In this document: positions 1 through 32,000 of the stretch, in pieces
Position numbering within the stretch: the stretch's first letter is position 1
Layout of the letters: every line of letters starts with the position of its first letter
DNA from: Candidatus Saccharimonadota bacterium
GTDB lineage: Bacteria > Patescibacteriota > Gracilibacteria > Absconditabacterales > Absconditicoccaceae
Direction of reading: 5' to 3'
DNA: 32,000 nucleotides
NCBI GenBank assembly: GCA_000503875.1
Contig: CP006913.1
Location: forward strand, 390,001-422,000
Program-made: the position numbers and the translations under genes
The notes under the pieces: model-generated
What the model saw: only the letters and a program-made list of their open reading frames with translations
What the model was told of the DNA's origin: nothing
The model's database searches: none

Positions 1-4
1 AACT

Positions 5-715
5 ATGCCTGTCGAACTTTTCCCTGAACAAGAGGGAAATGGCGTAACAAATATCGATACTTGCAATCCCAAGATTATATATATCAAAATAAACAATATA
101 AAAGTACCTGTGTTGGATATTTTGGAAGTAGCCAAAAGATATATTATCAATTTTATAGATGAGGTTACTCATAAACAATTTACCAACATCAAGCATCCTG
201 ATTATAAACACAAAGATGCTCTTAGACTCAATACGATAATTCAAATCTTATATGTATCACAAAGAGATGCAAGCCCCCGTTGACTACTTTCGTTTATAAA
301 TCAATATATCAAAGAACTAAAAAAGCAGCTTCCATCAGTAAATAGATCTATATTTATCCAAAAAATATTGGTTAATTACCCAAAGGTATACAAAAAACTT
401 TCTTACATTACCAAACTTTATATAAAACTTTCTCGCCAACAACTTGATGGAACTGATGATGTGGATTTTTCTACGTTCCATGCAGAGTTAAAACAAGAAC
501 TTACCAAAATATATGAGATTATTCATCTCTACCAAAATCATATTCTCCATAATTTATATATCAAAAAATCAAATTTTCTCAAGAGAGTACAACAAATAGA
601 ATGTGAAAAAATACAAGAATATATACAAAAAATAAATCTGACAAATAAAATAAATGGTTTTGCTTATTTTTACGAAGTCTATTCTATCATCTATATGATC
701 AAAAATCACGAATAA
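5..715 (+). CDS. hypothetical protein, 236 aa from ATG 5. The frame is open to position 2, so it may start upstream of the window. One in-frame TGA (281-283) is read as Gly.
   Basis: Track ORFs 5..283 and 368..715 share one frame. The 84 nt between them have no TAA/TAG. The real stop is TAA 713-715. No family recognised. Confidence 0.5.
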
Positions 716-779
716 AAATAGATTGACATAAAAATTTAAATATATAAACTTCAAAAGTAACACTAAAAAAATCTAAAAA

Positions 780-971
780 ATGGCAGGAAAAAAAAATTAT
801 TCCGAAAAGGATCTTTTTGAAGAAGAATCCAAAAGAGAATTTCACCTTCCAAAAGAACAAGGACTCCCTCGTGGATTCCAAACTTTCACTCCTAGCGAGT
901 ATTTTGAACGCCAGGAAAAACAGAATGCAGAGGTAGAAAGCAATCTCCCAAAGTATTCTGATCATACTTAA
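780..971 (+). CDS. small hypothetical protein (63 aa, charged, no TGA)
   Basis: ATG-to-TAA ORF followed 13 nt later by a hairpin plus T-run terminator. No recognisable domain. Confidence 0.4.
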   Translation: MAGKKNYSEKDLFEEESKREFHLPKEQGLPRGFQTFTPSEYFERQEKQNAEVESNLPKYSDHT

Positions 972-983
972 GTAAACAAAAAA

Positions 984-1014
984 AATCGTCTAGGCAACTC
1001 CAGACGATTTTTTA
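984..1014 (+). terminator. rho-independent terminator after the 63-aa ORF
   Basis: Stem aatcgtct (984-991) pairs with agacgatt (1002-1009) and is followed by a T-run. Confidence 0.6.
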
Positions 1015-1023
1015 TAAAGCAAA

Positions 1024-1050
1024 AAGCCCCGGAAAAAATCCGGAGCTTTT
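1024..1050 (-). terminator. rho-independent terminator of the T9SS-CTD gene
   Basis: On the minus strand: agctccgg-attttttt-ccggggct followed by ttttt (8-bp stem with one G.U), 16 nt after the TAA at 1066-1068. Confidence 0.6.
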
Positions 1051-1065
1051 CTTTGAGGTTGATAA

Positions 1066-2832
1066 TTATTGTTTCACAATCTTGAAAGTACGAGATTGTG
1101 TTTTGTCCTGTGTTGTTTTTATGATATAAGTTCCAGGACTGAACCCACTCATATCGATACTGTGTTTTTGTTGGCTATACCCCTTATAAAGGAGATTTCC
1201 AATGAGGTTAAATATTTCCACAGTACCATTTTTTTCGAGTTCTATTGTGCAGAGAGAAATTACAGGATTTGGATAGATTGTAATCTTTCCATTTTCTATA
1301 TCTTCTACTCCTGTGACGGTAACTTGTTCGCTATCAGAGTTTTTACAACCATGATTGTCGGTAACCGTAACTGAATAAGTACCAGAAGCACTTACTACAA
1401 TAGTTTGTGTTATTGCAGTCGTAGACCATAGATATTCAGAAAATCCTGTACCTGCATCTAACGTTGCATTTCCATTACCCGAAGTTTGTGTGATATTAAC
1501 CGTAGGTAGAGGATTAACAACAACGACAACTTGATCAGCAATAACACCACAAGAACCGTTAACAGTAGCGGTATAAGTTTTGGTTTCAGAAGGAGTAAAA
1601 GGCACGCCATCTACAACTCCGTTATCCCAACTTAATGTTCCGTTAGTATAAGAAGCGGTTAAGGTAACCTGTCCACCTTGGCAAACAGAAGCATCAGCTC
1701 CAGCATTAACCGTAGGTAGAGGATTAACAACAACGACAACTTGATCAGCAATAACACCACAAGAACCGTTAACAGTAGCGGTATAAGTTTTGGTTTCAGA
1801 AGGAGTAAAAGGCACGCCATCTACAACTCCGTTATCCCAACTTAATGTTCCGTTAGTATAAGAAGCGGTTAAGGTAACCTGTCCACCTTGGCAAACAGAA
1901 GCATCAGCTCCAGCATTAACCGTAGGTAGAGGATTAACAGTAATTACAACTTCATCACTAGCAAAACAATCATCTTTAGCAACACTAACTGAATAAGTAT
2001 CAGCAGAACCTATCTCGATAGTCTGAGTAGTTTGTCCATCAGGCCCCCAAAGATAAGTAGCTCCAATAACTCCAGCATCGAGTATTGTAGTAGAACCTTG
2101 GCAAATTGCTCTATCAGCACCAAGATTAACATTAAAAATTGTCTCTGTAATTACTACAGTACCATTCATCGTAATACTTCCACCAGCATTAGTAGCAACA
2201 CAGGTATAGCTTCCAGCAGAAATCCCAGTCCACTCAAGAGTGGAACCAGTAATACCAGTTTTTGCGCTACCTACATTAGCATTGCTAGCATCTTTTAACT
2301 GATAACTTGCACCAGTCTCAGAATTAGAAAGTAATATAGATTTTCCACCAGTGCCTTGACAATAAGCACCTGAACCAGTAAGATTATAAACAGTAGGTTT
2401 AGGTGGATTTTCCCATAATACAATAAAATTAAGTTCATTATAAGGAGGGACTACAAAATCTCCAACATGGACAGTTTGAAAATACTCTCCTTTGCTATTT
2501 TTTTGATTAATAGCTACTACATTAGTTTTTTGTATAGTTACCTGAAAAGTAAAAAGAGCAATATATTCTCCTTCAAAATCCCATCGATAACTACTAGGGC
2601 ATGATTGATTTGGTGGGCAGAAATCAGTATTGCCTACCTGGAAAATTCCATGGTTAAGTAAATAGTTCATTTTAACAGTATCGCATAATGCAAGATCAGT
2701 AGTTATGTAAAGATCATACGCTTTAGTTACCGTTGACTCGCTATTTACATAGATTGTTTGTTTTTGGGCATTACTATACTTCGTACCCAATATCACAATT
2801 AGCAAAATTAAAAAAAGTTTGAGTGCTTTCAT
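1066..2832 (-). CDS. secreted repeat-rich surface protein with a Bacteroidetes-type T9SS (Por) C-terminal sorting domain
   Basis: Uninterrupted 588-aa ORF (ATG at 2830-2832, TAA at 1066-1068). Signal peptide MKALKLFLILLIVILGTKYSNAQ. Two identical 70-aa Ig-like repeats (VNPLPTVNAGADASVCQGGQVTL...). The C-terminus KITIYPNPVISLCTIELEKNGTVEIFNLIGNLLYKG...PGTYIIKT...FKIVKQ matches the TIGR04183-type sorting-domain pattern as I remember it. By my count there are 56 Gly codons and none is TGA. Confidence 0.85.
   Translation of the reverse strand: MKALKLFLILLIVILGTKYSNAQKQTIYVNSESTVTKAYDLYITTDLALCDTVKMNYLLNHGIFQVGNTDFCPPNQSCPSSYRWDFEGEYIALFTFQVTIQKTNVVAINQKNSKGEYFQTVHVGDFVVPPYNELNFIVLWENPPKPTVYNLTGSGAYCQGTGGKSILLSNSETGASYQLKDASNANVGSAKTGITGSTLEWTGISAGSYTCVATNAGGSITMNGTVVITETIFNVNLGADRAICQGSTTILDAGVIGATYLWGPDGQTTQTIEIGSADTYSVSVAKDDCFASDEVVITVNPLPTVNAGADASVCQGGQVTLTASYTNGTLSWDNGVVDGVPFTPSETKTYTATVNGSCGVIADQVVVVVNPLPTVNAGADASVCQGGQVTLTASYTNGTLSWDNGVVDGVPFTPSETKTYTATVNGSCGVIADQVVVVVNPLPTVNITQTSGNGNATLDAGTGFSEYLWSTTAITQTIVVSASGTYSVTVTDNHGCKNSDSEQVTVTGVEDIENGKITIYPNPVISLCTIELEKNGTVEIFNLIGNLLYKGYSQQKHSIDMSGFSPGTYIIKTTQDKTQSRTFKIVKQ
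1501..1920. repeat. perfect 2 x 210-bp tandem duplication inside the T9SS-CTD gene. The repeat edge recurs at 1921-1940.
   Basis: 1501-1710 and 1711-1920 read identically by eye (cgtaggtagaggattaacaacaacgacaacttgatcagc...). Each encodes one 70-aa repeat. Confidence 0.9.
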
Positions 2833-3021
2833 ATTTTTATATTATTTTTTTGTTTTTAACTGAAAAAAATGTTAATTACCAACCTCAAAACAGATTCTAA
2901 TTATTTACCATAAAATGTCAATCTAAATATATAAGAAAGTATAGATTTCCTTGGTCAAAATCATACATCAGATTATAATTGTTTTATTGAATTTCCTTTT
3001 ACCTTGTATTATGCATGTATT

Positions 3022-5733
3022 ATGAACAACAAAACAAAATTTCTTAAATTTGGTATTGCAGTACTCTTGGGAGCAGGAGTTGTAGGTGGATTACTCTATG
3101 CCCAACTCAATATCCCTACAGATATTGATAATGCAGTAATGACTATTAAACAAATCAATATTACGTCGGATGGTCAAGCAACTACGCCCAAAATTGTTAT
3201 TGATGGTAGTGCATCAGATGGTAATTTTCTTAAAGTTGAATGAAGTATATTGATGGGAAGTATTACAGGATCTATTGGTCAAATAAATAAAGTATCAGGA
3301 GATAAATCAAGTATTCTTTGAGGAGTGAAAAATACGATAAATGGAGATTATTCGATAATTCCATGATGATCATATAATCAAGTGACAGGAACAGATTCTT
3401 ATGCTTTTGGAAATACAGTAAGAGTTAATGGTAGTCAATCATATGCAATTTGAAAATCTTTAATTTTGAATTGAAATGGTTCTTTTGTCTTTTCAGATGG
3501 AAAGCCATCAAATTTTACCGTTTCTAAAGATTGAGTTTTTATTGTAAAAGTTACTAACGGAGTAGGTATCAATACATGAGTAACAACTACAGGTTATGAC
3601 TTAACCGTTGCAGGTAGTGGTATCGTTTACGGTAACCTCAAAACAAACAATATGATAGCTGGAGCGTATTATTATGGATCAATAACTAGTGAAGATGATC
3701 AATACGAACTCAAATTAAGCCAATGGGAAGGAATAGGAAATATTTATTATAATTCATGATATGTAGGAATTGGAACCAATAATCCTACAGCACAACTCCA
3801 TGTAAATGGAACAACAATATTACAAGGGTTATCAACATCAACACAAACTACAGCTTTGGTTGTAGACGCCAATGGAAATGTAGGTACAAGAGCATTAAAC
3901 ACAGTAGCATTTAACGGATATACAGCGCCAGTAACATCAGTATCAGGAAGAACTGGAGCAGTAGTATTAACAAAAACAGATGTAGGATTGGCAAGCGTAG
4001 ACAATACAGCAGATATGGCTAAACCAGTTTCAACAGCGACACAAACAGCATTGAATCTCAAAGCAAATTTAGCAAATCCAGCCTTGACAGGGATACCAAC
4101 AGCACCAACAGCATCGACATGAACAAGTACAACTCAAATAGCAACAACAGAATTTGTAAAATTACAATGATATTTGACTACTGCTACAGCACCAGTAACA
4201 TCAGTAGCAGGAAAAGCTGGAGTAGTACTATTAACAAAGGCAGATGTAGGATTGGCAAATGTAGACAATACAGCAGATATGGCTAAACCAGTTTCAACAG
4301 CGACACAAACAGCATTGAATCTAAAAGCAAATCTAGCAAGTCCAGATTTGACAGGAATACCAACAGCACCAACAGCATCAATAGCAACAAACACAAATCA
4401 ACTAGCAACAACAAAATTTGTAAAAGATCAATGATATTTGACTATTGCTACAGAAGCAGATCCACAAGTGGGAACATTGACAAGTGGAAGATGGTGTACA
4501 ACAGATGGAACAACAGTAAATTGTGCAACAGTAGCACCAGTAACTACAGAAAGTGATCCACAAGTAGGAACACTAACTTCTGGTAAAATGTGTACAACAA
4601 ATGGAACAACGGTAAATTGTACGACAGATATTCCAGTAACTCCGACAAATTATGTAACAACAGATACAAATCAACCAGTAGCATGAATTAAAACATTTAG
4701 CAATAATACTATTTTCAACGGAAATGTAGGAATTTGAACAACAAGTCCTCAAAGTAAACTTCATATATTTGCACCATCACCAGTTCTTACATTAGAAGGA
4801 ACTGTTGATGATACCACAAAAATCAATTTTATTGATGATTGATCAGTTGTATGAGAACTTTCTGTTGATCGTAGTAGTGGTTTAACAAAACTTTGGACAA
4901 CAGAGCCTCTTTCTTTTTGATCAGCTAATGCGGAAAAAATGCGTATTTTACAAAATGGAAATGTAGGAATTTGAACAGCAAGTCCAGCAACAAAACTTCA
5001 TGTATATTGAGTAGATGGTTCATTCCCAGCTCGTATATCAAGTCCAGCTGGTTATATAGATATTGGACCATCAAATGCTTCGTGGGCACACATTTATACT
5101 GATAGACCAAATTTTATTTTTAATGCATGAGTCTACATTATAGGAGGAAAATTAAGTACATATGATACAGCTAGTCTACAATTACAAACAAATGGAACAA
5201 CAAGAATCTTCGCTGATAATACCAATGGTAATGTAGGAATTTGAACAACAACACCAGCAGCAAAACTTCATGTGGCATGATCAATTTGAGCTACTTCTTG
5301 GATTGGTGCGTGATGTGAGTGAGCTTGTGAATCATGAGGAGGATATTCTCTTTTGTACGCAGATGGAACAATTGTAGCAACAAGTTCAGTAACAGCAGCA
5401 GCATTCTACTATTCATCAGACATCACTCTCAAAAAAGATCTTACAAAAATTACAAATCCATTGGAAAAAATCATAGCATTAAATGGATATAATTTTACAT
5501 GGAAATCAAATGATAAAAAAGATATTTGAGTGGTTGCACAAGAAGTAGAAAAAGTATTTCCAGAAGCTGTTAAAGCAGATGCCAAAGGATTAAAATCAGT
5601 TGAATATGGAAACTTAGTTGCTCCAATTATCGAAGCAATCAAAGAATTATATACCAAATACCTAGATCAACAAACACAAATTTCCGAGCTAGAACAAAGA
5701 ATTGAAATATTAGAAAAGAATATAATTAAATAA
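3022..5733 (+). CDS. tail-fibre-like surface fibre protein (903 aa) with an N-terminal membrane anchor or signal and a C-terminal intramolecular-chaperone (peptidase S74-like) domain
   Basis: Single frame from ATG 3022 (alternative TTG 3004) to TAA 5731-5733, with dozens of in-frame TGA and no TAA/TAG; checked codon by codon. N-terminus MNNKTKFLKFGIAVLLGAGVVGGLLYA. Repeated NVGIGT(T/A)SP..KLH(V/I) motifs. Two 88-aa repeats contain GxxGAVVLTKxDVGLxxVDNTADMAKPVSTATQTALNLKA...TGIPTAPTA...TNQ(I/L)ATTxFV, a classic phage tail-fibre repeat. Confidence 0.85.
3922..4449. repeat. 2 x 264-bp tandem repeat encoding the tail-fibre repeat module
   Basis: 3922-4185 versus 4186-4449 are near-identical over long stretches (gatgtaggattggcaa..gtagacaatacagcagatatggctaaaccagtttcaacagcgacacaaacagcattgaatct). 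Confidence 0.85.
5413..5730 (+). other. peptidase S74-like intramolecular chaperone / autocleavage domain of the fibre protein
   Basis: SSDITLKKDLTKITNPLEKIIALNGYNFTWKSNDKKDIGVVAQEVEKVFPEAVKADAKGLKSVEYGNLVAPIIEAIKEL followed by a coiled-coil tail. This matches the S-D-x-x-x-K ... G(F/V)xAQEVxxVxPExV ... YxxLxxxxIxAIKEL pattern of endosialidase/tail-fibre chaperone domains. The predicted cleavage Ser-Asp is at 5416-5421. Confidence 0.8.
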
Positions 5734-5814
5734 TAATTCAAAATCTGAATTAAATAATTTTCCAAAAATTATGAATATTGTTTATTATACAATCTTTACT
5801 AATTATAAATAATA

Positions 5815-8800
5815 ATGGGAAAGCTCAAAAAAACATGAATTATACTTGCTATATTTTGTATATCACAGATAATTTTTTCCGGTTTTGCTTTTGTATCTCC
5901 GATGTTAGTTATCAATAATACAGGGAATAATGCAAAAATACTTCCTATGAGAAAATGATGTCAACAGATAATCAATAATTGTGCTTATCCGATAGGAATA
6001 CTTATGTATCCTTCTTCAGCAACAAAATCATTTTTTGAAAACAAACCATCATGTGTAGTGTTGAGTGAGTGTGTAAAGACTATAAAATGTCCTGGTACAC
6101 TTCCTACAAATACAGAATGGAATACAAGTAGTAATTATGTACAAACATTTGATGGATTTAAATGGGTACCAACAAAAACTGCACATTATGATGCTACACC
6201 AGCATCAGATGATTGTAGATATGATTGTAAAACCAATTATTCATGGAACGGAACTAGTTGTATAGCGGATACAAGAACATATACATGTGCTGCAAAACCA
6301 ATAGGAACAGTGCGAAATACAGTAGGTAATTATTTACAAACATGGAATGGTACAACTCGAACACCATTAGATAGTACAACAAGTTATAGTACAACAGTAA
6401 GTACAAATTCTTGTAAATATAAATGTGATGTTTGATATAGATGGGATACTACAACTTCAAGTTGTATAAATACCTGTGCATTGCCATGGTGATGATGAAC
6501 AAAAACACATTGAGAAACAATAACAGCATATGATAAAACAAGTGGAACATGTACAACAAATAATTGTGCATCCGAAACACGTACATGTAATGGAGCGCTC
6601 TGAACATTTGATTGAACATATCAATATGCAAGTTGTACTCAAAACGCAAACACCCAAAGCTGTGTAATAGCAAACGGAGTAGGAACTCAATCATGTACAG
6701 CATGATCAACAAGTCGATGAACTTGTAATGTAGTAAGTTGTAACGCAGGATACCGTGCATCATGAAATACATGTGTAAATACATGCGCATTACCATGGTG
6801 AGGAACAATTACAAATGGACAATCAGTAACAGCATATGATAAAACGAGTGGAACATGTACAACAAATAATTGTGCATCAGAAACACGTACATGCAATGGA
6901 ACACTTTGAACATTAAATGGAACATATCAATATGCAAGTTGTACTCCAAACGCAAACACCCAAAGCTGTATAATAGCAAACGGAGTAGGAACTCAATCAT
7001 GTACAGCATGATCAACAAGTCGATGAACTTGTACTTTAGTAAGTTGTAACGCAGGATATCGTCCATTATGAAATACATGTATAAATACCTGTACATTACC
7101 ATGGTGATGAACAATTACAGATGGGCAACCAGTAACAGCATACGATAAAACAAGCGGAACATGTCCAACAAATAATTGTGCATCACAAATTCGTGTTTGT
7201 AACGGAACACTTTGAACATTAAATGGAACATATACGTATCAAAATTGTACAGCAAATGCAAATACGCAAAGCTGTACTGTTTCTAATGGTTGAGGAAATC
7301 AATCATGTGCAATATGATCAACAAGTCGATGATCATGTATAGTAAACCGATGTACTACAGATTATTATGATGATGGTTGAGCTAATGATTGTGTACATGT
7401 AGGAAATTGATATTATTCTAATAGTACATCAACAACAAGAACAGCATGTACAAATTATCCAGATACAGCAAGTCGTAATTATACATATACAAGTGCAGGA
7501 AATGGAACGAATAGTTGTACAGCAACATATACAGAATTATGTTGATTGGATTTATACGAGAATCCAATTGGAGTGTGTAGTGCAGTAGGAAACTGATATT
7601 TTTCACCAATAAACAATAATAGTAGAACATTATGTACAAATTATCCAGATACAGCAAGTCGTGATTATACATATACGAGTGATGGAAATGGAGCAAATAG
7701 TTGTACAGCAACATATACAGAACTATGTTGATTAGATTTATATGAAACATCAAATTGAGTGTGTAGTGCAGTAGGAAACTGATATTTTTCACCAATAAAT
7801 AATAATAGTAGAACATTATGTACAAACTATCCAGATACAGCAAGCCGTGATTATACATATACGAGTGATGGAAATGGAGCAAATAGTTGTACAGCAACAT
7901 ATACAGAACTATGTTGAGTAGATTTATATGAAACATCAAATTGAGTGTGTAGTGCAGTAGGAAACTGATATTTTTCACCAGCGAATAATAATAACAGAAC
8001 ATCATGTACAAATAAACCATCATACTCAACATATACAACTGATGGAAATGGAACAAATACTTGTTCACGAACTTGTGATACATGATATCACACAGAAGAT
8101 GGTGTTACTTGTATTTCAAATACGAAAACAACAAGTTGTACTGGGAAACCATTAGGAACGACATATTATACTGCAACAGATATAACACAAACATGGAATA
8201 CTAGCTTAAGTGCATGGCTTCCAAGTGCTGTAGCAACATACAGTACAACAGCAAGTACAACAGAATGTAGATACACCTGTGCAGCTTGATATCTTCGAAA
8301 TGGATCTTCATGTGTAGCGTGATGTAAAACTAATAGTGATTGTAGTTTATGAAAAATATGCCAATGATATGTAGCCCCTACTCGAAAATGTTTAGGAACT
8401 CAATTAAATAATTGATCTTGTAGTCAAGAGCCACTCCCATGATTTTGTGATAGTGAAGATTCTCCTTGTAGTACATATGATACATATTATGATTGTCAGG
8501 ATACGGATCGTTGTCATCTAGGAAAGCCTGGTATATGTAACCGAAATTGAACCTCTTGTATATGAATTACTAGTCAAACTACATGTAGTGCGACAGCATG
8601 ATGTTCAGTAAGTAATACATCATCAGAAGTATTTTGAACCTGTGTAACACCTACTCCTGTCTGTGGAAATGATATTGTAGAGATAGGGGAAACATGTGAT
8701 TGAGGAAGTCAATCATGTAGTATTGGAGGTGTAGCAGGAACTCAATTATGTAATAATACATGTAGTTGATATGGTACTTGTTTAGTAAGTCCATGTATAG

Positions 8801-9933
8801 CAAGTTATAATACAGATGTATGTTGATGATGTAAATGAAGTTGGACTATGTCAAGTTGTGATAATCGTGAATGTACTCCTGATGGTCTTGAAGATGCAAT
8901 ATGGAATTGTTCTTATGCTTGAATAACAAAACAATGTTATTCAGTATTAGGAGATCCATGTAATACATCAACATGTTTTACCTCTGGTACTCAAGTAAAA
9001 ACAGCAGATGGAATAAGTAAAAATATTGAAAATATTCAAATAGGAGACGAATTATTAGGTCAAGACGATCAAATAAATACTGTTATTGCATATGACCGTC
9101 CAAATCTTGGAGAAAGAAAACTTTATAGCATAAATAATGGACCATATTTTGTGACTCATGAACATCCATTTATGACTATATGATGATGGAAATCTATAAG
9201 TCCAGAAGCAACTCGAAGAGAAATGCCTAACTTTGAAATATTACCACTCAAAGTGGGAGATATTCTTATAAAAGAAAATAATGAAATTGAGTACATATGG
9301 AGTATCCAATCAACGACAGCAGATCCAGAAATACCATTATACAACTTTAAATTAGACGGAAATAATACTTATTATGCAAACGGATATTTAGTACACAATA
9401 AATTATATGATTGAGATGGTTGTACATTAAGTTCTCAATGTGCATGTGGATCTTGTGTTGGTTGAGTATGTTGTCCTACAGGAGGAGGCTGATGTTTCAA
9501 AGAATGAACACAAGTACGTTTACCAGATGGAACAACAACAGCTATAGAAAATATTCAAACAGGAAATATTGTATTATGATCAGAAAATACTCAAAACACA
9601 GTTCTCAAATTATTTAAAATCTGGAATAATAATTGGGATCTTTATGCAATAAATAATTCTGATTATTTTGTTACTGATACACATCCATTTATGACAACAG
9701 AAGGATGGAAATCATTGAATCCAGTATGATCTAGCAAAGAAAATCCAGGTATGATATTCTGACAACTTGAAATTGGTGATATACTTATAACAGAACAAGG
9801 AACAACTATTATATACTCATTAGAAAAAACAGCATATGCATGATATGTATATAATTTTAGATTAGATGGAAATAAAACATATTACGCAGATTGATATCTA
9901 GTACATAATGTAGAGATAAAATCTGTTGAATAA
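5815..9933 (+). CDS. giant secreted cysteine-rich repeat protein (1372 aa) ending in two tandem Hint (bacterial intein-like) domains
   Basis: One frame from ATG 5815 to TAA 9931-9933 with TGA = Gly; I walked the whole frame and found no TAA/TAG. N-terminal hydrophobic segment GIILAIFCISQIIFSGFAFV. Three ~102-aa repeats (CxLPWGG.I..G..V.AYDKTSGTC.TNNCAS..R.CNG.LG...). Four 62-aa repeats (VGNGYFSP.NNN.RT.CTNYPDTASR.YTYTS.GNG.NSCTATYTELCG.DLYE). One CGNDIVEIGETCD motif resembles the myxococcal Cys-rich repeat. Two Hint domains follow. Confidence 0.85.
6475..7395. repeat. 3 x ~306-309-bp coding tandem repeat (Cys-rich CxLPWGG module)
   Basis: Unit starts at 6475, 6784 and 7090 (tgtgcattgccatggtga / tgcgcattaccatggtga / tgtacattaccatggtga), with long near-identical stretches. 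Confidence 0.85.
7399..8142. repeat. 4 x 186-bp coding tandem repeat (VGNGYF...CTNYPDTASR module)
   Basis: Unit starts gtaggaaa(t/c)tgatat at 7399, 7585, 7771 and 7957. Copies 2 and 3 are almost identical. Confidence 0.85.
8974..9399 (+). other. Hint domain 1 (bacterial intein-like, 142 aa)
   Basis: Starts CFTSGTQVKTADG (block A Cys1), contains VTHEHPFMT (block B TxxH) and ends YYANGYLVHN (block G HN). The next residue is Lys, not Cys/Ser/Thr. Confidence 0.8.
9493..9909 (+). other. Hint domain 2 (139 aa), 31 aa downstream of Hint 1 in the same protein
   Basis: CFKEGTQVRLPDG ... VTDTHPFMT ... YYADGYLVHN, followed by only VEIKSVE and the stop. Confidence 0.8.
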
Positions 9934-9961
9934 TAATTGTATTTAATTTAATTATTTTTTC

Positions 9962-11167
9962 ATGAAACAGAAAATGACTTTCAAAAATCTAGAAAAAAAT
10001 ATATTTGTTGTTGGGATATTGTTTTTTTGAATAATAGGTGTCATTTTTGCTATAAATACTCAGAATGAATGATGGAGAATTACTAAAAGTGGTAGCTCAG
10101 CAACAGTTAATGTCCATAATGAATGTCGCGTTGTTACAAATAACCGTACAGATAATGATATTTTTGTACCAACAAGTTCAAGCGCAGAATGGCTATCTTT
10201 TAGAAATAATTTACCAACTAATGTTATTTTAGCTGAATGTGCAACTTGTTGATCTGCAAATTGATGAAGTTTTTCTCATCTTTTACCAACTGCTTCAACA
10301 CTTTGTCCCTCAGGAGTGACAGCAACTAATTTTCAATATCACGAGGGAATGATGGCAAAAGCCACTATATTTGGTGCAGTATATGCTGATTATATTGATG
10401 GTTATCGAGATTGGAATTGTGGTATATCTTATTGTTTTGCAAGTCATACGGTTGCCGGAGATCCTCCGACAAGTTATACATGTTCAGAGTCAGATTCAGC
10501 TTGTAGTTTATATTTTTCTGATACATGTTATAATACAAATACCATATGAGCAACCATCTGTGGTGTCGGAAATCATAAGGCAACATGTACCAGTGCATGA
10601 TGGGATGATGGGGGATGGTGTAGTGCGACATGTTTTGTAGAAAACACTCCTGTATTAATAATGGATGGATCTCATAAAAATATACAAGATGTTATTATTG
10701 GTGATATATTATTAGGTAAAGATAACACACCAAATAAGGTTATTGATTATTATCGTCCTATATTATGAGCAAGAAAATTGTACAGTATAAATAATGGTTT
10801 ATATTTTGTAACTCCAGAGCATCCATTTATGACGCTATGATGATGGAAATCTATAAATCCAGAAGCAACTCAAAGAGAAATGCCTAATTTCGAAATACTA
10901 CCCCTTAAAGTAGGTGATATATTGGTTAAAGAAAATGGAGAATCAGAATATATACGAACAATGTCATCAATATCAGTAGATCCAGAAACTCAATTATATA
11001 ATTTTAAATTAGATGGAAATAATACTTATTATGCAAATGGATACTTAGTACATAATAAATCACAGTGTCTCACTAATTCCGATTGTTCATCTGTTGGAGT
11101 TGGTTCTTGTTGTAATAACGGAACTTGTACAATACTTGTCAATTGAGTACGACCGACATGTAATTAA
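9962..11167 (+). CDS. secreted cysteine-rich protein (401 aa) with a Hint domain and a 36-aa Cys-rich C-terminal tail
   Basis: ATG 9962 to TAA 11165-11167, one frame with TGA = Gly. N-terminal TM/signal NIFVVGILFFGIIGVIFAI. Motif DIFVPTSSSAEWLSFRNNLP. Hint domain. Tail KSQCLTNSDCSSVGVGSCCNNGTCTILVNGVRPTCN. Confidence 0.85.
10631..11056 (+). other. Hint domain 3 (142 aa)
   Basis: CFVENTPVLIMDG ... VTPEHPFMT ... YYANGYLVHN. About 80% identical to Hint 1 at DNA level by eye (for example EMPNFEILPLKVGDIL is shared). Confidence 0.8.
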
Positions 11168-11575
11168 ATAAGTATCAATAAGAAAAGTGATTTTATATTT
11201 TATAAAACCATGAAGAAAAGTATACTGATTATAATTATATTGGTAGTTTTTTCATGAGTTGGTTTATTATTAGCAGCAAACCAATGATATTTTTGATATT
11301 GAGTGTCAAATACATTATCGGTAGCAAAATTAAATCAATCAGCAGGTTCAGCTGGAGCCGTATCTACATCAGTTTCCAAAGTAGAAGAGCATGGTATATG
11401 TAAAACAATAACTTCTACCAACACTAAACTTCTTTTTGTTCCTACAAAAACTGCAACAGAACGATCAACTTTTATAACAAAAAAACCAAATCATATAATA
11501 CTTGGTTCATGTGGATGTACAACGAATTCTGATTGTAGTGTTTGAAGTATATGTTCATGATATGTTGCTGGGGCA
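11166..11575. repeat. copy A of a ~410-bp duplicated module (upstream region plus first ~120 codons)
   Basis: aaataagtatcaataagaaaag... through ...tgttcatgatatgttgctgg matches 12150-12560 with scattered substitutions. Confidence 0.8.
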
Positions 11576-12052
11576 TGATATTGTGATGGAGAATTTGTAT
11601 ACAATAGTCCTGCATATTGTCAGAACGATTGTCGTGATGGACCTACTTGTGATCCTTGTACTGGAGTGACAAATCAGTGGGATTGCGAATCACAAACTCA
11701 GTGAGATCCTTGATATGAGTTTCAAGCTTGTTCTCGAATACCTGAGCAACCATGATGAACAGCTTATTGTGGTCAAGAATTTAGAACCCAAAGTGAATGT
11801 AATACTGCTCCTTCTGAATGTACTTGGGTAAATTGAACAGCAACACCATGAACGTGTGTTGCTCCAGTTGCTGTTTGTTGAAATGGTATAATTGAAGGTA
11901 CAGAACAGTGTGATGAACCAGCAAATATGTGAGATATGACTTCTTGTTCACGGACAGAAAATCTTCAACAGAAATGTAGCTCATGTCATTGTCAAACAAC
12001 CTGTCAGTCATATATAGATCCTAATGCTTGAAGAGTAGTTTGTTCAATGTAG
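11210..12052 (+). CDS. secreted cysteine-rich protein (280 aa), a Hint-less member of the family
   Basis: ATG 11210 to TAG 12050-12052 with 16 in-frame TGA (hand count). Signal/TM SILIIIILVVFSGVGLLLAA. Conserved ICKTITSTNTKLLFVPTKTATERSTF, CGCTTNSDCSVGSICSGYVAG and CGNGIIEGTEQCD motifs. Confidence 0.8.
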
Positions 12053-12106
12053 TCTATATTAGAATAGTAAATAATGATATTTGAAAAGATATATTTTATA
12101 AAGAAA

Positions 12107-12134
12107 GGCCTCTATGAAAATAGAGGTTTTTTTC
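12107..12134 (+). terminator. rho-independent terminator
   Basis: cctcta (12109-12114) pairs with tagagg (12121-12126), followed by a run of 7 T. Confidence 0.7.
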
Positions 12135-12149
12135 TTGATTGTAAAATTG

Positions 12150-12560
12150 AAATAAGTATCAATAAAAAAGGTAATTTTATATGTAATTAAATTATGAAAA
12201 AAAACTTATTAGCCATAATACTATTGATAATTTTTTCATGAGTCGGTTTATTGCTAGCAGCAAATCAATGATATTTTTGATATTGAGTATCAAGTACATT
12301 ATCGATAGCAAAATTAAATCAATCAGCAGGTTCAGCCGCAGCAATATCTACTACAATCCCAAAAATAGAAGAGCATGGTATATGTAAAACAATAACTTCT
12401 ACTGACACTAAACTTCTTTTTGTTCCTACAAAAACGGCAACAGAACGATCAACTTTTATCACAAACAAGCCAAGTCATATAACGCTTGGTACCTGTGGAT
12501 GTACAACAAATGCTGATTGTACTGTAGGACAAATTTGTTCATGATATGTTGCTGGAGCAA
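12150..12560. repeat. copy B of the ~410-bp duplicated module
   Basis: See copy A. The junction motif tttttttcttgattg(t/c)aaaa also recurs after both terminators (12127-12148 and 13821-13842). Confidence 0.8.
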
Positions 12561-13777
12561 ATTCTTGTCAAGGATCTTATGAATCAACATCTTTTTGGTG
12601 TGTATGAAAATCAATTCCTGATAGTTCTCCTCCATACGTTTGTATGAAGTCAGGTGAACCTTATCAATTAGTTCCAGCAGATTGATGTCCATCAGGTCGA
12701 AGTTTATGATTTATTCAATGATGATCTATTCTGTCTGTATCAGAAACTCTATGTCAGATTATAGACCAAACTGATTTTCAATTACCTAATTGTGAGTATA
12801 AATGTAATACATATACAACATCATCTACTTGTAATGCTAATTCATCATATTGTGATTGGGTATCAAGAAATAACTCATTATCTTGTTCTTCATTTAACCA
12901 AACAACATGTCAATCAACAAATGGTTGTGATTGGGTACCTTGAACACCAGTAACATTAGGAACTTGTACAACTCAAATATGTGGTAATGATATTAAAGAA
13001 TGAACAGAATTGTGTGATGGTTATGATCTTCAAATACCGTGTACTACGACTTTATGAAAAGTTTGAACAAAATACTGTAATAGTACCTGTAATTGATATA
13101 CTACTTGTGTAGCAGATCCAACACCACCATCATGATCAACTTGTGTCCCTAAAAATTGTTTTATAGCTGATACAAAAATTAAACTAGCTGACGGTAGCAC
13201 AAAGCCAATTCAAGAAATAACAACAAAAGATATCGTATATAGTGTATCATGAAAAAAGAATAAAGTAATATGAACATCAAAAAGATTGGATACGACACCA
13301 CTTTATGCATTTAACAATAGTAATCATTATTTTGTAACAGAGGCACATCCGTTTCTTACATTAGATGGATGGAAATCACTAAATCCAGACGCAACAAATC
13401 AAGAAAATCCATGATTGATGGTAACTAAATTATCTATATGAGATATATTAATCACAGAAAAATGAACTACCACATTATTTGCTATCGATTCTATCCCAAA
13501 CAAACAAGGAACATATGTATACAATATTACTGTAGAAAACACCCATGATTATTATGCTGATTGATATGCTGTTCATAATAAATTACAATGTTTAGATATT
13601 GGCTTATATCCATGTGATGGTTGAATGTATTGTGCTGATAATGCATCTCAATGTGAACAATGTCCTGTTGGACTATGTGATCCATGTACTAGTACTTCTC
13701 AATGTCCTGTAGATAGTTATTGTCATTCTATAAATAAAATGTGTCGACCGAGTAGCTGACCAGTTTGTGCATTATAA
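12194..13777 (+). CDS. secreted cysteine-rich protein (527 aa) with a Hint domain and a 65-aa Cys-rich C-terminal tail
   Basis: ATG 12194 to TAA 13775-13777, one frame with TGA = Gly. The first ~120 aa are near-identical to the 11210 gene. Contains a CGNDIKEGTELCD motif, a Hint domain and the tail KLQCLDIGLYPCDGGMYCADNASQCEQCPVGLCDPCTSTSQCPVDSYCHSINKMCRPSSGPVCAL. Confidence 0.85.
13157..13579 (+). other. Hint domain 4 (141 aa)
   Basis: CFIADTKIKLADG ... VTEAHPFLT ... YYADGYAVHN, followed by Lys. Confidence 0.8.
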
Positions 13778-13797
13778 TAAAATATAAAATTTTAAAG

Positions 13798-13828
13798 AAA
13801 AAAACCTAGCAATTATTAGGTTTTTTTC
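13798..13828 (+). terminator. rho-independent terminator
   Basis: aaaaccta (13801-13808) pairs with taggtttt (13817-13824), running into a T-run. Confidence 0.65.
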
Positions 13829-13888
13829 TTGATTGCAAAACAGGAATAACTATCCTAAATACAATTTTTATTTTTTCGTTAAAAGTAT

Positions 13889-14947
13889 ATGTTCAAAAAA
13901 TTAATTCTGATTTTAAATATATGAATATTGTTTTTTTCTTTTGGTTTTGCTTACAAAGAACTCATTATCCAAAATATCGATAAAAAACCAGTGAGAGTTA
14001 TTAAAGTAATTTTGGATGGGCAACATTATGTAGTAAGTTCTGTAGCAGAGGATGGGGGAGCAACGCTTCAAGAACTTACCAAAAAAGTTGGTGGGGATAC
14101 TGCCGTCAATGGAACGTTCTTTTGTCCCGATGATTATAGTTCTTGTGGAGGGACGACTCATACAAATTCAGAAAGAATTTATCTATGAGATGGGGCGTCT
14201 TGGAGCAGACATCGACCTGATACAAGTATCAGAATGGTGTTCTGATTTGATAAAGATTGAAATTCTGCATTTGTTCAAAATAATATGGGAAAATTGATCG
14301 ATGCCTGATTATGGATCAAACCAGATCAAAAGAAATTAGAATCATTACAATTTTGAATAGGATGATTTCCTGCTTTTCTTCTTGAAGGTGAGGATGTCGT
14401 AGAGTGATATAATGCATATCTTGATACCAAAATGAATACTGCAGGCAATAAAACATTTATTTGTTCAACAGAAGATTGATCTACAATTTATATGTGAGTT
14501 GTATGATGAATAAACATTCCCCAGATGCCGGCATATCTCAAAAAAAACTTTGATTGTCGAAATGCACTCAATCTTGATGCAGGAAATAGTATAGGTATGA
14601 TATATTCCGGGTTTGTTCTTGATCAGAGTAATAGAACGAGAATTATGGATGCTTTTGTTGTATTAACGAGAGAACAATATATCAATCTTACAAGAATAAC
14701 TCCATCAAATAAAACACCTTATGATGCAGAAGAACAATATCAACTTACCGAAAAAGATCAGCAAAAGGTCAAAACTATTTACAATGCATTACAGCCGTTT
14801 ATTATACAAAATGGAACAAAACAAAAACGAAGCTTTATTTCATTGCTTCGTTCAGCAGTTACTGCTCCAAAAATCGTTGCAGATCCACAAAAATTAGCAA
14901 TTATCAAAGATTTGCTCTGGAGATTCTTTGTCATTTGAGAGTTATAA
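13889..14947 (+). CDS. probable phosphodiester glycosidase family (DUF2233/NAGPA-like) exported protein, 352 aa
   Basis: ATG 13889 to TAA 14945-14947, one frame with about 13 TGA (walked by hand). N-terminal hydrophobic segment. Motifs AVNGTFF and ALNLDAGNS resemble the NGGFF ... NLDGGGS signature of that family. The assignment is from memory. Confidence 0.5.
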
Positions 14948-14949
14948 AA

Positions 14950-14973
14950 AAAGCCCACTTGGGGCTTTTTTCT
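14950..14973. terminator. bidirectional terminator between the DUF2233-like gene and nusA
   Basis: aaaaaa-agccc-acttg-gggct-tttttt, with an A-run and T-run on either side. Confidence 0.65.
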
Positions 14974-14989
14974 TATTATTTGATTATTA

Positions 14990-16027
14990 CTATCTAATTT
15001 CAATTGCATATCCTGTAAGTTGACCGGCTAATTTTACATTTGATGCTCACTTTCCAATAGCTAATGGTTTTTGAGATTCATCCATAGTAACAATAGCTTT
15101 CTTATCTTTGATTTCTATAGTATCTACATGTGCTGGTTTGAGACAATTTTTGATCATCTGTTTACTATCTCCATTGTTTTCTACAAAATCGATTTTTTCA
15201 CCATCAAGAAGTGATAAGACGGTATTGATTCTATCTCCCTTACTTCCTACCATTACTCCTACTGGATCGATTTTCTCATCAGTTGATGATACGACAATTT
15301 TGGTTTTCAAACCAGGAATTCTTGCCATTTTTTCTATTTTAATAATTCATTCTTCAAGTTCTGGTACTATTTTTCTTAGGATTGCTTCGATATATTCAGT
15401 ACTTGTCTGAGTAATTTCCAATACGATTCCACCTTGTCCTTTAGAAATTTGCTTCAAAAGTACGAAAATTTCTTCACCTGGTTCATATGATCTATTTGGA
15501 ATTTGTCCTTCAGCACCAAGAACCACAGCTGTTCCTTCAATATCTAAGATTACGCTATCAGCATGTACTCTGATAACTCTTGCTTTGAGAAGTTCTCATT
15601 GTTTGTTTTGGAATTTTTCGTAGAATCTTTCTCTTTCGATATTTTTGAGGTTTTGCTTGATTGTTTGAGCAGCAGCTTGTGAAGCAATTCTAGAAAGTTC
15701 AAGTCTTTCAGGAGTTACATTGATCAAAATAGCTTCTCCTACTTCCACATCTTTTCTAATTTTTTTAGCTTCTTTAAGGATAATTTGCAATTCTGGATCT
15801 TCTATTTCGCTTTCCTTATTTACTACGATCAATTCTTTGTATATAGTTACTGTTCCATCATTTTCGATATTTACAATAATTTGTGATTTTTTAAATTCAG
15901 GAAAATCTTTTTTGAAACCAGATTTAATTCCTAATTTTACGATTTCTAATACGCTATACGGATCGAATTTATAATCATCTACAAGTTGCATAATAGCTGC
16001 TTGGATACTTTTACCATCTAATCTCAT
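14990..16027 (-). CDS. nusA: transcription termination/antitermination factor NusA (345 aa)
   Basis: ATG at 16025-16027, TAG at 14990-14992, three in-frame TGA. S1 and KH regions align to E. coli NusA from memory (KIDPVGVMVGSKGDRINTV; AIGK-G-ASNVKLAGQLTGY, where TGA 15047-15049 sits on the conserved Gly of GxxG). Confidence 0.9.
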
Positions 16028-16054
16028 GGTTTTTTGTTTAGGTATAAAAGACTA

Positions 16055-16082
16055 CAAAAAAATAAGGATAAGCTTATCCTTA
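16055..16082 (-). terminator. perfect 20-nt palindrome (taaggataagcttatcctta) with a flanking A-run. It is a terminator/attenuator-like hairpin in the nusA leader region.
   Basis: 16063-16082 is self-complementary. On the minus strand it is followed by a U-run (A-run 16055-16062 on plus). Function uncertain. Confidence 0.35.
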
Positions 16083-16223
16083 TACTGCGATGATAGATAT
16101 TTCAATGAGCTTTTCAATGGGAAATATAATGAAATAATCTACTTCCAATTGAAAAAACCTATCAAATAATTAATCATTAATTGTTAATTCATAATATAAA
16201 GATATTAATGTTTATTTTTTATT

Positions 16224-16354
16224 GTTACTTTTTGCTCCCAGGTCAAAAAGTAACCAAAAACCCCTCGTGAGCTGTTACATTTTCTTAACGGTAGAAAATA
16301 TAAACAAATTCGACTCCATATATTTTCTTTACCTAAAAATGTAAGCGCTCACCT
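16224..16354. repeat. left copy (131 nt) of the inverted repeat bracketing gltX; itself a multi-hairpin element
   Basis: Its reverse complement matches 18083-18186 plus 18254-18280 with 3 mismatches. Internal hairpins: gttacttttt/aaaaagtaac (16224-16254) and gtgagc.gttacatttt ... aaaatgtaa..gctcac enclosing ggtagaaaatata/tatattttct.tacc. Confidence 0.9.
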
Positions 16355-16380
16355 TTAATTTTAAATCATTAATTAAACTT

Positions 16381-18024
16381 ATGACTACTCGAAAAGAAAT
16401 TGCAGACAAGATATTCCCAAATGTAACAGAAACTATTCAAGATCTCGAAAAGAAATATCCAACAAGACAAAACCCTATTTGTTCGCGTTTTGCACCAAGT
16501 CCAACAGGATTTTTGCATATTGGAAGCGTATTCGCCTCATTCGTAGAACAAAGATTTGCTAAACAATATGGTGGAACTTTTTTGTTGAGAATAGAAGATA
16601 CAGATCAAAAAAGAGAAATTCCAGGAGCTGTTGATCTGATTATTGATTGATTAAAATTTTTTGGTATTGAAATAGATGAAGGTCCCTTAGGAGCAAATAA
16701 TGCCGATATAGGAAATTATGGGCCATATATACAATCTCATAGAAAATCTATTTATCAGGTATTTGTAAAAACATTGATAGAACAAGGAGTAGCATATCCA
16801 TGTTGGATGTCTGAAACAGAATTAGAAGAAATTAGAACACAACAAACAACGCTCAAAGTTACCCCTGGAATCTATGGAAATTATTCCTTATGGAGAAATA
16901 AAACACCAGAAGAAATTATGCAGAAATTACAAGAAGATCCTAATTTTGTCCTAAGATTTCGTTCTCATGGAGATTTTAGTCAAAGATGTCTTTTTGATGA
17001 TGTGATCAAGGGCAAAATCAATATGATCGATAATTATAATGATATTGTTCTTATTAAATCAGATGGCTTACCAACCTATCATTTAGCGCATATTGCTGAT
17101 GATCATTTGATGAGAACTTCTCATGTTATTAGAGGGGACGAATGGCTTACTTCTGTGCCTTTACATATTCAATTATTCAAAGCATTTAACCTTCCACATC
17201 CGCAATATTGTCATGTAGCCCCTTTACTCAAAATTGATGAAGAAGGAAATAAGAGAAAACTTTCCAAAAGAAAGGATCCAGAGGCTGATGTTGCTTATTT
17301 TTTTGAAAGTGGATATGCACCAGAAGGTATTATGGATTACTTGCTGACTATCATAGATCCAGCATATGAAGAACGACAAAAGGCAAATCCAGATAAAAAC
17401 TATCTCGATTTCGAAGTAAAAATTGAACATATGAATACCTCAGGAGCCTTATTCGATTTTGTAAAGCTGCAAAGCATGAATAATGCCTATCTTTCCAAAA
17501 TTTCAACAGATGAACTCTATAGTCAAAGCCTTATTCGAGCTAAAAAATACAGGCCATACCTAGCAGATCTTATGCAAAGTGACGTTGATTATACCAAGGC
17601 AGCGCTCAATATAGAAAGACATACCGAGAAAGATCCAAAGAGATTTACTACGTTTCAAGACGTAGAATCGCAAATTCTCTTCTTTTATGATGAGGAATGG
17701 GAAAAACTCCTTCCAACCAAGCCAACACTTCCAGAAATGTGTACAGCTGATAGTATGAAGCCATTTATCGACGAATATAAACAACAATTAAATCTGGATA
17801 TGTCACTCGAAGATCGATTTACTCAACTTAAAGAAGTTGGAAAACGTCACGGATTTGCTTCCAACAACGCAGAATTCAAAGAATGATGATATGTCGGGAA
17901 GGTCGGGGACCTTGCTATGTTTATGAGAATACAACTTTGCTGTACAGCAAAGACCCCCGACCTTTACTCAGTTATGAAGGTTCTGGGAAAAGATAGAGTA
18001 ATTGAGAGATTAGGAAGATTATAA
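16381..18024 (+). CDS. gltX: glutamyl-tRNA synthetase (547 aa)
   Basis: ATG 16381 to TAA 18022-18024, with three TGA (16648, 17884, 17887). Class I motifs RFAPSPTGFLHIGS (HIGH) and KLSKRK (KMSKS). TGA 16648-16650 aligns with Gly in the E. coli segment IMDGMNWL. Confidence 0.9.
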
Positions 18025-18082
18025 AATATTATATCAATAAAAAATTATTCAAAGTCGATAGCGCAAATCTAAACCAATAAAT

Positions 18083-18280
18083 AGGTGAGCGTTTACATTT
18101 TTAGGTGAAGAAAATATATGGAGTCGAATTTGTTTATATTTTCTACCGTTAAGAAAATGTAACAGCTCACGAGGGGCTTTTGGTTATACTCGAACACCCA
18201 AAGAATCTTTAAAGAACTTGCTTTGGGATGTGAGAGGTGTATGCTTTAGTATACTTTTTGACCTGGGAGCAAAAAGTAAC
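18083..18280. repeat. right copy (198 nt) of the gltX-bracketing inverted repeat, carrying a 67-nt extra segment
   Basis: See the left copy. The extra segment 18187-18253 is flanked by the direct repeat tatact (18185-18190 and 18250-18255) and has its own hairpin cccaaag/ctttggg. Confidence 0.9.
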
Positions 18281-18314
18281 GTAGAGAAAAAATATATTTT
18301 TCTATTTTTTTTGT

Positions 18315-18560
18315 TAAAAAAAATCGCTAATCGAAACGACTAGCGATCCAAATGAGCGCTAGGTGCTGGTTTTATCAAACCAATCTGAATACAGATATAA
18401 CCTAATTCTCATTTATTTCTATCTGCCTCCGTTTGGTACAGATGCTAGATAGGGTGTTTTAGGAGGAAATACACTCCAACATAGCACCTAATCGCAGGTA
18501 TTCATGTGTAGTGAAGCCTTTGCTAAGTTAACTATGTTGTTTTAATTATATCCAGAACCA
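18315..18560 (-). ncRNA. candidate structured small RNA of unknown class (about 200-240 nt)
   Basis: Non-coding gap. On the minus strand it ends in ggatcgcta-gtcgtttcgat-tagcgat followed by a U-run (plus 18322-18350), a good intrinsic terminator. A long-range 12-bp helix pairs gcgctaggtgct (18356-18367) with agcacctaatcgc (18482-18494) and encloses small hairpins (atctg-aata-cagat; ggttt-tatc-aaacc). The 5' end and the strand are not certain. Confidence 0.4.
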
Positions 18561-18621
18561 AAAAATTTACCAAAAAAGAGTATCTAGGACTATAAAATGA
18601 GGTTGACATTTTTTTAAAAAC

Positions 18622-18654
18622 AAAAAAAACTCGACATCCTATAAGGAGCGAGTT
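18622..18654 (-). terminator. possible terminator of the 327-aa gene
   Basis: Stem aactcg (18628-18633) pairs with cgagtt (18649-18654) across a 15-nt loop, with a U-run on the minus strand (A-run 18622-18629). Confidence 0.4.
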
Positions 18655-18656
18655 TA

Positions 18657-19640
18657 TTATAATTCAGTTTTTGAAGGTATATTTTCTTCCAAATATTTTT
18701 CAATAATATGTGGAATATCCAATTCCATAATATCTATATTTTTCTTTAGATATTCCATTATTGGATGATTGTCTAATCCTTCAAAAGGAATAACGGTTAC
18801 TTTATCACTTTGAAAGAACATAATGGGTTGTGTCTCTTGTTCTTTAATTACAATTAGATCAAAGTTATTGTTTTTCTTCTGTATAGATACAGAAACACTA
18901 TCTTCCAATTGTACATAGCTAGGCGGCACACCCAATTCTTTGGAAATAGTAATAAATTTTTTTACTCCCGAAGTTTCATTTGCAAAGATATCAATACTGA
19001 CAGTAACATTATCTTTTGTAAAAGAATTAATAGTTCTTTTGTTCGGAAATAATAATTCAATTCTCTCTTTTTTTGTTAAACGGTTCTTTTTAAACACCTT
19101 TTTTTTATAGGAAGGACGATTAAGAACATATTTATCAAAAAAACTTTGATTCTGTGTTTTGAATAAACGATTATCATAAGGCACAGAACTAGCTAAATAA
19201 GCTTTGGAAGCTGTGTAATTTCCTTTAGATACTCGAATACCAAAGAATTCTTCGAACAATTCGTTTCCATCGAATATGTAAGCGGGTATTTGTTTTATAA
19301 TATATTCAAATACAGGAGTCCATAATGCGATGGTATCGGTTTTTAGAGTTTTTGCCACATGAACATGTAGCGTTTCTCCATTGCCGAATTTTTCATCTTT
19401 TTTTTGTTCGTTGAACTCCGATTTGAACTTCCTATTCTTAAAATAATAGGGGTAATCTTCTGTGATTGGATCCGTAATGATAATCTCATAAGGAAGTTCT
19501 TTTTCAAAATCATTTGGAGTATTATACCACTTCTTAGAAATTTGCACTTCTCCATGGTAATACAATCTCCACCACCATTCTTTTGCCGACAAGTTTTCTG
19601 TCGGTAATGGTTCTTTTTCTACCGACATTTTTGTTTTCAT
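18657..19640 (-). CDS. hypothetical protein (327 aa), with no Cys and no TGA
   Basis: Uninterrupted ATG (19638-19640) to TAA (18657-18659) ORF. Lys/Glu/Phe-rich, with WWW and YY clusters near the N-terminus. No domain recognised. Confidence 0.7.
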   Translation of the reverse strand: MKTKMSVEKEPLPTENLSAKEWWWRLYYHGEVQISKKWYNTPNDFEKELPYEIIITDPITEDYPYYFKNRKFKSEFNEQKKDEKFGNGETLHVHVAKTLKTDTIALWTPVFEYIIKQIPAYIFDGNELFEEFFGIRVSKGNYTASKAYLASSVPYDNRLFKTQNQSFFDKYVLNRPSYKKKVFKKNRLTKKERIELLFPNKRTINSFTKDNVTVSIDIFANETSGVKKFITISKELGVPPSYVQLEDSVSVSIQKKNNNFDLIVIKEQETQPIMFFQSDKVTVIPFEGLDNHPIMEYLKKNIDIMELDIPHIIEKYLEENIPSKTEL

Positions 19641-19698
19641 TTTTTTATTGTTTTTATTTAGTATTTACTTATATCTATTTACATAATAAAGTCAATAC

Positions 19699-19725
19699 AA
19701 AAAAAGACAACCACGTAGGTTGTCT
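19699..19725 (-). terminator. rho-independent terminator of gyrB
   Basis: agacaacc (19705-19712) pairs with ggttgtct (19718-19725). On the minus strand this is followed by 7 U (A-run 19699-19705). Confidence 0.75.
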
Positions 19726-19752
19726 TTAATATAAAATAATGTATTTAAATGA

Positions 19753-21684
19753 CTAAATATCTACGTCTTTTGCAGATTTTGCATGAGTGAGAATAAAATG
19801 TTTTCTTGATTGAACATCTTCTCCCATCAAAATTCTAAATAATCTATCTGCTTCTTCAGCATCTTCAACAGTAATTTGATTGAGTTTTCTATTGTTAGGA
19901 TCCATGGTTGTAGACCAAAGTTGTTCTGCGTTCATTTCTCCAAGTCCTTTATATCTTTGAATTTCAGTTTTCTCTGGGTTCATTCCAAAGTCTGCTGGTG
20001 TTTTATCTTCATCGTAAACATATACTTCTTTCTTTCCTTCATTAAATTTAAAGATAGGAGGACAAGCTGCATATACATGACCATTATCTACCAAAGGTCT
20101 CATAAATCTAAAGAAAAACGTCAAAAGAAGTGTTCTAATATGTGCTCCATCAACATCGGCATCAGTCATGATAATAATTTTTTCATATCTCAATCCTTCA
20201 AGATCAAAACTTTCTTTAATTCCTGCTCAGATAGCAGTAATAAGAGATTTTACTTCAGCATTACCCATAATTTTTTGGATACTAGCTTGTTCTGTATTGA
20301 GAATTTTACCTCTCAAAGGCAAAATAGCTTGGAAGCTACTATCACGACCTTGTTTTGCACTTCCTCAGGCAGAATCTCCCTCGACAATATACATTTCAGT
20401 ACCTTCTTTTCCTCTCTTAGAACAATCTGATAGTTTTCCTGGAAGTACTCATCAAGCAAGTACATTTTTTCTCAAAACGGTCTCTTTTGCTAGTTTTGCA
20501 GCCAATCTAGCTCTAGCAGCAAGCTCCATTTTTTCAAATATTTTATTGAATTCATCTTCGTTAGCAGTGAAAAAATCTTTGAGATAGGTATAGGTAATAA
20601 CTTCTACTTCTTTTCTTACATAACTATTTCCTAATCTTCCTTTAGTTTGTCATTCGAATTGTGGTTCAGGAATCTTTACCGAAACGATAGCATAAAGCCC
20701 ATCAGTAACGTCAGAATATTGAAATTCCCCAATTTTCTTATTTATTTTATCTTTCTCTTTAGATAATTCATTGATAACATTAAGTAATGCAGATCTAAAC
20801 CCAAGTACATGGGTTCCACCATCTGTTGTTGGAATGTTATTTACAAATGAAAGGGTATTGTCATTATTGGTATTAACCAATTGAAATGCTATTTCTGCAA
20901 GACAATTTTCTCCTTCTCTTTGAAAATAATGTGCAGATGCAATAGTTTGTTGTTCTCCAACAAGGTTTTTGAGCCAAGTTTTGATTCCTCATTCAAAATA
21001 GAATCTTTGTCTATATCCGTTTTTCTTATTTACGAAATTGAAAGTAACACCAGGTGTTAAATATGCTGATTGCTTCATTCTTGCAAGTTCTATACTTTGA
21101 GAAAATTCTATAGTTTCAAAAATAGTTGAATCTGGCATAAATTTAACAGTTGTTCCTATTTTATCACTTTCACCAATTTCTTGGATTTCTCAGATAGGAA
21201 TACCTCTTTCAAATCTTTGAAAATATTTTTTTCCATTTTTGTAAACAGTAACTTCTAATCGTTCAGAAAGCGCATTTACTACAGATGCTCCCACTCCATG
21301 AAGTCCTCATGAAATTTTATAACTAGATTTATCAAATTTACCTCCTGCATGAAGTACAGTAAAAACTGTTTCCAAAGCAGATTTTCATGTTTTCGGATGT
21401 TTATCTACAGGAATACCTCTTCCATTATCATGTATACAAACAGATCCATCTTCTTGAAGGGTAGTAGTGATAGTTGTACAATATCCAGCCAAAGCTTCAT
21501 CTACTGCATTATCTACGATTTCTTGAATCATATGGTGAAGTCCTCTAGCATCAGTAGATCCTATATACATACCAGGTCTTTGTCTAACAGGTTCTAATCA
21601 TTCCAAAACCTTAATATGCGAGGCATCATATCCATGGCTATCTAAGTCACTATGGGTAGCTTGTTTCATAACTTCTTCTGTCAT
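19753..21684 (-). CDS. gyrB: DNA gyrase subunit B (643 aa)
   Basis: ATG at 21682-21684, TAG stop at 19753-19755 (reverse complement of cta). All track fragments (19753..20193, 20650..20880, 21385..21570) share one frame once TGA is read as Gly. Hallmark motifs [47 protein letters not shown] (TGA 20365-20367), [20 protein letters not shown] and [10 protein letters not shown]. Confidence 0.95.
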
Positions 21685-21763
21685 GTTTTTGTGATAGGGA
21701 GTAAATATTCTATTAGCGTTAAATTACTATTCTAAACAAATTTAACACATAAAATAACATTAT

Positions 21764-23053
21764 TTAATCTTCAATTTTTCCTGGAAAATCAACTTCTTCA
21801 AATTCAAAATCATCATCATCACTATAATTCTTATCTTCTTCTTCTTCATATTCTTTTTCTACTTTTTTCCTTCATCTTTTTCCTTTATTTATTCACGATT
21901 CCATTTTAGCAATATCATCTTCAATTCCAAGTATTTTTTGTAATCCAGCATGTTCCTTGAGTTTTTGAATAACTTTTTGTTCAATTTGTCTTACTCTTTC
22001 TCTCGTTACATTAAATTCTTCTCAAACTTGTTCCAAAGTATATCTTGGTCCATCAATACCATATCTCATTTTTACAATTTTTGCTTCTCTATCATCAAGC
22101 ATATCCAAAATCATATCTAGATTTTTTCTCAAAGTATTCTTTTCTGCAAATTGATCAGGTCTCAACGTATTTCCATCTTCAATAAGATCAGCAAGCGTAT
22201 CTCTACCTTCATCACCAACTTCTCTATCAAGTGATACATTTCCAAAAATAACTTCTTCCAATTTTTTGATTTTTTTGATAGGAAATCATAGTTTTTGTCA
22301 AATTTCTTTGGAGGTTGGTTCTCTTCATAATTTTTGAAAAAGTAGTTGATATGTTTTGTTATACGAGTTAATTTCATCAATCAGATGGACAGGAATTCTT
22401 ACATGTTTGGTCATATCAGCTATAGCTTTGGTAATAGATTGTTTAATCCACCATGTTGCATAGGTTGAAAATTTAAATTCCTTATCTGGATCGAATTTTT
22501 CTATAGCTTTGATAAGTCAAATATTTCCTTCTTGAATAAGATCAGAAAAGCTAAGTCTAGAACCAAAAAATCTTTTGGCAATACTAATAACAAGTCTGAG
22601 ATTGGATTCGATAAGTTTTCTTTTCGCATCTTCATCACCTTTTTTTATTCTTTTTGCAATATCTTTTTCCTGTTCTGAAGTGAGAAGAGGAATTTTGGAA
22701 ATATCATTAAAATACAATTTTATAAAATCATGATATTGAACATCAGTATTTGTACGAGTATGTTCTTCATAAAGTTGTATTTTTCAAAGTCTTGATTCTT
22801 TTTTAACAGCTTGAGCCTCTCTTTCCAAAACTTCCTCAATAGTAAGAATTTTTATTCCAAGTTTATCTGCAATATCATAGACTTTTTCTACTGTTTTAAT
22901 ATTAAGATCCATATCGTCTATCTCTGCAATAATATCTTCTTCATTGAGGATACCAGTAGAGAAACCTTTGATTAAAAGGTTTTGTAGCTCAATAGAAAAT
23001 TCATTAATATCATCTTGAAAACTTTCTCGTAACTGTTTTTTCGATTTTTGCAT
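21764..23053 (-). CDS. rpoD: primary-type sigma-70 factor RpoD (429 aa from ATG 23053; TTG 23059 is an alternative start) with an unusual charged C-terminal extension
   Basis: Fragments 22784..23059, 22517..22717 and 22022..22261 share a frame. Region 2 ([16 protein letters not shown]...[18 protein letters not shown]...[17 protein letters not shown]), region 3 and region 4.2 ([20 protein letters not shown]) are all present. TAA at 21764-21766. Confidence 0.9.
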
Positions 23054-23121
23054 ACACAAAGCACAAAAGAATATAAAAAAACAAGTGGTATTTACTTAAT
23101 TATATAATAAATTGAAAATAA

Positions 23122-23149
23122 TTGACAAATTTATAGAAATAGTTATAAT
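23122..23149 (+). promoter_or_regulatory. near-consensus sigma-70 promoter (TTGACA, 16-nt spacer, TATAAT)
   Basis: ttgaca at 23122-23127 and tataat at 23144-23149. No CDS starts within 290 nt downstream. Confidence 0.55.
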
Positions 23150-23155
23150 ATGATT

Positions 23156-23250
23156 GTGTAGTGAAGCCAACCCATATATTTCGACTACGGTCGTATTATA
23201 CAAAGACTGAATTAATAAGCCACTTTTGGATTGTTAGTTCAGTTTTTTTA
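23156..23250 (+). ncRNA. candidate ~95-nt small RNA bounded by a consensus promoter and a strong intrinsic terminator
   Basis: Predicted TSS about 6-8 nt after the -10 box. Internal hairpin guagu...acuac (23159-23189). Terminator with a 13-bp stem, actgaattaataa (23206-23218) pairing with ttgttagttcagt (23231-23243), followed by ttttttt (23244-23250). No ORF. Confidence 0.45.
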
Positions 23251-23444
23251 AATACAAAAAAACACAGCGAATTACTTATAGTAATTTAGATGAGCATAGC
23301 AAGAGAAAGTTTATTTTACAAGGGCTTGTTTTTTTTGTGAAGAAAGTTATTTTTAACCGATAACTAATGGCTTATAATATTTTATAAAACTATTCGCTAT
23401 CGACTATTAGCTATAAGCTAAATTTTATAAAGTAAAATTTACAT

Positions 23445-23996
23445 ATGTTCCATTATTTTATAGGAGAAATAAAGCGTTATTGAAATAAAATATATATTCA
23501 AAATCAACAATTCTGAATAGAAACAAATTATCTGTGATCAAAATCCAAGGGAGAATTTTTTATACATCCATATCTTGATGACAATAAGAAGACTATAGTA
23601 TATTTTGCTTTCGATACAGTAATACAAAAATGATTGTTTGAAGATATGTTAAAAGTTAATTGAGTTGGTCCAAAAACAGCATTTCAAATTGTTCAACTTC
23701 CAAAAGAACAACTTCATAATGCAATTAAGACACTAGATGTTAAATTTTTTCAATCTATACCAGGTATTGGACCAAAATCAGCAAAAAAGATTGTTTTGGA
23801 ATTAAAGGGAAACTTCGATATCGAAGAGGTACAAGCTATGGATATTGATCAGAAATTATACAAAGATATTATAAAATCACTCAAATGATTTGGATATGAT
23901 AGTGACAAAATAAAAACAACATTACAAGCTTATCCAGAAAAAATCACCAAAAATAATATGGCAGAAGTGATTAAACGAATTATTGGACAAATATAA
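23445..23996 (+). CDS. ruvA: Holliday junction DNA helicase subunit RuvA (183 aa)
   Basis: ATG 23445 to TAA 23994-23996 with 6 TGA. LFEDMLKVN-G-VGPKTAFQIV and IPGIGPKSAKKIVLELKG match the two helix-hairpin-helix motifs of RuvA. Confidence 0.85.
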
Positions 23997-24012
23997 TAAA
24001 TTTTTTTATAAC

Positions 24013-24051
24013 AAAAACCACGCCAAAGAATTACCTAGCGTGGTTTTTTTT
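24013..24051. terminator. bidirectional terminator between ruvA and the 143-aa gene
   Basis: ccacgc (24018-24023) pairs with gcgtgg (24038-24043), flanked by an A-run and a T-run. Confidence 0.7.
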
Positions 24052-24054
24052 ATA

Positions 24055-24486
24055 TCACCATCCAAAATGTGGTGGTTTGTAGTAATTTACTGTTCCTTTC
24101 AAAGATGTTGAAGTCTCTTCATACTCGCCTTCAAATGTTAATATAGAACAGTTATTGCAGTTAGCAATGCCTTCAATTCTGCATAAGCCCTTTTTAAAGA
24201 ATTTTTCGTATTTTGGTTTTAATTCTTTTCCAAAAGCTTTTTTGGGTAATAAGAAAACAAAATATGTTTGTTTTCTGTCTTTTAATCCTTGTACATGACA
24301 GGGTATCTTGATTTCCAAATTGTTTTGAGATCTTTTTACGGAAATCATTTCAAACCCTTCTTCTTTTTTTTGGATTTTCTTGAGTGTTTCCGTATCGTCA
24401 AAGAAATATTCTTTTAGACAAATGGGAAACGTAATTAGTACTTTTTTATTCATTCTTTTTTGTTTTAAAGTTAGTCCTTTTGGCAT
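24055..24486 (-). CDS. hypothetical protein (143 aa as a standard-code ORF). The ORF ends on TGA 24055-24057. Under code 25 it would run on 8 codons to TAA 24031-24033, inside the terminator hairpin.
   Basis: ATG at 24484-24486, no internal TGA, 9 Gly. Overlaps the upstream gene by 16 nt. Several Cys (FPIC, IPCH, GLCR, NCNNC). Confidence 0.6.
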   Translation of the reverse strand: MPKGLTLKQKRMNKKVLITFPICLKEYFFDDTETLKKIQKKEEGFEMISVKRSQNNLEIKIPCHVQGLKDRKQTYFVFLLPKKAFGKELKPKYEKFFKKGLCRIEGIANCNNCSILTFEGEYEETSTSLKGTVNYYKPPHFGW

Positions 24487-24836
24487 TTTCTAGTCCTAAA
24501 AGGACTTGCTTTCATTGCTTCTTTTGAGATAGATTCGCCTGTTTCATGGCAAATACCATAAGTTTCATTTTCAATGCGTAATAAAGCATTTTTACAATCC
24601 TTAAGTGTTTTTTCAGCTATATTAACAACATCCTGACGAACAGGTACTATTGTCGCTGCCATACTGGCTTTTTGGCTTCTATCATCATCGCCCACCAATT
24701 CTTCTGAACTGATATTAGATGAATGATCTTTGATAGTTAGTTCTGCATTTTCTCTTCTCTTGAGAATAATTTTTTTGTGTTCCTCGAGTTCTTCAGGAGT
24801 ATAAATATCTGAAGTTTTTAGTGCTGTTTTGTTCAT
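24471..24836 (-). CDS. DksA/TraR-family regulator-like protein (121 aa) with a degenerate zinc finger
   Basis: The C-terminus NALLRIENETYGICHETGESISKEAMKASPFRTRKC resembles the ALxRIxxGTYGxCxxxGxxIxxxRLxAxP C-terminus of DksA/TraR proteins, in the reduced-Cys form I recall from Bacteroidetes. ATG at 24834-24836, TAA stop, no TGA. Confidence 0.6.
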   Translation of the reverse strand: MNKTALKTSDIYTPEELEEHKKIILKRRENAELTIKDHSSNISSEELVGDDDRSQKASMAATIVPVRQDVVNIAEKTLKDCKNALLRIENETYGICHETGESISKEAMKASPFRTRKCQKD

Positions 24837-24971
24837 TTTTTTAGTTTTTTTTAGGGTTCAACAAAAATTAACTTTCTCATCTTATATAAAAAGAAATAAA
24901 AATCAATAATAATATTGCTATTTTTGTCCATATATGTATAAAATATAAAATAAACATTAAAAAAACAAAAT

Positions 24972-25373
24972 ATGAAAACACTTGATGATATTTTTGACTA
25001 TGCGAAATACAATCTTCAAAAAGATGTTCCTGTTGATGAATTACAAAATATATTAGAGATAATAGTAACATCAATAAGAGGAATAATTCATGAACACTAT
25101 TCTTGTGAAGAAGTATTTAAATTGGCAATATTGGCTCATATTTTAAAAAGAAAGACAAAAGCATTTATTGCCAAACAAGAAATCGATTCTAAACAAGAAA
25201 TCGATAGAGCTACGAATACGTTAGAAAAAATTGATACTTTAATTGACGCTATAGAATCTTCTTCTGTAATTTCAGAAGGGAAATATGAGAATCAACCATT
25301 ATCTTCTCTTTTGTTGGAAATGAATACTATGAAAGAGAAAACGTTGGTTTTTCATCTTAGAACTACCTTTTAA
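24972..25373 (+). CDS. hypothetical protein (133 aa)
   Basis: ATG-to-TAA ORF with no TGA, followed by a strong terminator. Confidence 0.55.
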   Translation: MKTLDDIFDYAKYNLQKDVPVDELQNILEIIVTSIRGIIHEHYSCEEVFKLAILAHILKRKTKAFIAKQEIDSKQEIDRATNTLEKIDTLIDAIESSSVISEGKYENQPLSSLLLEMNTMKEKTLVFHLRTTF

Positions 25374-25378
25374 CTATA

Positions 25379-25410
25379 AGTCTCTGAATCTATTTCAGGG
25401 ACTTTTTTTT
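25379..25410 (+). terminator. rho-independent terminator
   Basis: agtctctgaa (25379-25388) pairs with ttcagggact (25394-25403) in a 10-bp stem, followed by 8 T. Confidence 0.8.
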
Positions 25411-25465
25411 AATTGATTTTATAATCAATATTCCTATAAGGAAAAGACAAAAAAAACCAAAAAAA

Positions 25466-25966
25466 ATGAAAAACTACGAAAACCAGCCTGAATTGTTTGA
25501 ATTCAAAGAAATTAGACGCAAAGTTACTCCATTAAAGGGAGACGCGTTCAAAAAAAGAGTCTTGGAATTAACAACACCTGAAGAGCTTTTAACCTTCCTT
25601 CAATCGAGAAATTTCACAAGAAGAGAGTTTTATTTCTTTTTGGAAAGAACTCTGTTTGTGTATAACCAAATGAGAAAAGCTTTTTTCACAGACAAATTGT
25701 TGTGGGTTACTTCAAGGTTATTAAATGGACTTCTTGTGGTTGCAGTAACTTTTGACCGGAAAAATTCCGCTCGTCAACACTTAAAAAGAACCAAAGATGC
25801 AATCAAAAAGTATGTATTGGTTTTGAACTCGCTTACCGAATTTCGTGCAAATGAAGTTTGGGATGATGAGCATTTGTATAAAATGCTCTGCATCTCTATG
25901 GATCACGAAAAACTTAATGGGCCTATTATGAAAAAACTCGATCGAGTACTTTTTCTGGCCGCATGA
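25466..25966 (+). CDS. hypothetical protein (166 aa). The ORF ends on TGA 25964-25966. Under code 25 it gains Gly-Ser and stops at TAG 25970-25972.
   Basis: ATG 25466, no internal TGA. A GC-rich terminator begins immediately after. Confidence 0.55.
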   Translation: MKNYENQPELFEFKEIRRKVTPLKGDAFKKRVLELTTPEELLTFLQSRNFTRREFYFFLERTLFVYNQMRKAFFTDKLLWVTSRLLNGLLVVAVTFDRKNSARQHLKRTKDAIKKYVLVLNSLTEFRANEVWDDEHLYKMLCISMDHEKLNGPIMKKLDRVLFLAA

Positions 25967-25970
25967 TCTT

Positions 25971-25997
25971 AGCCCCGCGTTTATCGCGGGGCTTTTG
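25971..25997 (+). terminator. rho-independent terminator (GC-rich stem)
   Basis: agccccgcg (25971-25979) pairs with cgcggggct (25985-25993), followed by tttt. Confidence 0.8.
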
Positions 25998-26280
25998 TAT
26001 TATCTTGCTTTTTCTTAGCAAAATCGTAAATAAAAAGAATATGATTAAATAGATTTTTAATACTTCTTTTTGTAATTTGAACAATAAAAAGAACAAATAA
26101 AAGAAGGAAATCATCACCAAACCAACATTATTCGTAGCCAAAAAGCAGCGATATAATCTAGCTAGACTATAATCCTAAATAGAAATACTGCCTTGATGAT
26201 GGATGAATTTTATTTGTTTTTTATTGTGAAATAATTTAATGACGTTTAATTAACGATTTTATAAACTTTATGACTAATAT

Positions 26281-28266
26281 ATGAACATCCGTAACTTCTG
26301 TATTATTGCTCACATTGATCATGGAAAATCTACTTTAGCAGACAGAATGCTAGAAATCACATGAACACTTAGAAAACTTGAACATAACCAGGTTCTTGAC
26401 CGTATGGATATCGAACAAGAAAGAGGAATTACTATCAAACTTACTCCTGCGAGAATGCAGTGGAAGTGATATGAATTTAATCTTATAGATACTCCAGGAC
26501 ATGTAGATTTTCAATATGAAGTATCTCGTTCTCTCGCAGCAGTAGAAGGAGCAATTTTGCTCGTAGATGCTTCACAAGGAGTCCAAGCACAAACATTGTC
26601 CGTATTATATCAAGCAATAGATCAAAATCTTGTGATTATACCTGTTCTCAATAAAATCGATCTTCCTGCAGCCAATCCAGAAAGAGTAGCCAAAGAGTTG
26701 GAAAATTTAATCTGAATTGATGCCTGAGAAATTATTAAAGTATCAGGGAAAACTGGAGAAAATGTAGATAAAGTATTAGATGCTGTGATTGAAAGAATTC
26801 AAGATCCCCAAAGTTTCAAGCTTTCTCATCCCAAAAAATATCGAACAACTGGAAATGAAATCCAAGAAAGTTCTCCAAATCTTACAAGAGCATTGATTTT
26901 TGATTCGGTTTATGATCCTTATAAATGAGTTCTTGCCTATGTAAAAATTATCAATGGAGAAATGAAAGCGGGGAGTACCTTACATCTTGTTCATTCAGAA
27001 AATATCATTACACCAACAGAAGTTGGTTATTTTACGCCAGAATATAAAGCAGATAAATCATTGAAAGATGGTCAGATTTGATATATTGTGACAGGAGAAA
27101 AATCAGTAAGAGAAGTGCAAATTGGAGATACGATTCTTACACATGATACGTTAAAAGCAGGAATAACCAAAAATTCGTGTATTATTCCCGGATTTAAAAA
27201 AGTAAAACCATTTGTTTATGCTGGAGTTTATCCCATAGATTCCACAGATTATGATAAGCTCAAAGATTCACTCGAAAAACTCTCACTCAATGATAGCGCT
27301 ATCGAATACGAATTAGAAGATTCAAAAGCATTGGGATTTGGATTTAGATGTGGATTTCTTGGTATGCTTCATATGGATATTATCAAAGAAAGACTTTCTA
27401 GAGAATATGGAATGGAAACAATATTTACTATTCCAACCGTGGTATATTTAGTCAGATCAAAAAATTTAGCTTTGGATGTTATTAAATTGGGAAATAATGT
27501 TCAGAGTCTTATCCAAACAGGACTTTGGAAGCAACTTGTAAAAGATAAAGAAAAATATGATGAAGATTTATTTGTAAATGGAATTCCTTCAGAACTTCAA
27601 GCAGAACTCAAACCTTGGATGGTGGTAAAATCAGGTGCTGATATGGTAGAACAAGGACTTATCGAAGAAATTCGAGAACCTATAGCCAATGTTGAAATTG
27701 TTGGACCCCAGGAATTTGCAGGAAATATTATGCAACTTTGCCAGGAATATAGAGGGAAACTCAAACATATGGATTATATTGATTCGACTAGAGTAGTGCG
27801 ACATTATCAACTCCCTATGGGAGAAATGATTATTGATTTTTACGATAGACTCAAATCAGCAACCAAGGGATATGCTACTATGAACTATGAATTCCAAAAT
27901 TATCAGGAAGCAGATTTAGTCAAATTAGATATTTTTATCAATAATGAAAAAGTGGAGGCATTGAGTTGGGTAGTTCACAATGATAGTGCTTATTATAAAG
28001 GAAGAGATGCGGTAGAAAGGCTCAAAGAATTGATACCTAAACATTTATTCTCTATTCCTATTCAAGCTGGTATTTGAACAAAAATGATCGCTCGTGAGAC
28101 TATTTCTGCGATGAAAAAAGATGTGTTGGCAAAATGTTATGGAGGAGATGTCTCTAGAAAAAGAAAACTTCTCGAAAAGCAAAAAGAAGGAAAGAAAAAA
28201 CTGAAAGCCATAGGTAATGTGAGTGTTCCAAGTGATGTATTTATTAAAATGGTAGCGAGAGGGTAA
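26281..28266 (+). CDS. lepA: translation elongation factor 4 (LepA), 661 aa
   Basis: ATG 26281 to TAA 28264-28266 with about 7 in-frame [64 protein letters not shown] and the LepA-specific C-terminus [28 protein letters not shown]. Confidence 0.95.
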
Positions 28267-28327
28267 AAGGCATTGATAGTAAGAGAAAAATATATATAAT
28301 AGCCCCACAACCCTAAAATATTTTTTT

Positions 28328-28564
28328 ATGAAAGAAAAACTAAAAAACATTGGTCAATCTATAGGTGATTGGCTAGCTGACGAAGGATATAGTCCTTCAA
28401 AGCAAGAAGAAATTATTCACCTCGTTAAAAGGAATGAAGGTCGCTGTATTGAACTTACAGAATTAATGACCGAAGAATTGAAACAAATGATCGAAGAAAC
28501 ATTGGATAGTGTAGAATCAGAAGAGTATACAATACTCGACTTGATTGAGGGTGAAAACAATTAA
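28328..28564 (+). CDS. small acidic hypothetical protein (78 aa)
   Basis: ATG-to-TAA ORF with no TGA, followed by a hairpin. Confidence 0.5.
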   Translation: MKEKLKNIGQSIGDWLADEGYSPSKQEEIIHLVKRNEGRCIELTELMTEELKQMIEETLDSVESEEYTILDLIEGENN

Positions 28565-28567
28565 AAA

Positions 28568-28593
28568 AGGGGACCAGTTTCTGGTCCTCTTTG
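28568..28593 (+). terminator. probable terminator hairpin
   Basis: aggggaccag (28568-28577) pairs with ctggtcctct (28581-28590) across a 3-nt loop. The T-run is weak. Confidence 0.5.
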
Positions 28594-28617
28594 ACTTTAT
28601 TACATATATATCATAAT

Positions 28618-29292
28618 ATGATACGTCTTGATAAATATCTTGCAAATTTATGATTAATTAGCAGAAGAACTGCTGATAAAATTTTCAAATCAACAGAAAT
28701 TTTGGTAAATGGAACAATAACAACAAAATCTGATACAAAAATCACGTACGGTGATGTAATAACATTTGATGGTATCGAAATCGACGTATTGGAATCTGTT
28801 CATGTTATTCTTTATAAACCAGCAGGCTATATTTCGTCTGATGAAGATGAAAATAAATATTTGAGTTATAGGCACTTACTCCAAGATTGTCCCTACGTAA
28901 ATATGCTCCATGTAGCAGGAAGACTAGATCATGATACCGAATGATTATTGATGGCAAGTACTAGTGGTACCTTCATTCATCAGGTAATTAGTCCAAAATT
29001 AAACAAAGAAAAAGAATATGAAGTTCACCTCGGCAGAAATATTTCAGATAAAGATCTCGGGGAGCTAGCGAAGGGAGTAACCTTAGATGACGGCTACCAC
29101 ACCCTCCCCGCCAAAGTCCAGAGATTAGAACCCAAAAAAATTCTCCTCACCATTACCGAAGGTAAGTTTCATCAGGTAAAGAGAATGTTGGAAGCAGTAG
29201 ATAATCAAGTTATTTATCTCAAAAGACTCAGAATAGGTGAGTGGACCCTGGAGGGCTTGGAGAAAGGAAAGTGGAAATACATTGAGAAGTAA
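28618..29292 (+). CDS. rsuA: 16S rRNA pseudouridine synthase, RsuA family (224 aa)
   Basis: ATG 28618 to TAA 29290-29292. S4-like N-terminus MIRLDKYLANL-G-LISRR. Catalytic motif HVAGRLDHDTE-G-LL (TGA 28942-28944 on the conserved Gly). EGKFHQVKRM matches EGRYHQVKRM of E. coli RsuA. Confidence 0.85.
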
Positions 29293-29322
29293 AAAAGAGC
29301 CCTCAAGGAGCTCTTTTTTTTG
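29293..29322. terminator. bidirectional terminator between rsuA and the large minus-strand gene
   Basis: aaaaaa-gagc-cctcaag-gagctc-tttttttt; a short stem flanked by an A-run and a T-run. Confidence 0.55.
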
Positions 29323-29337
29323 TAGAAAATAATATAT

Positions 29338-32000
29338 TTATTCTGACACAATAGCAGGAACAAATGGTATAGAATCTGCTGAAATAGAATCTGCTGGAAC
29401 AGTTACAATATTATTAGGATCATCAAATCAACCAGTTTCTTCCGTAACTTCTTCAACTTCACCAGAATCAGAAACAGCATATAAAATCAAACCTCAAGTA
29501 GCAACAAGACCAGCAACAATCATTCCTGTTCTTAATTTTCATTTATTTTCTTGGATAAAATTTTTGAAGCTTTCTTTTGTTGTAAATTGTTTACTAGAAT
29601 TAATAATTTGATTTTTTAAGGAAATTTTTGTATCTCATAATTTTTCCTTTGAAATCTTAAAGTTTTTTCTATTTGCTCAATATTTTCCAATTGTTCAGCT
29701 AGGACTCGTATAGTTTATATCGACAATAATTTCGGTTTTTGTAATATCATTAACTTTATATGTAAATTGTTCTGCGCCATTTCAAGTTTTGATAGTAAAT
29801 TCTTGTCATTTTTTCGCTTTATATAATTTGTTTAAACACTGTTTTGTATGAATTTCTGTAGTATTCCATCATAATCAAATATCTTCTCATTTTACAATAT
29901 TGAGTTTAGCTCCTTTAGGAGTTAAAATTTTTGAATTTCTTCCAGGACCAATCATATCTATTGATCTAAAATCTTGTGGTTTAGCTTTTGGAATATCAAC
30001 AAATTTACCATCTGAAGATAATTTTACTTCTATAGCTTTGATATTTCCAGCACCTGCTTCGAGTACTTTATATACTTTACCACCATCCTTTATAATAGTT
30101 CAAGATTCAAGTTGATTCAATGCTGTTAAGTCTTTACTAGAATAATTTTCAGATATATTTTTACCAGGTTGTTTTTTAACTGTAGCCTTAACTTCTTTAG
30201 GAGTTAAGATTTTTGGTGTTCTTCCAGGACCAATCATATCTATTGATCTAAAATCTTGCGGTTTAGCGCCAGGAATTTCAATAAATTTCCCATCTGAAGA
30301 TATTTTCATTTCTATAGCTTTTATATTTCCAGGACTTGTTTCAATTACTTTAAGTATTTTACCATCATTTTTTATAATGGTTCATGATTCAAGTTGGTTC
30401 ATTGCCGTTAAATCTTTACTAGAATATTTTTCAGATATATTTGTTTCCTTTCAACTCTTATCTTTTCCAGAATTTTCTCCTTTTTCTTTTCAATTTTCTT
30501 TAATTTTGTTTTTTCCTCCATCAACGAGTTCAATAGTTTTACCTCTTTTTTTGAAAGTTACTTTTTTAGGTAATTTACCGGCACCTTCTGCCATTCTAGA
30601 TAATAGACATGCTTGAATAAATTCTTCCCATGTAGGATTCCATGCTTCTCAATTGAAACCACTAAATACAAATTCAAGTCATTGACTCGTTCCAGTTAAC
30701 ATTCAACCTTGTACCAAGATTTTTCCAAAATTTTGTAAGATATCTTTACCTACAAGTGCTTTTGGTGCTCATATCCTTAATCCATTGGTATTAATAACAG
30801 TATTTGCATTTCATTCTGATAAATTAATTTTTTGACCAAGCTTTGTATTTGCAAGTTTAGAAAAAGCTGTTCAAAGTCATTTAAGAACTCAAACAAATGC
30901 AGCAGATTTTGCCATTTCTTTTCGATCTCATACATTCTCAAAAAGAGATCTATCTGGAAGTATAACGTTTGTTGCAATATTAGATCCTTGATAAAAAGCT
31001 ACTCATTCTATACCTGTTTTTAATCACCATTTAGTTAATTTTGCAGTTTTATATGCTGCTTTGGCAAGTTTTCAACCCTTAGATAAATTATTTACTCAAG
31101 AAACTATTCAAGTTCCTCGTTTAGTAGCTTTTATGGCTGTAGATCCATATTTCACAGCAGCTAGAGCAACTCTAGCAGCAATAGCTCAAGCTCCCATAGT
31201 AACAGCAGCTAATGCTATTGTTTGTCATGCTTCTATAGCATAATCTAAATTATTATCTGAAATATCCCATGTACCTACACCCAATATATCTTTCATCATA
31301 GCAAGATCTTTATCTTTTGATAAATCTTGATTTGCATCAAACATAGTCTGGATTTTACCTTCTATCATAAGTTCTTGTAACAAAAGTAGTGTAGATGTAT
31401 TTGTAGATTCTTTTATCATAAAATCAGTAGCTTTTGTTAGATAATCATCCCAATTATAAGCTTTACCTCTAGGGATTATCTTTTCTCAATTATTATTTGC
31501 TTTTTCTTCACTTTCATTTTGTTCATTCCATGATTTTAAAAGAAGCGCTTTGTCTTCTTCATTTGTGGCTTGACTTTCGATACTAGCTTTAAATTGTTTT
31601 TGATTAGAATCTTTATTATTTTTATCTTTGATTTTAATATATTCTTCAATTATTTCTTTTGAAATTGCTTTTGAATCTTTTTCATTAATTCATAAATCTA
31701 TTAAAATTTTAGATATTTTATCTTTTTCTCCTTTGGTAATTATATCAATTGTTTCTGGGTTTTGAAAAATTTTATTTATTTCATCAAAATCACTTCTTTC
31801 GAGAATTCTTTCCATAAGTTTTGATTTAACCGCATCTGAATTTCCTCCTCAATCTCATCCAACAGAATCCAACATTGCATCTCCAAATTTTCTTCTATTT
31901 ATATCCAACATATCTAATTCTAATTCTTTATATTTTGTTGAATCAAAATTGGTAAATAATTTTTTTGTTTTTTCTAAATCATCTTGTCAAAGGACAGTTT
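29338..32000 (-). CDS. large hypothetical protein, 3' portion (at least 887 aa; the 5' end lies beyond the window). It has a C-proximal TM helix, two 94-aa tandem repeats and a Gly/Ala-rich amphipathic core.
   Basis: Walked by hand on the minus strand in the frame of ORFs 31225..31419 and 30100..30309. There is no TAA/TAG from 31998 down to TAA 29338-29340, and dozens of TGA. TM segment GMIVAGLVATGGLILYAV lies about 45 aa before the acidic C-terminus. Confidence 0.75.
29875..30438. repeat. 2 x 282-bp tandem coding repeat
   Basis: Encodes ISE(N/K)YSSKDLTA(L/M)NQLESGTIIK..GK..KV.E...GNIKAIE.K.SSDGKF..IP.AKPQDFRSIDMIGPGR..KILTPK twice. DNA stretches such as ttccaggaccaatcatatctattgatctaaaatcttg are shared. 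Confidence 0.85.

What the first reader, a model, noticed from the sequence alone, without database searches (positions are those of the whole stretch)
1066..2832. T9SS (Por) sorting-domain protein with zero UGA codons in a code-25 genome: likely inter-phylum transfer, or an assembly chimera
The type IX secretion C-terminal domain is, to my knowledge, a hallmark of Bacteroidetes-related lineages and is not expected in Gracilibacteria/SR1. This gene has a Bacteroidetes-style signal peptide (..SNAQ) and visibly higher GC: about 42% in a sampled 60-nt line, versus about 17-35% in lines sampled elsewhere. Not one of its 56 Gly codons is TGA.

It uses a TAA stop, so it would still be translated correctly under code 25. 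Either it was recently acquired from a Bacteroidetes neighbour or host, which could hint at the partner organism, or the contig is chimeric at about 720-3000.
Basis: partly seen in the sequence, partly recalled or inferred. Interest (0 to 1): 0.65.

Follow-up and report, generated by a model that had tools for sequence, protein, structure and literature searches.

The report
UGA-free T9SS-type gene in SR1
A bacterium that reads the stop codon UGA as glycine carries a long-resident surface-protein gene, built like a Bacteroidetes type IX secretion cargo, that never uses UGA in any related species examined; it is neither an assembly error nor a recent import.

Summary
ORF 1066-2832 (-) encodes a 588-aa protein with a signal peptide, Ig-like repeats and a type-A T9SS sorting domain. 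It has 56 Gly codons and no TGA, whereas its neighbours use TGA for 32% of Gly.

The genome is Absconditabacteria (SR1), code 25. It is not a chimera. Three assemblies agree, and three other SR1 species have a TGA-free gene with a T9SS-type sorting domain (weaker in L004) at the same place, behind a related promoter.

It is not a recent import either. A fourth species (L098) has an ortholog in the same slot. It is as diverged as the flanking gene (dS about 1.3), is split by a group II intron, and is also TGA-free.

Across slot genes, 0 of 183 Gly codons are TGA, and 0 of 16 synonymous Gly changes involve TGA, against 105 of 150 in native genes. Out-of-frame TGA is common, so in-frame TGA is removed by selection on decoding.

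Ancestry is Bacteroidota-like: the homologs are, and the nearest fold is the Aureispira grappling-hook protein. My best reading is a strongly expressed, fast-evolving adhesin. The exotic alternative is that the message must be readable under the standard code, for instance in a Bacteroidota host.

The parts
1066..2832 (-). Slot gene: 588-aa secreted protein with a T9SS type-A sorting domain; 56 Gly codons, 0 in-frame TGA, TAA stop
   Evidence: out-of-frame TGA counts are 6 and 21
2767..2832 (-). Signal peptide, aa 1-22 (MKALKLFLILLIVILGTKYSNA|Q)
   Evidence: By inspection, plus helix 4-13 in the model. Homologous signal peptides occur in L098, L014, L096 and P0123. No dedicated predictor was run.
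2398..2766 (-). N-terminal domain, aa 23-145: rare, with no Pfam match. Its only close relative is the ortholog in L098; it has distant similarity to a giant SprB-repeat T9SS protein.
   Evidence: pLDDT about 30
1303..2397 (-). Chain of Ig-like beta-sandwich domains (Ig_7 / PKD-like), aa 146-510
   Evidence: the Foldseek top hits are fragments of the Aureispira grappling-hook protein GhpA, E 1e-21 to 1e-18
1495..1957 (-). Tandem repeat of period 210 nt (2.2 copies, 98% matches), equal to two identical 70-aa Ig units. One unit is missing in assembly DPJE01, and the ENA contig breaks here.
1069..1278 (-). T9SS type-A C-terminal sorting domain, aa 519-588, with the YPNP, PGTY and KIVK motifs
   Evidence: seven predicted strands at pLDDT about 85
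2894..2921 (-). Promoter-like site TTGACA-16-TAGAAT (11 of 12), about 60 nt upstream of the ATG. It is conserved in L004 and L098, with a similar site in L014.
2863..2990 (.). Divergent intergenic region, orthologous in sister species (78% identity to L004; continuous with the S74 homology in L098)
1054..2862 (-). Cassette: the block with no DNA homology to sister species L004. It comprises the ORF, about 30 nt of 5'UTR and 12 nt after the stop.
1011..1053 (-). Terminator hairpin directly after the stop codon, 91% identical to the one after the different slot gene of L004 and also present in L002
3022..5733 (+). Divergently transcribed flanking gene: tail-fibre-like surface protein with a C-terminal Peptidase_S74 chaperone domain; 27 of 98 Gly codons are TGA. 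It marks the slot in window, L004, L014 and L098.
5..971 (+). Flank on the other side: hyp378 (C-terminal part, 5-715) and hyp63 (780-971), followed outside the window by infB

Best explanation
This is a genuine chromosomal gene of an Absconditabacteria (SR1) bacterium that reads UGA as glycine. It fills a conserved slot between a tail-fibre-like surface gene and hyp63/hyp378/infB.

In every related species where the slot could be read, a near-consensus promoter drives a gene for a secreted protein that ends in a Bacteroidota-type T9SS sorting domain, and a shared 3'UTR or terminator follows it. The body of the gene differs from species to species. It is a cassette-like, fast-evolving locus.

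The gene family came from Bacteroidota-like organisms in the past, but the window's gene is not a recent import. Its ortholog sits in the same slot of another SR1 species and is as diverged as the flanking gene.

In all slot genes in-frame TGA is absent. Out-of-frame TGA is common, neighbouring genes use TGA for 20-50% of Gly, and Gly codons in the slot genes do drift, but only among GGN. In-frame TGA is therefore removed by selection acting on decoding.

Inferred steps:
- The protein is exported by Sec.
- It forms a rod of Ig-like domains like the SprB and GhpA adhesins, and serves as a strongly expressed, hypervariable adhesin towards a partner or prey cell.
- The sorting domain cannot be used by a T9SS of its own, because SR1 is reported to lack lipid A and LPS.
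- The most likely reason for the TGA purge is that the reassigned codon is costly to decode and the gene is expressed at a very high level. This would be the extreme end of the gradient already seen between housekeeping and other genes.
For: Domain and fold:
- TIGR04183 47.1 bits and PF18962 40.1 bits.
- Ig-like repeats modelled at pLDDT above 90 and a 7-strand CTD at pLDDT about 85.
- The best structural matches are GhpA fragments.

Code 25 and organism.

Real, not an artefact:
- Sequence is identical in DPJE01000003.1 (a 462-kb contig) and in an ENA MEGAHIT contig. The only difference is one collapsed repeat unit.

Slot conservation:
- L004 5627-7756 has 0 TGA in 42 Gly codons.
- L014 7576-8664 has 0 in 33 and scores 37.3 bits on TIGR04183.
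- The promoter, terminator and 3'UTR element are shared.

Association of the sorting domain with TGA-free genes:
- A custom CTD profile run against all six-frame ORFs of about 230 kb of SR1 DNA hits only TGA-free ORFs.

Ortholog in L098:
- It lies next to an S74 gene with in-frame TGA and the same promoters.
- Its ORF is split by a group II intron (RF02003, 78.4 bits), and removing the intron restores the frame.
- Over 177 codons it is 48% identical, with dS 1.33. The adjacent S74 gene has dS 0.97.
- It has 0 TGA in 16 Gly codons even though its codon usage looks native.

Statistics:
- 0 of 183 Gly codons are TGA (95% upper bound 1.6%).
- Joint P is about 2e-30 at locus-specific rates.
- 0 of 16 synonymous Gly changes involve TGA, against 105 of 150 in native orthologs (Fisher 2.7e-8).

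In-frame only.

Expression-like gradient:
- Housekeeping genes 18% against 38% for other native genes (p 1.2e-7).
- Trigger factor is depleted 1.5- to 3-fold relative to its locus.
- The log-odds depletion needed for the slot genes (at least 3.4) is about 2 to 4 times that of trigger factor.

Sorting domain under constraint: dN/dS 0.20 against 0.39 for the passenger region.

No lipid A or LPS genes in the aquifer SR1 genome; ComEC, DprA and type IV pili are present.
Against: - Expression was not measured. A good promoter match is not evidence of strength.
- Synonymous sites of the slot genes are saturated, and they use the rare GGC and GGG codons more than native genes do. This is not the usual picture of a gene under strong codon selection.
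- Trigger factor, an abundant protein, keeps 24-40% TGA in TGA-rich genomes. No ribosomal-protein or EF-Tu genes were available to anchor the gradient.
- The expression idea does not explain why an intact T9SS sorting domain is kept in a lineage without an outer membrane.
- The window, L004 and L014 genes fit standard-code Bacteroidota-like loci better than their own genomes in synonymous codon choice (26/46, 40/46 and 13/46 loci; controls 0/46).
- The L098 ortholog is partial (177 codons). The SR1 context of L096 rests on a 22/23-nt match to a repeat element of L004.
- Only about 230 kb of SR1 DNA was examined.
Confidence: 0.5

Rival explanations
1. Cross-code readability. The slot genes must be decodable where UGA is a stop, because the message or gene is handed to a standard-code Bacteroidota host cell. 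The host's ribosomes, Sec system and T9SS would then make, export and display the SR1-encoded adhesin. A milder version is that host release factor 2 enters the predator during feeding.
For: This is the only reading that explains all of the following at once:
- absolute exclusion of in-frame TGA through dS above 1;
- TAA or TAG stops;
- a Sec signal plus an intact type-A sorting domain under purifying selection in a lineage reported to lack LPS;
- synonymous codon choice closer to Bacteroidota-like loci in three of the cassettes.

Two further points fit:
- A second TGA-free, hypervariable slot encodes lipoproteins.
- Co-occurrence of Absconditabacteria with Bacteroidetes has been reported, and conjugation-type T4SS are widespread in CPR.
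Against: - There is no precedent for delivery of mRNA or of an expressible gene from an epibiont to a bacterial host.
- The promoter is sigma-70-like and conserved among SR1 species. From general knowledge, this is not the Bacteroidota promoter type.
- Known Absconditabacteria hosts are Gammaproteobacteria.
- The L098 ortholog has native-like codon usage.
- A group II intron inside the L098 gene would have to be spliced before any transfer.
Confidence: 0.12
2. Repeated recent horizontal transfer. The slot is a hot spot where cassettes from standard-code (Bacteroidota) donors keep replacing one another, so each occupant is too young to have gained TGA.
For: - Zero TGA and non-native codon choice.
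- The Ig region is closer to Bacteroidota proteins (35-51% identity) than to the slot proteins of sister species (at most 24%).
- The ORFs of window and L004 share no DNA homology although their flanks do.
- The Gly substitution pattern is what evolution under the standard code would give.
- SR1 has DNA-uptake genes.
Against: - The window gene has an ortholog in the same slot of L098, with homology continuous from the flank into the ORF and dS about 1.3, so it predates that species split.
- No close donor exists among 5.8 billion clustered proteins, the JGI metagenomes or IMG/VR.
- In an exhaustive search of 1.84 billion representatives, the N-terminal domain has only the SR1 ortholog as a close relative.
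- The L014 family has four members, and wherever the context is known or can be inferred (L014 itself, L096) it is SR1.
- Replacement is exact to the ORF between a shared promoter and a shared terminator in several species. Independent illegitimate insertions would rarely achieve that.
Confidence: 0.18
3. Assembly chimera or contaminating Bacteroidota DNA joined into an SR1 contig at about 720-3000.
For: - The gene looks foreign.
- It contains a perfect 210-nt repeat that breaks or collapses short-read assemblies.
Against: - Both junctions are identical in three assemblies, including a 462-kb contig.
- The flanking promoter and terminator are orthologous to those of other SR1 species.
- MAGs and contigs from other assemblies and samples carry analogous or orthologous genes at the same place, flanked by TGA-rich genes.
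Confidence: 0.01

Closest known systems
Bacteroidota T9SS type-A cargo proteins built of Ig-like repeats (SprB-type gliding adhesins; GhpA grappling-hook protein of Aureispira, PDB 9flw/9flp/9fly)
   Same: - N-terminal signal peptide, a chain of Ig_7/PKD-like beta sandwiches with conserved Cys, and a C-terminal TIGR04183 domain at the very end.
- Best sequence and fold matches.
- The N-terminal domain is distantly similar to a 4444-aa SprB-repeat protein with Por_Secre_tail.
   Different: - The host genome is SR1 (code 25), reported to lack lipid A and LPS, so a T9SS of its own is not expected.
- The protein is small (588 aa).
- The N-terminal domain is almost unique to SR1.
Hypervariable surface-protein loci with conserved expression signals and replaceable bodies (for example Mycoplasma variable lipoprotein loci, or flagellin and pilin alleles). 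This comparison comes from general knowledge and was not tested here.
   Same: Conserved promoter, signal peptide, C-terminal module and terminator, with an unrelated or fast-evolving middle part in sister species. There are internal tandem repeats, and dN/dS is raised (0.36-0.58).
   Different: No silent cassettes, invertible elements or recombinase were seen near the slot. Variation is between species, not shown within a cell line.
Avoidance of a reassigned stop codon in a subset of genes. Recoded phages keep early genes free of the recoded stop so that host machinery can read them. This is recalled from the literature on stop-codon recoding in phages and was not checked here.
   Same: A subset of genes in a recoded genome is kept compatible with the standard code, while late or other genes use the recoded codon heavily.
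   Different: Here the genome is a cellular bacterium, not a phage. The subset is a secreted-protein family with Bacteroidota export signals. Whether standard-code machinery ever reads it is unknown.
Horizontally acquired genes in Absconditabacteria (126 HGT genes inferred in Vampirococcus lugosii, PMC8080830)
   Same: Foreign ancestry of a surface-related gene in a predatory or epibiotic CPR lineage.
   Different: The acquisition is old and the gene is inherited with its flanks. No paper found links T9SS domains with SR1 or Gracilibacteria.

Membership tests
T9SS type-A CTD cargo protein (TIGR04183 / PF18962) | C-terminal domain scoring above the curated cut-off | tested here: met
   TIGR04183 47.1 bits (cut-off 23) and PF18962 40.1 bits (cut-off 27), aa 519-588
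T9SS type-A CTD cargo protein (TIGR04183 / PF18962) | The domain lies at the extreme C-terminus and folds as a small beta sandwich | tested here: met
   The match ends at residue 588 of 588. The model has seven strands between 517 and 587 at pLDDT about 85.
T9SS type-A CTD cargo protein (TIGR04183 / PF18962) | N-terminal Sec signal peptide | tested here: inconclusive
   The sequence has the expected shape (MK, hydrophobic core, SNA|Q) and a predicted helix at 4-13. No signal-peptide predictor was available.
T9SS type-A CTD cargo protein (TIGR04183 / PF18962) | The genome encodes the T9SS machinery (SprA/Sov, PorK/L/M/N, PorU/V) and an outer membrane | not testable with these tools
   None of the 22 window genes is a T9SS component. 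The aquifer SR1 genome is reported to lack lipid A and LPS genes. The whole genome could not be fetched.
T9SS type-A CTD cargo protein (TIGR04183 / PF18962) | The organism belongs to the Bacteroidota/FCB group | tested here: not met
   The InfB relatives are Absconditabacteria/SR1 MAGs, and the code is 25.
   T-ending four-fold codons 73% against 42%. TGC 7 of 13 Cys codons, against 10 TGC and 209 TGT elsewhere. The gene fits 26 of 46 standard-code loci better than its own genome, against 0 of 46 for controls. GC3 itself is not unusual.
   An ortholog lies in the same slot of L098 with dS 1.33. Analogous genes occupy the slot in L004 and L014.
   The best non-SR1 hits are 43-51% identical over the Ig repeats only. 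There is no viral hit.
Assembly chimera | Junctions specific to one assembly, with no conservation of flanks in relatives | tested here: not met
   Junctions are identical in three assemblies, and the flanks are orthologous in L004, L002 and L098. Read-level coverage was not testable.
Gene under translational (expression-linked) codon selection | High expression, and the same codon depleted in other highly expressed genes | tested here: inconclusive
   There is a TGA gradient: housekeeping 18% against other native genes 38%, and trigger factor is depleted. Expression was not measured, no ribosomal-protein genes were at hand, and synonymous sites are saturated.

The most novel reading that the evidence does not exclude
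The slot genes are built to be decoded and exported by a Bacteroidota host cell rather than by SR1 itself. They contain no UGA, so standard-code ribosomes with RF2 can read them. They carry a Sec signal peptide and an intact T9SS sorting domain. On this reading the epibiont hands over the message or gene, and the host displays an SR1-encoded adhesin or receptor on its own surface, much as some pathogens plant their own receptor in the host membrane. The TGA-free lipoprotein slot near infB in other SR1 species would be a second cargo of the same kind.
Probability: 0.1. Interest if true: 0.97.

Novelty: new variant of a known kind. Interest (0 to 1): 0.7.

Why it matters
Three things follow.

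1. In a bacterium with a reassigned stop codon, one gene family is kept free of that codon through speciation. Code 25 is therefore not neutral across the genome. Either UGA-Gly is costly enough to be purged from some genes, or some genes must stay readable under the standard code.

2. An intact, selectively maintained Bacteroidota T9SS sorting signal in a lineage without an outer membrane points to Bacteroidota as the source, and possibly the partner, of these uncultured predators. That gives a concrete, testable host prediction.

3. In-frame TGA content per gene is a cheap genome-wide marker. It could pick out a special class of host-interaction genes in Gracilibacteria and Absconditabacteria.

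Tried and rejected
- **GC content as evidence of foreignness: rejected.** GC3 is native-like, and the excess GC comes from amino-acid composition and the missing TGA.
- **The 'Bacteroidetes-style ..AQ' signal peptide as evidence: rejected.** The native, TGA-rich S74 protein also has YA|Q.
- **Exact-protein look-up of the window protein: not on record**. The DPJE01 copy lacks one repeat unit.
- **Word-indexed search with aa 1-165: no hits, not even the identical P0001**. I treated this as a tool miss and replaced it with the exhaustive search.
- **IMG/VR scan: nothing**.
- **JGI metagenome scan:** 77 loci. All those long enough to test (over 5 kb) are standard-code, and all are distant. Six that looked like code 25 by ORF coverage turned out to be standard code.
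- **In-situ divergence as the explanation for window against L004: rejected.** The flanks are 78-91% identical but the ORFs share no blastn match.
- **An integron-like cassette system: considered and dropped.** The shared 3'UTR element prompted the idea, but no integrase is nearby.
- **Shine-Dalgarno or 5'UTR style as a marker of origin: uninformative.** Native genes also lack SD motifs.
- **Literature:** no paper co-mentions T9SS with Gracilibacteria or Absconditabacteria. Campbell 2013 is not held.
- **Source genome:** I could not confirm that the window is the published RAAC1 genome. Only identity to a contig from SRR944699/PRJNA167727 was shown.
- **DNA for the P0123/P0132 contigs was not available**.
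Full report

Yes. The - strand ORF 1066..2832 encodes 588 aa and ends in TAA. Residues 519-588 match the type-A T9SS sorting domain: TIGR04183 at 47.1 bits (cut-off 23) and PF18962 at 40.1 bits (cut-off 27).

The window is a cellular genome. It carries nusA, gltX, gyrB, rpoD, ruvA, lepA and rsuA. Long ORFs appear only if TGA is read through. In GyrB, 6 of 10 TGA positions align with Gly of E. coli GyrB and none with Trp. That is code 25.

The gene has exactly 56 Gly codons and no TGA. The other 21 genes use TGA for 229 of 711 Gly codons (32%). Housekeeping genes use it for 18%. The lowest gene with at least 20 Gly codons is at 10%. So P(0/56) lies between 3.5e-10 and 2.7e-3.

The GC argument is weak. 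The gene is 37.2% GC, but its GC3 of 0.197 is inside the native range. The excess sits at codon positions 1 and 2.

**2. Which organism, and is the contig chimeric?**

InfB, encoded just left of the window, finds Absconditabacteria/SR1 MAGs at 55-85% identity (best local segment).

The best protein hit, P0001, is the same protein minus one 70-aa repeat. It lies on the 462-kb contig DPJE01000003.1. Window 1-3100 is identical to that contig except for one 210-nt repeat unit. An ENA MEGAHIT contig from SRR944699 (sediment metagenome) is 100% identical up to the repeat, where it breaks.

These are three assemblies of one population, so on their own they only exclude an assembler-specific artefact. 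The stronger argument against a chimera comes from other species, described next.

**3. A conserved slot.**

In SR1 MAGs from other studies, the same position holds a different gene with the same properties. The position lies between the tail-fibre-like Peptidase_S74 gene and hyp63/hyp378/infB.

| Locus | Slot gene | TGA / Gly codons | Local TGA rate | Sorting-domain evidence |
|---|---|---|---|---|
| L004 | 5627-7756, 709 aa | 0 / 42 | 49% | custom CTD profile E 1.4e-7; Pfam sub-threshold |
| L014 | 7576-8664, 362 aa | 0 / 33 | 23% | TIGR04183 37.3 bits |

The L014 context is confirmed in three assemblies.

Between window and L004 the following are homologous:
- the start of the S74 gene (90%);
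- the divergent promoters (78%), including TTGACA-16-TAGAAT, an 11/12 match;
- the terminator directly after the stop codon (91%);
- hyp63 and hyp378 (73%).

The ORFs themselves share no DNA homology. A short 3'UTR element follows the stop codon in L004, L014 and L096, and it sits at the very first bases of contig L002.

A CTD profile built from 106 sorting domains of standard-code loci was run against every six-frame ORF of at least 70 aa in about 230 kb of SR1 DNA. It hit only TGA-free ORFs.

**4. Not a recent import.**

An exhaustive HMMER search with the N-terminal domain (aa 23-150) against 1.84 billion representatives found five proteins:
- the protein itself;
- a 135-aa protein, P0125;
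- a 4444-aa SprB-repeat protein with Por_Secre_tail;
- two weak hits.

P0125 lies on contig L098. That contig starts with an S74 gene full of in-frame TGA (16 of 34 Gly codons) and carries the same divergent promoters. Its ORF stops after 135 codons because a group II intron begins there (RF02003, 78.4 bits). Removing L098 1386-2085 (GTGCA...AAT) restores the frame, and the ORF then runs on to the contig end.

DNA homology with the window is continuous from S74 through the promoter into the ORF, and it resumes after the intron.

| Comparison, window vs L098 | Codons | aa identity | dS | Gly-Gly positions that changed |
|---|---|---|---|---|
| Slot gene | 177 | 48% | 1.33 | 5, all GGN to GGN |
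| Adjacent S74 gene | 240 | 60% | 0.97 | 16, of which 10 involve TGA |

The gene was therefore already in this slot before the two species split. The L098 copy has 0 TGA in 16 Gly codons, although its codon usage is otherwise native-like (T3 0.45, GC3 0.16).

**5. TGA is excluded, not merely absent.**

A second pair, L014 against L096, gives the same result. L096 is placed in SR1 by a 22/23-nt match to a repeat element that is scattered in L004 and absent from the 77 metagenome loci found with the T9SS protein (all that could be tested are standard-code). For this pair dS is 0.51. Of 28 Gly-Gly positions, 11 changed, and none to or from TGA.

Pooled results:
- 0 of 16 synonymous Gly changes involve TGA in slot genes, against 105 of 150 in native orthologs (Fisher 2.7e-8).
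- 0 of 183 Gly codons are TGA (95% upper bound 1.6%).
- Joint P is about 2e-30 at locus-specific rates.

Out-of-frame TGA is common in all slot genes, for example 6 and 21 in the window gene. The constraint therefore acts on decoding, not on DNA.

The sorting domain is under purifying selection: dN/dS is 0.20 against 0.39 for the passenger region.

**6. Ancestry.**

Of 446 significant hits, 120 were listed. Among those, P0001 is the only SR1 protein, and nearly all hits that carry a source name are Bacteroidota T9SS or gliding-type proteins, at 27-48% identity over the Ig_7/PKD repeats. The metagenome scan gave 77 loci; all that could be tested are standard-code, and the best reaches 53%. IMG/VR gave nothing.

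With Gly excluded, the synonymous codon choice of the window gene fits 26 of 46 of those loci better than its own genome. The figure is 40 of 46 for L004 and 13 of 46 for L014. For four native control genes it is 0 of 46. T-ending four-fold codons and TGC are over-used.

The family therefore carries a Bacteroidota-like stamp. Given section 4, the transfer is old, and at least in L098 the stamp has faded.

**7. What the protein is.**

The AlphaFold model has three parts:
- a low-confidence N-terminal domain (aa 13-148, pLDDT about 30);
- confident Ig-like beta sandwiches (aa 231-510, pLDDT above 90);
- a seven-strand sorting domain (pLDDT about 85).

The top Foldseek matches are fragments of GhpA, the T9SS-secreted grappling-hook protein of the predatory Bacteroidota Aureispira (E 1e-21 to 1e-18).

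Two of the Ig units are an exact 210-nt tandem duplication.

The aquifer SR1 genome was reported to lack lipid A and LPS genes. It does have sortase, type IV pili, ComEC and DprA. A T9SS of its own is therefore not expected, but I could not search the whole genome.

**8. How it most likely works.**

Shown:
- A conserved, promoter-equipped, cassette-like slot.
- Secreted Ig-repeat proteins with an intact sorting domain.
- Long residence in SR1.
- Selection against in-frame TGA.

Inferred:
- The protein is exported by Sec and acts as a hypervariable adhesin in the contact with a partner or prey cell.

For the TGA purge I favour a cost of decoding UGA that scales with expression. TGA is already rarer in housekeeping genes (18% against 38%, p 1.2e-7) and in trigger factor. 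The depletion needed for the slot genes is 2 to 4 times that of trigger factor on a log-odds scale.

Against this:
- Synonymous sites are saturated.
- The rare GGC and GGG codons are used freely.
- Expression is unmeasured.
- The idea does not explain why the sorting domain is kept.

**9. Rivals.**

- *Cross-code readability.* This is decoding by standard-code machinery, for example in a Bacteroidota host. It explains the TGA exclusion, the signal peptide and the sorting domain together. It also fits a second TGA-free, hypervariable lipoprotein slot in L006, L007 and L013 and the reported co-occurrence of Absconditabacteria with Bacteroidetes. It has no precedent, and the promoter is of the SR1 sigma-70 type.
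- *Repeated recent transfer.* This explains the replaced ORFs. It is contradicted for the window gene by the L098 ortholog and by the lack of any close donor.
- *Chimera.* Excluded for practical purposes.

**10. Novelty and limits.**

No paper in the library links T9SS domains with SR1 or Gracilibacteria. As far as my searches found, a gene family kept free of the reassigned codon in a code-25 bacterium, together with a maintained T9SS signal, has not been described. I file it as a new variant of known kinds: old HGT, a variable surface locus, and codon avoidance.

Limits:
- Only about 230 kb of SR1 DNA was examined.
- One ortholog is partial.
- One genomic context is inferred from a repeat element.
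- There are no expression data.
- No signal-peptide predictor was run.
- No whole-genome search for T9SS parts was possible.

Noticed in passing
L098:1386-2085: A 700-nt group II intron (RF02003, 78.4 bits, apparently without an ORF) interrupts the ortholog of the window gene after codon 131. Removing it restores the frame exactly.
   Followed up: partly
L007:8017-8640, L013:8052-8609, L006:2874-3455: There is a second TGA-free slot in more distant SR1 species. It is a fast-evolving lipoprotein gene (L013 against L006: 31% aa identity, dN/dS 0.58) behind a conserved extended -10 promoter, upstream of an ABC ATPase gene and infB. TGA counts are 0/23, 0/18 and 0/10 Gly codons (P 3e-6 in L007).
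   Followed up: partly
window 5815-13777: Four tandem genes encode Cys-rich secreted proteins. Three contain Hint (intein-like) modules, and one 1372-aa protein carries two. They have the highest TGA use in the window (31-55% of Gly codons; 61 TGA in one gene).
   Followed up: partly
window 3022-5733: This is a tail-fibre-like surface protein with a C-terminal Peptidase_S74 intramolecular-chaperone domain in a cellular SR1 genome. It has 264-nt and 96-nt internal tandem repeats, and the repeat copy number differs between the two assemblies.
   Followed up: partly
window 1-16027 and L001:13064-15496: nusA and infB, usually adjacent in bacteria, lie on the same strand but are separated by about 17 kb of surface-protein genes. 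In L014 the gap is only about 10 kb and lacks the Hint cluster.
   Followed up: partly
whole window: TGA use is strongly heterogeneous. Housekeeping genes are at 10-33% of Gly codons (pooled 18%) and other genes at 38% pooled (p 1.2e-7). Between sister species, about 70% of synonymous Gly changes involve TGA, so TGA turnover is fast.
   Followed up: yes
L004:5317-5414, 12942-13045, 13355-13416, 15222-15269; L096:1-23; L098:923-972: Small GC-rich palindromic repeat elements (for example GTCATTTCCGC...GCGGAAATC and GATTCCCGC...GCGGGAATGAC) are scattered in intergenic regions of AT-rich SR1 genomes, including just upstream of slot genes.
   Followed up: partly
L009:7589-8116 and 9961-10311: Two ORFs in a TGA-rich SR1 genome (59% of Gly codons) have 0/12 and 1/6 TGA and much higher GC3 (0.37 and 0.52). 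They are candidates for genuinely recent foreign genes.
   Followed up: no
window 1495-1957: An exact 210-nt tandem duplication lies inside the gene. It is collapsed to one unit in DPJE01000003.1 and is the break point of the ENA contig. The copy number needs read-level confirmation.
   Followed up: partly
L004:7815-8337; L014:6326-7351 and 8785-9234: Accessory genes are inserted next to the slot in sister species: a RelE-like toxin-antitoxin pair in L004, and a RhuM-family gene and a DUF559 gene in L014.
   Followed up: no
window 13889-14947: A secreted protein with a NAGPA (phosphodiester glycosidase) domain lies next to nusA. It is conserved in L014 (70% aa identity).
   Followed up: no

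Follow-up and report, generated by a model that had tools for sequence, protein, structure and literature searches.

The attachment fibers closest to the protein described here are the MATs (mosaic adhesive trimers) of Bdellovibrio bacteriovorus, which number 21 and include an S74 subgroup, e.g., Bd3182 (Caulton et al. 2024, PMC10769870). They combine a signal peptide, a conserved N-domain, and a trimeric fiber with an S74 tip (SDxxxK motif as defined in that study) or another tip; the fibers are surface exposed, and one of them binds prey glycans (PMC10769870). Among the MAT-like proteins that this study lists for other predators, none is from the CPR (PMC10769870). Those Absconditicoccaceae that have been studied are epibiotic predators or parasites, with a gap to the host of less than ~20 nm (PMC8080830, PMC13059738). 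How such ultrasmall CPR bacteria find and hold specific hosts is a question on which the present fiber bears. The Absconditabacteria literature names pili and giant proteins as attachment candidates, and in the literature that we searched there was no mention of phage-type fibers in this role. Here, we describe an SR1 (Absconditabacteria) gene whose product is probably a secreted, self-cleaving, trimeric cell-surface fiber, composed of adhesin and phage receptor-binding modules and serving in attachment to a host or prey.

The gene lies in a 32,000-nucleotide stretch of DNA (the window). Its reading frame is open only when TGA is read as glycine (code 25), which gives 903 amino acids (aa) counted from the ATG, with 27 in-frame TGA codons; translation with table 11 yields fragments of at most 88 aa each. 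The original prediction of a 903-aa protein written in the UGA = Gly code was thus confirmed. Its description of the gene as dense in TGA held per codon (79th percentile of the genome) but not as a share of glycine codons, 27.6% of which are TGA (46th percentile, average for the genome). The high number per codon arises because the protein is glycine rich (97th percentile), and we dropped the notion of an extra-dense TGA content. The GC content of the gene is unremarkable. The second glycine of the VGIG motif is TGA encoded in three of four loops (G572, G651, and G741), and G651 is aligned with a glycine of Bdellovibrio Bd2133. Because code 25 is also used by SR1 phages and prophages (PMC10746230, PMC13059738), it cannot distinguish host genes from phage genes, and the argument that a gene in the host code is not a phage gene was abandoned. 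In the public annotation of relatives, several of these genes are translated with TGA as Trp and named "tail fiber," a name that invites false prophage calls. The features of the gene and its immediate neighbors are listed in Table 1.

Table 1. Positions in the window of the fiber gene, its segments, and the adjacent genes
Feature	Residues	Positions	Strand	Remarks
588-aa protein with T9SS-type C-terminal sorting domain		1066..2832	-	Divergently transcribed neighbor
Fiber gene (903 aa + stop)		3022..5733	+	TGA = Gly reading, 27 TGA codons
Sec-type signal peptide	1-27	3022..3102	+	K-rich n-region, hydrophobic core
Lineage-specific leader	28-85	3103..3276	+	QLxIPTxIxNAxxTIKxIxLTxDG; conserved in family
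UspA1/YadA-head-like left-handed beta-roll repeats	86-200	3277..3621	+	Pattern xSxIxGGxxNxIxG
Connector with first capping loop, YVGIGTNNPTAQLHV (3760-3804)	201-300	3622..3921	+	Motif reading, orthologue comparison
Two 88-aa phage tail-fiber repeats	301-476	3922..4449	+	VDNTADMAKPVSTATQTALNLKANLA ... IPTAPTA ... ATTxFVK
Two 32-aa Cys-pair repeats	477-545	4450..4656	+	DPQVGTLTSGxxCTTxGTTVNC; tandem 96 bp x 1.9
Beta-helix shaft/tip	546-760	4657..5301	+	Three capping loops: 568-582, 647-661, 737-751
Gly/Cys-rich linker (CEGAC) up to the predicted cleavage site	761-798	5302..5415	+	Motif reading, orthologue comparison
Peptidase_S74 intramolecular chaperone	799-903	5416..5730	+	Pfam PF13884; C-terminal helix after dyad
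1,372-aa secreted Cys-rich protein, two Hint domains		5815..9933	+	Downstream; first of array ending at 13777

A membrane anchor or signal had been proposed at the start of the protein, and a Sec-like N terminus is present: MNNKTKFLKFGIAVLLGAGVVGGLLYA, followed by QL, has a K-rich start, a hydrophobic core of 18 residues, and Ala at position -1. The segment satisfies a hydropathy rule (a rule-based reading, not a trained predictor), by which the fiber shares the signal peptide of MAT fibers. Cleavage is predicted after LYA and before QL; an uncleaved signal serving as an N-terminal anchor would also be compatible with these residues. A small residue or Ala at position -1, followed by Q or S, is kept in 12 family members. 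Apart from the signal, no cell-wall or membrane retention module was recognized in the fiber.

The segments that follow the signal are specific to the lineage at first and then adhesin-like. Residues 1 to 250 are common to only 5 proteins in a search of 5.8 billion clusters, and among 1.84 billion representatives, only a few cover the leader (residues 28 to 85). Within the family, the leader and N-terminal module are kept in 7 genera, fused to differing C termini. Residues 86 to 200 matched the UspA1 head (3PR7; E value of 2.8e-12, profile versus PDB) and, weakly, the Pfam family LbR_Ice_bind. They are also matched by 1,314 representative proteins, many of which carry YadA_head and S74. No viral match to the N-terminal module was found among viral contigs, phage records, and protein clusters.

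The shaft and C-terminal modules all have phage homologues. The tail-fiber repeats, collar-like repeats, and C-terminal chaperone motifs named in the original prediction were all found in the protein, and profile searches matched both Peptidase_S74 and tail-fiber families. The tail-fiber repeats form a tandem of 264 bp x 2.0 (89% identical), with IPTAPTA at residues 358 to 364 and 446 to 452, ATTEFVK at 374 to 380, and ATTKFVK at 462 to 468. They match minor tail and tail-fiber genes in 654 phage records, and the whole protein matches 55 PHROG families, mostly tail fiber or minor tail. In the viral contig scan, matches were confined to the repeats (residues 316 to 477), and no phage record in our search covered 80% or more of the protein. 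The two repeats that follow place Cys pairs at residues 492/501 and 524/533, and such paired cysteines would fit an extracytoplasmic protein.

Four (N/Y)VGIGTxxPxxKLH(V/I) loops punctuate the fiber, the first at residues 247 to 261 and the other three in the beta-helix (Table 1). This beta-helix (residues 546 to 760) is a candidate receptor-binding region. It matches the Bdellovibrio MAT fibers Bd2133 (8OND; E value of 5e-6) and 8OJN (E value of 4e-5) in phmmer searches, and these two are the top single-sequence PDB matches of the fiber. A beta-helix in front of an S74 domain might alternatively act as a tailspike-like enzyme that cuts host capsule, O-antigen, or cell-wall polymer to clear a path to the cell, instead of only binding it. 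Endosialidase tailspikes were the first proteins in which S74 domains were recognized (Pfam calls the family "chaperone of endosialidase"), weak Foldseek neighbors of the fiber are beta-helix lyases and tailspikes (none significant), and the cluster ends with a gene for NAGPA. However, domain searches detected no catalytic domain or family in residues 546 to 798, and the region matches the non-enzymatic beta-helices of MAT fibers, so that we consider an enzymatic role quite unlikely.

The structure models added little. For the full-length AlphaFold2 (AF2) monomer, built from a very gappy alignment of 34 rows, the mean pLDDT was 44.9, with confident prediction only at residues 90 to 160 (pLDDT of 77 to 88) and at the S74 end; a helix at residues 866 to 902 appeared in this low-confidence model. 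The model of the N-terminal 274 aa reached a mean pLDDT of 45.7, and Foldseek searches of the PDB with the monomer models gave nothing below an E value of 1. Because the protein would be an intertwined trimer, poor monomer models were to be expected, and they were set aside.

The C-terminal chaperone is well defined. PF13884 aligned to residues 799 to 851 over its full length (profile positions 1 to 58 of 58; E value of 1.9e-15; 57.3 bits versus a cutoff of 22). The SDxxxK dyad is intact as SDITLK (residues 799 to 804; S799 at 5416 to 5418 and K804 at 5431 to 5433), is followed by AQEVEKVFPE and then AIKEL, and aligns with SDRRIK of the phage long tail fiber tip 6F45. From these motifs, self-cleavage by Ser799/Lys804 and trimer formation would be expected. 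The S74 domain is present in a single copy in the genome.

The fiber gene heads a Cys-rich/Hint array on the same strand, as had been proposed, and is separated from the 1,372-aa Cys-rich gene by a gap of 81 bp in which no terminator-like site was found. Promoter-like sites at the locus were not above chance. A gene for NAGPA (phosphodiester glycosidase) closes the cluster, and the flanks of the fiber gene consist of housekeeping genes. The prediction that the gene lies outside any prophage was upheld: no phage structural genes, whether of a prophage or of a tailocin, occur within ~35 kb on either side, and across the closed genome (1.18 Mb; 97.75% complete) there was no match to the sheath (PF04984), baseplate-J (PF04865), Terminase_6N (PF03237), HK97-capsid (PF05065), or portal (PF04860) models. 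The only tyrosine recombinases in the genome sit more than 450 kb from the fiber gene.

These results bear on the possibility that the gene is a prophage or tailocin leftover, or that it still supplies the fiber of a phage-like particle whose genes lie elsewhere in the genome. Phage homology along the shaft and C terminus, the use of code 25 by SR1 phages, and the differences in length and middle modules between species are what such a gene could display. They are outweighed by the absence of the five hallmark families and the distance of the recombinases, the host-typical codon use and GC content, the lack of a phage record covering at least 80% of the protein, the absence of viral matches to the N-terminal module, and a chromosomal position fixed across the genus (see below). 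The protein also carries a Sec signal. Virion fibers are assembled in the cytoplasm, and a Sec signal is not expected on them. We regard a prophage or tailocin leftover, or a particle fiber, as highly improbable. The fiber gene is a cellular gene and not part of a virion or tailocin, as the original prediction had it; this conclusion is argued from the Sec signal, from synteny, and from the absence of phage gene matches, and not from code 25. The housekeeping flanks, the paired cysteines, and the single S74 domain of the genome point the same way. The word "domesticated" in that prediction implies a direction of transfer, which we infer.

Matches to the fiber were found in 7 of 8 same-genus genomes. 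In the eighth (G003), a contig ends ~370 bp from the NAGPA gene, at the expected fiber start, and its absence was accordingly not counted as gene loss. Five same-genus assemblies (G000, G002, G004, G005, and G006) share the site, from the IF-2 side to NAGPA-NusA-GltX, and one metagenomic contig (P0009) has the fiber at this same chromosomal site. The order of fiber gene and Cys-rich gene recurs in G002, G004, G006, the P0009 contig, and a genome of another genus (G117), where the pair occupies a different chromosomal site; a CTD-type gene also adjoins the fiber in the P0009 contig and G117. The proposed synteny therefore stands for the site but only in part for the Hint genes, since the fiber of G005 has none next to it and the link to the array is not obligatory.

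Orthologues range from 572 to 1,483 aa. Their S74 domains are 56 to 82% identical and their N-terminal modules mostly 33 to 72%, whereas the tip (residues 546 to 760) is among the least conserved modules (6 to 33%). Across seven genera, the N-terminal module continues into either an S74 end or a Cys-rich end. Conserved ends with a swapped shaft and tip fit the mosaic expected of a recognition fiber. Beyond the family, S74-ended proteins occur in ~30% of the genomes sampled in the class, nearly always with a Sec signal, and in ~21% of those sampled in the phylum, where a signal was present in 11 of 16, a figure that is indicative only because the longest ORF per locus was taken to stand for the S74 ORF.

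The variable tip also bears on what the fiber is for. Secretion and fiber features would apply equally to a surface fiber that serves the cell's own needs (envelope or S-layer structure, kin adhesion or daughter-cell stacking, or abiotic attachment) with no host recognition; Vampirococcus makes stacks of sticky cells, and a single copy per genome differs from the 21 MATs of the broad-range predator Bdellovibrio. On the other hand, the putative tip belongs to the parts of the protein that change fastest, whereas neighboring housekeeping genes are 85 to 95% identical, and the solved relatives with such a tip bind glycans on the surface of foreign cells. Self-binding accounts for this rapid change less well than does pursuit of a target that is foreign and itself changing, and we judge a purely self-serving fiber fairly unlikely. 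A decoy or shield against phages, acting by receptor masking or phage fiber mimicry, would account for the resemblance to phage receptor-binding proteins, and phage pressure often shapes variable surface genes. The neighbors, however, are secreted adhesin-like proteins, and we know of no precedent for S74 fibers in defense; a defensive role seems extremely improbable to us.

Our preferred reading, a secreted attachment fiber, suggests the following sequence of events. Sec would export the preprotein by means of its N-terminal signal. Outside the membrane, the C-terminal S74 chaperone would bring three chains into register, as known for the family. Once the beta-helix had folded, Ser799/Lys804 would cut before Ser799, freeing the 105-aa chaperone and exposing the distal tip. 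The SR1-specific leader and the UspA1/YadA-like repeats may hold the ~770-aa fiber on the cell's own envelope, where a signal left uncleaved would equally serve as a membrane anchor. This orientation of the fiber is provisional, because the UspA1-type head is the distal, adhesive end in autotransporter adhesins. The variable shaft and tip (residues 546 to 798) may attach to a structure on the host or prey surface, probably a glycan; this step, and with it the function as an adhesin, is suggested by analogy with MAT and phage fibers and by the parasitic lifestyle of the studied relatives. Module shuffling, together with gain and loss of tandem repeats, could retune length and specificity between species.

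As a candidate for host attachment, the fiber is compact, with a predictable maturation at S799/K804, one conserved end, and one variable end, and it has relatives across a family that includes the few cultivable predators. We offer only tentatively the wider proposal that CPR/Patescibacteria episymbionts in general recognize their hosts by secreted, S74-ended fibers assembled from the receptor-binding modules of phages, with exchangeable tips that set the host. If this were true, tip modules could reveal which hosts an uncultured CPR bacterium can use, much as with phages, and the recurrent Cys-rich/Hint and CTD-type partners would point to a gene cluster devoted to attachment. MAT-like fibers are a known kind of protein; what is new is a MAT-like member in the CPR. 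The protein is not unique there, because signal-bearing S74 proteins are common in the class. Carrying the MAT concept over to a phylum far removed from Bdellovibrio suggests that bacteria-on-bacteria lifestyles repeatedly reuse phage receptor-binding parts.

Three known systems resemble the fiber in different ways. With trimeric autotransporter adhesins (UspA1, 3PR7/3NTN; Yersinia YadA), it shares N-terminal repeats homologous to the Moraxella UspA1 head. Unlike them, it lacks a C-terminal outer-membrane anchor barrel (a domain search gave no match to YadA_anchor, and the C terminus is the S74 domain, which would drive trimerization instead), and its head repeats adjoin the signal peptide, with the variable tip at the opposite end. 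With phage fibers (K1F endosialidase, the T5 L-shaped fiber pb1, and 6F45), it shares an S74 Ser-Lys dyad of equal spacing and tail-fiber repeats common to hundreds of phages. It differs from them in its Sec signal, in having no virion-attachment N terminus, in the extent of similarity, as no phage protein matches 80% or more of it, and in its genome, where none of the five phage hallmark families was matched. From the MATs of Bdellovibrio, the SR1 fiber differs in being present once per genome rather than 21 times, and in belonging to a CPR bacterium with a 1.18-Mb genome and code 25. The CPR group is not known to have an outer membrane. The N-terminal part of the SR1 fiber has UspA1/YadA-like repeats, whereas the MAT N-domain (~130 aa, beta-rich) is reportedly without a homologue in the PDB, a comparison made from the published description. 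Surface exposure of MATs, and glycan binding by one of them, have been demonstrated in Bdellovibrio; for the SR1 fiber, both are predicted. Both kinds of fiber are encoded by chromosomal genes of bacteria living on other bacteria, and the SR1 fiber has a signal, a conserved N-terminal part, and a long fiber (~900 to 1,000 aa). Its beta-helix units carry the VGxGxxxPxxxL capping loop (V-G-G/N-pi-x-x-P-x-x-x-L in MATs) and match Bd2133 and 8OJN, and its C-terminal S74 domain with SDxxxK is that of the MAT S74 subgroup. As among MATs, the SR1 family is a mosaic in which the N-terminal end is constant and the tips, S74 and non-S74, are exchangeable.

The fibre gene (window positions 3022-5733, forward strand) was evaluated in the genetic code of its own genome, a closed sequence of 1.18 Mb (97.75% complete; the window is its positions 390001-422000). 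TGA encodes glycine in this genome: long frames are open under table 25 only, and table 11 splits the frame at 3004-5733 into pieces of ≤88 aa. Translation from the ATG at 3022 yields 903 aa, and the 27 in-frame TGA codons coincide with glycines demanded by protein families. In three of the four loops, the codon for the second Gly of VGIG is TGA (G572, G651, and G741; Bd2133 of Bdellovibrio has a Gly aligned to G651), as are codons of several GG pairs in the head repeats. The original prediction that the gene is dense in TGA-Gly codons thus held for their number but not for their usage; the TGA share of its Gly codons (27.6%) lies only at the 46th percentile of 791 genes, and the apparent density arises solely because the protein is Gly rich (97th percentile). 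Its GC content (34%) is unremarkable. Four public-database relatives (P0003, P0004, P0008, and P0009) have Trp where the fibre gene has TGA-Gly (e.g., WSIWATNWIGAGCEW versus GSIGATSWIGAGCEG), and P0009 was confirmed to result from translation with TGA=W only. Evidently, the sources had read TGA as Trp rather than by code 25, and the glycine motifs were corrupted as a result.

Modules of the 903-aa fibre protein
Module	Residues	Details
Sec-type signal	1-27	MNNKTKFLKFGIAVLLGAGVVGGLLYA / QL
Leader segment	28-85	Near-exclusive to the lineage
Left-handed beta-roll repeats	86-200	Homologous to Moraxella UspA1 head (3PR7, E 2.8e-12, profile)
Connector	201-300	First capping loop
Phage tail-fibre repeats, 2 x 88 aa	301-476	264-bp tandem duplication, 89% identical
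32-aa repeats (n = 2)	477-545	One Cys pair per repeat
Beta-helix units	546-760	Three further NVGIGTxxPxxKLHV loops
Gly/Cys linker	761-798	
Peptidase_S74 domain	799-903	E 1.9e-15; catalytic motif S799-D-I-T-L-K804; long terminal helix

The tail-fibre, collar-like, and S74 motifs were all found where they had been predicted, HMM searches recovered the S74 domain and tail-fibre repeats, and the predicted N-terminal signal or anchor appears from the sequence to be a Sec-type signal. By both sequence and motif, the protein belongs to the S74 family. Monomer AF2 models were of poor quality, and a Foldseek search with them was uninformative. The gene itself contains two tandem duplications (window 3921-4453, 264 bp x 2.0, 89%; 4448-4627, 96 bp x 1.9, 81%), and such internal duplication is a simple route to length variation among orthologues.

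The fibre gene is not a phage part, given the lack of matches to five hallmark families, its flanks, its codon use, and its secretion signal. Sheath, baseplate J, Terminase_6N, HK97 capsid, and portal families had no match anywhere in the closed genome, and the only two tyrosine recombinases are both >450 kb from the gene. Over ~35 kb on each side, beyond the 20 kb proposed for inspection, the flanks carry IF-2, Pth, SHMT, PheT, NusA, GltX, GyrB, RpoD, and LepA, in agreement with the predicted location outside any prophage. No other S74 domain occurs in the genome. Virion fibres assembled in the cytoplasm are not known to carry a secretion signal. The argument that use of the host's code speaks against phage origin was dropped, because SR1 phages and prophages likewise use code 25 (PMC10746230, PMC13059738) and the code is therefore of no help. 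Promoter scans at the locus remained at chance level.

Matches to the fibre were detected in seven of eight same-genus genomes; in the eighth (G003), the contig ends ~370 bp from the NAGPA gene, precisely at the expected start of the fibre gene. A 124-kb metagenomic contig and four of these genomes (G006, G005, G002, and G004) have the gene in the same place, between Pth/IF-2 and NAGPA-NusA-GltX. Cys-rich/Hint genes usually follow it, as predicted; because no Hint genes adjoin the fibre in G005, this link is not obligatory. Housekeeping neighbours are 85 to 95% identical between the fibre's genome and G006. Among fibre orthologues, identity was 56 to 82% in the S74 domain, mostly 33 to 72% in the N-terminal modules, and only 6 to 33% in the tip region, with total lengths of 572 to 1,483 aa. 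P0004 shares the N terminus, linker, and S74 domain with the fibre but has a different beta-helix, a sequence pattern that indicates module exchange. The gene is thus stable in position yet mosaic. From the Candidatus Absconditabacteria label of a same-genus orthologue, the fibre's organism is an SR1 bacterium. Public labels within this genus are inconsistent: "uncultured Candidatus Peribacteria bacterium" for G007 and G008 (loci L077 and L079) and Candidatus Absconditabacteria for G006 (L078).

With residues 1 to 250 as the query, only five proteins were found among 5.8 billion clusters. When 1.84 billion representatives were scanned in full with HMMER, the first ~60 mature residues proved rare, and the head repeats were common (1,314 matches, many also S74 ended). 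The N-module was present in 16 of 40 genomes of the organism's own family; in seven genera, it continues either into S74 or into Cys-rich ends, short or long (296 to 1,146 aa). In genus g35, signal, leader, and head repeats are fused to long Cys-rich C termini that replace shaft and S74 (L052 1952-5392 in G076, 1,146 aa, 50 Cys; L053 8108-10384 in G269, 758 aa, 35 Cys); short forms (L035, L038, and L039; 296 to 339 aa) end in small 6-Cys tails. The Cys-rich parts of both showed no detectable homology to the window's 1,372-aa protein at E 1e-6. The 588-aa product of window 1066-2832 (reverse strand), whose gene adjoins the fibre gene, carries a C-terminal sorting domain (CTD; TIGR04183, E 1.7e-12) of the T9SS type, in the style of Bacteroidota; this phylum is not known to have T9SS. 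CTD-type genes also adjoin the fibre homologue in the metagenomic contig, where a divergent one precedes it, and in genus g37, where CTD-type gene, fibre, and a 1,261-aa Cys-rich protein form a trio at another chromosomal site. This recurrence points to a functional cluster, not merely a conserved position.

Of the genomes sampled, 89 of 301 in the class (60 of 188 genera) and 85 of 401 in the phylum contained S74 domains. In the class, 17 of the 18 complete S74 proteins that were sampled had signal-like N termini, by a crude rule that 31% of all genes in the fibre's genome pass; a looser sample from the phylum gave 11 of 16 and contained one signal-less protein with a phage-style N terminus. 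From these counts and tallies, the fibre gene is one example of a widespread S74 class, apparently little discussed so far. The phylum's S74 genes are not all cellular: a 799-aa protein in another Patescibacteria genome (L102, G624:C7:57300-60800) starts with MPTKRLPIPGQDNGNWGQILNDYL, a phage-style N terminus without a signal, and by its sequence may be a true prophage fibre. Some S74 domains of the class and phylum sit in very long open frames. In the phylum sample, such frames reach 8,840 and 7,471 aa (e.g., G369:C7:586971-587153 and G671:C32:44219-44398) in Patescibacteria genomes of ~1 to 1.5 Mb and would encode giant proteins with the phage-type chaperone at their end. At L050 (G087:C1:104000-123999), tandem S74-ended proteins (1,249 and 561 aa) lie directly upstream of a 3,704-aa giant secreted protein and adjoin a Cys-rich CTD-like gene.

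Signal, module order, intact dyad, mosaic conservation, and cellular context can all be read from the sequence. The original observation (ORF, motifs, S74, and context) is confirmed, and its reading as a domesticated fibre that may serve as a surface adhesin, a function proposed by analogy, is supported by the signal, stable position, absence of matches to five phage hallmark families, and MAT (mosaic adhesive trimer) relatives. From family knowledge, the S74 chaperone would drive trimerisation, with cleavage before S799; analogy and lifestyle suggest that the conserved N-terminal end would retain the fibre on the cell and the variable tip would bind a host-surface glycan. Because UspA1-type heads are the adhesive end in autotransporter adhesins, either end could be adhesive. 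Scaling roughly from the Bd3182 model (922 aa, ~55 nm; PMC10769870), the mature fibre could measure some 45 nm, which would be long enough to cross the <20-nm gap reported between an Absconditicoccaceae epibiont and its host (PMC13059738).

Our literature search found no paper in which S74 or tail-fibre-type adhesins are connected with CPR bacteria. Among solved structures, the best single-sequence matches were Bd2133 (8OND) and 8OJN, two fibres of Bdellovibrio bacteriovorus that aligned through the capping-loop beta-helix; 6F45, an S74-bearing tip of a phage long tail fibre, was matched too. Caulton et al. 2024 (PMC10769870) described 21 MAT fibres in B. bacteriovorus: a signal peptide and a conserved N-domain are followed by a trimeric shaft with the capping-loop motif, which terminates in S74 or in other tips. 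The S74 end (SDxxxK) is self-cleaving, and a Ser-to-Ala change blocks cleavage; the fibres are exposed at the surface, and one binds prey glycans (PMC10769870). MAT-like proteins were tabulated there in other predators of several phyla, with no CPR bacterium (PMC10769870). Because the SR1 N-module contains UspA1-like repeats, N-domain homology to the MATs may not hold. The SR1 fibre resembles them in its MAT-type shaft with the same loop motif, its N-terminal signal, and the mosaic organisation of its family.

Follow-up and report, generated by a model that had tools for sequence, protein, structure and literature searches.

What do four consecutive cysteine-rich genes encode in the genome of an uncultivated member of the Absconditabacteria, and do the Hint domains that they carry belong to a new kind of system? 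The 32,000-nt stretch analysed here (the window) had been read in a first-pass annotation as holding an autoprocessing surface or effector apparatus. Its assignment to the Absconditabacteria, which use genetic code 25, is supported.

Genetic code and gene models

All gene models for 5815-13777 were made with TGA translated as Gly (table 25). Under table 11 this region is reduced to fragments, and long open reading frames (ORFs) return once TGA is taken as sense; over the window, ORFs of ≥150 aa cover 38 kb with TGA as sense and 9 kb under table 11. Twelve of the 17 TGA codons within Hints align with family positions occupied most often by Gly, including the near-invariant G71 (213/235), G95 (223/238) and G103 (186/236), and none of the 17 falls on the conserved Trp, which supports table 25. 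With table 25, the four same-strand genes of the first-pass annotation were reproduced at their coordinates:

3022..5733, +, conserved left flank: secreted, tail-fibre-like protein whose C-terminus is of the Peptidase_S74 (self-cleaving chaperone) type
5815..9933, +, gene A: 1372 aa, 99 Cys, 61 TGA; secreted mosaic protein ordered as putative signal/anchor, head, EGF-like and other Cys modules, pre-Hint Cys module, Hint1, spacer, Hint2, tail
5896..6081, +, N-terminal head of A type (aa 28-89), a homologue of the head in B, C and D
6490..7401, +, CxLPWGG Cys module of gene A, three tandem 306-nt repeats
7438..8019, +, GNGYFSP...C module of gene A, three tandem 186-nt repeats
8974..9399, +, A Hint1 (aa 1054-1195), CF...TxxH...VHN, +1 Lys
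9400..9492, +, A inter-Hint spacer KLYDGDGCTLSSQCACGSCVGGVCCPTGGGG, 31 aa, 6 Cys
9493..9909, +, A Hint2 (aa 1227-1365), +1 Val
9910-9930, +, A C-terminal tail VEIKSVE, 7 aa, after Hint2
9962..11167, +, gene B: 401 aa, 19 Cys; secreted; head, Cys-rich middle, Hint, tail
10070-10252, +, B head
10631..11056, +, B Hint (aa 224-365), +1 Lys
11057..11164, +, B tail KSQCLTNSDCSSVGVGSCCNNGTCTILVNGVRPTCN, 36 aa, 6 Cys
11210..12052, +, gene C: 280 aa, 24 Cys; Hint-less paralogue of D; head (11357-11524), CTTNSDC module, CGNGIIEGTEQCD module
12102..12133, +, terminator-like hairpin with T-run after C
12194..13777, +, gene D: 527 aa, 37 Cys; secreted; head (12341-12508), Cys modules, CGNDIKEGTELCD module, Hint, Cys-rich tail
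13157..13579, +, D Hint (aa 322-462), +1 Lys
13580..13774, +, D tail, 65 aa, Cys-rich
13889..14947, +, conserved right flank: secreted NAGPA-family phosphodiester glycosidase, then NusA; end of the variable island

A second hairpin with a T-run, resembling the one after gene C, was seen by eye after gene D (~13805-13827).

Secreted, cysteine-rich proteins with a common head

All four proteins open with a basic stretch and continue into a hydrophobic run of ~17-20 residues, which on inspection agrees with the signal or transmembrane segments annotated earlier; we treat these as putative signal or anchor segments. Behind them, A, B, C and D have a short head in common (hhalign of A5 against A6, probability 93%, E 3e-7), and Cys accounts for 5-8.5% of the residues of A-D. 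The Cys-dense repeat modules that had been proposed are real at the DNA level, with copies in gene A that are 90% and 69% (CxLPWGG) or 91% and 86% (GNGYFSP) identical to the first copy, and the 5′ end of C, including its upstream region, is 86% identical to D in nucleotides. The 'myxococcal-like repeat' of the same annotation was a label based on motif only, as the DUF4215 and TIGR02232 models match none of A-D, nor the relative P0015. Relatives of the CxLPWGG module are present in other bacterial surface proteins, and A modules recur in proteins with EGF_CA, Lcl_C, InlB-repeat and N_methyl (prepilin) domains. In AlphaFold2 (AF2) models, pLDDT is <50 for the Cys-rich flanks and head; our tentative description of A-D as adhesin-like therefore draws only on module relatives and context.

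Hint domains and their subtype

A six-frame search with the family's own profile identified exactly four Hints in the window (E 1e-44 to 8e-62), two in A, one in B and one in D; Pfam Hint-family models also match A, B and D, with no match in gene C. For D, every Pfam Hint score lies under its gathering cut-off, and its assignment draws on the family profile and the modelled structure of an orthologue. Each of the four domains has C1, T61xxH64 and the terminal H141-N142 without exception, and the +1 residues (A1, A2, B, D) are K, V, K and K, with a Lys at +4 after A Hint2. The annotated four Hints, the three genes ending in them and their full catalytic set are confirmed, as is the absence of a following Cys, Ser or Thr. 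The B Hint and A Hint1 are 72% identical in amino acids and 74% in nucleotides.

The subtype is widespread and not rare, contrary to what had been implied: a profile search recovered 511 cluster representatives at E ≤ 1e-30, spread over CPR/Patescibacteria, Bacteriovoracaceae, Omnitrophota, Bacteroidota and phage-like proteins, and 3172 metagenome representatives at E ≤ 1e-10, and a Hint with a small Cys-rich tail occurs in many lineages. Across 238 family Hints the catalytic residues are nearly fixed (C1 100%, T61 95%, H64 100%, H141 98%, N142 97%), and only 8/238 have C, S or T at +1. The hallmarks are CF...HN and a Lys that occupies +1 in 75% of domains (172/229, against a background of 5.1%; P ~1e-169). 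Lys falls within +1..+5 in 192/229; it is also present in 23/27 terminal tails of ≤8 aa and among the last three residues of 10/13 tails of 9-25 aa whose first residue is not K. Tandem arrays reach 7 Hints with spacers of 1-6 residues. Tails of 20-120 aa have at least 4 Cys in 32/52 cases, many members, like A Hint2, have a tail of only 1-8 residues, and P0037 and P0028, which resemble A orthologues, end in the order Hint, 27-aa 4-Cys spacer, Hint and 4-aa tail, as A does with its own spacer and tail lengths.

Between D and its orthologue in locus L001, dN/dS is 0.12 for the Hint, compared with 0.11 for GltX and 0.18 for NAGPA at dS ~0.6-0.8, and 0.46 for the tail, which is 58% identical with every Cys in register. 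The Hint is thus under strong purifying selection; the tail diverges fast and keeps its Cys scaffold.

Relationship to known systems

On these residues the four Hints are assignable to the published class of type A bacterial intein-like (BIL) domains, whose definition and chemistry are given in PMC4031507, and Tetrahymena BUBL BIL2 is their closest solved relative by sequence and predicted fold, so the claim that the system matched nothing described is not supported. BIL2 (Tetrahymena thermophila BUBL1 polyubiquitin-like locus; PDB 6Y75/6TMM; Chiarini 2021; Dassa 2004 TIG) is the best match in PDB by profile (E 3e-14, full length) and also by Foldseek when the D orthologue is modelled with AF2 (pLDDT >90 throughout the Hint; E 7e-13, TM 0.78-0.80, ~31% identity), five orders of magnitude in E ahead of canonical inteins and CthBIL. 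In the BUBL1 locus, too, Hints and small domains take turns along a single polypeptide, much like the Hint-spacer-Hint of A, and a lysine is implicated on the C-side. However, BIL2 works in the eukaryotic cytoplasm, is flanked by ubiquitin-like domains and carries out a Zn-activated conjugation of ubiquitin-like type, whereas the window Hints are bacterial and secreted, with disulfide-rich flanks and no ubiquitin-like domain.

Type A BILs (Amitai 2003; Dassa 2004; CthBIL4, PDB 2LWY; Neisseria MafB BIL) share the ~140-aa Hint with Cys1, TxxH, a C-terminal His-Asn and no +1 nucleophile, occur in variable secreted bacterial proteins and not in conserved housekeeping ones, and are expected to undergo N- and C-terminal autocleavage, with aminolytic ligation possible. 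The window clade matches 2LWY only distantly (profile E 7e-9, Foldseek E 9e-8) and differs in its conserved +1 Lys, tandem arrays, Cys-rich N- and C-flanks, occurrence in CPR and predatory lineages and lack of a toxin or immunity partner. Hedgehog/Hog proteins are likewise secreted, with a Hint at the C-terminus, a functional N-terminal part and a Cys1 thioester, but they lack the terminal His-Asn, have a sterol-recognition region and match weakly in structure (1AT0, E 2e-4).

Class 1 mini-inteins have the same fold and catalytic blocks A, B and G; the window Hints lack a homing endonuclease, do not lie within a conserved host protein and follow unrelated N-terminal regions across genomes. A splicing intein is ruled out by the absence of a +1 Cys/Ser/Thr from all four Hints, in line with the BIL-type reading of the first-pass annotation. 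PT-HINT (PF07591, polymorphic toxins) similarly has its Hint close to the C-terminal end of multidomain proteins that are secreted, with presumed downstream release, but window scores (25.4, 16.8 and 17.2) lie below the gathering cut-off of 27.7, and the proteins have no toxin domain, immunity gene or RHS/FHA/LXG/MafB-type trafficking region. No toxin domain was found among A-D and the intergenic gaps (28-141 nt) are too small for an immunity gene; a PT-HINT toxin cassette is thus ruled out, as had been noted.

A mosaic, variable locus

The locus occupies a fixed chromosomal site and is laid out as tail-fibre gene, island and NAGPA-NusA. The neighbouring tail-fibre-like adhesin of the earlier reading holds up (Peptidase_S74/endosialidase chaperone C-terminus, E 2e-15); its gene is syntenic in L001 and adjoins a Hint protein in L002-L005. 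L001 has the same flanks as the window and a different island content, including a gene that joins an A-type head, an Ig-like middle and a D-type Hint and tail, and P0028 joins a B-type head to A-type tandem Hints. From genome to genome, heads, middles and Hint cassettes turn up in new combinations; what the locus holds is a shuffled paralogous surface-protein family in a variable island and not the multi-component machine that 'apparatus' suggested. Among relatives, a Hint is carried on a Peptidase_S74 fibre (P0009), and the gene for P0128 immediately precedes pilB/pilC/pilin genes. A fibrous host-attachment surface has been described in Absconditabacteria (PMC8080830).

Proposed function and alternatives

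We consider it probable that the island encodes shuffled, paralogous, Sec-exported, disulfide-rich, adhesin-like surface proteins that process themselves via type A BIL-like Hints. Behind the putative signal or anchor segment, each has the head and then interchangeable Cys-rich modules, three of the four ending in one or two Hints. After export the Hint would fold and Cys1, aided by the TxxH block, would undergo an N-to-S acyl shift, so that a thioester would replace the peptide bond that joins it to the upstream ectodomain, while the terminal His-Asn would cyclise and sever the Hint from the residue after it. As that residue is never Cys, Ser or Thr here, canonical splicing is impossible, and the thioester would be resolved by hydrolysis, that is, self-cleavage, or by an amine; hydrolysis is the dominant outcome among type A BILs (PMC4031507). 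The Cys-rich ectodomain would be parted from the Hint and peptides of 31 aa (A), 36 aa (B) and 65 aa (D) freed, the A spacer being excised if both flanking Hints cleave, and processing would need neither a protease nor ATP. We caution that a reduced Cys1 is not obviously compatible with an oxidising, disulfide-forming compartment and proteins with 5-8% Cys, and that hydrolytic cleavage alone leaves unexplained both the near-universal Lys at or near +1 and the arrays of up to 7 Hints with such short spacers.

An alternative interpretation, which we consider unlikely, is that a lysine epsilon-amine resolves the thioester, giving ligation rather than simple cleavage: the conserved +1 Lys would form an isopeptide between ectodomain and tail, or a Lys of another protein or of the host or prey surface would yield covalent attachment. 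The model is BIL2, closest in sequence and fold, whose N-flank becomes joined to lysines on several substrates through isopeptide chemistry (PMC8616854 sec. 2.4), and the lysine enrichment at +1, within +1..+5 and in the short and non-K-start tails is consistent with it, as are the three window Hints with +1 Lys and the fourth with Lys at +4. However, identity to BIL2 is modest, its ubiquitin-like flanks are not present in A, B or D, the +1 Lys could equally aid Asn cyclisation or folding, and single-Lys tails make an intramolecular product seem pointless. It is more doubtful that the Hints are protease-free devices releasing the small disulfide-rich peptides after or between them as knottin- or defensin-like toxins or signals against a host bacterium, with immunity needless since the producer lacks the target. 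The recurrence of Cys-rich tails, the effector-like divergence of the D tail around a fixed Cys scaffold and the A spacer between two complete Hints, which would be excised, fit such a role, as does the C-x5-C-x7-CC-x4-C-x10-C spacing of the B tail, which we take to be knottin-like and treat as a lead only. Tails of 1-8 residues nevertheless argue that the Hints can do without a tail cargo, Cys modules resembling the tails look like ordinary structural modules since they are also present ahead of Hints and in Hint-less C, the tails match no toxin family, and the tail model is of low confidence.

We regard as very improbable a role mainly at the DNA level, with Hints as conserved cassettes giving homology for recombination that swaps N- or C-terminal modules, any protein activity being secondary or lost. 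A 62-nt block common to the 3′ ends of the four Hints (65-87% identity), 74% identity over 300 nt between A Hint1 and the B Hint, and clear chimeras between genomes would suit it, and the MafB BIL of Neisseria lies at a constant/variable junction (PMC4287609), a recombination role having been proposed for BIL-encoding mafB cassettes. Yet the variable part here is mostly upstream of the Hint, opposite to MafB, and the 95-100% conservation of catalytic residues over 238 divergent Hints, together with the low Hint dN/dS, argues for selection on the protein, not DNA alone.

A, B and D are most likely self-processing surface or host-interaction proteins, for which we infer self-cleavage, its extracellular timing and a part in attachment to host or prey. 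The Hint subtype that they carry is a variant within the known Hint class and not a new kind of system.

Gene content and genetic code

Re-calling of ORFs reproduced exactly the positions first proposed for four forward-strand genes, A to D, which fill a variable island between a Peptidase_S74 tail-fibre gene (3022-5733) and NAGPA-NusA:

5815-9933, +, gene A, 1372 aa with 99 Cys and 61 TGA codons
9962-11167, +, gene B, 401 aa
11210-12052, +, gene C, 280 aa
12194-13777, +, gene D, 527 aa

Under table 11, ORF calling across A to D yields fragments only, and ORFs of at least 150 aa throughout the window amount to 38 kb with TGA as sense versus 9 kb under that table. TGA is read as Gly (table 25): the Hint (intein-like self-processing) domains contain 17 TGA codons, 12 of them on columns in which Gly is commonest among 238 homologous Hints, the near-invariant G71, G95 and G103 included, and none on the conserved Trp column. 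The remaining window is ordinary chromosome (NusA, GltX, GyrB, RpoD, RuvA, LepA), and among named relatives a Candidatus Absconditabacteria MAG is the closest.

Scanning the window for tRNAs found none, and a sigma-70 scan gave 45 hits, not above the 55.7 +/- 8 of shuffled sequences. A terminator-like hairpin was called by scan after C, and a similar hairpin with a T-run was seen by eye after D. An AT-rich block, CTTGATTG.AAA...AATAAGTATCAATAA.AA.G.GATTTTATAT, is repeated at 11168-11209 (5' of C), 12134-12193 (5' of D) and 13828-13880 (3' of D), the latter two copies lying directly past a terminator-like hairpin; the genes may share this block as a promoter or regulatory element that was duplicated along with them. 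Antisense ORFs at 6384-7361, 7418-8104, 11200-11763 and 11330-12058 were rejected as low-complexity artefacts, as was a 221-aa ATG-initiated ORF (7418-8083, -) antisense to the GNGYFSP repeats and open even under table 11, because its translation consists of L/Y/H/M-rich low-complexity repeats. At 29338-31998 (-), a protein of more than 880 aa that runs past the window end carries internal repeats of about 90 aa (ENYSSKDLTA.NQLESGTIIK...) and a C-terminal TM segment, and may be a further surface protein.

The neighbouring gene with a Por_Secre_tail (T9SS sorting) domain (1066-2832, -) has no TGA in 589 codons and a foreign Cys and Gly codon usage (TGC 7/13, GGC 4), where all other genes here use TGA for Gly. 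Its counterpart at L001, an Absconditabacteria MAG locus with the same flanks, likewise has none in 710 codons (1133-3262, -); the copy at another relative's locus, L002, uses 36. One relative is a Patescibacteria orthologue (80% identity); the 445 others found are, where named, Bacteroidota T9SS substrates (30-45% identity), and we know of no T9SS in CPR. By codon usage and homology the gene looks Bacteroidota-derived and kept readable in the standard code, with transfer from a host or mimicry of one both possible.

Modular architecture of A to D

Each of the four proteins begins with a basic stretch and a hydrophobic segment, followed by a common head of about 50 aa, C..[VI].NN......[FM][VY]P[TS]...[EK]...F...P.....L..C; A-type and B/C/D-type heads are homologous (profile-profile probability 93%, E 3e-7), and AF2 models the shared head at pLDDT 46, too low for use. 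The middles are mosaics of Cys modules. In A, two of these modules are encoded by recent tandem repeats, with three 306-nt and three 186-nt copies. Resemblance of some modules to myxococcal repeats, as originally suggested, goes no further than the motif, since the DUF4215 and TIGR02232 HMMs matched neither A to D (E<=0.1) nor P0015 (E<=0.05), a relative that carries the CGNGxxExGExCD motif in tandem. The non-Hint part of A has 88 word-index relatives, including Gracilibacteria proteins annotated as InlB-repeat or prepilin-type, 'calcium-binding EGF-like' proteins, and deltaproteobacterial and Methylococcus surface proteins; N_methyl prepilin motifs were confirmed in two of these relatives. 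The tail of B may be an inhibitor cystine knot (knottin): its spacing, C-x5-C-x7-CC-x4-C-x10-C, fits the C-C-CC-C-C consensus of that class, in which disulfides connect cysteines 1-4, 2-5 and 3-6.

Hint domains and their catalytic residues

A six-frame search of the window with a family profile found exactly four Hints, two in A and one each in B and D (E 1e-44 to 8e-62), and Pfam Hint-family models matched the same places; gene C had no Hint match with the Pfam models. Pfam Hom_end_hint scored 59.9 in A and 34.3 in B, both above its GA of 32.1; in D no Pfam model reached GA (highest AXH, 26.4; Hom_end_hint 22), but the family profile scored 201 bits. NCBIfam returned weak intein N- and C-terminal matches only, and PHROGs only Hint-containing phrogs of unknown function.

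All four are mini-Hints of about 142 aa with invariant Cys1-Phe2, Thr61-x-x-His64 and His141-Asn142 and a C-terminal VHN. The residues that follow the terminal Asn (+1) are K, V, K and K, which makes canonical splicing impossible; the catalytic set and the lack of a +1 Cys, Ser or Thr had both been read correctly by the first-pass annotation. These features (Cys1 nucleophile, block B TxxH, terminal HN, no +1 Cys/Ser/Thr, residence in variable, secreted, non-housekeeping proteins) are those of type A bacterial intein-like (BIL) domains; the residence is seen in N-terminal hydrophobic segments and in the same Hint and tail placed after unrelated N-terminal regions. Judged by sequence, the Hints of A, B and D are thus best classed as type A BIL-like. 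BIL domains have been known since 2003. Type A BILs mostly self-cleave, and aminolytic ligation of their flanks is possible (review PMC4031507).

Canonical inteins, PT-HINT toxin systems, Hedgehog-type sterol transfer and BUBL-type loci were each rejected on at least one tested defining feature. The window Hints have neither the +1 nucleophile nor the conserved host-protein insertion site of canonical inteins. The PT-HINT model scored below its cut-off (25.4, 16.8 and 17.2 bits; GA 27.7), no toxin domain was matched by Pfam or NCBIfam in the tails (7, 36 and 65 aa in A, B and D), and the gaps of 28, 42, 141 and 111 nt, with the antisense ORFs dismissed, leave no room for an immunity gene, which bears out the earlier statement that the downstream cargo is only a tiny peptide and that no immunity-like gene is evident. 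In Hedgehog/Hog proteins the Hint lacks a terminal HN and precedes a sterol-recognition region, whereas the window Hints have HN. BUBL-type loci have ubiquitin-like flanks around the BIL; in A to D the flanks are Cys-rich instead, and Pfam and NCBIfam matched no ubiquitin-family domain. The earlier interpretation is partly right. The domains are not splicing inteins, and they do not amount to a categorically new system, being a BIL variant whose setting and architecture are new.

Predicted fold and nearest solved relative

In a profile search of PDB sequences, the best match over the full length was BIL2, the Hint of the Tetrahymena thermophila BUBL1 locus (6Y75/6TMM; E 3e-14), with the Clostridium thermocellum BIL 2LWY (7e-9) and inteins behind it. 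As a stand-in for the window Hints we modelled P0002, the orthologue of the C-terminal half of D (Hint 84% identical), with AF2; pLDDT exceeded 90 in the Hint core and was below 50 in the pre-Hint Cys module and 12-Cys tail. Foldseek with this model again placed BIL2 first (E 7e-13, TM 0.78-0.80, about 31% identity); gp41-1, DnaB and CthBIL followed at a distance of five orders of magnitude, Hedgehog came far behind (1AT0, E 2e-4 only), and the best 50 PDB matches listed were all inteins, BIL, Vint or Hedgehog domains. The D-type Hint is thus predicted to have the Hint fold. According to section 2.4 of PMC8616854 (citing Chiarini 2021 and Dassa 2004), BIL2 couples its N-terminal flank to a lysine epsilon-amine, giving an isopeptide.

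Pfam AXH (PF08517, the ataxin-1/HBP1 module) and PDB ataxin-1 AXH chains also align to the window Hints over about 100 residues (E 1e-8 to 1e-4), and many family members carry a precomputed 'AXH' label; either Hint and AXH are related in a way not yet recognised, or the model is contaminated.

A large Hint clade with a conserved downstream lysine

With D as query, a word-indexed search recovered no more than 18 proteins, hinting at rarity; this was overturned by an exhaustive hmmsearch of the Hint profile against 1.84 billion cluster representatives (12,838 at E<=1e-3; 3,172 at E<=1e-10; 511 at E<=1e-30). The locus belongs to a large BIL2-like clade, undescribed and unannotated, of hundreds of 50%-identity clusters. 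Mistranslated or split database genes conceal it from routine searches: the ENA (sediment metagenome) copy of the same contig gives P0001 and P0172, proteins translated with TGA as Trp and hence with 5% spurious W, and the NCBI orthologue (L001 8735-11573, JAQUVI010000004) is interrupted by an N-run and recorded as two genes, one of 374 aa and a 'partial' one of 523 aa. The first-pass annotation had held that a family both common and already annotated with a function would count against its proposal; the family is common, but its named members are all labelled 'hypothetical protein'. In the literature library searched, no paper linked Hint domains with CPR, Patescibacteria or Absconditabacteria.

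Family statistics come from 238 complete Hints delineated in the best 164 proteins. They start with CF in 236 and end with HN in 229, and catalytic residues are conserved at 95-100% (C1 and H64 100%, T61 95%, H141 98%, N142 97%), so the check on homologues that the first-pass annotation called for came out in its favour, as did its Hint HMM check, with Pfam and family-profile matches to A, B and D. Lys takes the +1 place in 172 of the 229 Hints that end in HN, against a background of 5.1% (binomial P about 1e-169), followed by V (19) and R (10); Cys, Ser or Thr stands there in only 8/238. Lys occurs somewhere in +1 to +5 in 192/229, in 23 of 27 terminal tails of at most 8 residues, and in the last three residues of 10 of 13 tails of 9-25 aa that lack an initial K. 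Small Cys-rich tails after HNK are recurrent, and among tails of 20-120 aa, 32/52 have at least four Cys; the tiny disulfide-rich cargo described for the window is therefore no peculiarity of it, being common in the family.

Tandem arrays reach seven Hints, with spacers mostly of 1-6 residues (for example KGG-S). P0019, P0020, P0023, P0048 and other relatives contain four to seven complete, catalytically intact Hints, 1-6 residues apart (typically K-G-G-x-S), some within proteins of 2000-4000 aa; cleavage at both ends of every arrayed Hint would yield tiny peptides and single Hints. Among GTDB species genomes, a pattern-limited scan recovered the subtype in Absconditabacteria, Nomurabacteria, Paceibacteria, Saccharibacteria, Bacteriovoracaceae, Omnitrophota, Bacteroidota and others, and two phage tape-measure-like proteins (P0016, P0017) carry it too.

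Module shuffling and selection

The flanks at L001 are those of the window (a reverse-strand Por_Secre_tail gene, the Peptidase_S74 fibre gene, then, after the island, NAGPA, NusA, GltX, GyrB and RpoD), but its island holds two genes only. One encodes a 197-aa protein with a B/C/D-type head; the other, split by an assembly gap, joins an A-type head to Ig-like repeats and to the CGNDIKEG module, Hint and Cys tail of D. P0037, from another recoded genome, combines the head of A and a different middle with an A-like Hint, Cys spacer, Hint and short tail, and P0028 joins the head of B to an A-like tandem-Hint ending. Within the window, the 5' ends of C and D, upstream region included, share 86% nucleotide identity, and the first Hint of A and that of B share 74%.

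Between D and its L001 orthologue (Nei-Gojobori, TGA as Gly; dS about 0.6-0.8), dN/dS was 0.12 in the Hint, 0.25 in the pre-Hint module and 0.46 in the tail, and 0.05, 0.06, 0.11 and 0.18 in the neighbours NusA, GyrB, GltX and NAGPA. The Hint is thus maintained as a protein. The tail, at 58% identity with all Cys aligned in register, behaves as a fast-evolving disulfide scaffold.

Genomic context of relatives

Surface filaments and adhesins are the common theme among relatives. P0009, from another recoded lineage, consists of a signal segment, a short peptide, a Hint and a 620-aa fibre with a Peptidase_S74 end, and its gene adjoins a Por_Secre_tail gene and an S74 fibre gene. The gene for P0128 (Paceibacterota GCA_964386065.1, L061 7001-12618), a protein with a Hint and an 8-Cys tail, and those for three upstream paralogous secreted proteins lie immediately 5' of pilB (T2SSE), pilC (T2SSF) and pilin genes, with NusA adjacent, which suggests a link of the clade to type IV pilus loci in CPR. 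P0012 is one of three tandem paralogues (L060 2292-9568) with bacterial TSP_1 repeats, two of which end in this Hint subtype; by eye their N-termini resemble prepilin signals (KGFSMLQAL), and the N_methyl HMM gave no match to them at E 0.05. TSP1-like motifs also occur in the Absconditabacteria-like P0007. In the Vampirococcus paper (PMC8080830), Absconditabacteria are presumed to attach to hosts by means of an elaborate surface of fibres and type IV pili; Hint or Cys-rich proteins go unmentioned there.

Discussion

We consider it probable that A to D are secreted, disulfide-rich, adhesin-like surface proteins and that the C-terminal type A BIL-like Hints of A, B and D self-process after export. 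A thioester would form at Cys1 and the Asn would cyclise at the C-terminus without splicing; processing would separate the Hint from the ectodomain and release a small Cys-rich spacer or tail. The analyses show the identity of the domains, their catalytic residues, the selection on them and the mosaicism of the proteins; we infer the cleavage, where it takes place and the role in host interaction. Release of Cys-knot peptides as effectors seems improbable, and is weakened by the many members with tails of 1-8 residues. That the Hints are recombination cassettes with a role purely at the DNA level is very improbable, as it is contradicted by the protein-level constraint on the Hint.

Self-processing leaves the conserved Lys and the tandem arrays unexplained, and both, together with BIL2 as closest relative, leave room for capture of the Hint thioester by a lysine amine, resulting in isopeptide ligation or covalent attachment; we still regard this as unlikely. 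On this reading, the CF...HN-K clade would act as an extracellular ligase independent of ATP and protease, passing the C-terminal thioester of an adhesin ectodomain to a lysine as an isopeptide for covalent assembly or attachment. The acceptor might be the conserved Lys that closely follows the Hint, or a lysine carried by a different surface protein or by a host or prey protein, and tandem arrays would be multi-shot versions. Such a ligase would match, in bacteria, the 'dispensing platform' of Tetrahymena BIL2 and resemble thioester-domain adhesins in function.

The clade's signature (Lys past His-Asn, tandem arrays, Cys-knot tails) is sharp and testable, and the genomes recovered by the pattern-limited scan are mainly those of CPR/Patescibacteria and predatory bacteria, for which contact with the host surface is the whole lifestyle. 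If the Hints ligate to lysines, they would add a new chemistry of covalent attachment outside the cell and be useful as a tool for protein engineering; if they cleave, they would provide protease-free maturation of host-attachment proteins in organisms with minimal proteomes.

Follow-up and report, generated by a model that had tools for sequence, protein, structure and literature searches.

A candidate C-terminal autoprocessing cassette, with two BIL-type Hint domains bracketing a Cys-rich mini-module, in a large SR1 protein

A 32,000-nucleotide stretch of DNA from the uncultured SR1 bacterium RAAC1_SR1_1 (hereafter the window) encodes a large Cys-rich protein that terminates in two tandem Hint domains separated by a peptide of 31 amino acids. 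In the interpretation we favour, to which we give about an even chance of being correct, this C-terminus is a conserved autoprocessing cassette in which a Hint domain resembling A-type BILs is followed by a disulfide-stapled module, another BIL-type Hint in terminal position and a short stub. Given that the arrangement is kept in related genomes and resembles that of the BUBL proteins of ciliates, we propose the putative release of a peptide with an activated end. We infer that the Hints are active, as well as the sequence of reactions, what becomes of the peptide and any role it may have.

The gene for this protein (AHB41181.1) lies on the forward strand, as do all features described below, and extends from an ATG at 5815 to a TAA at 9931-9933. 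Its product of 1372 amino acids is evident when TGA is read as a sense codon for Gly (genetic code 25), and the frame contains 61 such codons, whereas ORF calling with table 11 leaves the cassette region in fragments. At the ten positions where TGA occurs in the GyrB gene of the window, Escherichia coli GyrB carries Gly six times and Trp never. Opposite the TGA columns of the cassette gene, orthologues likewise carry TGA (34), Gly (28) or another residue (14), and Trp in no case. The code-25 translation of a neighbouring paralogue, ORF2, is also identical to an NCBI protein (P0004), and a search within the window found no tRNA gene able to support TGA recoding. The first-pass annotation had described two tandem Hints and a six-Cys linker of 31 residues in a 1372-residue protein, a description that proved correct to the exact coordinates under code 25 only.

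AHB41181.1 is annotated as an 'F-box associated region protein', which is a misnomer for what is putatively a secreted, Cys-rich protein. As read from the sequence, the N-terminus is a putative signal peptide or membrane anchor (MGKLKKTGIILAIFCISQIIFSGFAFVSPMLV, 5815-5910), with a basic n-region followed by about 20 hydrophobic residues. The Cys-rich repeat body that follows (5911-8973) includes CKTNSDC and CGNDIVEIGETCD modules that are also present in the paralogues, and there are 91 Cys within the 1053 residues ahead of the first Hint. Neither this N-terminal body nor those of the paralogues matched any family in a Pfam search.

The first Hint (Hint1, 142 aa, 8974-9399) is of the BIL type and carries Cys1 at 8974-8976, a block B motif THEH at 9154-9165 and a terminal His-Asn at 9394-9399, and it is flanked by Thr at position -1 and Lys at +1. 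The second (Hint2, 139 aa, 9493-9909) is a terminal BIL-type domain with Cys1 at 9493-9495, TDTH at 9673-9684 and His-Asn at 9904-9909. It begins at a Gly/Cys-Phe junction (the slash marks the bond before Cys1), has Val at +1, and is followed only by the seven-residue stub VEIKSVE (9910-9930) and the stop codon, which brings the feature to 9910-9933. The corresponding stubs of the orthologues are PVIK, PGVK and PAIK. Judged by these residues (Cys1, T-x-x-H and His-Asn), both domains appear catalytically complete, and although the protein is otherwise rich in Cys, the only Cys in each Hint is the catalytic Cys1. Recent tandem duplication of one Hint was rejected as the origin of the pair because Hint1 and Hint2 are only 47% identical.

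Profile and structural comparisons place both domains in the Hint superfamily. Hint1 matches the Pfam family Hom_end_hint with 39.5 bits (curated cut-off 32.1) and Hint2 matches Vint with 29.1 bits (curated cut-off 27). PT-HINT (PF07591) aligns over nearly all of Hint1, and its scores of 24.9 and 18.8 bits both fall below the gathering cut-off of 27.7. When a profile of the family was compared with the PDB, BUBL BIL2 (6Y75/6TMM) and the Clostridium thermocellum BIL (2LWY) were each recovered with an E-value of about 3e-15. AlphaFold run from the single sequence gave an unusable model (pLDDT 34). An alignment-based model has a pLDDT of 88 overall and two Hint folds that each exceed 90. The linker in this model is not confidently folded (pLDDT 46-62). 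The best PDB match found by Foldseek is again BUBL BIL2 (TM 0.80), and the top matches (BIL2, the gp41-1 intein and CthBIL) have target-normalised TM values of 0.75-0.84.

A-type BIL domains were reportedly described by Amitai et al. in 2003 and Dassa et al. in 2004, and the C. thermocellum BIL structure 2LWY is said to be from Aranko et al. in 2013. Like those domains, Hint1 and Hint2 combine Cys1, a block-B T-x-x-H and a C-terminal His-Asn with a +1 residue (Lys or Val) other than Cys, Ser or Thr. They are 139-142 aa long, carry no homing endonuclease insert, and reside where their putatively secreted, non-conserved host protein is variable. This affinity is to be read as similarity to the A-type structure 2LWY rather than to the original motif blocks (Amitai 2003). 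The pair does not conform to a canonical intein, given the Lys and Val at +1 and a host that is a lineage-specific Cys-rich surface protein instead of a conserved protein interrupted at a conserved site. In published accounts, A-type BILs are characterised by a conserved His-Asn at the C-terminus and are found within non-conserved proteins, in their hypervariable regions (PMC7765530), and BILs lack a +1 nucleophile and yield mostly cleaved products (PMC7664689). The difference is that tandem pairs, or arrays of up to eight, have not been described for BILs in the searchable open literature.

The linker between the two Hints (KLYDGDGCTLSSQCACGSCVGGVCCPTGGGG, 31 aa, 9400-9492) contains six Cys with the spacing C-x5-C-x1-C-x2-C-x4-CC, and three of its Gly residues are encoded by TGA (9412, 9463 and 9490). 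It shares a C-x-[TL]-x-S-[DQ]-C module with the body of the protein and is homologous to the start of the Cys-rich C-exteins that follow single Hints, both in the paralogues and across Patescibacteria. From this resemblance, the linker reads as a shortened form of the usual Cys-rich C-extein of the family. Pfam searches of the linker and of the family's C-terminal tails returned no family match.

Three orthologous cassettes were identified, two of them on syntenic contigs, with two other TGA-recoded genomes carrying the cassette at syntenic loci. The orthologues emerged only from an exhaustive protein search, of which 150 of 4705 matches were listed. A word-indexed search, which returned proteins of up to about 560 aa only, recovered neither the query protein nor the two orthologues, whether or not a profile was used. 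Scans of genome and metagenome contigs found no close orthologue and only relatives at 26-61% identity, and a contig search for the coding DNA of ORF2 (P0004) found nothing. Two further candidates (P0122 and P0124) were rejected as independent orthologues, being identical DNA translated with code 4.

Identity between orthologues is 80-83% for Hint1, 64-69% for Hint2 and 43-46% for the preceding body. The pN/pS ratios are 0.17-0.23 for Hint1 and 0.25-0.41 for Hint2, and thus both Hints are under purifying selection. The first-pass annotation held that retention of catalytic residues by only one Hint in homologues would speak against its reading. The orthologues do not show this: Cys1, T-x-x-H and His-Asn are present in both domains of each of the three. 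As to whether the layout and the Cys pattern of the linker are conserved, a question also raised there, the tandem arrangement recurs at syntenic loci together with a four-Cys core of the linker. Linkers of the orthologues are 27-31 aa long, and what is invariant among them is the +1 Lys, four Cys (C-x5-C-x4/5-C-x4-C), a Pro and the Gly-Gly that precedes Cys1 of Hint2. At the remaining, non-scaffold positions pN/pS is 0.83-1.11, or about the neutral rate, although the value is noisy with 27 codons.

Four paralogues with differing C-termini occupy the locus, and the genes 3' of the tandem-Hint gene are the other paralogues, NAGPA and nusA. ORF2 (9962-11167) has a single Hint (10631-11056) that is 72% identical to Hint1, followed by a six-Cys tail of 36 aa (11057-11164). 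ORF3 (11210-12052) has the same type of N-terminus and Cys modules without a Hint. ORF4 (12194-13777; AHB41184.1, annotated 'Intein/homing endonuclease') has a single Hint (13157-13579) and, from 13580, an eleven-Cys tail of 65 aa. Pfam revealed no toxin or immunity domain in the tails, linker or paralogue bodies, or among neighbouring genes. A phage origin of the window was rejected because it carries gyrB, rpoD, lepA, gltX and nusA.

Beyond these close relatives, the architecture 'Hint + Lys + Cys-rich tail' occurs widely in Patescibacteria, and the C-terminal segments of the family are Cys-rich modules or stubs of 4-125 aa. Among the matches listed, many metagenomic and phage proteins carry Hints in tandem arrays that number two to eight copies. 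Across 25 tandem homologues at greater distance, His-Asn is retained by every upstream Hint (25/25) and Cys1 by every Hint (51/51, including 26/26 downstream domains), and roughly half of the downstream domains no longer have the terminal Asn. Lys occupies the +1 position after the upstream Hint in 24 of 25 tandem and 57 of 73 single-Hint homologues, and is the first residue of 77 of the 92 inter-Hint linkers surveyed. A near-universal +1 Lys and Cys-rich C-exteins appear to be traits of this BIL subfamily. The linker of most tandem homologues is very short, at one to four residues (K or KG, for instance).

The first-pass annotation did not recognise back-to-back Hints flanking a small peptide from inteins, BILs or hedgehog-type proteins, but the arrangement does have a precedent among BILs: BUBL BIL2, the nearest relative of solved structure, alternates with ubiquitin-like domains, and tandem arrays are common in metagenomes. 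The BUBL polyproteins of ciliates (Dassa, Yanai & Pietrokovski 2004; Chiarini et al. 2021; both as cited in PMC8616854), such as Tetrahymena thermophila BUBL1, contain several Hints alternating with small modules that fold independently, all in one polypeptide. Their BIL2, which is the top profile and structural match to the SR1 Hints, likewise has a Cys1 and an Asn at its end (it was crystallised as the C1A-N143A mutant), and it conjugates the ubiquitin-like domain beside it via a Lys isopeptide (PMC8616854). We propose, by analogy, that the cassette may be a functional bacterial counterpart of the BUBL layout. BIL2 dispenses its upstream module through a thioester, as we propose for the SR1 cassette. 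Both systems place a module between two BILs (here Hint1-31 aa-Hint2), but the SR1 module is not ubiquitin-like, having 27-31 aa and four to six Cys versus about 75 aa. BUBL proteins are also eukaryotic and cytoplasmic, whereas the SR1 protein is predicted to be exported and its cassette is C-terminal, with only a stub after Hint2. Isopeptide transfer has been shown for the ciliate system and may occur in the SR1 cassette.

Two other Hint systems share features with the cassette. PT-HINT domains (PF07591; Zhang et al. 2012, PMC3482391) also reside in large, Sec-exported surface proteins ahead of a variable C-terminus, in paralogue arrays with signs of cassette shuffling. The SR1 domains differ in scoring below the family cut-off, in having C-termini that are Cys-rich modules or stubs, and in lacking a recognisable toxin or immunity gene. 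Hint2 is terminal like the Hog domain of Hedgehog proteins, and its junction at Cys1 resembles the conserved Gly-Cys-Phe of the Hedgehog cleavage site. The combination of a terminal position with this junction would imply transfer or hydrolysis of the upstream segment. Unlike Hog, Hint2 is bacterial, has only the seven-residue stub where a sterol-recognition region would be, and keeps His-Asn.

In the autoprocessing reading that we favour, each Hint would, after Sec export, turn the peptide bond preceding its Cys1 into a thioester (Thr/Cys for Hint1 and Gly/Cys-Phe for Hint2), and the terminal Asn of Hint1 would cyclise to cut the chain between Asn and Lys. The 1053-residue body would then be freed, or passed to a nucleophile via the Hint1 thioester. 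The 31-residue module, cut at both ends, would start with a free Lys, and its C-terminal Gly-Gly would stay bound to Hint2 as a thioester until water or an amine resolves it. Excision of such a thioester-activated peptide is chemically plausible. Counting against this reading are the near-neutral linker positions, the low pLDDT of the linker and its likeness to a C-extein, and an oxidising extracellular milieu could compromise the free Cys1 thiols. Because the linker resembles a truncated version of an ordinary C-extein, it could be a by-product. The idea that tandem Hints exist for peptide production is weakened: since most tandem homologues have the very short linkers noted above, making peptides would not generally be their purpose.

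The near-universal Lys invites the possibility, which we consider unlikely, that, once Asn has cyclised, the Hint1 thioester is attacked by an amine of Lys+1 (alpha or epsilon), so that the body is rejoined to the mini-module. Hint2 would then act in a Hedgehog-like manner to activate the new Gly-Gly end for hydrolysis or covalent transfer (for example, to a host cell surface), and no free peptide would be made. The extein-like linker, the junction and bare stub of Hint2, and the Lys isopeptide formed by BIL2 all fit such a scheme, and ligation by A-type BILs without nucleophilic side chains has been reported (Aranko 2013, as cited in PMC7664689). However, the predominance of cleaved BIL products noted above speaks against it, a review states that A-type BILs are unable to ligate their flanks (PMC7765530), and 13 of 45 stub tails of family members terminate in His-Asn-Lys, where ligation would add nothing. 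We judge it unlikely that the arrangement is instead the scar of a shuffled polymorphic payload. On that view Hints serve, as in polymorphic toxin systems, as releasing peptidases before variable payloads, and the tandem would have arisen by fusion of a 'Hint + Cys-rich tail' cassette with one of the 'terminal Hint + stub' type. The mini-module would then be a degenerate payload that does nothing by itself, and only one Hint would matter in vivo. Hint1 is indeed closest to the Cys-tail type and Hint2 to the stub type, and the differing C-termini of the four paralogues point the same way. A further protein (P0128) joins an ORF2-like N-terminus to an ORF1-type tandem cassette, and two family members (L013 and L014) have a single Hint, yet carry the C-terminal domain common to L008-L012. 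HINT is, moreover, described as a releasing peptidase directly ahead of toxin domains in Sec-exported polymorphic toxins (PMC3482391), and PT-HINT aligns along almost all of Hint1. Against this stand the sub-threshold PT-HINT score of Hint1, the toxin and immunity searches that found nothing in tails or neighbouring genes, the status of the genes as full paralogues with their own putative signal peptides rather than orphan cassettes, the retention of the tandem and the Cys scaffold in three genomes, and purifying selection on both Hints.

Two other proposals seem very improbable to us. Catalysis may have been lost and the Hints retained as structural or binding repeats; arrays of five to eight with trivial linkers are hard to explain by cleavage alone, and the frequent loss of the downstream Asn agrees with this, but the invariant catalytic residues of both Hints in the orthologues, the universal Cys1 of tandem homologues and the single Cys retained per Hint inside a Cys-rich protein do not. 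Equally improbable, and pure speculation, is head-to-tail cyclisation, in which the N-terminal amine of the peptide would attack its own Hint2 thioester to give a cyclic, disulfide-rich peptide, as a natural analogue of intein-based cyclisation. Only chemical geometry recommends it, namely a free amine produced by the Hint1 Asn, a thioester on Hint2 and an unhindered Gly-Gly in 3/3 orthologues. A capture resembling native chemical ligation is unavailable because the N-terminal residue is not Cys, homologues with one-residue linkers could not cyclise at all, and the Cys spacing of the linker is presumably not that of the cyclotide framework.

An extension of the autoprocessing reading, which we regard as quite unlikely, is that SR1 bacteria (Absconditabacteria) use the cassette as a BUBL-like 'dispenser'. 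Either the excised, disulfide-stapled 27-31-aa peptide, via its Gly-Gly thioester, or the 1053-aa protein, via the Hint1 thioester, would be transferred covalently to an amine of another molecule, for instance on the surface of the epibiont's host bacterium. If true, this would represent enzyme-free and ATP-free extracellular conjugation of proteins or peptides, and phage and CPR arrays of up to eight Hints would be multi-thioester conjugation devices.

Regardless of the mechanism, neither tandem Hint arrays nor the 'Hint + Lys + Cys-rich tail' architecture was found described in the searchable literature: phrase searches for tandem Hint or BIL arrays returned nothing relevant, and those for Hint domains of Patescibacteria, or in a Cys-rich setting, nothing specific. 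Should the autoprocessing cassette function in the way we predict, it would offer the first example from bacteria of a small folded module that lies between two intein-like domains and is set free with defined termini, the C-terminal one activated. So far, this logic of bracketed-module release is known from the ubiquitin-like BUBL system of ciliates alone. Such a cassette would also provide a compact natural scaffold for making peptide thioesters, and would hint at how genome-reduced, host-dependent SR1 bacteria mature or covalently attach large Cys-rich surface proteins without dedicated enzymes.

With translation table 11, the region encoding AHB41181.1 (positions 5815-9933, plus strand), a secreted Cys-rich protein of 1372 amino acids, yields short ORFs only, and reading TGA as a sense codon produces long ORFs, including one of ~1372 aa at 5809-9933. 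When GyrB from the window is compared with that of E. coli, ten in-frame TGA positions are found, six of which correspond to Gly in E. coli (including those in S-G-GLHGVG and EGDSA-G-GSAKQGR) and none to Trp. Wherever one orthologue of the AHB41181.1 gene has TGA in the alignment, the others show TGA in 34 instances, Gly in 28 and a different residue in 14, with no instance of Trp. Judged from such alignments, TGA codes for Gly, not Trp, in the window, which is chromosomal given the presence of gyrB, rpoD, lepA, gltX, nusA and ruvA. The ENA copies P0122 and P0124 and the orthologues P0128, P0129 and P0011 were translated with TGA as Trp, which corrupts conserved Gly positions.

Codon usage also sets apart a 591-aa ORF (1066-2841, minus strand), whose product carries a C-terminal sorting domain of the T9SS (Por_Secre_tail, E 4e-10). 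None of its 56 Gly codons is TGA, compared with 10-55% in most other window genes, and its GC, at 0.37, is higher too. The ORF has the look of a gene acquired recently from a Bacteroidota-type donor; a mis-assembly is another possibility. Another ORF, of at least 886 aa (29338-31998, minus strand), runs off the window end, has 36 TGA-encoded Gly codons and contains an internally duplicated segment of ~90 aa (…ISENYSSKDLTA.NQLESGTIIK…DFRSIDMIGPGR…).

Under code 25, the coordinates and translation that the first-pass annotation gave for two tandem Hint domains are exact. Hint1 (8974-9399; 142 aa) carries Cys1, THEH and His-Asn, and is followed by a 31-aa linker (9400-9492; KLYDGDGCTLSSQCACGSCVGGVCCPTGGGG) with six Cys and three TGA-encoded Gly residues, by Hint2 (9493-9909; 139 aa) with Cys1, TDTH and His-Asn, and by the stub VEIKSVE (9910-9930). 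In Pfam, each Hint scores above the curated threshold of a model from the Hint superfamily, and the family profile matches both BIL2 (a bacterial intein-like, or BIL, domain) of the Tetrahymena polyprotein BUBL1 (6Y75/6TMM) and the Clostridium thermocellum BIL (2LWY), each with E about 3e-15. A single-sequence AlphaFold model was uninformative; one built from a homologue alignment has a mean pLDDT of 88 (above 90 in both Hints, 46-62 in the linker). The closest structural matches to the latter model are BIL2 (TM 0.80), the gp41-1 intein and the C. thermocellum BIL. Each Hint has one Cys, the catalytic one, and 91 occur in the 1053 residues before Hint1. The Hints also repeatedly match the AXH module of Ataxin-1/HBP1 (PF08517, E down to 3e-7; ataxin-1 chains 4J2J and 1OA8, E about 1e-6). 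This match spans roughly the first 100 Hint residues and suggests that AXH is related to that part of the fold. The database name of AHB41181.1, 'F-box associated region protein', found no support in this analysis.

A word-indexed protein search, which returned no proteins longer than about 560 aa, and genome and metagenome scans revealed no close orthologue of the tandem. An exhaustive HMMER search of 1.84 billion representatives gave 4705 matches, and among those listed two proteins cover the whole tandem in one stretch: P0128 (729 aa, 69% identity) and P0129 (1435 aa, 64% identity). In their DNA (contigs L031 and L032/L033, respectively), TGA occurs in frame 89 and 31 times, and GC is ~30-32%. 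Both L031 and L032 are syntenic with the window; L032 carries the tandem-Hint gene, NAGPA, nusA(-), gltX, a hypothetical gene(-), gyrB(-) and rpoD(-) in the order of 13883-23095, and L031 has a Hint-less paralogue downstream. P0129 is orthologous to AHB41181.1 over its full length. P0128 joins an N-terminus like that of ORF2, the adjacent paralogue, to an AHB41181.1-type C-terminal cassette, and so demonstrates shuffling of the cassette among family members. The gene directly upstream of that for AHB41181.1 (3022-5733, plus strand) has a 903-aa fibre-like product with repeats in the style of phage tail fibres. At its C-terminus this protein has a Peptidase_S74 intramolecular chaperone domain (E 2e-15), which is likewise a self-cleaving module; a Peptidase_S74 fibre-like gene occupies the syntenic position in L031.

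Comparison among the window protein, P0128 and P0129 gave amino acid identities of 43-46% for the last 150 residues of the body, 80-83% for Hint1 (pN/pS 0.17-0.23), 34-52% for the linker (pN/pS 0.83-1.11, a noisy value from only 27 codons) and 64-69% for Hint2 (pN/pS 0.25-0.41). Every catalytic residue of both Hints is invariant in the three orthologues, contrary to the refuting case named by the first-pass annotation, in which homologues would keep them in one Hint only. The three linkers share Lys+1, four Cys (C-x5-C-x4/5-C-x4-C), two Gly and one Pro, as well as a Gly-Gly directly preceding Hint2 Cys1; the remaining positions (about 15) vary. The first-pass annotation asked whether tandem and Cys pattern are conserved: the tandem and four Cys are, in three genomes, and the window linker has two additional Cys. 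The linker pattern fits a small module stapled by disulfides, with its loops free, and fits equally well a spacer under structural constraint only. The residue preceding Hint1 is Thr in all three, Hint2 is preceded by Gly (a Gly|Cys-Phe junction), and the stubs are VEIKSVE, PVIK and PGVK. The cassette is old enough to be common to three SR1-type genomes, and both Hints are kept there by selection.

Three paralogues follow the AHB41181.1 gene in tandem. All four proteins have similar signal-anchor N-termini and common Cys modules, and their bodies gave no match in a Pfam search. ORF2 (9962-11167; its translation is 100% identical to NCBI protein P0004, which bears the same F-box name) has a single Hint, which shares 72% identity with Hint1, and a 36-aa six-Cys tail. 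ORF3 lacks a Hint, and ORF4 (12194-13777) has one, followed by a 65-aa eleven-Cys tail; the ORF4 product, AHB41184.1, is named 'Intein/homing endonuclease' although it has no endonuclease. Hint1 and Hint2 are only 47% identical, which rules out a recent duplication as the origin of the tandem. The nearest relatives of Hint1 (P0006, P0015) are single Hints with Cys-rich tails; in P0011, the nearest relative of Hint2 and from another TGA-recoded organism, PAIK follows the only Hint, which is terminal.

Of 185 homologues in which His-Asn closes the last Hint, 121 have tails of at least 30 aa (56 of them Cys-rich) and 45 have stubs of at most 8 aa. A K-x(1-3)-C-x(4-7)-C-x(3-7)-C opening is present in 21 tails, such as those of P0226 (KKACDLNNSCATGSICVGGQC) and P0234 (KAACDLNNECGVGMIC); compare the P0129 linker (KEACDLYNECPVGYICEGSYC). 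The linker contains the motif C-x-[TL]-x-S-[DQ]-C, of which each of the four paralogues has one copy. By its opening, the linker is homologous to the first sub-module of the usual Cys-rich C-extein, and the cassette reads as a Hint with the start of a Cys-rich tail, to which Gly-Gly, a terminal Hint and a stub are added as a cap. Lys follows the terminal His-Asn in about 80-95% of family Hints; in a second class the residue is Val, with a hydrophobic tail after it (VDLFP...). Because BUBL BIL2 forms a Lys isopeptide, the +1 Lys may matter for the mechanism.

Two Hint-model matches were found in 50 of the 120 best indexed hits and three in 2; about 48 of the 120 are genuine tandems once single Hints split by the model are discounted. 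The 125 exhaustive-search representatives comprise proteins with one (69), two (39), three (7), four (4), five (5) and seven (1) Hints, and P0127 has five, with six in P0130 and eight in P0144 by reading of the sequences. Metagenomic arrays (P0144, P0130, P0127, P0126, P0125) contain three to eight complete Hints joined by 1-4 residues (K, KG, KGG, KGGS), and some terminate exactly at ...His-Asn-Lys. Inter-Hint linkers have at most 4 residues in 44 of 92 cases, begin with Lys in 77 and contain two or more Cys in 17. A Cys-bearing linker, K[C/T]CSVDAPGTCGNSGGS, recurs in ~1700-aa proteins of marine metagenome contigs L008-L012, one of which (L011, 2146-7320) matches PHROG 358 (E 6e-213); these proteins end with a Hint, this linker, a second Hint and a ~120-aa domain opening KGGGG-TVICTALYNLGYL. 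In the related L013 and L014 that end domain follows a single Hint, so the gain and loss of Hints is modular. The evidence is against tandem Hints existing generally to produce a peptide. The first-pass annotation recognised no parallel for the arrangement, a view not borne out, given how widespread tandem Hints are and the precedent of BUBL, the ciliate BIL-ubiquitin-like polyprotein. The open-access text, of which our coverage was partial, yielded no description of such arrays in bacteria or phages.

In the scheme of the first-pass annotation, Hint1 would cyclise its Asn and Cys1 of Hint2 would form a thioester, excising a 31-aa species. This chemistry follows from established Hint and BIL mechanisms, and the excised species is a fair prediction because the residues required are conserved. 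Double autoprocessing with release of the module is in our judgement the most likely behaviour of the cassette, at roughly even odds. A splice-then-activate route, for which the Gly|Cys-Phe junction may be considered, is unlikely; BIL domains lack a +1 nucleophile, and their products are mainly cleaved (PMC7664689). That the cassette is a recombination scar in a polymorphic-payload family seems slightly less likely still: HINT in polymorphic toxins is a releasing peptidase just ahead of the toxin domain (PMC3482391), but retention of the cassette in three genomes speaks against a scar. A-type BILs, with conserved C-terminal His-Asn, are sited where non-conserved bacterial proteins are hypervariable (PMC7765530). 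In 25 tandem homologues, upstream Hints have Cys1 and His-Asn in every case (+1 Lys in 24), and downstream Hints have Cys1 in 26 of 26 and His-Asn in only 11. Non-catalytic Hints, a reading against which the invariant residues of the orthologues speak, are very improbable in the cassette, and cyclisation of the excised peptide, which the first-pass annotation raised as possible, is scarcely to be expected.

Double autoprocessing has a functional precedent in BUBL, where two ubiquitin-like domains lie on either side of BIL2, which conjugates its flanking domain through a Lys isopeptide (PMC8616854). The bracketed segment is a family C-extein that has been trimmed, and its scaffold of Cys, Pro and Gly-Gly is conserved. 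The interpretation of the first-pass annotation is supported in part, and the cassette would represent Hint autoprocessing of the BIL type, bracketed in the manner of BUBL.

What the first reader, a model, noticed from the sequence alone, without database searches (positions are those of the whole stretch)
11057..11167. Short knottin-like Cys-rich tails immediately after the Hint HN motif: possible self-released mini-protein cargo
After Hint3 the protein continues for 36 aa: KSQCLTNSDCSSVGVGSCCNNGTCTILVNGVRPTCN (6 Cys). After Hint4 (13580-13774) it continues for 65 aa with 11 Cys: KLQCLDIGLYPCDGGMYCADNASQCEQCPVGLCDPCTSTSQCPVDSYCHSINKMCRPSSGPVCAL.

Both begin K-x-Q-C-L directly after VHN, so C-terminal Hint cleavage would liberate them precisely. 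Their size and Cys spacing are reminiscent of defensin or knottin-type peptides. The shared junction with divergent tails is the pattern expected for exchangeable cargo.
Basis: inference. Interest (0 to 1): 0.72.

Follow-up and report, generated by a model that had tools for sequence, protein, structure and literature searches.

The report
Cys-rich tails after self-cleaving Hint domains
Two secreted proteins of an SR1 (Absconditabacteria) bacterium end in small cysteine-rich segments right after a self-processing Hint domain; these tails are real and modular, but cysteine counts suggest they stay attached to the rest of the protein and are not shed as free antimicrobial peptides.

Summary
The window comes from candidate division SR1 bacterium RAAC1_SR1_1. 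Tail 3 (36 aa, 6 Cys) and tail 4 (65 aa, 11 Cys) directly follow the His-Asn ends of two of the four Hint domains in the window.

The Hints belong to a large, uncurated bacterial-intein-like subfamily (at least 1,155 clusters at 50% identity). Cys1, T-x-x-H and H-N are intact, there is no +1 nucleophile, and Lys follows HN at +1 in 90% of ends.

What follows HN is modular: nothing but K, low-complexity sequence, another Hint, large domains or, only in CPR bacteria in the genome sample, Cys-rich mini-domains with recurrent frameworks. This supports exchangeability and refutes a structural-cap role.

Free antimicrobial cargo is poorly supported. The tails match no knottin, defensin or toxin family, are acidic to neutral, and have no immunity gene downstream. 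In 78 of 81 relatives the Cys counts of the N-flank and the tail share parity. Odd/odd cases include the window's Hint4 protein (25+11), which implies a disulfide bridging across the Hint.

The closest solved structure, Tetrahymena BIL2, ligates through a Lys isopeptide. The most likely reading is that the Hint excises itself and leaves the tail attached. This is a new variant of a known kind.

The parts
5815..9933 (+). Gene B: 1372-aa secreted, repeat-rich, 7% Cys protein carrying Hint1 and Hint2
   Evidence: Code-25 ORF with ATG start, TAA stop and a hydrophobic N-terminus. Pfam Hint-family hits on its C-terminal part.
8974..9399 (+). Hint1 (Cys1 ... V-H-N)
   Evidence: It is 66% identical in protein sequence to Hint3.
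9400..9492 (+). 31-aa, 6-Cys linker after Hint1 (KLYDGDGCTLSSQCACGSCVGGVCCPTGGGG) that runs straight into Cys1 of Hint2
   Evidence: It shares the C-x-x-S-S-Q-C-x-x-G-x-C motif with the pre-Hint modules and with tail 4.
9493..9909 (+). Hint2, followed by the 7-aa tail VEIKSVE (9910-9930) and a TAA stop
   Evidence: It has K at +4 where most family members have K at +1.
9962..11167 (+). Gene C, identical to AHB41182.1: 401-aa secreted protein made of a signal peptide, a 12-Cys N-flank, Hint3 and tail 3
   Evidence: Exact identity to P0105. Source name. Cys counts.
10631..11056 (+). Hint3 (aa 224-365), a BIL-like autoprocessing domain with Cys224, T284-x-x-H287 and H364-N365
   Evidence: Invariant and near-invariant columns. 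AlphaFold2 pLDDT 88-98. Foldseek best match is Tetrahymena BIL2 6y75 (E = 5e-11, TM 0.79), followed by the C. thermocellum BIL 2lwy.
11057..11164 (+). Tail 3, the finding: KSQCLTNSDCSSVGVGSCCNNGTCTILVNGVRPTCN. K+1 is at 11057-11059, C+4 at 11066-11068, and the TGA(Gly) codon at 11144-11146.
   Evidence: Folded alone by AlphaFold2 it gives mean pLDDT 77.5, with helix 7-12 and a hairpin at 17-26. It has no PDB fold match and no Pfam match. The same framework follows a Hint in P0019.
11210..12052 (+). Gene D, identical to AHB41183.1: 280-aa, 24-Cys secreted paralog of gene E's N-flank, with no Hint and no tail
12194..13777 (+). Gene E, identical to AHB41184.1: 527-aa secreted protein made of a signal peptide, a 25-Cys N-flank, Hint4 and tail 4
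13157..13579 (+). Hint4 (aa 322-462). The nearest upstream Cys lies 5 residues before Cys1.
13580..13774 (+). Tail 4: 65 aa, 11 Cys, net charge -3, with K+1 and C+4. TGA(Gly) codons are at 13622 and 13757.
   Evidence: The odd Cys count is matched by an odd count in the N-flank.

Best explanation
The two tails are the C-terminal flanks of a distinct 'H-N-K' subtype of bacterial intein-like (BIL/Hint) autoprocessing domain. The domain is embedded in secreted, disulfide-rich surface proteins of an SR1 (Absconditabacteria) bacterium.

Shown here:
- The Hints have an intact catalytic set: Cys1, T-x-x-H and terminal H-N.
- Cys1 is their only cysteine.
- There is no +1 nucleophile, and a Lys directly after HN is nearly universal.
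- What follows the Lys is a freely swapped module. In CPR bacteria it is often a small Cys-rich domain.
- The Cys counts of the N-flank and the tail are parity-coupled.

Inferred mechanism:
1. After Sec export the flanks oxidise into one disulfide network. In the odd/odd class, which includes the Hint4 protein, a junction-proximal Cys (5 to 13 residues before Cys1) pairs with a tail Cys, probably C+4. This staples the two flanks across the Hint termini.
2. Cys1 stays free and forms the N-terminal thioester, and the terminal Asn cyclises.
3. The Hint thereby excises itself like a self-removing connecting peptide (compare proinsulin).
4. The tail stays joined to the N-flank by the disulfide staple. 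Possibly it is also joined by an amide formed when the amine of Lys+1 attacks the thioester, as reported for the closest solved relative, Tetrahymena BIL2.

On this reading the tails are parts of the mature Cys-rich ectodomain, which is probably adhesive or structural. They are not free peptides.
For: Identity and chemistry:
- Pfam and NCBIfam Hint or intein hits.
- Invariant catalytic columns.
- High-confidence Hint model, closest to BIL2 6y75/6tmm and to BIL 2lwy.
- BIL domains lack a +1 nucleophile, sit in hypervariable regions of secreted proteins, and cleave at the N- and C-termini or ligate without a nucleophilic side chain (PMC7664689, PMC7765530, PMC5874633).
- BIL2 forms a K(epsilon-NH2)-C-terminus isopeptide (PMC8616854).

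Family survey:
- 210 genomic and more than 459 metagenomic loci.
- 1,155 clusters at E <= 1e-30.
- K at +1 in 328 of 363 ends and within +1..+4 in 349 of 363, against a 3.3% background. It is retained in 1-2-aa tails.

Tail staying attached:
- N-flank and tail Cys parity agree in 78 of 81 proteins (Fisher p = 7e-19). In the non-redundant set the split is 36 even/even, 24 odd/odd and 3 mismatched (p = 5e-14).
- The Hint holds only Cys1 in 80 of 81 proteins.
- The odd/odd class has a Cys 5 to 13 residues before Cys1 in 29 of 31 cases.
- Tails without Cys go with an even N-flank count in 9 of 10 proteins.
- Minimal tails KLAC*, KGAKHCT* and KSKKCN* have one Cys, matched by odd N-flank counts of 3, 41 and 43.
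- The same Cys motif is used on both sides of the Hints.

Secretion: N-terminal hydrophobic signal sequences, and the neighbouring genes are also secreted proteins.
Against: No biochemical evidence exists for this subfamily. Cleavage, splicing and isopeptide formation are inferred from conserved residues and from other BIL types.

Parity shows that the flanks' Cys are jointly paired. It does not show which Cys pair, and I could not inspect model coordinates.

The Hint3 protein is even/even (12+6), so nothing forces a bridge there and tail 3 could be released free. Tail 3 alone is predicted to fold autonomously (pLDDT 77.5), and its Cys spacing fits the knottin consensus.

In family members whose whole tail is one Lys, ligating that Lys has no obvious purpose. 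The Lys may therefore serve catalysis and not ligation.

Sequences in the parity test are phylogenetically related, although about 15 distinct odd/odd and about 20 distinct even/even count combinations occur.
Confidence: 0.5

Rival explanations
1. C-terminal Asn cyclisation liberates the tails as free knottin- or defensin-like mini-proteins that act on other cells, with the tail position serving as an exchangeable cargo slot.
For: The scissile bond lies exactly at HN|K and the catalytic residues are intact. Tails are not needed for the Hint fold. Cys-rich tails with conserved frameworks recur in CPR relatives. Tail 3 has an even Cys count and knottin-compatible spacing, which is rare elsewhere in these proteins. 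Its stand-alone fold is predicted with moderate confidence. A-type BILs are reported to be prone to C-terminal cleavage (PMC5874633).
Against: Parity coupling and the single-Cys minimal tails imply that many tails, including tail 4 with 11 Cys, are disulfide-bonded to the N-flank. There is no family or fold match to knottins, defensins or WAP. Net charges are +1 and -3, the family median is -2, and only 3% of tails reach +2 or more. The same motif occurs upstream of the Hints. The K of the 'shared junction' is conserved with any tail, or with none. DNA similarity breaks on both sides of the Hint.
Confidence: 0.15
2. Hedgehog-like use of the Hint. The purpose is N-terminal thioester formation, which releases the large N-flank or transfers it to an external nucleophile such as a cell-wall or host-surface amine. 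The Hint plus tail is then a by-product, or the tail is a Cys-rich binding or anchoring handle that positions the precursor.
For: Many relatives end with HN-K and nothing else, so the family works without a tail. BIL2 can donate its N-flank to lysines of other proteins (PMC8616854). Cys1 is the only unpaired Cys. The proteins sit among other surface proteins of an episymbiotic lineage.
Against: This does not explain the strict conservation of the terminal H-N and of the following Lys. It also does not explain the parity coupling or the junction-proximal staple Cys, which tie the tail to the N-flank and not to the Hint.
Confidence: 0.2
3. A polymorphic-toxin system in which a pretoxin Hint releases a C-terminal toxin, paired with an immunity gene.
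For: Weak Pfam PT-HINT similarity. Variable C-termini lie behind a conserved junction.
Against: The tails are 36 and 65 aa and match no toxin family. The downstream genes in the window (gene D, and a NAGPA-family protein) and in 25 or more CPR relatives are signal-peptide proteins, often paralogous, and not immunity-like. The PT-HINT score is below Pfam's threshold for both tail-bearing proteins.
Confidence: 0.05
4. The Hints are catalytically dead structural spacers, and the tails are ordinary C-terminal Cys-rich repeats of a surface protein.
For: The Cys-rich modules on both sides are of the same kind.
Against: Cys1, T-x-x-H, H-N and the following Lys are conserved across more than 1,000 clusters and several phyla. 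No second Cys is ever recruited into the Hint, although the flanks are 7-17% Cys.
Confidence: 0.07

Closest known systems
Tetrahymena thermophila BUBL-locus BIL2 domain (PDB 6Y75, 6TMM)
   Same: It is the best match to Hint3 both by sequence (E = 2e-4) and by fold (E = 5e-11, TM 0.79, 27% identity). It is a roughly 140-aa mini-Hint with Cys1 and a terminal H-N and no +1 Cys/Ser/Thr. It lies between independently folded flanks and is reported to join its N-flank to a lysine epsilon-amine (PMC8616854). The window's family has a near-invariant Lys right after HN.
   Different: BIL2 is eukaryotic and cytoplasmic and is flanked by ubiquitin-like domains. The window's Hints are in secreted, disulfide-rich bacterial proteins. 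Isopeptide formation has not been tested for this family.
A-type bacterial intein-like domains / Pfam PT-HINT (for example Clostridium thermocellum BIL, PDB 2LWY)
   Same: The terminal His-Asn, the absence of a C'-flanking nucleophile, the location in hypervariable parts of secreted non-conserved proteins, and the expected N- and C-terminal autocleavage with occasional ligation (PMC7765530, PMC7664689). The fold match has TM 0.79.
   Different: The PT-HINT score is below Pfam's gathering threshold for the Hint3 and Hint4 proteins (16.8 and 17.2 against 27.7 bits). No NCBIfam model covers the family. The conserved +1 Lys, the Cys-rich tails and the cross-Hint Cys parity did not appear in the papers I could read.
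C-type BIL domains of Bdellovibrio (Dori-Bachash et al. 2009, cited in PMC2797640)
   Same: The family found here includes several Bdellovibrionales and Micavibrio loci in which the Hint lies at the very C-terminus. It may therefore overlap with this type.
   Different: The paper is not held in the library, so the defining motifs could not be compared.
Pretoxin-Hint polymorphic toxins (CdiA, MafB, Rhs-type)
   Same: A Hint lies just upstream of a variable C-terminal module.
   Different: There is no recognisable toxin domain, no immunity gene, and the tails are far shorter.
Knottins, defensins and the WAP four-disulfide core
   Same: Small size and high Cys content. Tail 3's spacing (5, 7, 0, 4, 10) fits the generic knottin consensus. 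A related tail in P0019 has a sub-threshold WAP hit (E = 0.021).
   Different: Tails 3 and 4 have no family hit above threshold, and the tail 3 model has no fold match. The tails are not cationic. Tail 4 has an odd number of Cys.
Proinsulin-type two-chain maturation (analogy only)
   Same: A connecting segment is removed from a disulfide-stapled precursor, leaving the two flanks joined by S-S bonds.
   Different: Here the connecting segment would remove itself autocatalytically. There is no homology.

Membership tests
Hint (Hedgehog/intein) superfamily | N-terminal nucleophile (block A Cys/Ser) | tested here: met
   Cys224 of the Hint3 protein lies in a near-invariant column. All four window Hints start with C-F.
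Hint (Hedgehog/intein) superfamily | Block B T-x-x-H motif | tested here: met
   T284 is near-invariant and H287 is invariant across 75 sequences.
Hint (Hedgehog/intein) superfamily | Horseshoe Hint fold | tested here: met
   AlphaFold2 pLDDT 88-98 over aa 223-365. 58 PDB Hint or intein matches at E <= 0.001.
Hint (Hedgehog/intein) superfamily | Profile score above a curated threshold | tested here: met
   Hom_end_hint scores 34.3 bits against a 32.1 cut-off for the Hint3 protein. TIGR01443 intein_Cterm scores 17.6 against 15.6 for the Hint4 protein.
Canonical intein | +1 Cys/Ser/Thr nucleophile on the C-extein | tested here: not met
   +1 is Lys in Hint1, Hint3 and Hint4 and Val in Hint2. It is K in 328 of 363 family ends.
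Canonical intein | Insertion in a conserved site of a conserved (often replication or repair) protein | tested here: not met
   The flanks are non-conserved secreted Cys-rich sequence. Flank DNA identity between paralogous contexts is at background level, 35-38%.
Bacterial intein-like domain, A-type / PT-HINT | C-terminal His-Asn with no C'-flanking nucleophile | tested here: met
   H364 and N365 are near-invariant and are followed by K.
Bacterial intein-like domain, A-type / PT-HINT | Location in variable regions of secreted, non-conserved bacterial proteins | tested here: met
   Signal-peptide-like N-termini and hypervariable flanks.
Bacterial intein-like domain, A-type / PT-HINT | Match to the PT-HINT profile (PF07591) above the gathering score | tested here: not met
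   16.8 and 17.2 bits against 27.7 for the two tail-bearing proteins. Only the two-Hint fragment of gene B reaches 29.9 bits.
Bacterial intein-like domain, A-type / PT-HINT | Autocatalytic N- and/or C-terminal cleavage | not testable with these tools
   This requires expression and mass spectrometry.
BUBL-type BIL (lysine isopeptide ligation) | Closest structural and sequence relative | tested here: met
   6y75 and 6tmm are the top hits by phmmer and by Foldseek.
BUBL-type BIL (lysine isopeptide ligation) | Acceptor lysine positioned at the splice junction | tested here: inconclusive
   K lies within +1..+4 in 96% of family ends. Whether it acts as a nucleophile is unknown.
BUBL-type BIL (lysine isopeptide ligation) | Ubiquitin-like flanking domains | tested here: not met
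   The flanks are Cys-rich secreted sequence with no Pfam ubiquitin hit.
Polymorphic toxin system | Recognisable C-terminal toxin domain | tested here: not met
   No Pfam hit for tail 3. Tail 4 has only E > 0.5 noise.
Polymorphic toxin system | Cognate immunity gene immediately downstream | tested here: not met
   The downstream genes are the secreted paralog D and a secreted NAGPA-family protein. In CPR relatives the downstream genes carry signal peptides.
Knottin (inhibitor cystine knot) | Six Cys with spacing CX3-7CX3-8CX0-7CX1-4CX4-13C (consensus taken from general knowledge) | tested here: met
   Tail 3 has spacing 5, 7, 0, 4, 10. The first six Cys of tail 4 have spacing 7, 5, 6, 2, 4.
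Knottin (inhibitor cystine knot) | I-IV, II-V, III-VI knotted connectivity and knottin fold | tested here: inconclusive
   The stand-alone AlphaFold2 model has pLDDT 77.5 but no PDB fold match. Connectivity could not be read out.
Defensin-type antimicrobial peptide | Cationic, amphipathic small disulfide peptide matching a defensin family | tested here: not met
   Net charges are +1 and -3, the family median is -2, and there is no Pfam match.
WAP four-disulfide core | Eight Cys in the WAP pattern and a match to PF00095 | tested here: not met
   Tail 3 has six Cys and no hit. Only the related P0019 tail gives E = 0.021, at 15.5 bits against a 20.8-bit cut-off.

The most novel reading that the evidence does not exclude
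The 'H-N-K' Hints form a widespread, undescribed BIL class that works as a self-excising connecting domain. The two flanks are first stapled by a disulfide across the Hint termini. The epsilon- or alpha-amine of the conserved Lys+1 then captures the Cys1 thioester, and Asn cyclisation removes the Hint. The product is a branched or two-chain Cys-rich surface protein. In CPR episymbionts and predators this would be a protease-free, ATP-free way of assembling or diversifying host-contact proteins outside the cell. The same thioester might also be able to attach the N-flank covalently to amines on the host surface.
Probability: 0.25. Interest if true: 0.8.

Novelty: new variant of a known kind. 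Interest (0 to 1): 0.55.

Why it matters
Absconditabacteria and other CPR bacteria depend on physical contact with host cells, yet their surface proteins are largely uncharacterised. This work defines a large uncurated Hint subfamily of more than 1,000 clusters at 50% identity. It is found in CPR, predatory and other bacteria. Its signature is simple: H-N-K, Cys1 as the only Cys in the domain, and parity-coupled Cys-rich flanks.

If the Hint excises itself from a disulfide-stapled precursor, or ligates through Lys+1, that would be a new extracellular maturation route. It would also be a bacterial counterpart of the Tetrahymena BIL2 isopeptide chemistry, and a possible source of protein-ligation tools that work under oxidising conditions.

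There is also a practical annotation point. These genes are currently labelled 'F-box associated region protein' and 'Intein/homing endonuclease', and neither name describes them.

Tried and rejected
- **Table-11 translation.** Rejected, because the tails are interrupted by TGA.
- **Remote tools with code-25 translations.** This was solved once P0105, the exact database copy of the Hint3 protein, turned up. The ENA 'variants' of the window proteins are the same sequences translated with code 4, so they give no natural variation for a selection analysis.
- **Search for closer relatives.** The metagenome scan gave nothing above about 53% identity. The nearest relative is L001 at 62%, and it has a different 8-Cys tail. 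The specific tails therefore have no orthologues to compare, except the tail-3-like framework in P0019.
- **Family scans of the tails.** Pfam on the tails and NCBIfam on the whole proteins returned nothing above threshold.
- **Full-length AlphaFold2 model.** It left the N-flank below pLDDT 50 and the tail at about 62, so it was uninformative about tail packing. The tool returns no coordinates, so predicted disulfides could not be read.
- **Foldseek on the 36-aa tail model.** One meaningless hit at E = 9.5.
- **Aligning the Hint-less paralog D with protein E.** This was meant to identify the 'extra' Cys in E's N-flank, but the middle regions are too divergent.
- **tRNA scan.** No tRNA genes in the window.
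- **Literature.** The Dori-Bachash 2009 paper on C-type BILs is not held. Searches for Hint domains in CPR, SR1 or Gracilibacteria found no description.
- **Structural-cap idea.** Rejected, because many relatives have only 1-2 residues after HN.
- **Polymorphic-toxin idea.** Rejected on the downstream gene content.
Full report
**1. Observation**

Translated with the standard bacterial table, both tails are broken by TGA, and the window has few long ORFs. Reading TGA as sense raises the total of stop-to-stop ORFs of 150 aa or more from 3,073 to 12,757 residues. TGA codons fall on positions that are Gly in standard-code homologues, for example 'LGGWKS' in Hint3. The genetic code is therefore code 25.

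- Tail 3 is nt 11057-11164, 36 aa, 6 Cys.
- Tail 4 is nt 13580-13774, 65 aa, 11 Cys.
- Each directly follows V-H-N, begins K-x-Q-C-L and ends at a TAA stop.

The Hint3 protein is identical to AHB41182.1, gene D to AHB41183.1 and the Hint4 protein to AHB41184.1, all from candidate division SR1 bacterium RAAC1_SR1_1. The surrounding genes are chromosomal housekeeping genes: NusA, GltX, GyrB, RpoD, RuvA and LepA.

**2. Anatomy**

The window has exactly four Hint ends, at nt 9399, 9909, 11056 and 13579. All lie in a run of + strand genes for signal-peptide proteins:

| Gene | Length | Content |
|---|---|---|
| A | 903 aa | Fibre-like protein ending in a Peptidase_S74 chaperone domain |
| B | 1372 aa | 99 Cys; Hint1, a 31-aa 6-Cys linker, Hint2, then VEIKSVE |
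| C | 401 aa | Hint3 plus tail 3 |
| D | 280 aa | Hint-less paralog of gene E's N-flank |
| E | 527 aa | Hint4 plus tail 4 |
| F | 352 aa | NAGPA-family protein |

. Each Hint is about 140 aa with no endonuclease insert.

**3. The Hint family**

Pfam places the domains in the Hint clan: Hom_end_hint, Vint, Hint, Hint_2 and PT-HINT. Only some scores exceed the thresholds, and no NCBIfam model covers the family.

Alignments show invariant or near-invariant Cys1, T-x-x-H, G-W-K-S and L-V-H-N-K. An AlphaFold2 model of AHB41182.1 has pLDDT 88-98 over the Hint. Its best PDB matches are the BIL2 domain of the Tetrahymena BUBL locus (E = 5e-11, TM 0.79, 27% identity) and the C. thermocellum BIL. BIL2 is also the best match by sequence.

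The subfamily is large and widespread:
- 210 loci among GTDB species genomes, covering CPR lineages, Bacteroidota, Alphaproteobacteria, Bdellovibrionales and Micavibrio, Chloroflexota, Planctomycetota, Omnitrophota and a few archaea.
- More than 459 metagenomic loci.
- 1,155 clusters at 50% identity at E <= 1e-30, many with 2-7 Hints per protein.

**4. What follows H-N in relatives**

Across 363 partly redundant Hint ends, +1 is Lys in 328. A Lys lies within +1..+4 in 349 (96%), against a 3.3% background further down the tails. The Lys is retained even when the whole tail is K, IK, VK, NK or EK.

Beyond it, the sequence is modular. Among 138 genomic and metagenomic ends:

| What follows the HN end | Count |
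|---|---|
| Cys-rich tail of 26-200 aa | 36 |
| 1-2 residues | 33 |
| Another Hint within a short linker | 17 |
| 3-25 aa | 16 |
| More than 200 aa | 15 |
| Gly/Ser/Asp/Glu low-complexity sequence | 7 |
| Other | 7 |
| Runs off the contig | 7 |

The many 1-2-residue tails rule out the idea that the tails are caps needed by the Hint fold.

In the titled genome set, all Cys-rich tails come from CPR or unclassified MAGs. There the tails are 7-13% Cys while the N-flanks are 1-3% Cys. They fall into recurrent frameworks: 63 aa with 8 Cys, 80 aa with 8 Cys, about 80 aa with 6 Cys ending in CGNSxP, and 100-150 aa with 13-17 Cys. Cys at +4 is present in 77 of 95 Cys-rich tails.

The window's own tails have no orthologues. 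One two-Hint relative, P0019, ends 'HN-LKCVPACNSNSDCGTGNLCCNNACVDNVNYCP', which is the same C-x5-C-x5/7-CC-x3/4-C framework as tail 3.

**5. Are the tails a special cargo class?**

Several results say no.
- (a) The motif C-x-[TL]-[NS]-[SA]-[DQ]-C-x2-4-G-x-x-C occurs in tail 3, in the Hint1-Hint2 linker and in tail 4. It also occurs upstream of the Hints, at the start of the Cys-rich parts of genes B, D and E.
- (b) DNA similarity between the Hint1 and Hint3 regions starts at the Cys1 codon and stops at the H-N-K codons. Identity is 35% in the N-flank, 61-81% in the Hint (with blocks of 93-97%) and 38% in the tail. The Hint is the repeated unit, and both flanks differ.
- (c) No tail matches a Pfam family above threshold. 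The best is a WAP hit at E = 0.021 for P0019, and tail 3 has no hit.
- (d) Tail 3 folded alone gives a moderately confident helix-plus-hairpin model (pLDDT 77.5) with no PDB fold match.
- (e) Net charges are +1 (tail 3) and -3 (tail 4). The 95 Cys-rich family tails have a median of -2, only 3% reach +2 or more, and they are rich in Gly, Ser, Thr and Pro.
- (f) Genes downstream of Hint-plus-tail genes are further signal-peptide proteins, often paralogous, and not immunity-like. This holds both in the window and in CPR relatives.

Among family tails 4.2% of windows fit.

**6. Cysteine parity**

I took 81 single-Hint proteins with a signal-peptide-like N-terminus and at least 4 Cys in the tail. 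The Cys count of the mature N-flank and that of the tail have the same parity in 78: 47 even/even, 31 odd/odd and 3 mismatched (Fisher p = 7e-19). The Hint contains only Cys1 in 80 of 81.

After removing tails that share 4-mers, the counts are 36, 24 and 3 (p = 5e-14). Family members with Cys-free tails have an even N-flank count in 9 of 10 cases.

The simplest reading is that all flank Cys are disulfide-paired and Cys1 is the only free thiol. In odd/odd proteins at least one disulfide must then bridge the N-flank and the tail.

The odd/odd class has a Cys 5 to 13 residues before Cys1 in 29 of 31 cases. In the even/even class the nearest Cys is usually more than 14 residues away.

Natural minimal tails agree with this:
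- 'KLAC*' (P0006, P0050, L096) adds one Cys, at +4, to a mature N-flank of three Cys. One of those three lies 7 or 10 residues before Cys1.
- 'KGAKHCT*' (a Planctomycetales locus) goes with 41 N-flank Cys.
- 'KSKKCN*' (an Omnitrophota locus) goes with 43 N-flank Cys.

The window's Hint4 protein is odd/odd: 25+11 Cys, with a Cys 5 residues before Cys1 and another at +4. The Hint3 protein is even/even: 12+6 Cys, with a Cys 4 residues before Cys1 and another at +4.

**7. Mechanism**

Established for other BIL domains:
- They lack the +1 nucleophile and sit in hypervariable regions of secreted proteins.
- They yield mainly N- and C-terminal cleavage products.
- They can ligate flanks without a nucleophilic side chain (PMC7664689, PMC7765530, PMC5874633).
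- BIL2, the closest solved relative, links its N-flank to a lysine epsilon-amine (PMC8616854, citing Chiarini et al. 2021).

Combining this with sections 3 to 6, I infer the following sequence:
1. The precursor is exported and the flanks oxidise.
2. In odd/odd proteins the flanks become stapled across the Hint termini.
3. Cys1 forms the thioester and the terminal Asn cyclises.
4. The Hint leaves.
5. The tail remains attached to the N-flank by the staple. Possibly it is also attached by an amide made by the amine of Lys+1.

All of these steps are inference. None has been shown for this family.

For tail 4, free release by cleavage alone is unlikely. For tail 3 it remains possible.

**8. Comparison and novelty**

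The general principle is known: a BIL or Hint domain sits at a hypervariable junction of secreted proteins and self-cleaves. The following did not appear in the literature I could search:
- the H-N-K subfamily as such;
- its prevalence in CPR and predatory bacteria;
- the CPR-specific Cys-rich tail classes;
- the Cys-parity coupling that points to a disulfide staple across the Hint.

I therefore rate this a new variant of a known kind. The C-type BILs of Bdellovibrio may overlap with this family, but that paper was not available.

**9. Verdict**

The modular tails, the scissile junction and the conserved Cys frameworks are all real. 'Self-released knottin- or defensin-like cargo' is not the best reading. 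The better-supported reading is that the tails are disulfide-integrated C-flank modules of surface proteins matured by Hint self-excision. Interest is 0.55.

Noticed in passing
window 1066-2832 (-): A 588-aa secreted protein with a Bacteroidota-type T9SS type-A sorting domain (TIGR04183, 47 bits against a 23-bit cut-off). It has no in-frame TGA codon, unlike its neighbours, and about 38% GC against 29-34% nearby. It may have been acquired horizontally from a Bacteroidota genome into this SR1 genome.
   Followed up: partly
window 3022-5733 (+): A 903-aa fibre-like secreted protein ending in a Peptidase_S74 intramolecular-chaperone (self-cleaving) domain, directly upstream of the Hint genes. Two different autoprocessing domain types therefore sit in one surface-protein cluster. 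Some family members (L112, L114, L142, P0122) carry tails after the Hint that look like S74-type chaperones. This was not checked.
   Followed up: partly
window 11210-12052 (+) compared with 12194-13777 (+): Gene D is a Hint-less paralog of gene E. The first 125 or so residues are about 90% identical, the middle regions then diverge, and both proteins end in ...V-C-x-x. This may be a natural with-Hint and without-Hint pair for experiments.
   Followed up: partly
L002, L004, L005, L082 (Mucilaginibacter, Olivibacter, Negadavirga and a metagenome contig): Bacteroidota relatives carry 2-5 tandem Hints separated only by KGGGS or KGS linkers, inside giant proteins that continue for more than 1,200 aa after the last Hint. 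The purpose of such arrays is unexplained.
   Followed up: no
P0006, P0050, L096; L058; L068: Minimal tails 'KLAC*', 'KGAKHCT*' and 'KSKKCN*' keep only the Lys and one Cys after HN. Their single Cys is matched by an odd Cys count in the N-flank.
   Followed up: yes
L009-L027, L083-L101 (downstream of the Hint genes); N-termini of P0068, P0094, P0103, P0113: Genes next to Hint-plus-tail genes in CPR genomes encode further signal-peptide proteins. Many share an N-terminal motif, A-x-W-x-x-P...P-x-N...Q-x-K-G, which also opens several Hint proteins. This looks like an uncharacterised CPR surface-protein family.
   Followed up: no
window 9962-11167 and 12194-13777: The public names 'F-box associated region protein' (AHB41182.1) and 'Intein/homing endonuclease' (AHB41184.1) are not supported. 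There is no F-box hit and no endonuclease domain. Both are secreted Cys-rich proteins with a mini-Hint.
   Followed up: yes
window 10100-10250, 11380-11500, 12370-12490 (N-flanks of genes C, D and E): The three proteins share a stretch of about 45 aa, C...(L/I)FVPT...E...F...P...L..C, ahead of their Cys-rich parts. It has no Pfam or NCBIfam match.
   Followed up: no
window 6400-8300 (gene B): Gene B contains three roughly 100-aa repeats (CALPWGG...TAYDKTSGTC...) and three roughly 60-aa repeats (YTYTSDGNGANSCTATYTELCG...). None matches a Pfam family.
   Followed up: no

What the first reader, a model, noticed from the sequence alone, without database searches (positions are those of the whole stretch)
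16224..18280. A ~131-nt inverted repeat brackets the essential gltX gene
16224-16354 ends 26 nt before the gltX ATG. Its reverse complement, 18083-18280, starts 58 nt after the stop. The two match with only 3 mismatches, apart from a 67-nt extra piece in the right copy (18187-18253) flanked by a tatact direct repeat. Each copy is itself a long compound hairpin.

If both lie on the gltX transcript, the mRNA ends could form a duplex of more than 100 bp, giving an RNase III target, mRNA circularisation or stability control. At DNA level the arrangement is that of an invertible segment or of two MITE-like insertions.

I see no recombinase or transposase nearby. A repeat of this length and identity cannot be chance.
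Basis: seen in the sequence. Interest (0 to 1): 0.66.

Follow-up and report, generated by a model that had tools for sequence, protein, structure and literature searches.

The report
Dispersed hairpin repeat copies flanking gltX
The inverted repeat around gltX is real, but it is two copies of a small non-coding hairpin repeat that is scattered through the genomes of this bacterial group (and built on a hairpin shared with other phyla), not a device made for gltX.

Summary
16224-16354 and the reverse complement of 18083-18280 differ by 3 mismatches plus a 67-nt insertion.

The pair is not specific to gltX. The 131-nt unit is a dispersed intergenic repeat in code-25 (SR1/Absconditabacteria-type) genomes. 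I collected about 20 copies, with at least 4 in one MAG, and several contigs end inside a copy.

A relative at about 90% protein identity has no left copy and only a decayed right copy. A more distant relative has no copy after gltX.

The unit is a 31-nt hairpin (H1, GTTACTTTTTG-N9-CAAAAAGTAAC), an A-rich linker and a long hairpin (H2). H2 is maintained by compensatory changes: 7 pairs against 2.5±1.0 in shuffles.

It has no terminal inverted repeats, no target-site duplication and no transposase nearby, and there is no Rfam, phage or plasmid match. H1 plus linker also occurs in at least 115 loci of Bacteroidota, Peribacteria, Cupriavidus and others, intergenic with no bias in gene orientation.

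Best reading: a REP/BIME-like non-autonomous mosaic repeat. The left copy is probably a recent local copy of the older right-site copy. The right copy also supplies the only terminator-like signal after gltX.

An mRNA 5'-3' duplex is thermodynamically possible, but the pair is not conserved and transcription is untested.

The parts
16224..16354 (+). Left copy of the 131-nt repeat element. H1 hairpin is 16224-16254 (GTTACTTTTTG-CTCCCAGGT-CAAAAAGTAAC), the A-rich linker is 16255-16266 (CAAAAACCCCTC), and the long hairpin H2 is 16267-16352.
   Evidence: (I16, I18). The covariance model scores it 177 bits. It lies between the divergent nusA (14990-16027, -) and gltX. It is absent at this position in the ~90%-identity relative L128.
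18083..18280 (-). Right copy, in inverted orientation. On the + strand, H2' is 18085-18170, followed by GAGGGGCTTTTGG, then the insertion, then H1' at 18250-18280.
   Evidence: (I17). The covariance model scores it 153 bits. It carries the only terminator-like site on the + strand after gltX, at 18164-18178 plus a T-tract. The same site is occupied in relatives L129 and L130 (H1 at the contig end) and holds a decayed copy in L128.
18187..18253 (.). 67-nt nested insertion in the foot of H1 of the right copy. It is a 65-nt palindromic piece (TACT...AGTA) plus a duplicated TA.
   Evidence: It is present in an independent sample's assembly (L127).
16381..18024 (+). gltX (glutamyl-tRNA synthetase, 547 aa, read with code 25). 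It is the bracketed gene and is not part of the element.
16214..16223 (+). Conserved T-rich 5' flank (consensus TTTCTnTAT, ending in AT in 11 of 13 copies). It is either a preferred target site or the true left edge of the element.
   Evidence: The same motif precedes H1 in many Bacteroidota copies.

Best explanation
The two arms are two members of a dispersed family of small, non-coding, hairpin-forming repeat elements. The family is REP/BIME-like: non-autonomous and mosaic.

**Architecture.** Each unit is a short hairpin H1 with a sequence-conserved stem, an A-rich linker, and a long hairpin H2. The structure of H2, rather than its sequence, is maintained. Other small palindromic modules insert at the H1/linker junction.

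**History at this locus (inferred).** The site downstream of gltX, next to a conserved small-RNA-like gene, has been occupied for a long time. The copy upstream of gltX is specific to this lineage. It is most likely a recent local copy of the right-site element, made before the 67-nt piece landed in the right copy. Concerted evolution (gene conversion) between two older copies is not excluded.

**Role.** Bracketing gltX is therefore incidental. As a side effect, the right copy probably terminates gltX transcription, since it is a long hairpin followed by a U-tract.

**Mobilisation (inferred, about 0.3 confidence).** The absence of TIRs and TSDs, the conserved 5'-flank motif and the structure-maintained hairpins fit best with movement as folded single-stranded DNA by a trans-acting HUH/Y1 (RAYT/IS200-like) enzyme.

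**Shown:** family membership, dispersal, the structural constraint, and non-conservation of the pair. **Inferred:** the direction of copying, the terminator role and the enzyme.
For: **Dispersal**
- About 20 full or partial copies at unrelated intergenic sites in code-25 MAGs and metagenome contigs, 81-97% identical to the left copy.
- At least 4 copies on two contigs of one MAG, JAQUVI01.
- The composite carrying a 42-nt extra module sits at two loci with different flanks in one MAG (L008 and L037).
- At least 6 contigs end inside a copy, which is the usual assembly break at a repeat: L037, L073, L120, L127, L129, L130.

**The pair is not conserved**
- L128 (neighbouring ORF 90% identical) has 61 nt with no element between the conserved upstream motif and the gltX ATG.
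- L128 has a decayed copy at the right site: CM 61 bits, E=2e-12, H2 pairing kept, H1 lost.
- L106 has gltX followed by the next ORF after 35 nt.
- L129 and L130 (ORF 43% identical) carry H1 at the right site in the same orientation.

**The two window copies are each other's closest relatives.** They alone share the U-A/U-A state at alignment pairs 173/196 and 175/194.

**Structure is under constraint.** 98% of cells are paired. 7 pairs have changes on both sides, against 2.5±1.0 in shuffles (0 of 500 reach it) and 0-2 when the partners are slid.

**Not a DDE-type MITE**
- Same-copy flank similarity equals cross-copy similarity, so there is no TSD.
- The ends are not inverted repeats.
- No transposase or recombinase in the window, and no recurrent protein family near 115 H1 loci.

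**Wider family**
- H1 plus linker occurs in at least 115 loci of other phyla, where about 1-10 matches are expected by chance (my estimate). The 12th stem pair covaries G-C, T-A and C-G.
- The linker lies on exactly one side in 111 of 137 hits, and that side is the more structured (p=0.005).
- There is no bias in the orientation of neighbouring genes: 38:40 and 39:37.
- A second module, CCTGCCTGCCGGCAGGCAGG, is shared between SR1 and Bacteroidota copies.
- In L107 an H1 element abuts a REP cluster flanking a Y1_Tnp gene (3e-29).
Against: - No mobilising enzyme was identified in any SR1-type genome. The Y1 link rests on one Saprospiraceae locus.
- No clean filled-versus-empty site pair with alignable flanks was found, so insertion as such is inferred from the distribution, not seen.
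- The source genome could not be scanned whole, so its copy number outside the window is unknown.
- The right-site copy stays near consensus in relatives whose neighbouring protein has diverged to 43% identity. H2 pairing also survives in the decayed L128 copy. This could mean host-level selection (terminator or RNA function) rather than a purely selfish element.
- Identity of the H1 stem across phyla is unusual for REP-type repeats, which are normally lineage-specific.
- Intermediates in H2 are both G·U and C·A, so the functional strand or molecule is undetermined.
Confidence: 0.7

Rival explanations
1. gltX-specific RNA control. Both copies lie on the gltX mRNA, and its 5' and 3' ends pair into a duplex of about 130 bp that is cut by RNase III or that circularises and stabilises the message.
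For: The inter-arm duplex is much more stable than the two local folds: cofold -243 kcal/mol against -99, with 138 intermolecular pairs. Only 26 nt without an obvious promoter or Shine-Dalgarno sequence separate the left copy from the ATG. Promoter-like sites lie upstream of the copy at 16111-16138 and 16149-16177. The left copy could therefore be in the 5' UTR.
Against: The arrangement is absent from the closest relatives, so it is not a conserved regulatory design. Single copies of the same element sit next to unrelated genes in every orientation. Each arm folds locally and co-transcriptionally (z=-5.5), 1.7 kb before its partner exists. The right copy looks like the terminator, so much of it may not be transcribed past H2'. 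No expression data are available.
Confidence: 0.07
2. Invertible DNA segment. The inverted repeats are the crossover sites of a switch that flips the 1.7-kb gltX segment.
For: 104-131 nt of 97% identical inverted repeat is enough for occasional RecA-mediated inversion. One short-read assembly breaks inside the right copy (L127).
Against: No recombinase gene is present. Flipping a whole gene together with its own start region has no obvious regulatory consequence. Two independent assemblies and the relatives L128 and L106 all show the same gltX orientation relative to each flank. The assembly break is what any repeat produces.
Confidence: 0.04
3. A multi-copy small structured RNA gene. Each unit is transcribed on its own as a 5' hairpin, an A-rich single strand, and a long terminator-like hairpin with a U-tail.
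For: There is covariation in both helices. The 3' flank is T-rich, and the motif just before H1 ends in TAT or AAT, with TATAAT in L008. The element sits in the same orientation directly after a conserved small-RNA-like gene in three lineages.
Against: The upstream hexamer mostly lacks the critical A at position 2 and abuts H1, so a start site 6-8 nt downstream would destroy H1. Both strands tolerate mismatches equally, with G·U and C·A both present. No Rfam family matches. Nested insertions, truncated copies and decayed copies are typical of repeats and not of RNA genes.
Confidence: 0.1
4. A host-selected bidirectional terminator or insulator module. The A/T arms of H1 provide U-tracts for hairpins on either side. 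This does not exclude mobility.
For: The right copy is the only terminator-like signal after gltX. In L128 the decayed copy keeps the hairpin and a T-tract. In L073 the element sits 27 nt after the gyrB stop, exactly where the window has an ordinary terminator hairpin. In GC-rich genomes a GC hairpin directly abuts GTTACTTTTTG.
Against: Neighbouring genes point toward the element no more often than away from it (38:40 and 39:37). The left copy and L008 lie between divergent gene starts. A terminator role does not explain conservation of GTTAC.
Confidence: 0.15

Closest known systems
REP / REPIN elements mobilised by RAYT (HUH Y1) transposases, and their mosaic clusters (BIMEs)
   Same: Short extragenic palindromes in many copies, with no TIR and no TSD. 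They combine as mosaics with other palindromic modules and show compensatory maintenance of the hairpin. They persist at orthologous sites across species, and no transposase is adjacent to most copies. One related element abuts a REP cluster around a Y1_Tnp gene (L107).
   Different: There is no unpaired GTAG or CGTC tag of the kind described for the two REP super-families (PMC3733652). Bacteroidota relatives have CTAG before the second hairpin. The unit is two different hairpins, not an inverted REP doublet. The H1 stem is identical across phyla, whereas REPs are normally lineage-specific. No RAYT was found for the SR1-type genomes.
MITEs of bacteria (Correia/NEMIS, RUP, ERIC, Nezha and similar)
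   Same: A ~130-nt non-coding element that folds into a long hairpin. It is dispersed in intergenic regions, causes assembly breaks, and can carry terminator or promoter signals.
   Different: No terminal inverted repeats, no target-site duplication, and no related full-length IS. Only the 65-nt nested piece in the right copy looks MITE-like, with TACT/AGTA ends and a TA duplication.
PATEs, the gene-less derivatives of IS200/IS605
   Same: No TIR or TSD, hairpins at the ends, and a conserved short motif on the 5' flank only, as expected for insertion 3' of a target penta-nucleotide.
   Different: H1 starts at the element boundary rather than 10-20 nt inside it. No parental IS200/IS605 with these ends was seen. 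Target-specific insertion was not demonstrated.

Membership tests
MITE (DDE-transposase derived) | Terminal inverted repeats at the two ends of the element | tested here: not met
   The ends GTTACTTTTTGC... and ...GCGCTCACCT are not complementary. Each hairpin is internal to one end.
MITE (DDE-transposase derived) | Target-site duplication flanking each copy | tested here: not met
   In 13 copies, 5'/3' flank identity within a copy equals that between copies (for example 6.08 against 6.09 of 9). Only two copies have longer direct repeats, and these lie at a distance.
MITE (DDE-transposase derived) | A related autonomous IS with the same ends | tested here: inconclusive
   None was found in about 1 Mb of held loci or in the phage and plasmid collections. 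Whole genomes could not be scanned.
REP / REPIN-RAYT | Short imperfect palindrome, extragenic, many copies per genome | tested here: met
   13 of 121 H1 hits fall in predicted ORFs and the rest are intergenic. There are at least 4 copies in JAQUVI01 and at least 12 H1 hits in Crocinitomicaceae Ww7.
REP / REPIN-RAYT | Conserved unpaired tetranucleotide tag (GTAG or CGTC) at one end of the palindrome | tested here: not met
   H1 begins with a paired GTTAC. GGTAG inside H2 is paired and is replaced by GCTAG with a compensatory change in L106. Bacteroidota relatives have CTAG before the second hairpin.
REP / REPIN-RAYT | A cognate single-copy RAYT gene, itself flanked by the repeats | tested here: inconclusive
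   None in the window. L107 has a Y1_Tnp gene flanked by other REPs, with an H1 element adjoining. The RAYT-like gene in L025 has its own unrelated GTAG REP. SR1 genomes could not be scanned.
IS200/IS605-derived PATE | Insertion 3' of a fixed tetra- or penta-nucleotide, without duplication | tested here: inconclusive
   The 5' flank ends in TYWAT in 11 of 13 copies. No empty site with alignable flanks was available to prove insertion.
Rfam structured RNA families | A match to a curated covariance model | tested here: not met
   No hit at gathering score in the window or in 18 related loci. No hit on the element at E≤10.
Invertible (phase-variable) segment | A site-specific recombinase nearby and both orientations observed | tested here: not met
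   No recombinase. There is a single orientation in 2 assemblies and in 2 relatives. Raw reads were not available.

The most novel reading that the evidence does not exclude
The gltX repeat is the SR1/Absconditabacteria form of an undescribed, cross-phylum superfamily of mosaic palindromic elements. The superfamily is built on a 12-bp-stem, 7-nt-loop hairpin (GTTACTTTTTG...CAAAAAGTAAC plus a CAAAAA linker). Its stem sequence is the same in Bacteroidota, CPR lineages, Beta- and Gammaproteobacteria, Dadabacteria, Elusimicrobia and Spirochaetes. That would imply one conserved, still unknown recognition machinery: a promiscuous single-strand HUH-type mobiliser or a universal host factor. It would also imply horizontal exchange of modules between CPR bacteria and their neighbours.
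Probability: 0.3. Interest if true: 0.6.

Novelty: new variant of a known kind. Interest (0 to 1): 0.35.

Why it matters
For gltX itself it matters little. The bracket is incidental, so no new mode of synthetase regulation should be inferred from it.

Three points reach wider.
- Small-genome CPR bacteria (code 25) carry an active-looking family of structured repeats. These break assemblies and can supply terminators.
- The family fits neither the MITE definition (no TIR, no TSD) nor the REP definition (no GTAG or CGTC tag).
- Its core hairpin, and at least one other module, are shared with distant phyla. If one enzyme or host factor recognises that hairpin, it would be a handle on how such repeats spread, and a marker of DNA exchange between CPR bacteria and Bacteroidota in the same habitats.

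Tried and rejected
**Searches that found nothing**
- Rfam, at gathering score and at E≤10, on the window and on 18 loci: nothing on the element.
- Literature full-text searches for the hairpin as DNA and RNA strings, and for SR1 MITEs: nothing relevant. REP/RAYT papers give no matching sequence.
- Viral contigs: 0 H1 hits. The phage and plasmid collections gave no match to the 151-nt element. Two weak, unannotated H1-like hits on Pseudomonas and Diaphorobacter plasmids were uninformative.

**Ideas tested and dropped**
- A protein family recurrently next to H1: only short-chain dehydrogenases, a chance finding from a large family.
- TSD: rejected. Distant flanking direct repeats occur in only 2 of 15 copies.
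- Strand inference from G·U against C·A intermediates: no bias.
- A general terminator role: no 3'-end bias.
- A promoter in the conserved 5' flank: the hexamers are poor and misplaced.
- tRNA minihelix, attC, CRISPR repeat, ssDNA-replicon origin and uptake-sequence ideas for H1: considered from memory and dropped for lack of the defining motifs, or because copies are single rather than in arrays.

**Tool failures and limits**
- A GltX homologue search timed out twice.
- Some remote calls failed and were repeated.
Full report
**1. The observation**

The window has 32% G+C. Its genes can only be read with TGA as a sense codon: stop-to-stop ORFs of at least 100 aa total 17,811 aa with TGA read through, against 5,495 aa with table 11. 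TGA falls on invariant glycines, in GyrB (SGGLHGV, DSAGGSAKQGR) and in RpoD (QEGNIGL) (the motifs are from established knowledge). This indicates genetic code 25, that is an Absconditabacteria (SR1) or Gracilibacteria-type bacterium.

The window is 100% identical to NCBI DPJE01000003.1 (GCA_003543185.1) and to an ENA sediment contig.

gltX is 16381-18024 on the + strand: tRNA-synt_1c 2.4e-66 plus Anticodon_2. It lies between nusA (14990-16027, -) and an unknown ORF (18657-19640, -).

The repeat is exactly as described. 16224-16354 against the reverse complement of 18083-18280 shows 3 mismatches and one 67-nt insertion. Each copy is two hairpins.

BLAST and a covariance model built from 16 family members find only these two copies in the 32 kb.

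**2. Anatomy**

The unit has three parts:
- H1: GTTACTTTTTG-N9-CAAAAAGTAAC, at 16224-16254.
- A linker: CAAAAACCCCTC.
- H2: 16267-16352, an ~86-nt stem-loop with a conserved 2x2 internal loop and an invariant TTTTCTTAACGGTAGAAAA stretch.

On an alignment of 16 copies, 98% of cells pair. Seven pairs show changes on both sides, against 2.5±1.0 in column shuffles (0 of 500 reach it) and 0-2 when the partners are slid. Examples are GTTACATTTT/AAAATGTAA, GTTGAATTTT/AAAATTCAA and GCTGCATTTT/AAAATGCAA.

Half-compensated states are G·U about as often as C·A. The strand or molecule that matters therefore cannot be read from the data.

The ends are not inverted repeats of each other. Flank similarity within a copy equals that between copies, so there is no target-site duplication. 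The 5' flank is T-rich and ends in AT in 11 of 13 copies (TYWAT|G). The 3' flank is T-rich.

The 67-nt extra piece in the right copy is a 65-nt palindrome (TACT...AGTA) with a duplicated TA, inserted in the foot of H1.

The H1/linker region is an insertion hot spot. Six copies carry a different 42-nt hairpin module there. One copy (L122) carries the 20-nt palindrome CCTGCCTGCCGGTAGGCAAG inside the 3' arm of H1.

**3. A dispersed family**

An exact-pattern scan for H1 in one genome per species, and a scan for an H2 pattern in metagenomes, brought in full 131-nt relatives (81-97% identity). They sit at unrelated intergenic sites of code-25 MAGs, some of them labelled Peribacteria:
- JAQUVI01 (Absconditabacteria) has at least 4 copies on two contigs.
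- CAYRHE01 has the 42-nt-module composite at two loci with different flanks.
- CAZOFM01 has at least 3.

Copies occur between divergent, convergent and tandem genes, and almost always singly. At least six contigs end inside a copy. One of these is an independent assembly of the window's own locus (L127). It stops in H2 of the right copy and already contains the 67-nt insertion.

**4. The pair is not conserved**

L128 comes from GCA_964384835.1, and its neighbouring ORF is 90% identical.
- Only 61 element-free nucleotides lie between the conserved upstream motif (ttgaaaaa.ctatcaaat) and the gltX ATG.
- The right site holds a decayed copy. H2 still pairs through compensatory changes, H1 is unrecognisable, and there is no 67-nt piece. 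The covariance model scores it 61 bits, E=2e-12.

L106 (GltX 73% identical, NusA 88%) has an element near nusA, an extra ORF before gltX, and nothing after gltX.

L129 and L130 (neighbouring ORF only 43% identical) have H1 of a copy at the right site, in the same orientation, at the contig end.

So the right site is old, or is repeatedly re-used. The left copy is lineage-specific.

The two window copies alone share the derived U-A/U-A state in the apical helix. I infer that the left copy is a recent local copy of the right-site element, made before the nested insertion. Alternatively, the two were homogenised by gene conversion.

gltX keeps the same orientation relative to each flank in all assemblies and relatives.

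**5. The wider family**

They come from Bacteroidota (Crocinitomicaceae, Chitinophagaceae, Saprospiraceae, Cytophagales and others), Peribacteria, SR1, Cupriavidus isolates, Xanthomonadales-type MAGs, Dadabacteria, Elusimicrobia and a spirochaete. My estimate of the number expected by chance for 20 fixed bases in 596 Gb is about 1-10.
- The 12th stem pair covaries (G-C, T-A, C-G) around a 7-nt loop.
- The CAAAA linker is on exactly one side in 111 of 137 hits.
- The linker side is the more structured: median z -1.5 against -0.7, p=0.005.
- In a Crocinitomicaceae genome the architecture matches the SR1 unit: a long hairpin, then TTTTTG, then H1.
- In many Bacteroidota the second module is a CTAG-headed palindrome (CTAGGCAAAC...GTTTGCC).
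- Hits are intergenic. Neighbouring genes point toward the element no more often than away from it: 38:40 and 39:37.
- No protein family recurs next to them.
- There are no hits in viral contigs, and no Rfam family or literature match.
- The palindrome CCTGCCTGCCGGCAGGCAGG is a second module shared by SR1 and Bacteroidota copies.
- In one Saprospiraceae locus (L107) an H1 element abuts a cluster of REP hairpins and a 53-nt tandem array. These flank a genuine Y1_Tnp gene (3e-29) in inverted orientation, which is the classic RAYT/REP arrangement.
- Y1-like ORFs turned up in 3 of 115 loci by a motif screen. One of them (L025) has its own unrelated GTAG REP.

**6. Mechanism**

What is shown:
- It is a multi-copy, non-coding, structure-constrained repeat family.
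- It has no TIR, no TSD and no adjacent transposase.
- It is a mosaic with nested palindromic modules.
- Some sites persist across lineages, while others are gained or lost.

What is inferred:
- The element moves as folded single-stranded DNA through a trans-acting HUH/Y1-type enzyme, as REP/REPIN elements and IS200/IS605 derivatives do.
- The conserved 5'-flank motif would then be the target.
- My confidence in this specific mechanism is about 0.3.

What is plausible at this locus:
- The right copy terminates gltX. H2' followed by GAGGGGCUUUUGG is the only terminator-like signal on the + strand there.
- In L128 the hairpin and T-tract survive although the rest of the copy has decayed.
- In L073 a copy replaces the ordinary terminator found after gyrB in the window.
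- Termination cannot be the general reason for the family, given the absence of any 3'-end bias.

**7.

If both copies were on one RNA, the inter-arm duplex (-243 kcal/mol) would be far more stable than the two local folds (-99).

Against it:
- The pair is not conserved.
- The arms fold locally and long before the partner is made.
- The right copy probably ends the transcript.
- Whether the left copy is transcribed with gltX is unknown. Promoter-like sites lie upstream of it, and none is convincing in the 26-nt gap.

It remains a low-probability, testable side effect.

**8. Verdict**

The gltX-centred interpretation is not supported, and the 'MITE-like family' alternative is right in substance.

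The element is best filed as a new variant of the REP/BIME kind. It fails the defining tests for MITEs and lacks the REP tags. The unexpected part is the cross-phylum identity of its core hairpin and the shared module library.

Noticed in passing
window 18311-18650 (- strand): A strongly conserved non-coding region lies between the ORF 18657-19640 and the right repeat copy. It is 87% identical in L128 and 84% in L129/L130, where the adjacent protein is only 43% identical. It has a promoter-like TTGGTA-17-TATAAT at 18573-18545 and a terminator hairpin at 18349-18321 plus a T-run. This suggests a small RNA of about 225 nt. The only Rfam hint is a sub-threshold full-length match to nqrA-II (33.6 bits against a gathering score of 55) at 18290-18451.
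   Followed up: partly
window 26073-26233: An intergenic stretch upstream of lepA is about 92% identical to L119 9547-9775, where it lies roughly 800 nt from a repeat copy. It is 78% identical in L128. It has a long-range stem (AAAGAACAAATAAAA / TTTTATTTGTTTTTT). It has no Rfam or tRNA hit and may be another small RNA.
   Followed up: partly
whole window: TGA codes for glycine (genetic code 25). It falls on invariant Gly residues of GyrB, RpoD and LepA. Gene calls made with table 11, as in the NCBI record L126, are shattered into fragments.
   Followed up: yes
L001-L115 (genome-contig hits), e.g. L013 7708, L010 606, L083 6332/6831/7198: The 31-nt hairpin GTTACTTTTTG-N9-CAAAAAGTAAC plus a CAAAAA linker is present with an identical stem in at least 115 loci from several phyla. 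The closing pair covaries. The hairpin is often part of longer mosaic repeats, with 3 tandem units in L083. It is undescribed in Rfam and in the searched literature.
   Followed up: partly
L122 1281-1300; L026 2280 and 4620; L021 73; L042 1519; L050 389; L102 2538: The 20-nt palindrome CCTGCCTGCCGGCAGGCAGG recurs next to or inside H1 hairpins in both SR1-type and Bacteroidota genomes. It is a second module shared across phyla.
   Followed up: partly
L107 1357-3250: A Y1_Tnp (IS200-like, YIQKQEEHH type) gene at 2552-3010 is flanked by inverted CCGTGCCGTGAGGTACGG hairpins and by a 53-nt tandem array of CGTTCCTAACGGAACG hairpins. An H1 element directly adjoins the cluster.
   Followed up: partly
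window 16172-16182 and 16364-16374; L106 around 1857 and 2071: An 11-nt direct repeat AATCATTAATT lies 52 nt before and 9 nt after the left copy. In L106 a 14-nt or longer repeat, part of the hairpin AAAGACGTTTTGTCAAAACGTCTCT, flanks the element at -63/+24. Repeats this long occur in about 1% of cross-copy controls. They may mark larger inserted units or local duplications.
   Followed up: partly
window 5815-13777: This is a run of large secreted, Cys-rich proteins with Hint/Hom_end_hint (intein-like) C-terminal modules. A 415-nt segment is repeated at 85% identity between 11162-11575 and 12145-12559, the N-termini of two paralogues.
   Followed up: no
window ~19680-19710 (- strand) vs L073 7521-7600: Downstream of gyrB the window has an ordinary terminator hairpin (aaagacaacctacgtggttgtcttttttt). 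The relative L073 has a copy of the repeat element starting 27 nt after the stop codon at the equivalent place.
   Followed up: yes
L025 1416-1443: A RAYT-like ORF (NHIH...YIASNP; weak Y1_Tnp match, 5.8e-05) contains a perfect GTAG-headed palindrome (GTAGAGACGCAA/TTGCGTCTCTAC) inside its coding region. This is as described for RAYT subclass 2.4 and is unrelated to the H1 hairpin 3.4 kb away (PMC6006769).
   Followed up: partly
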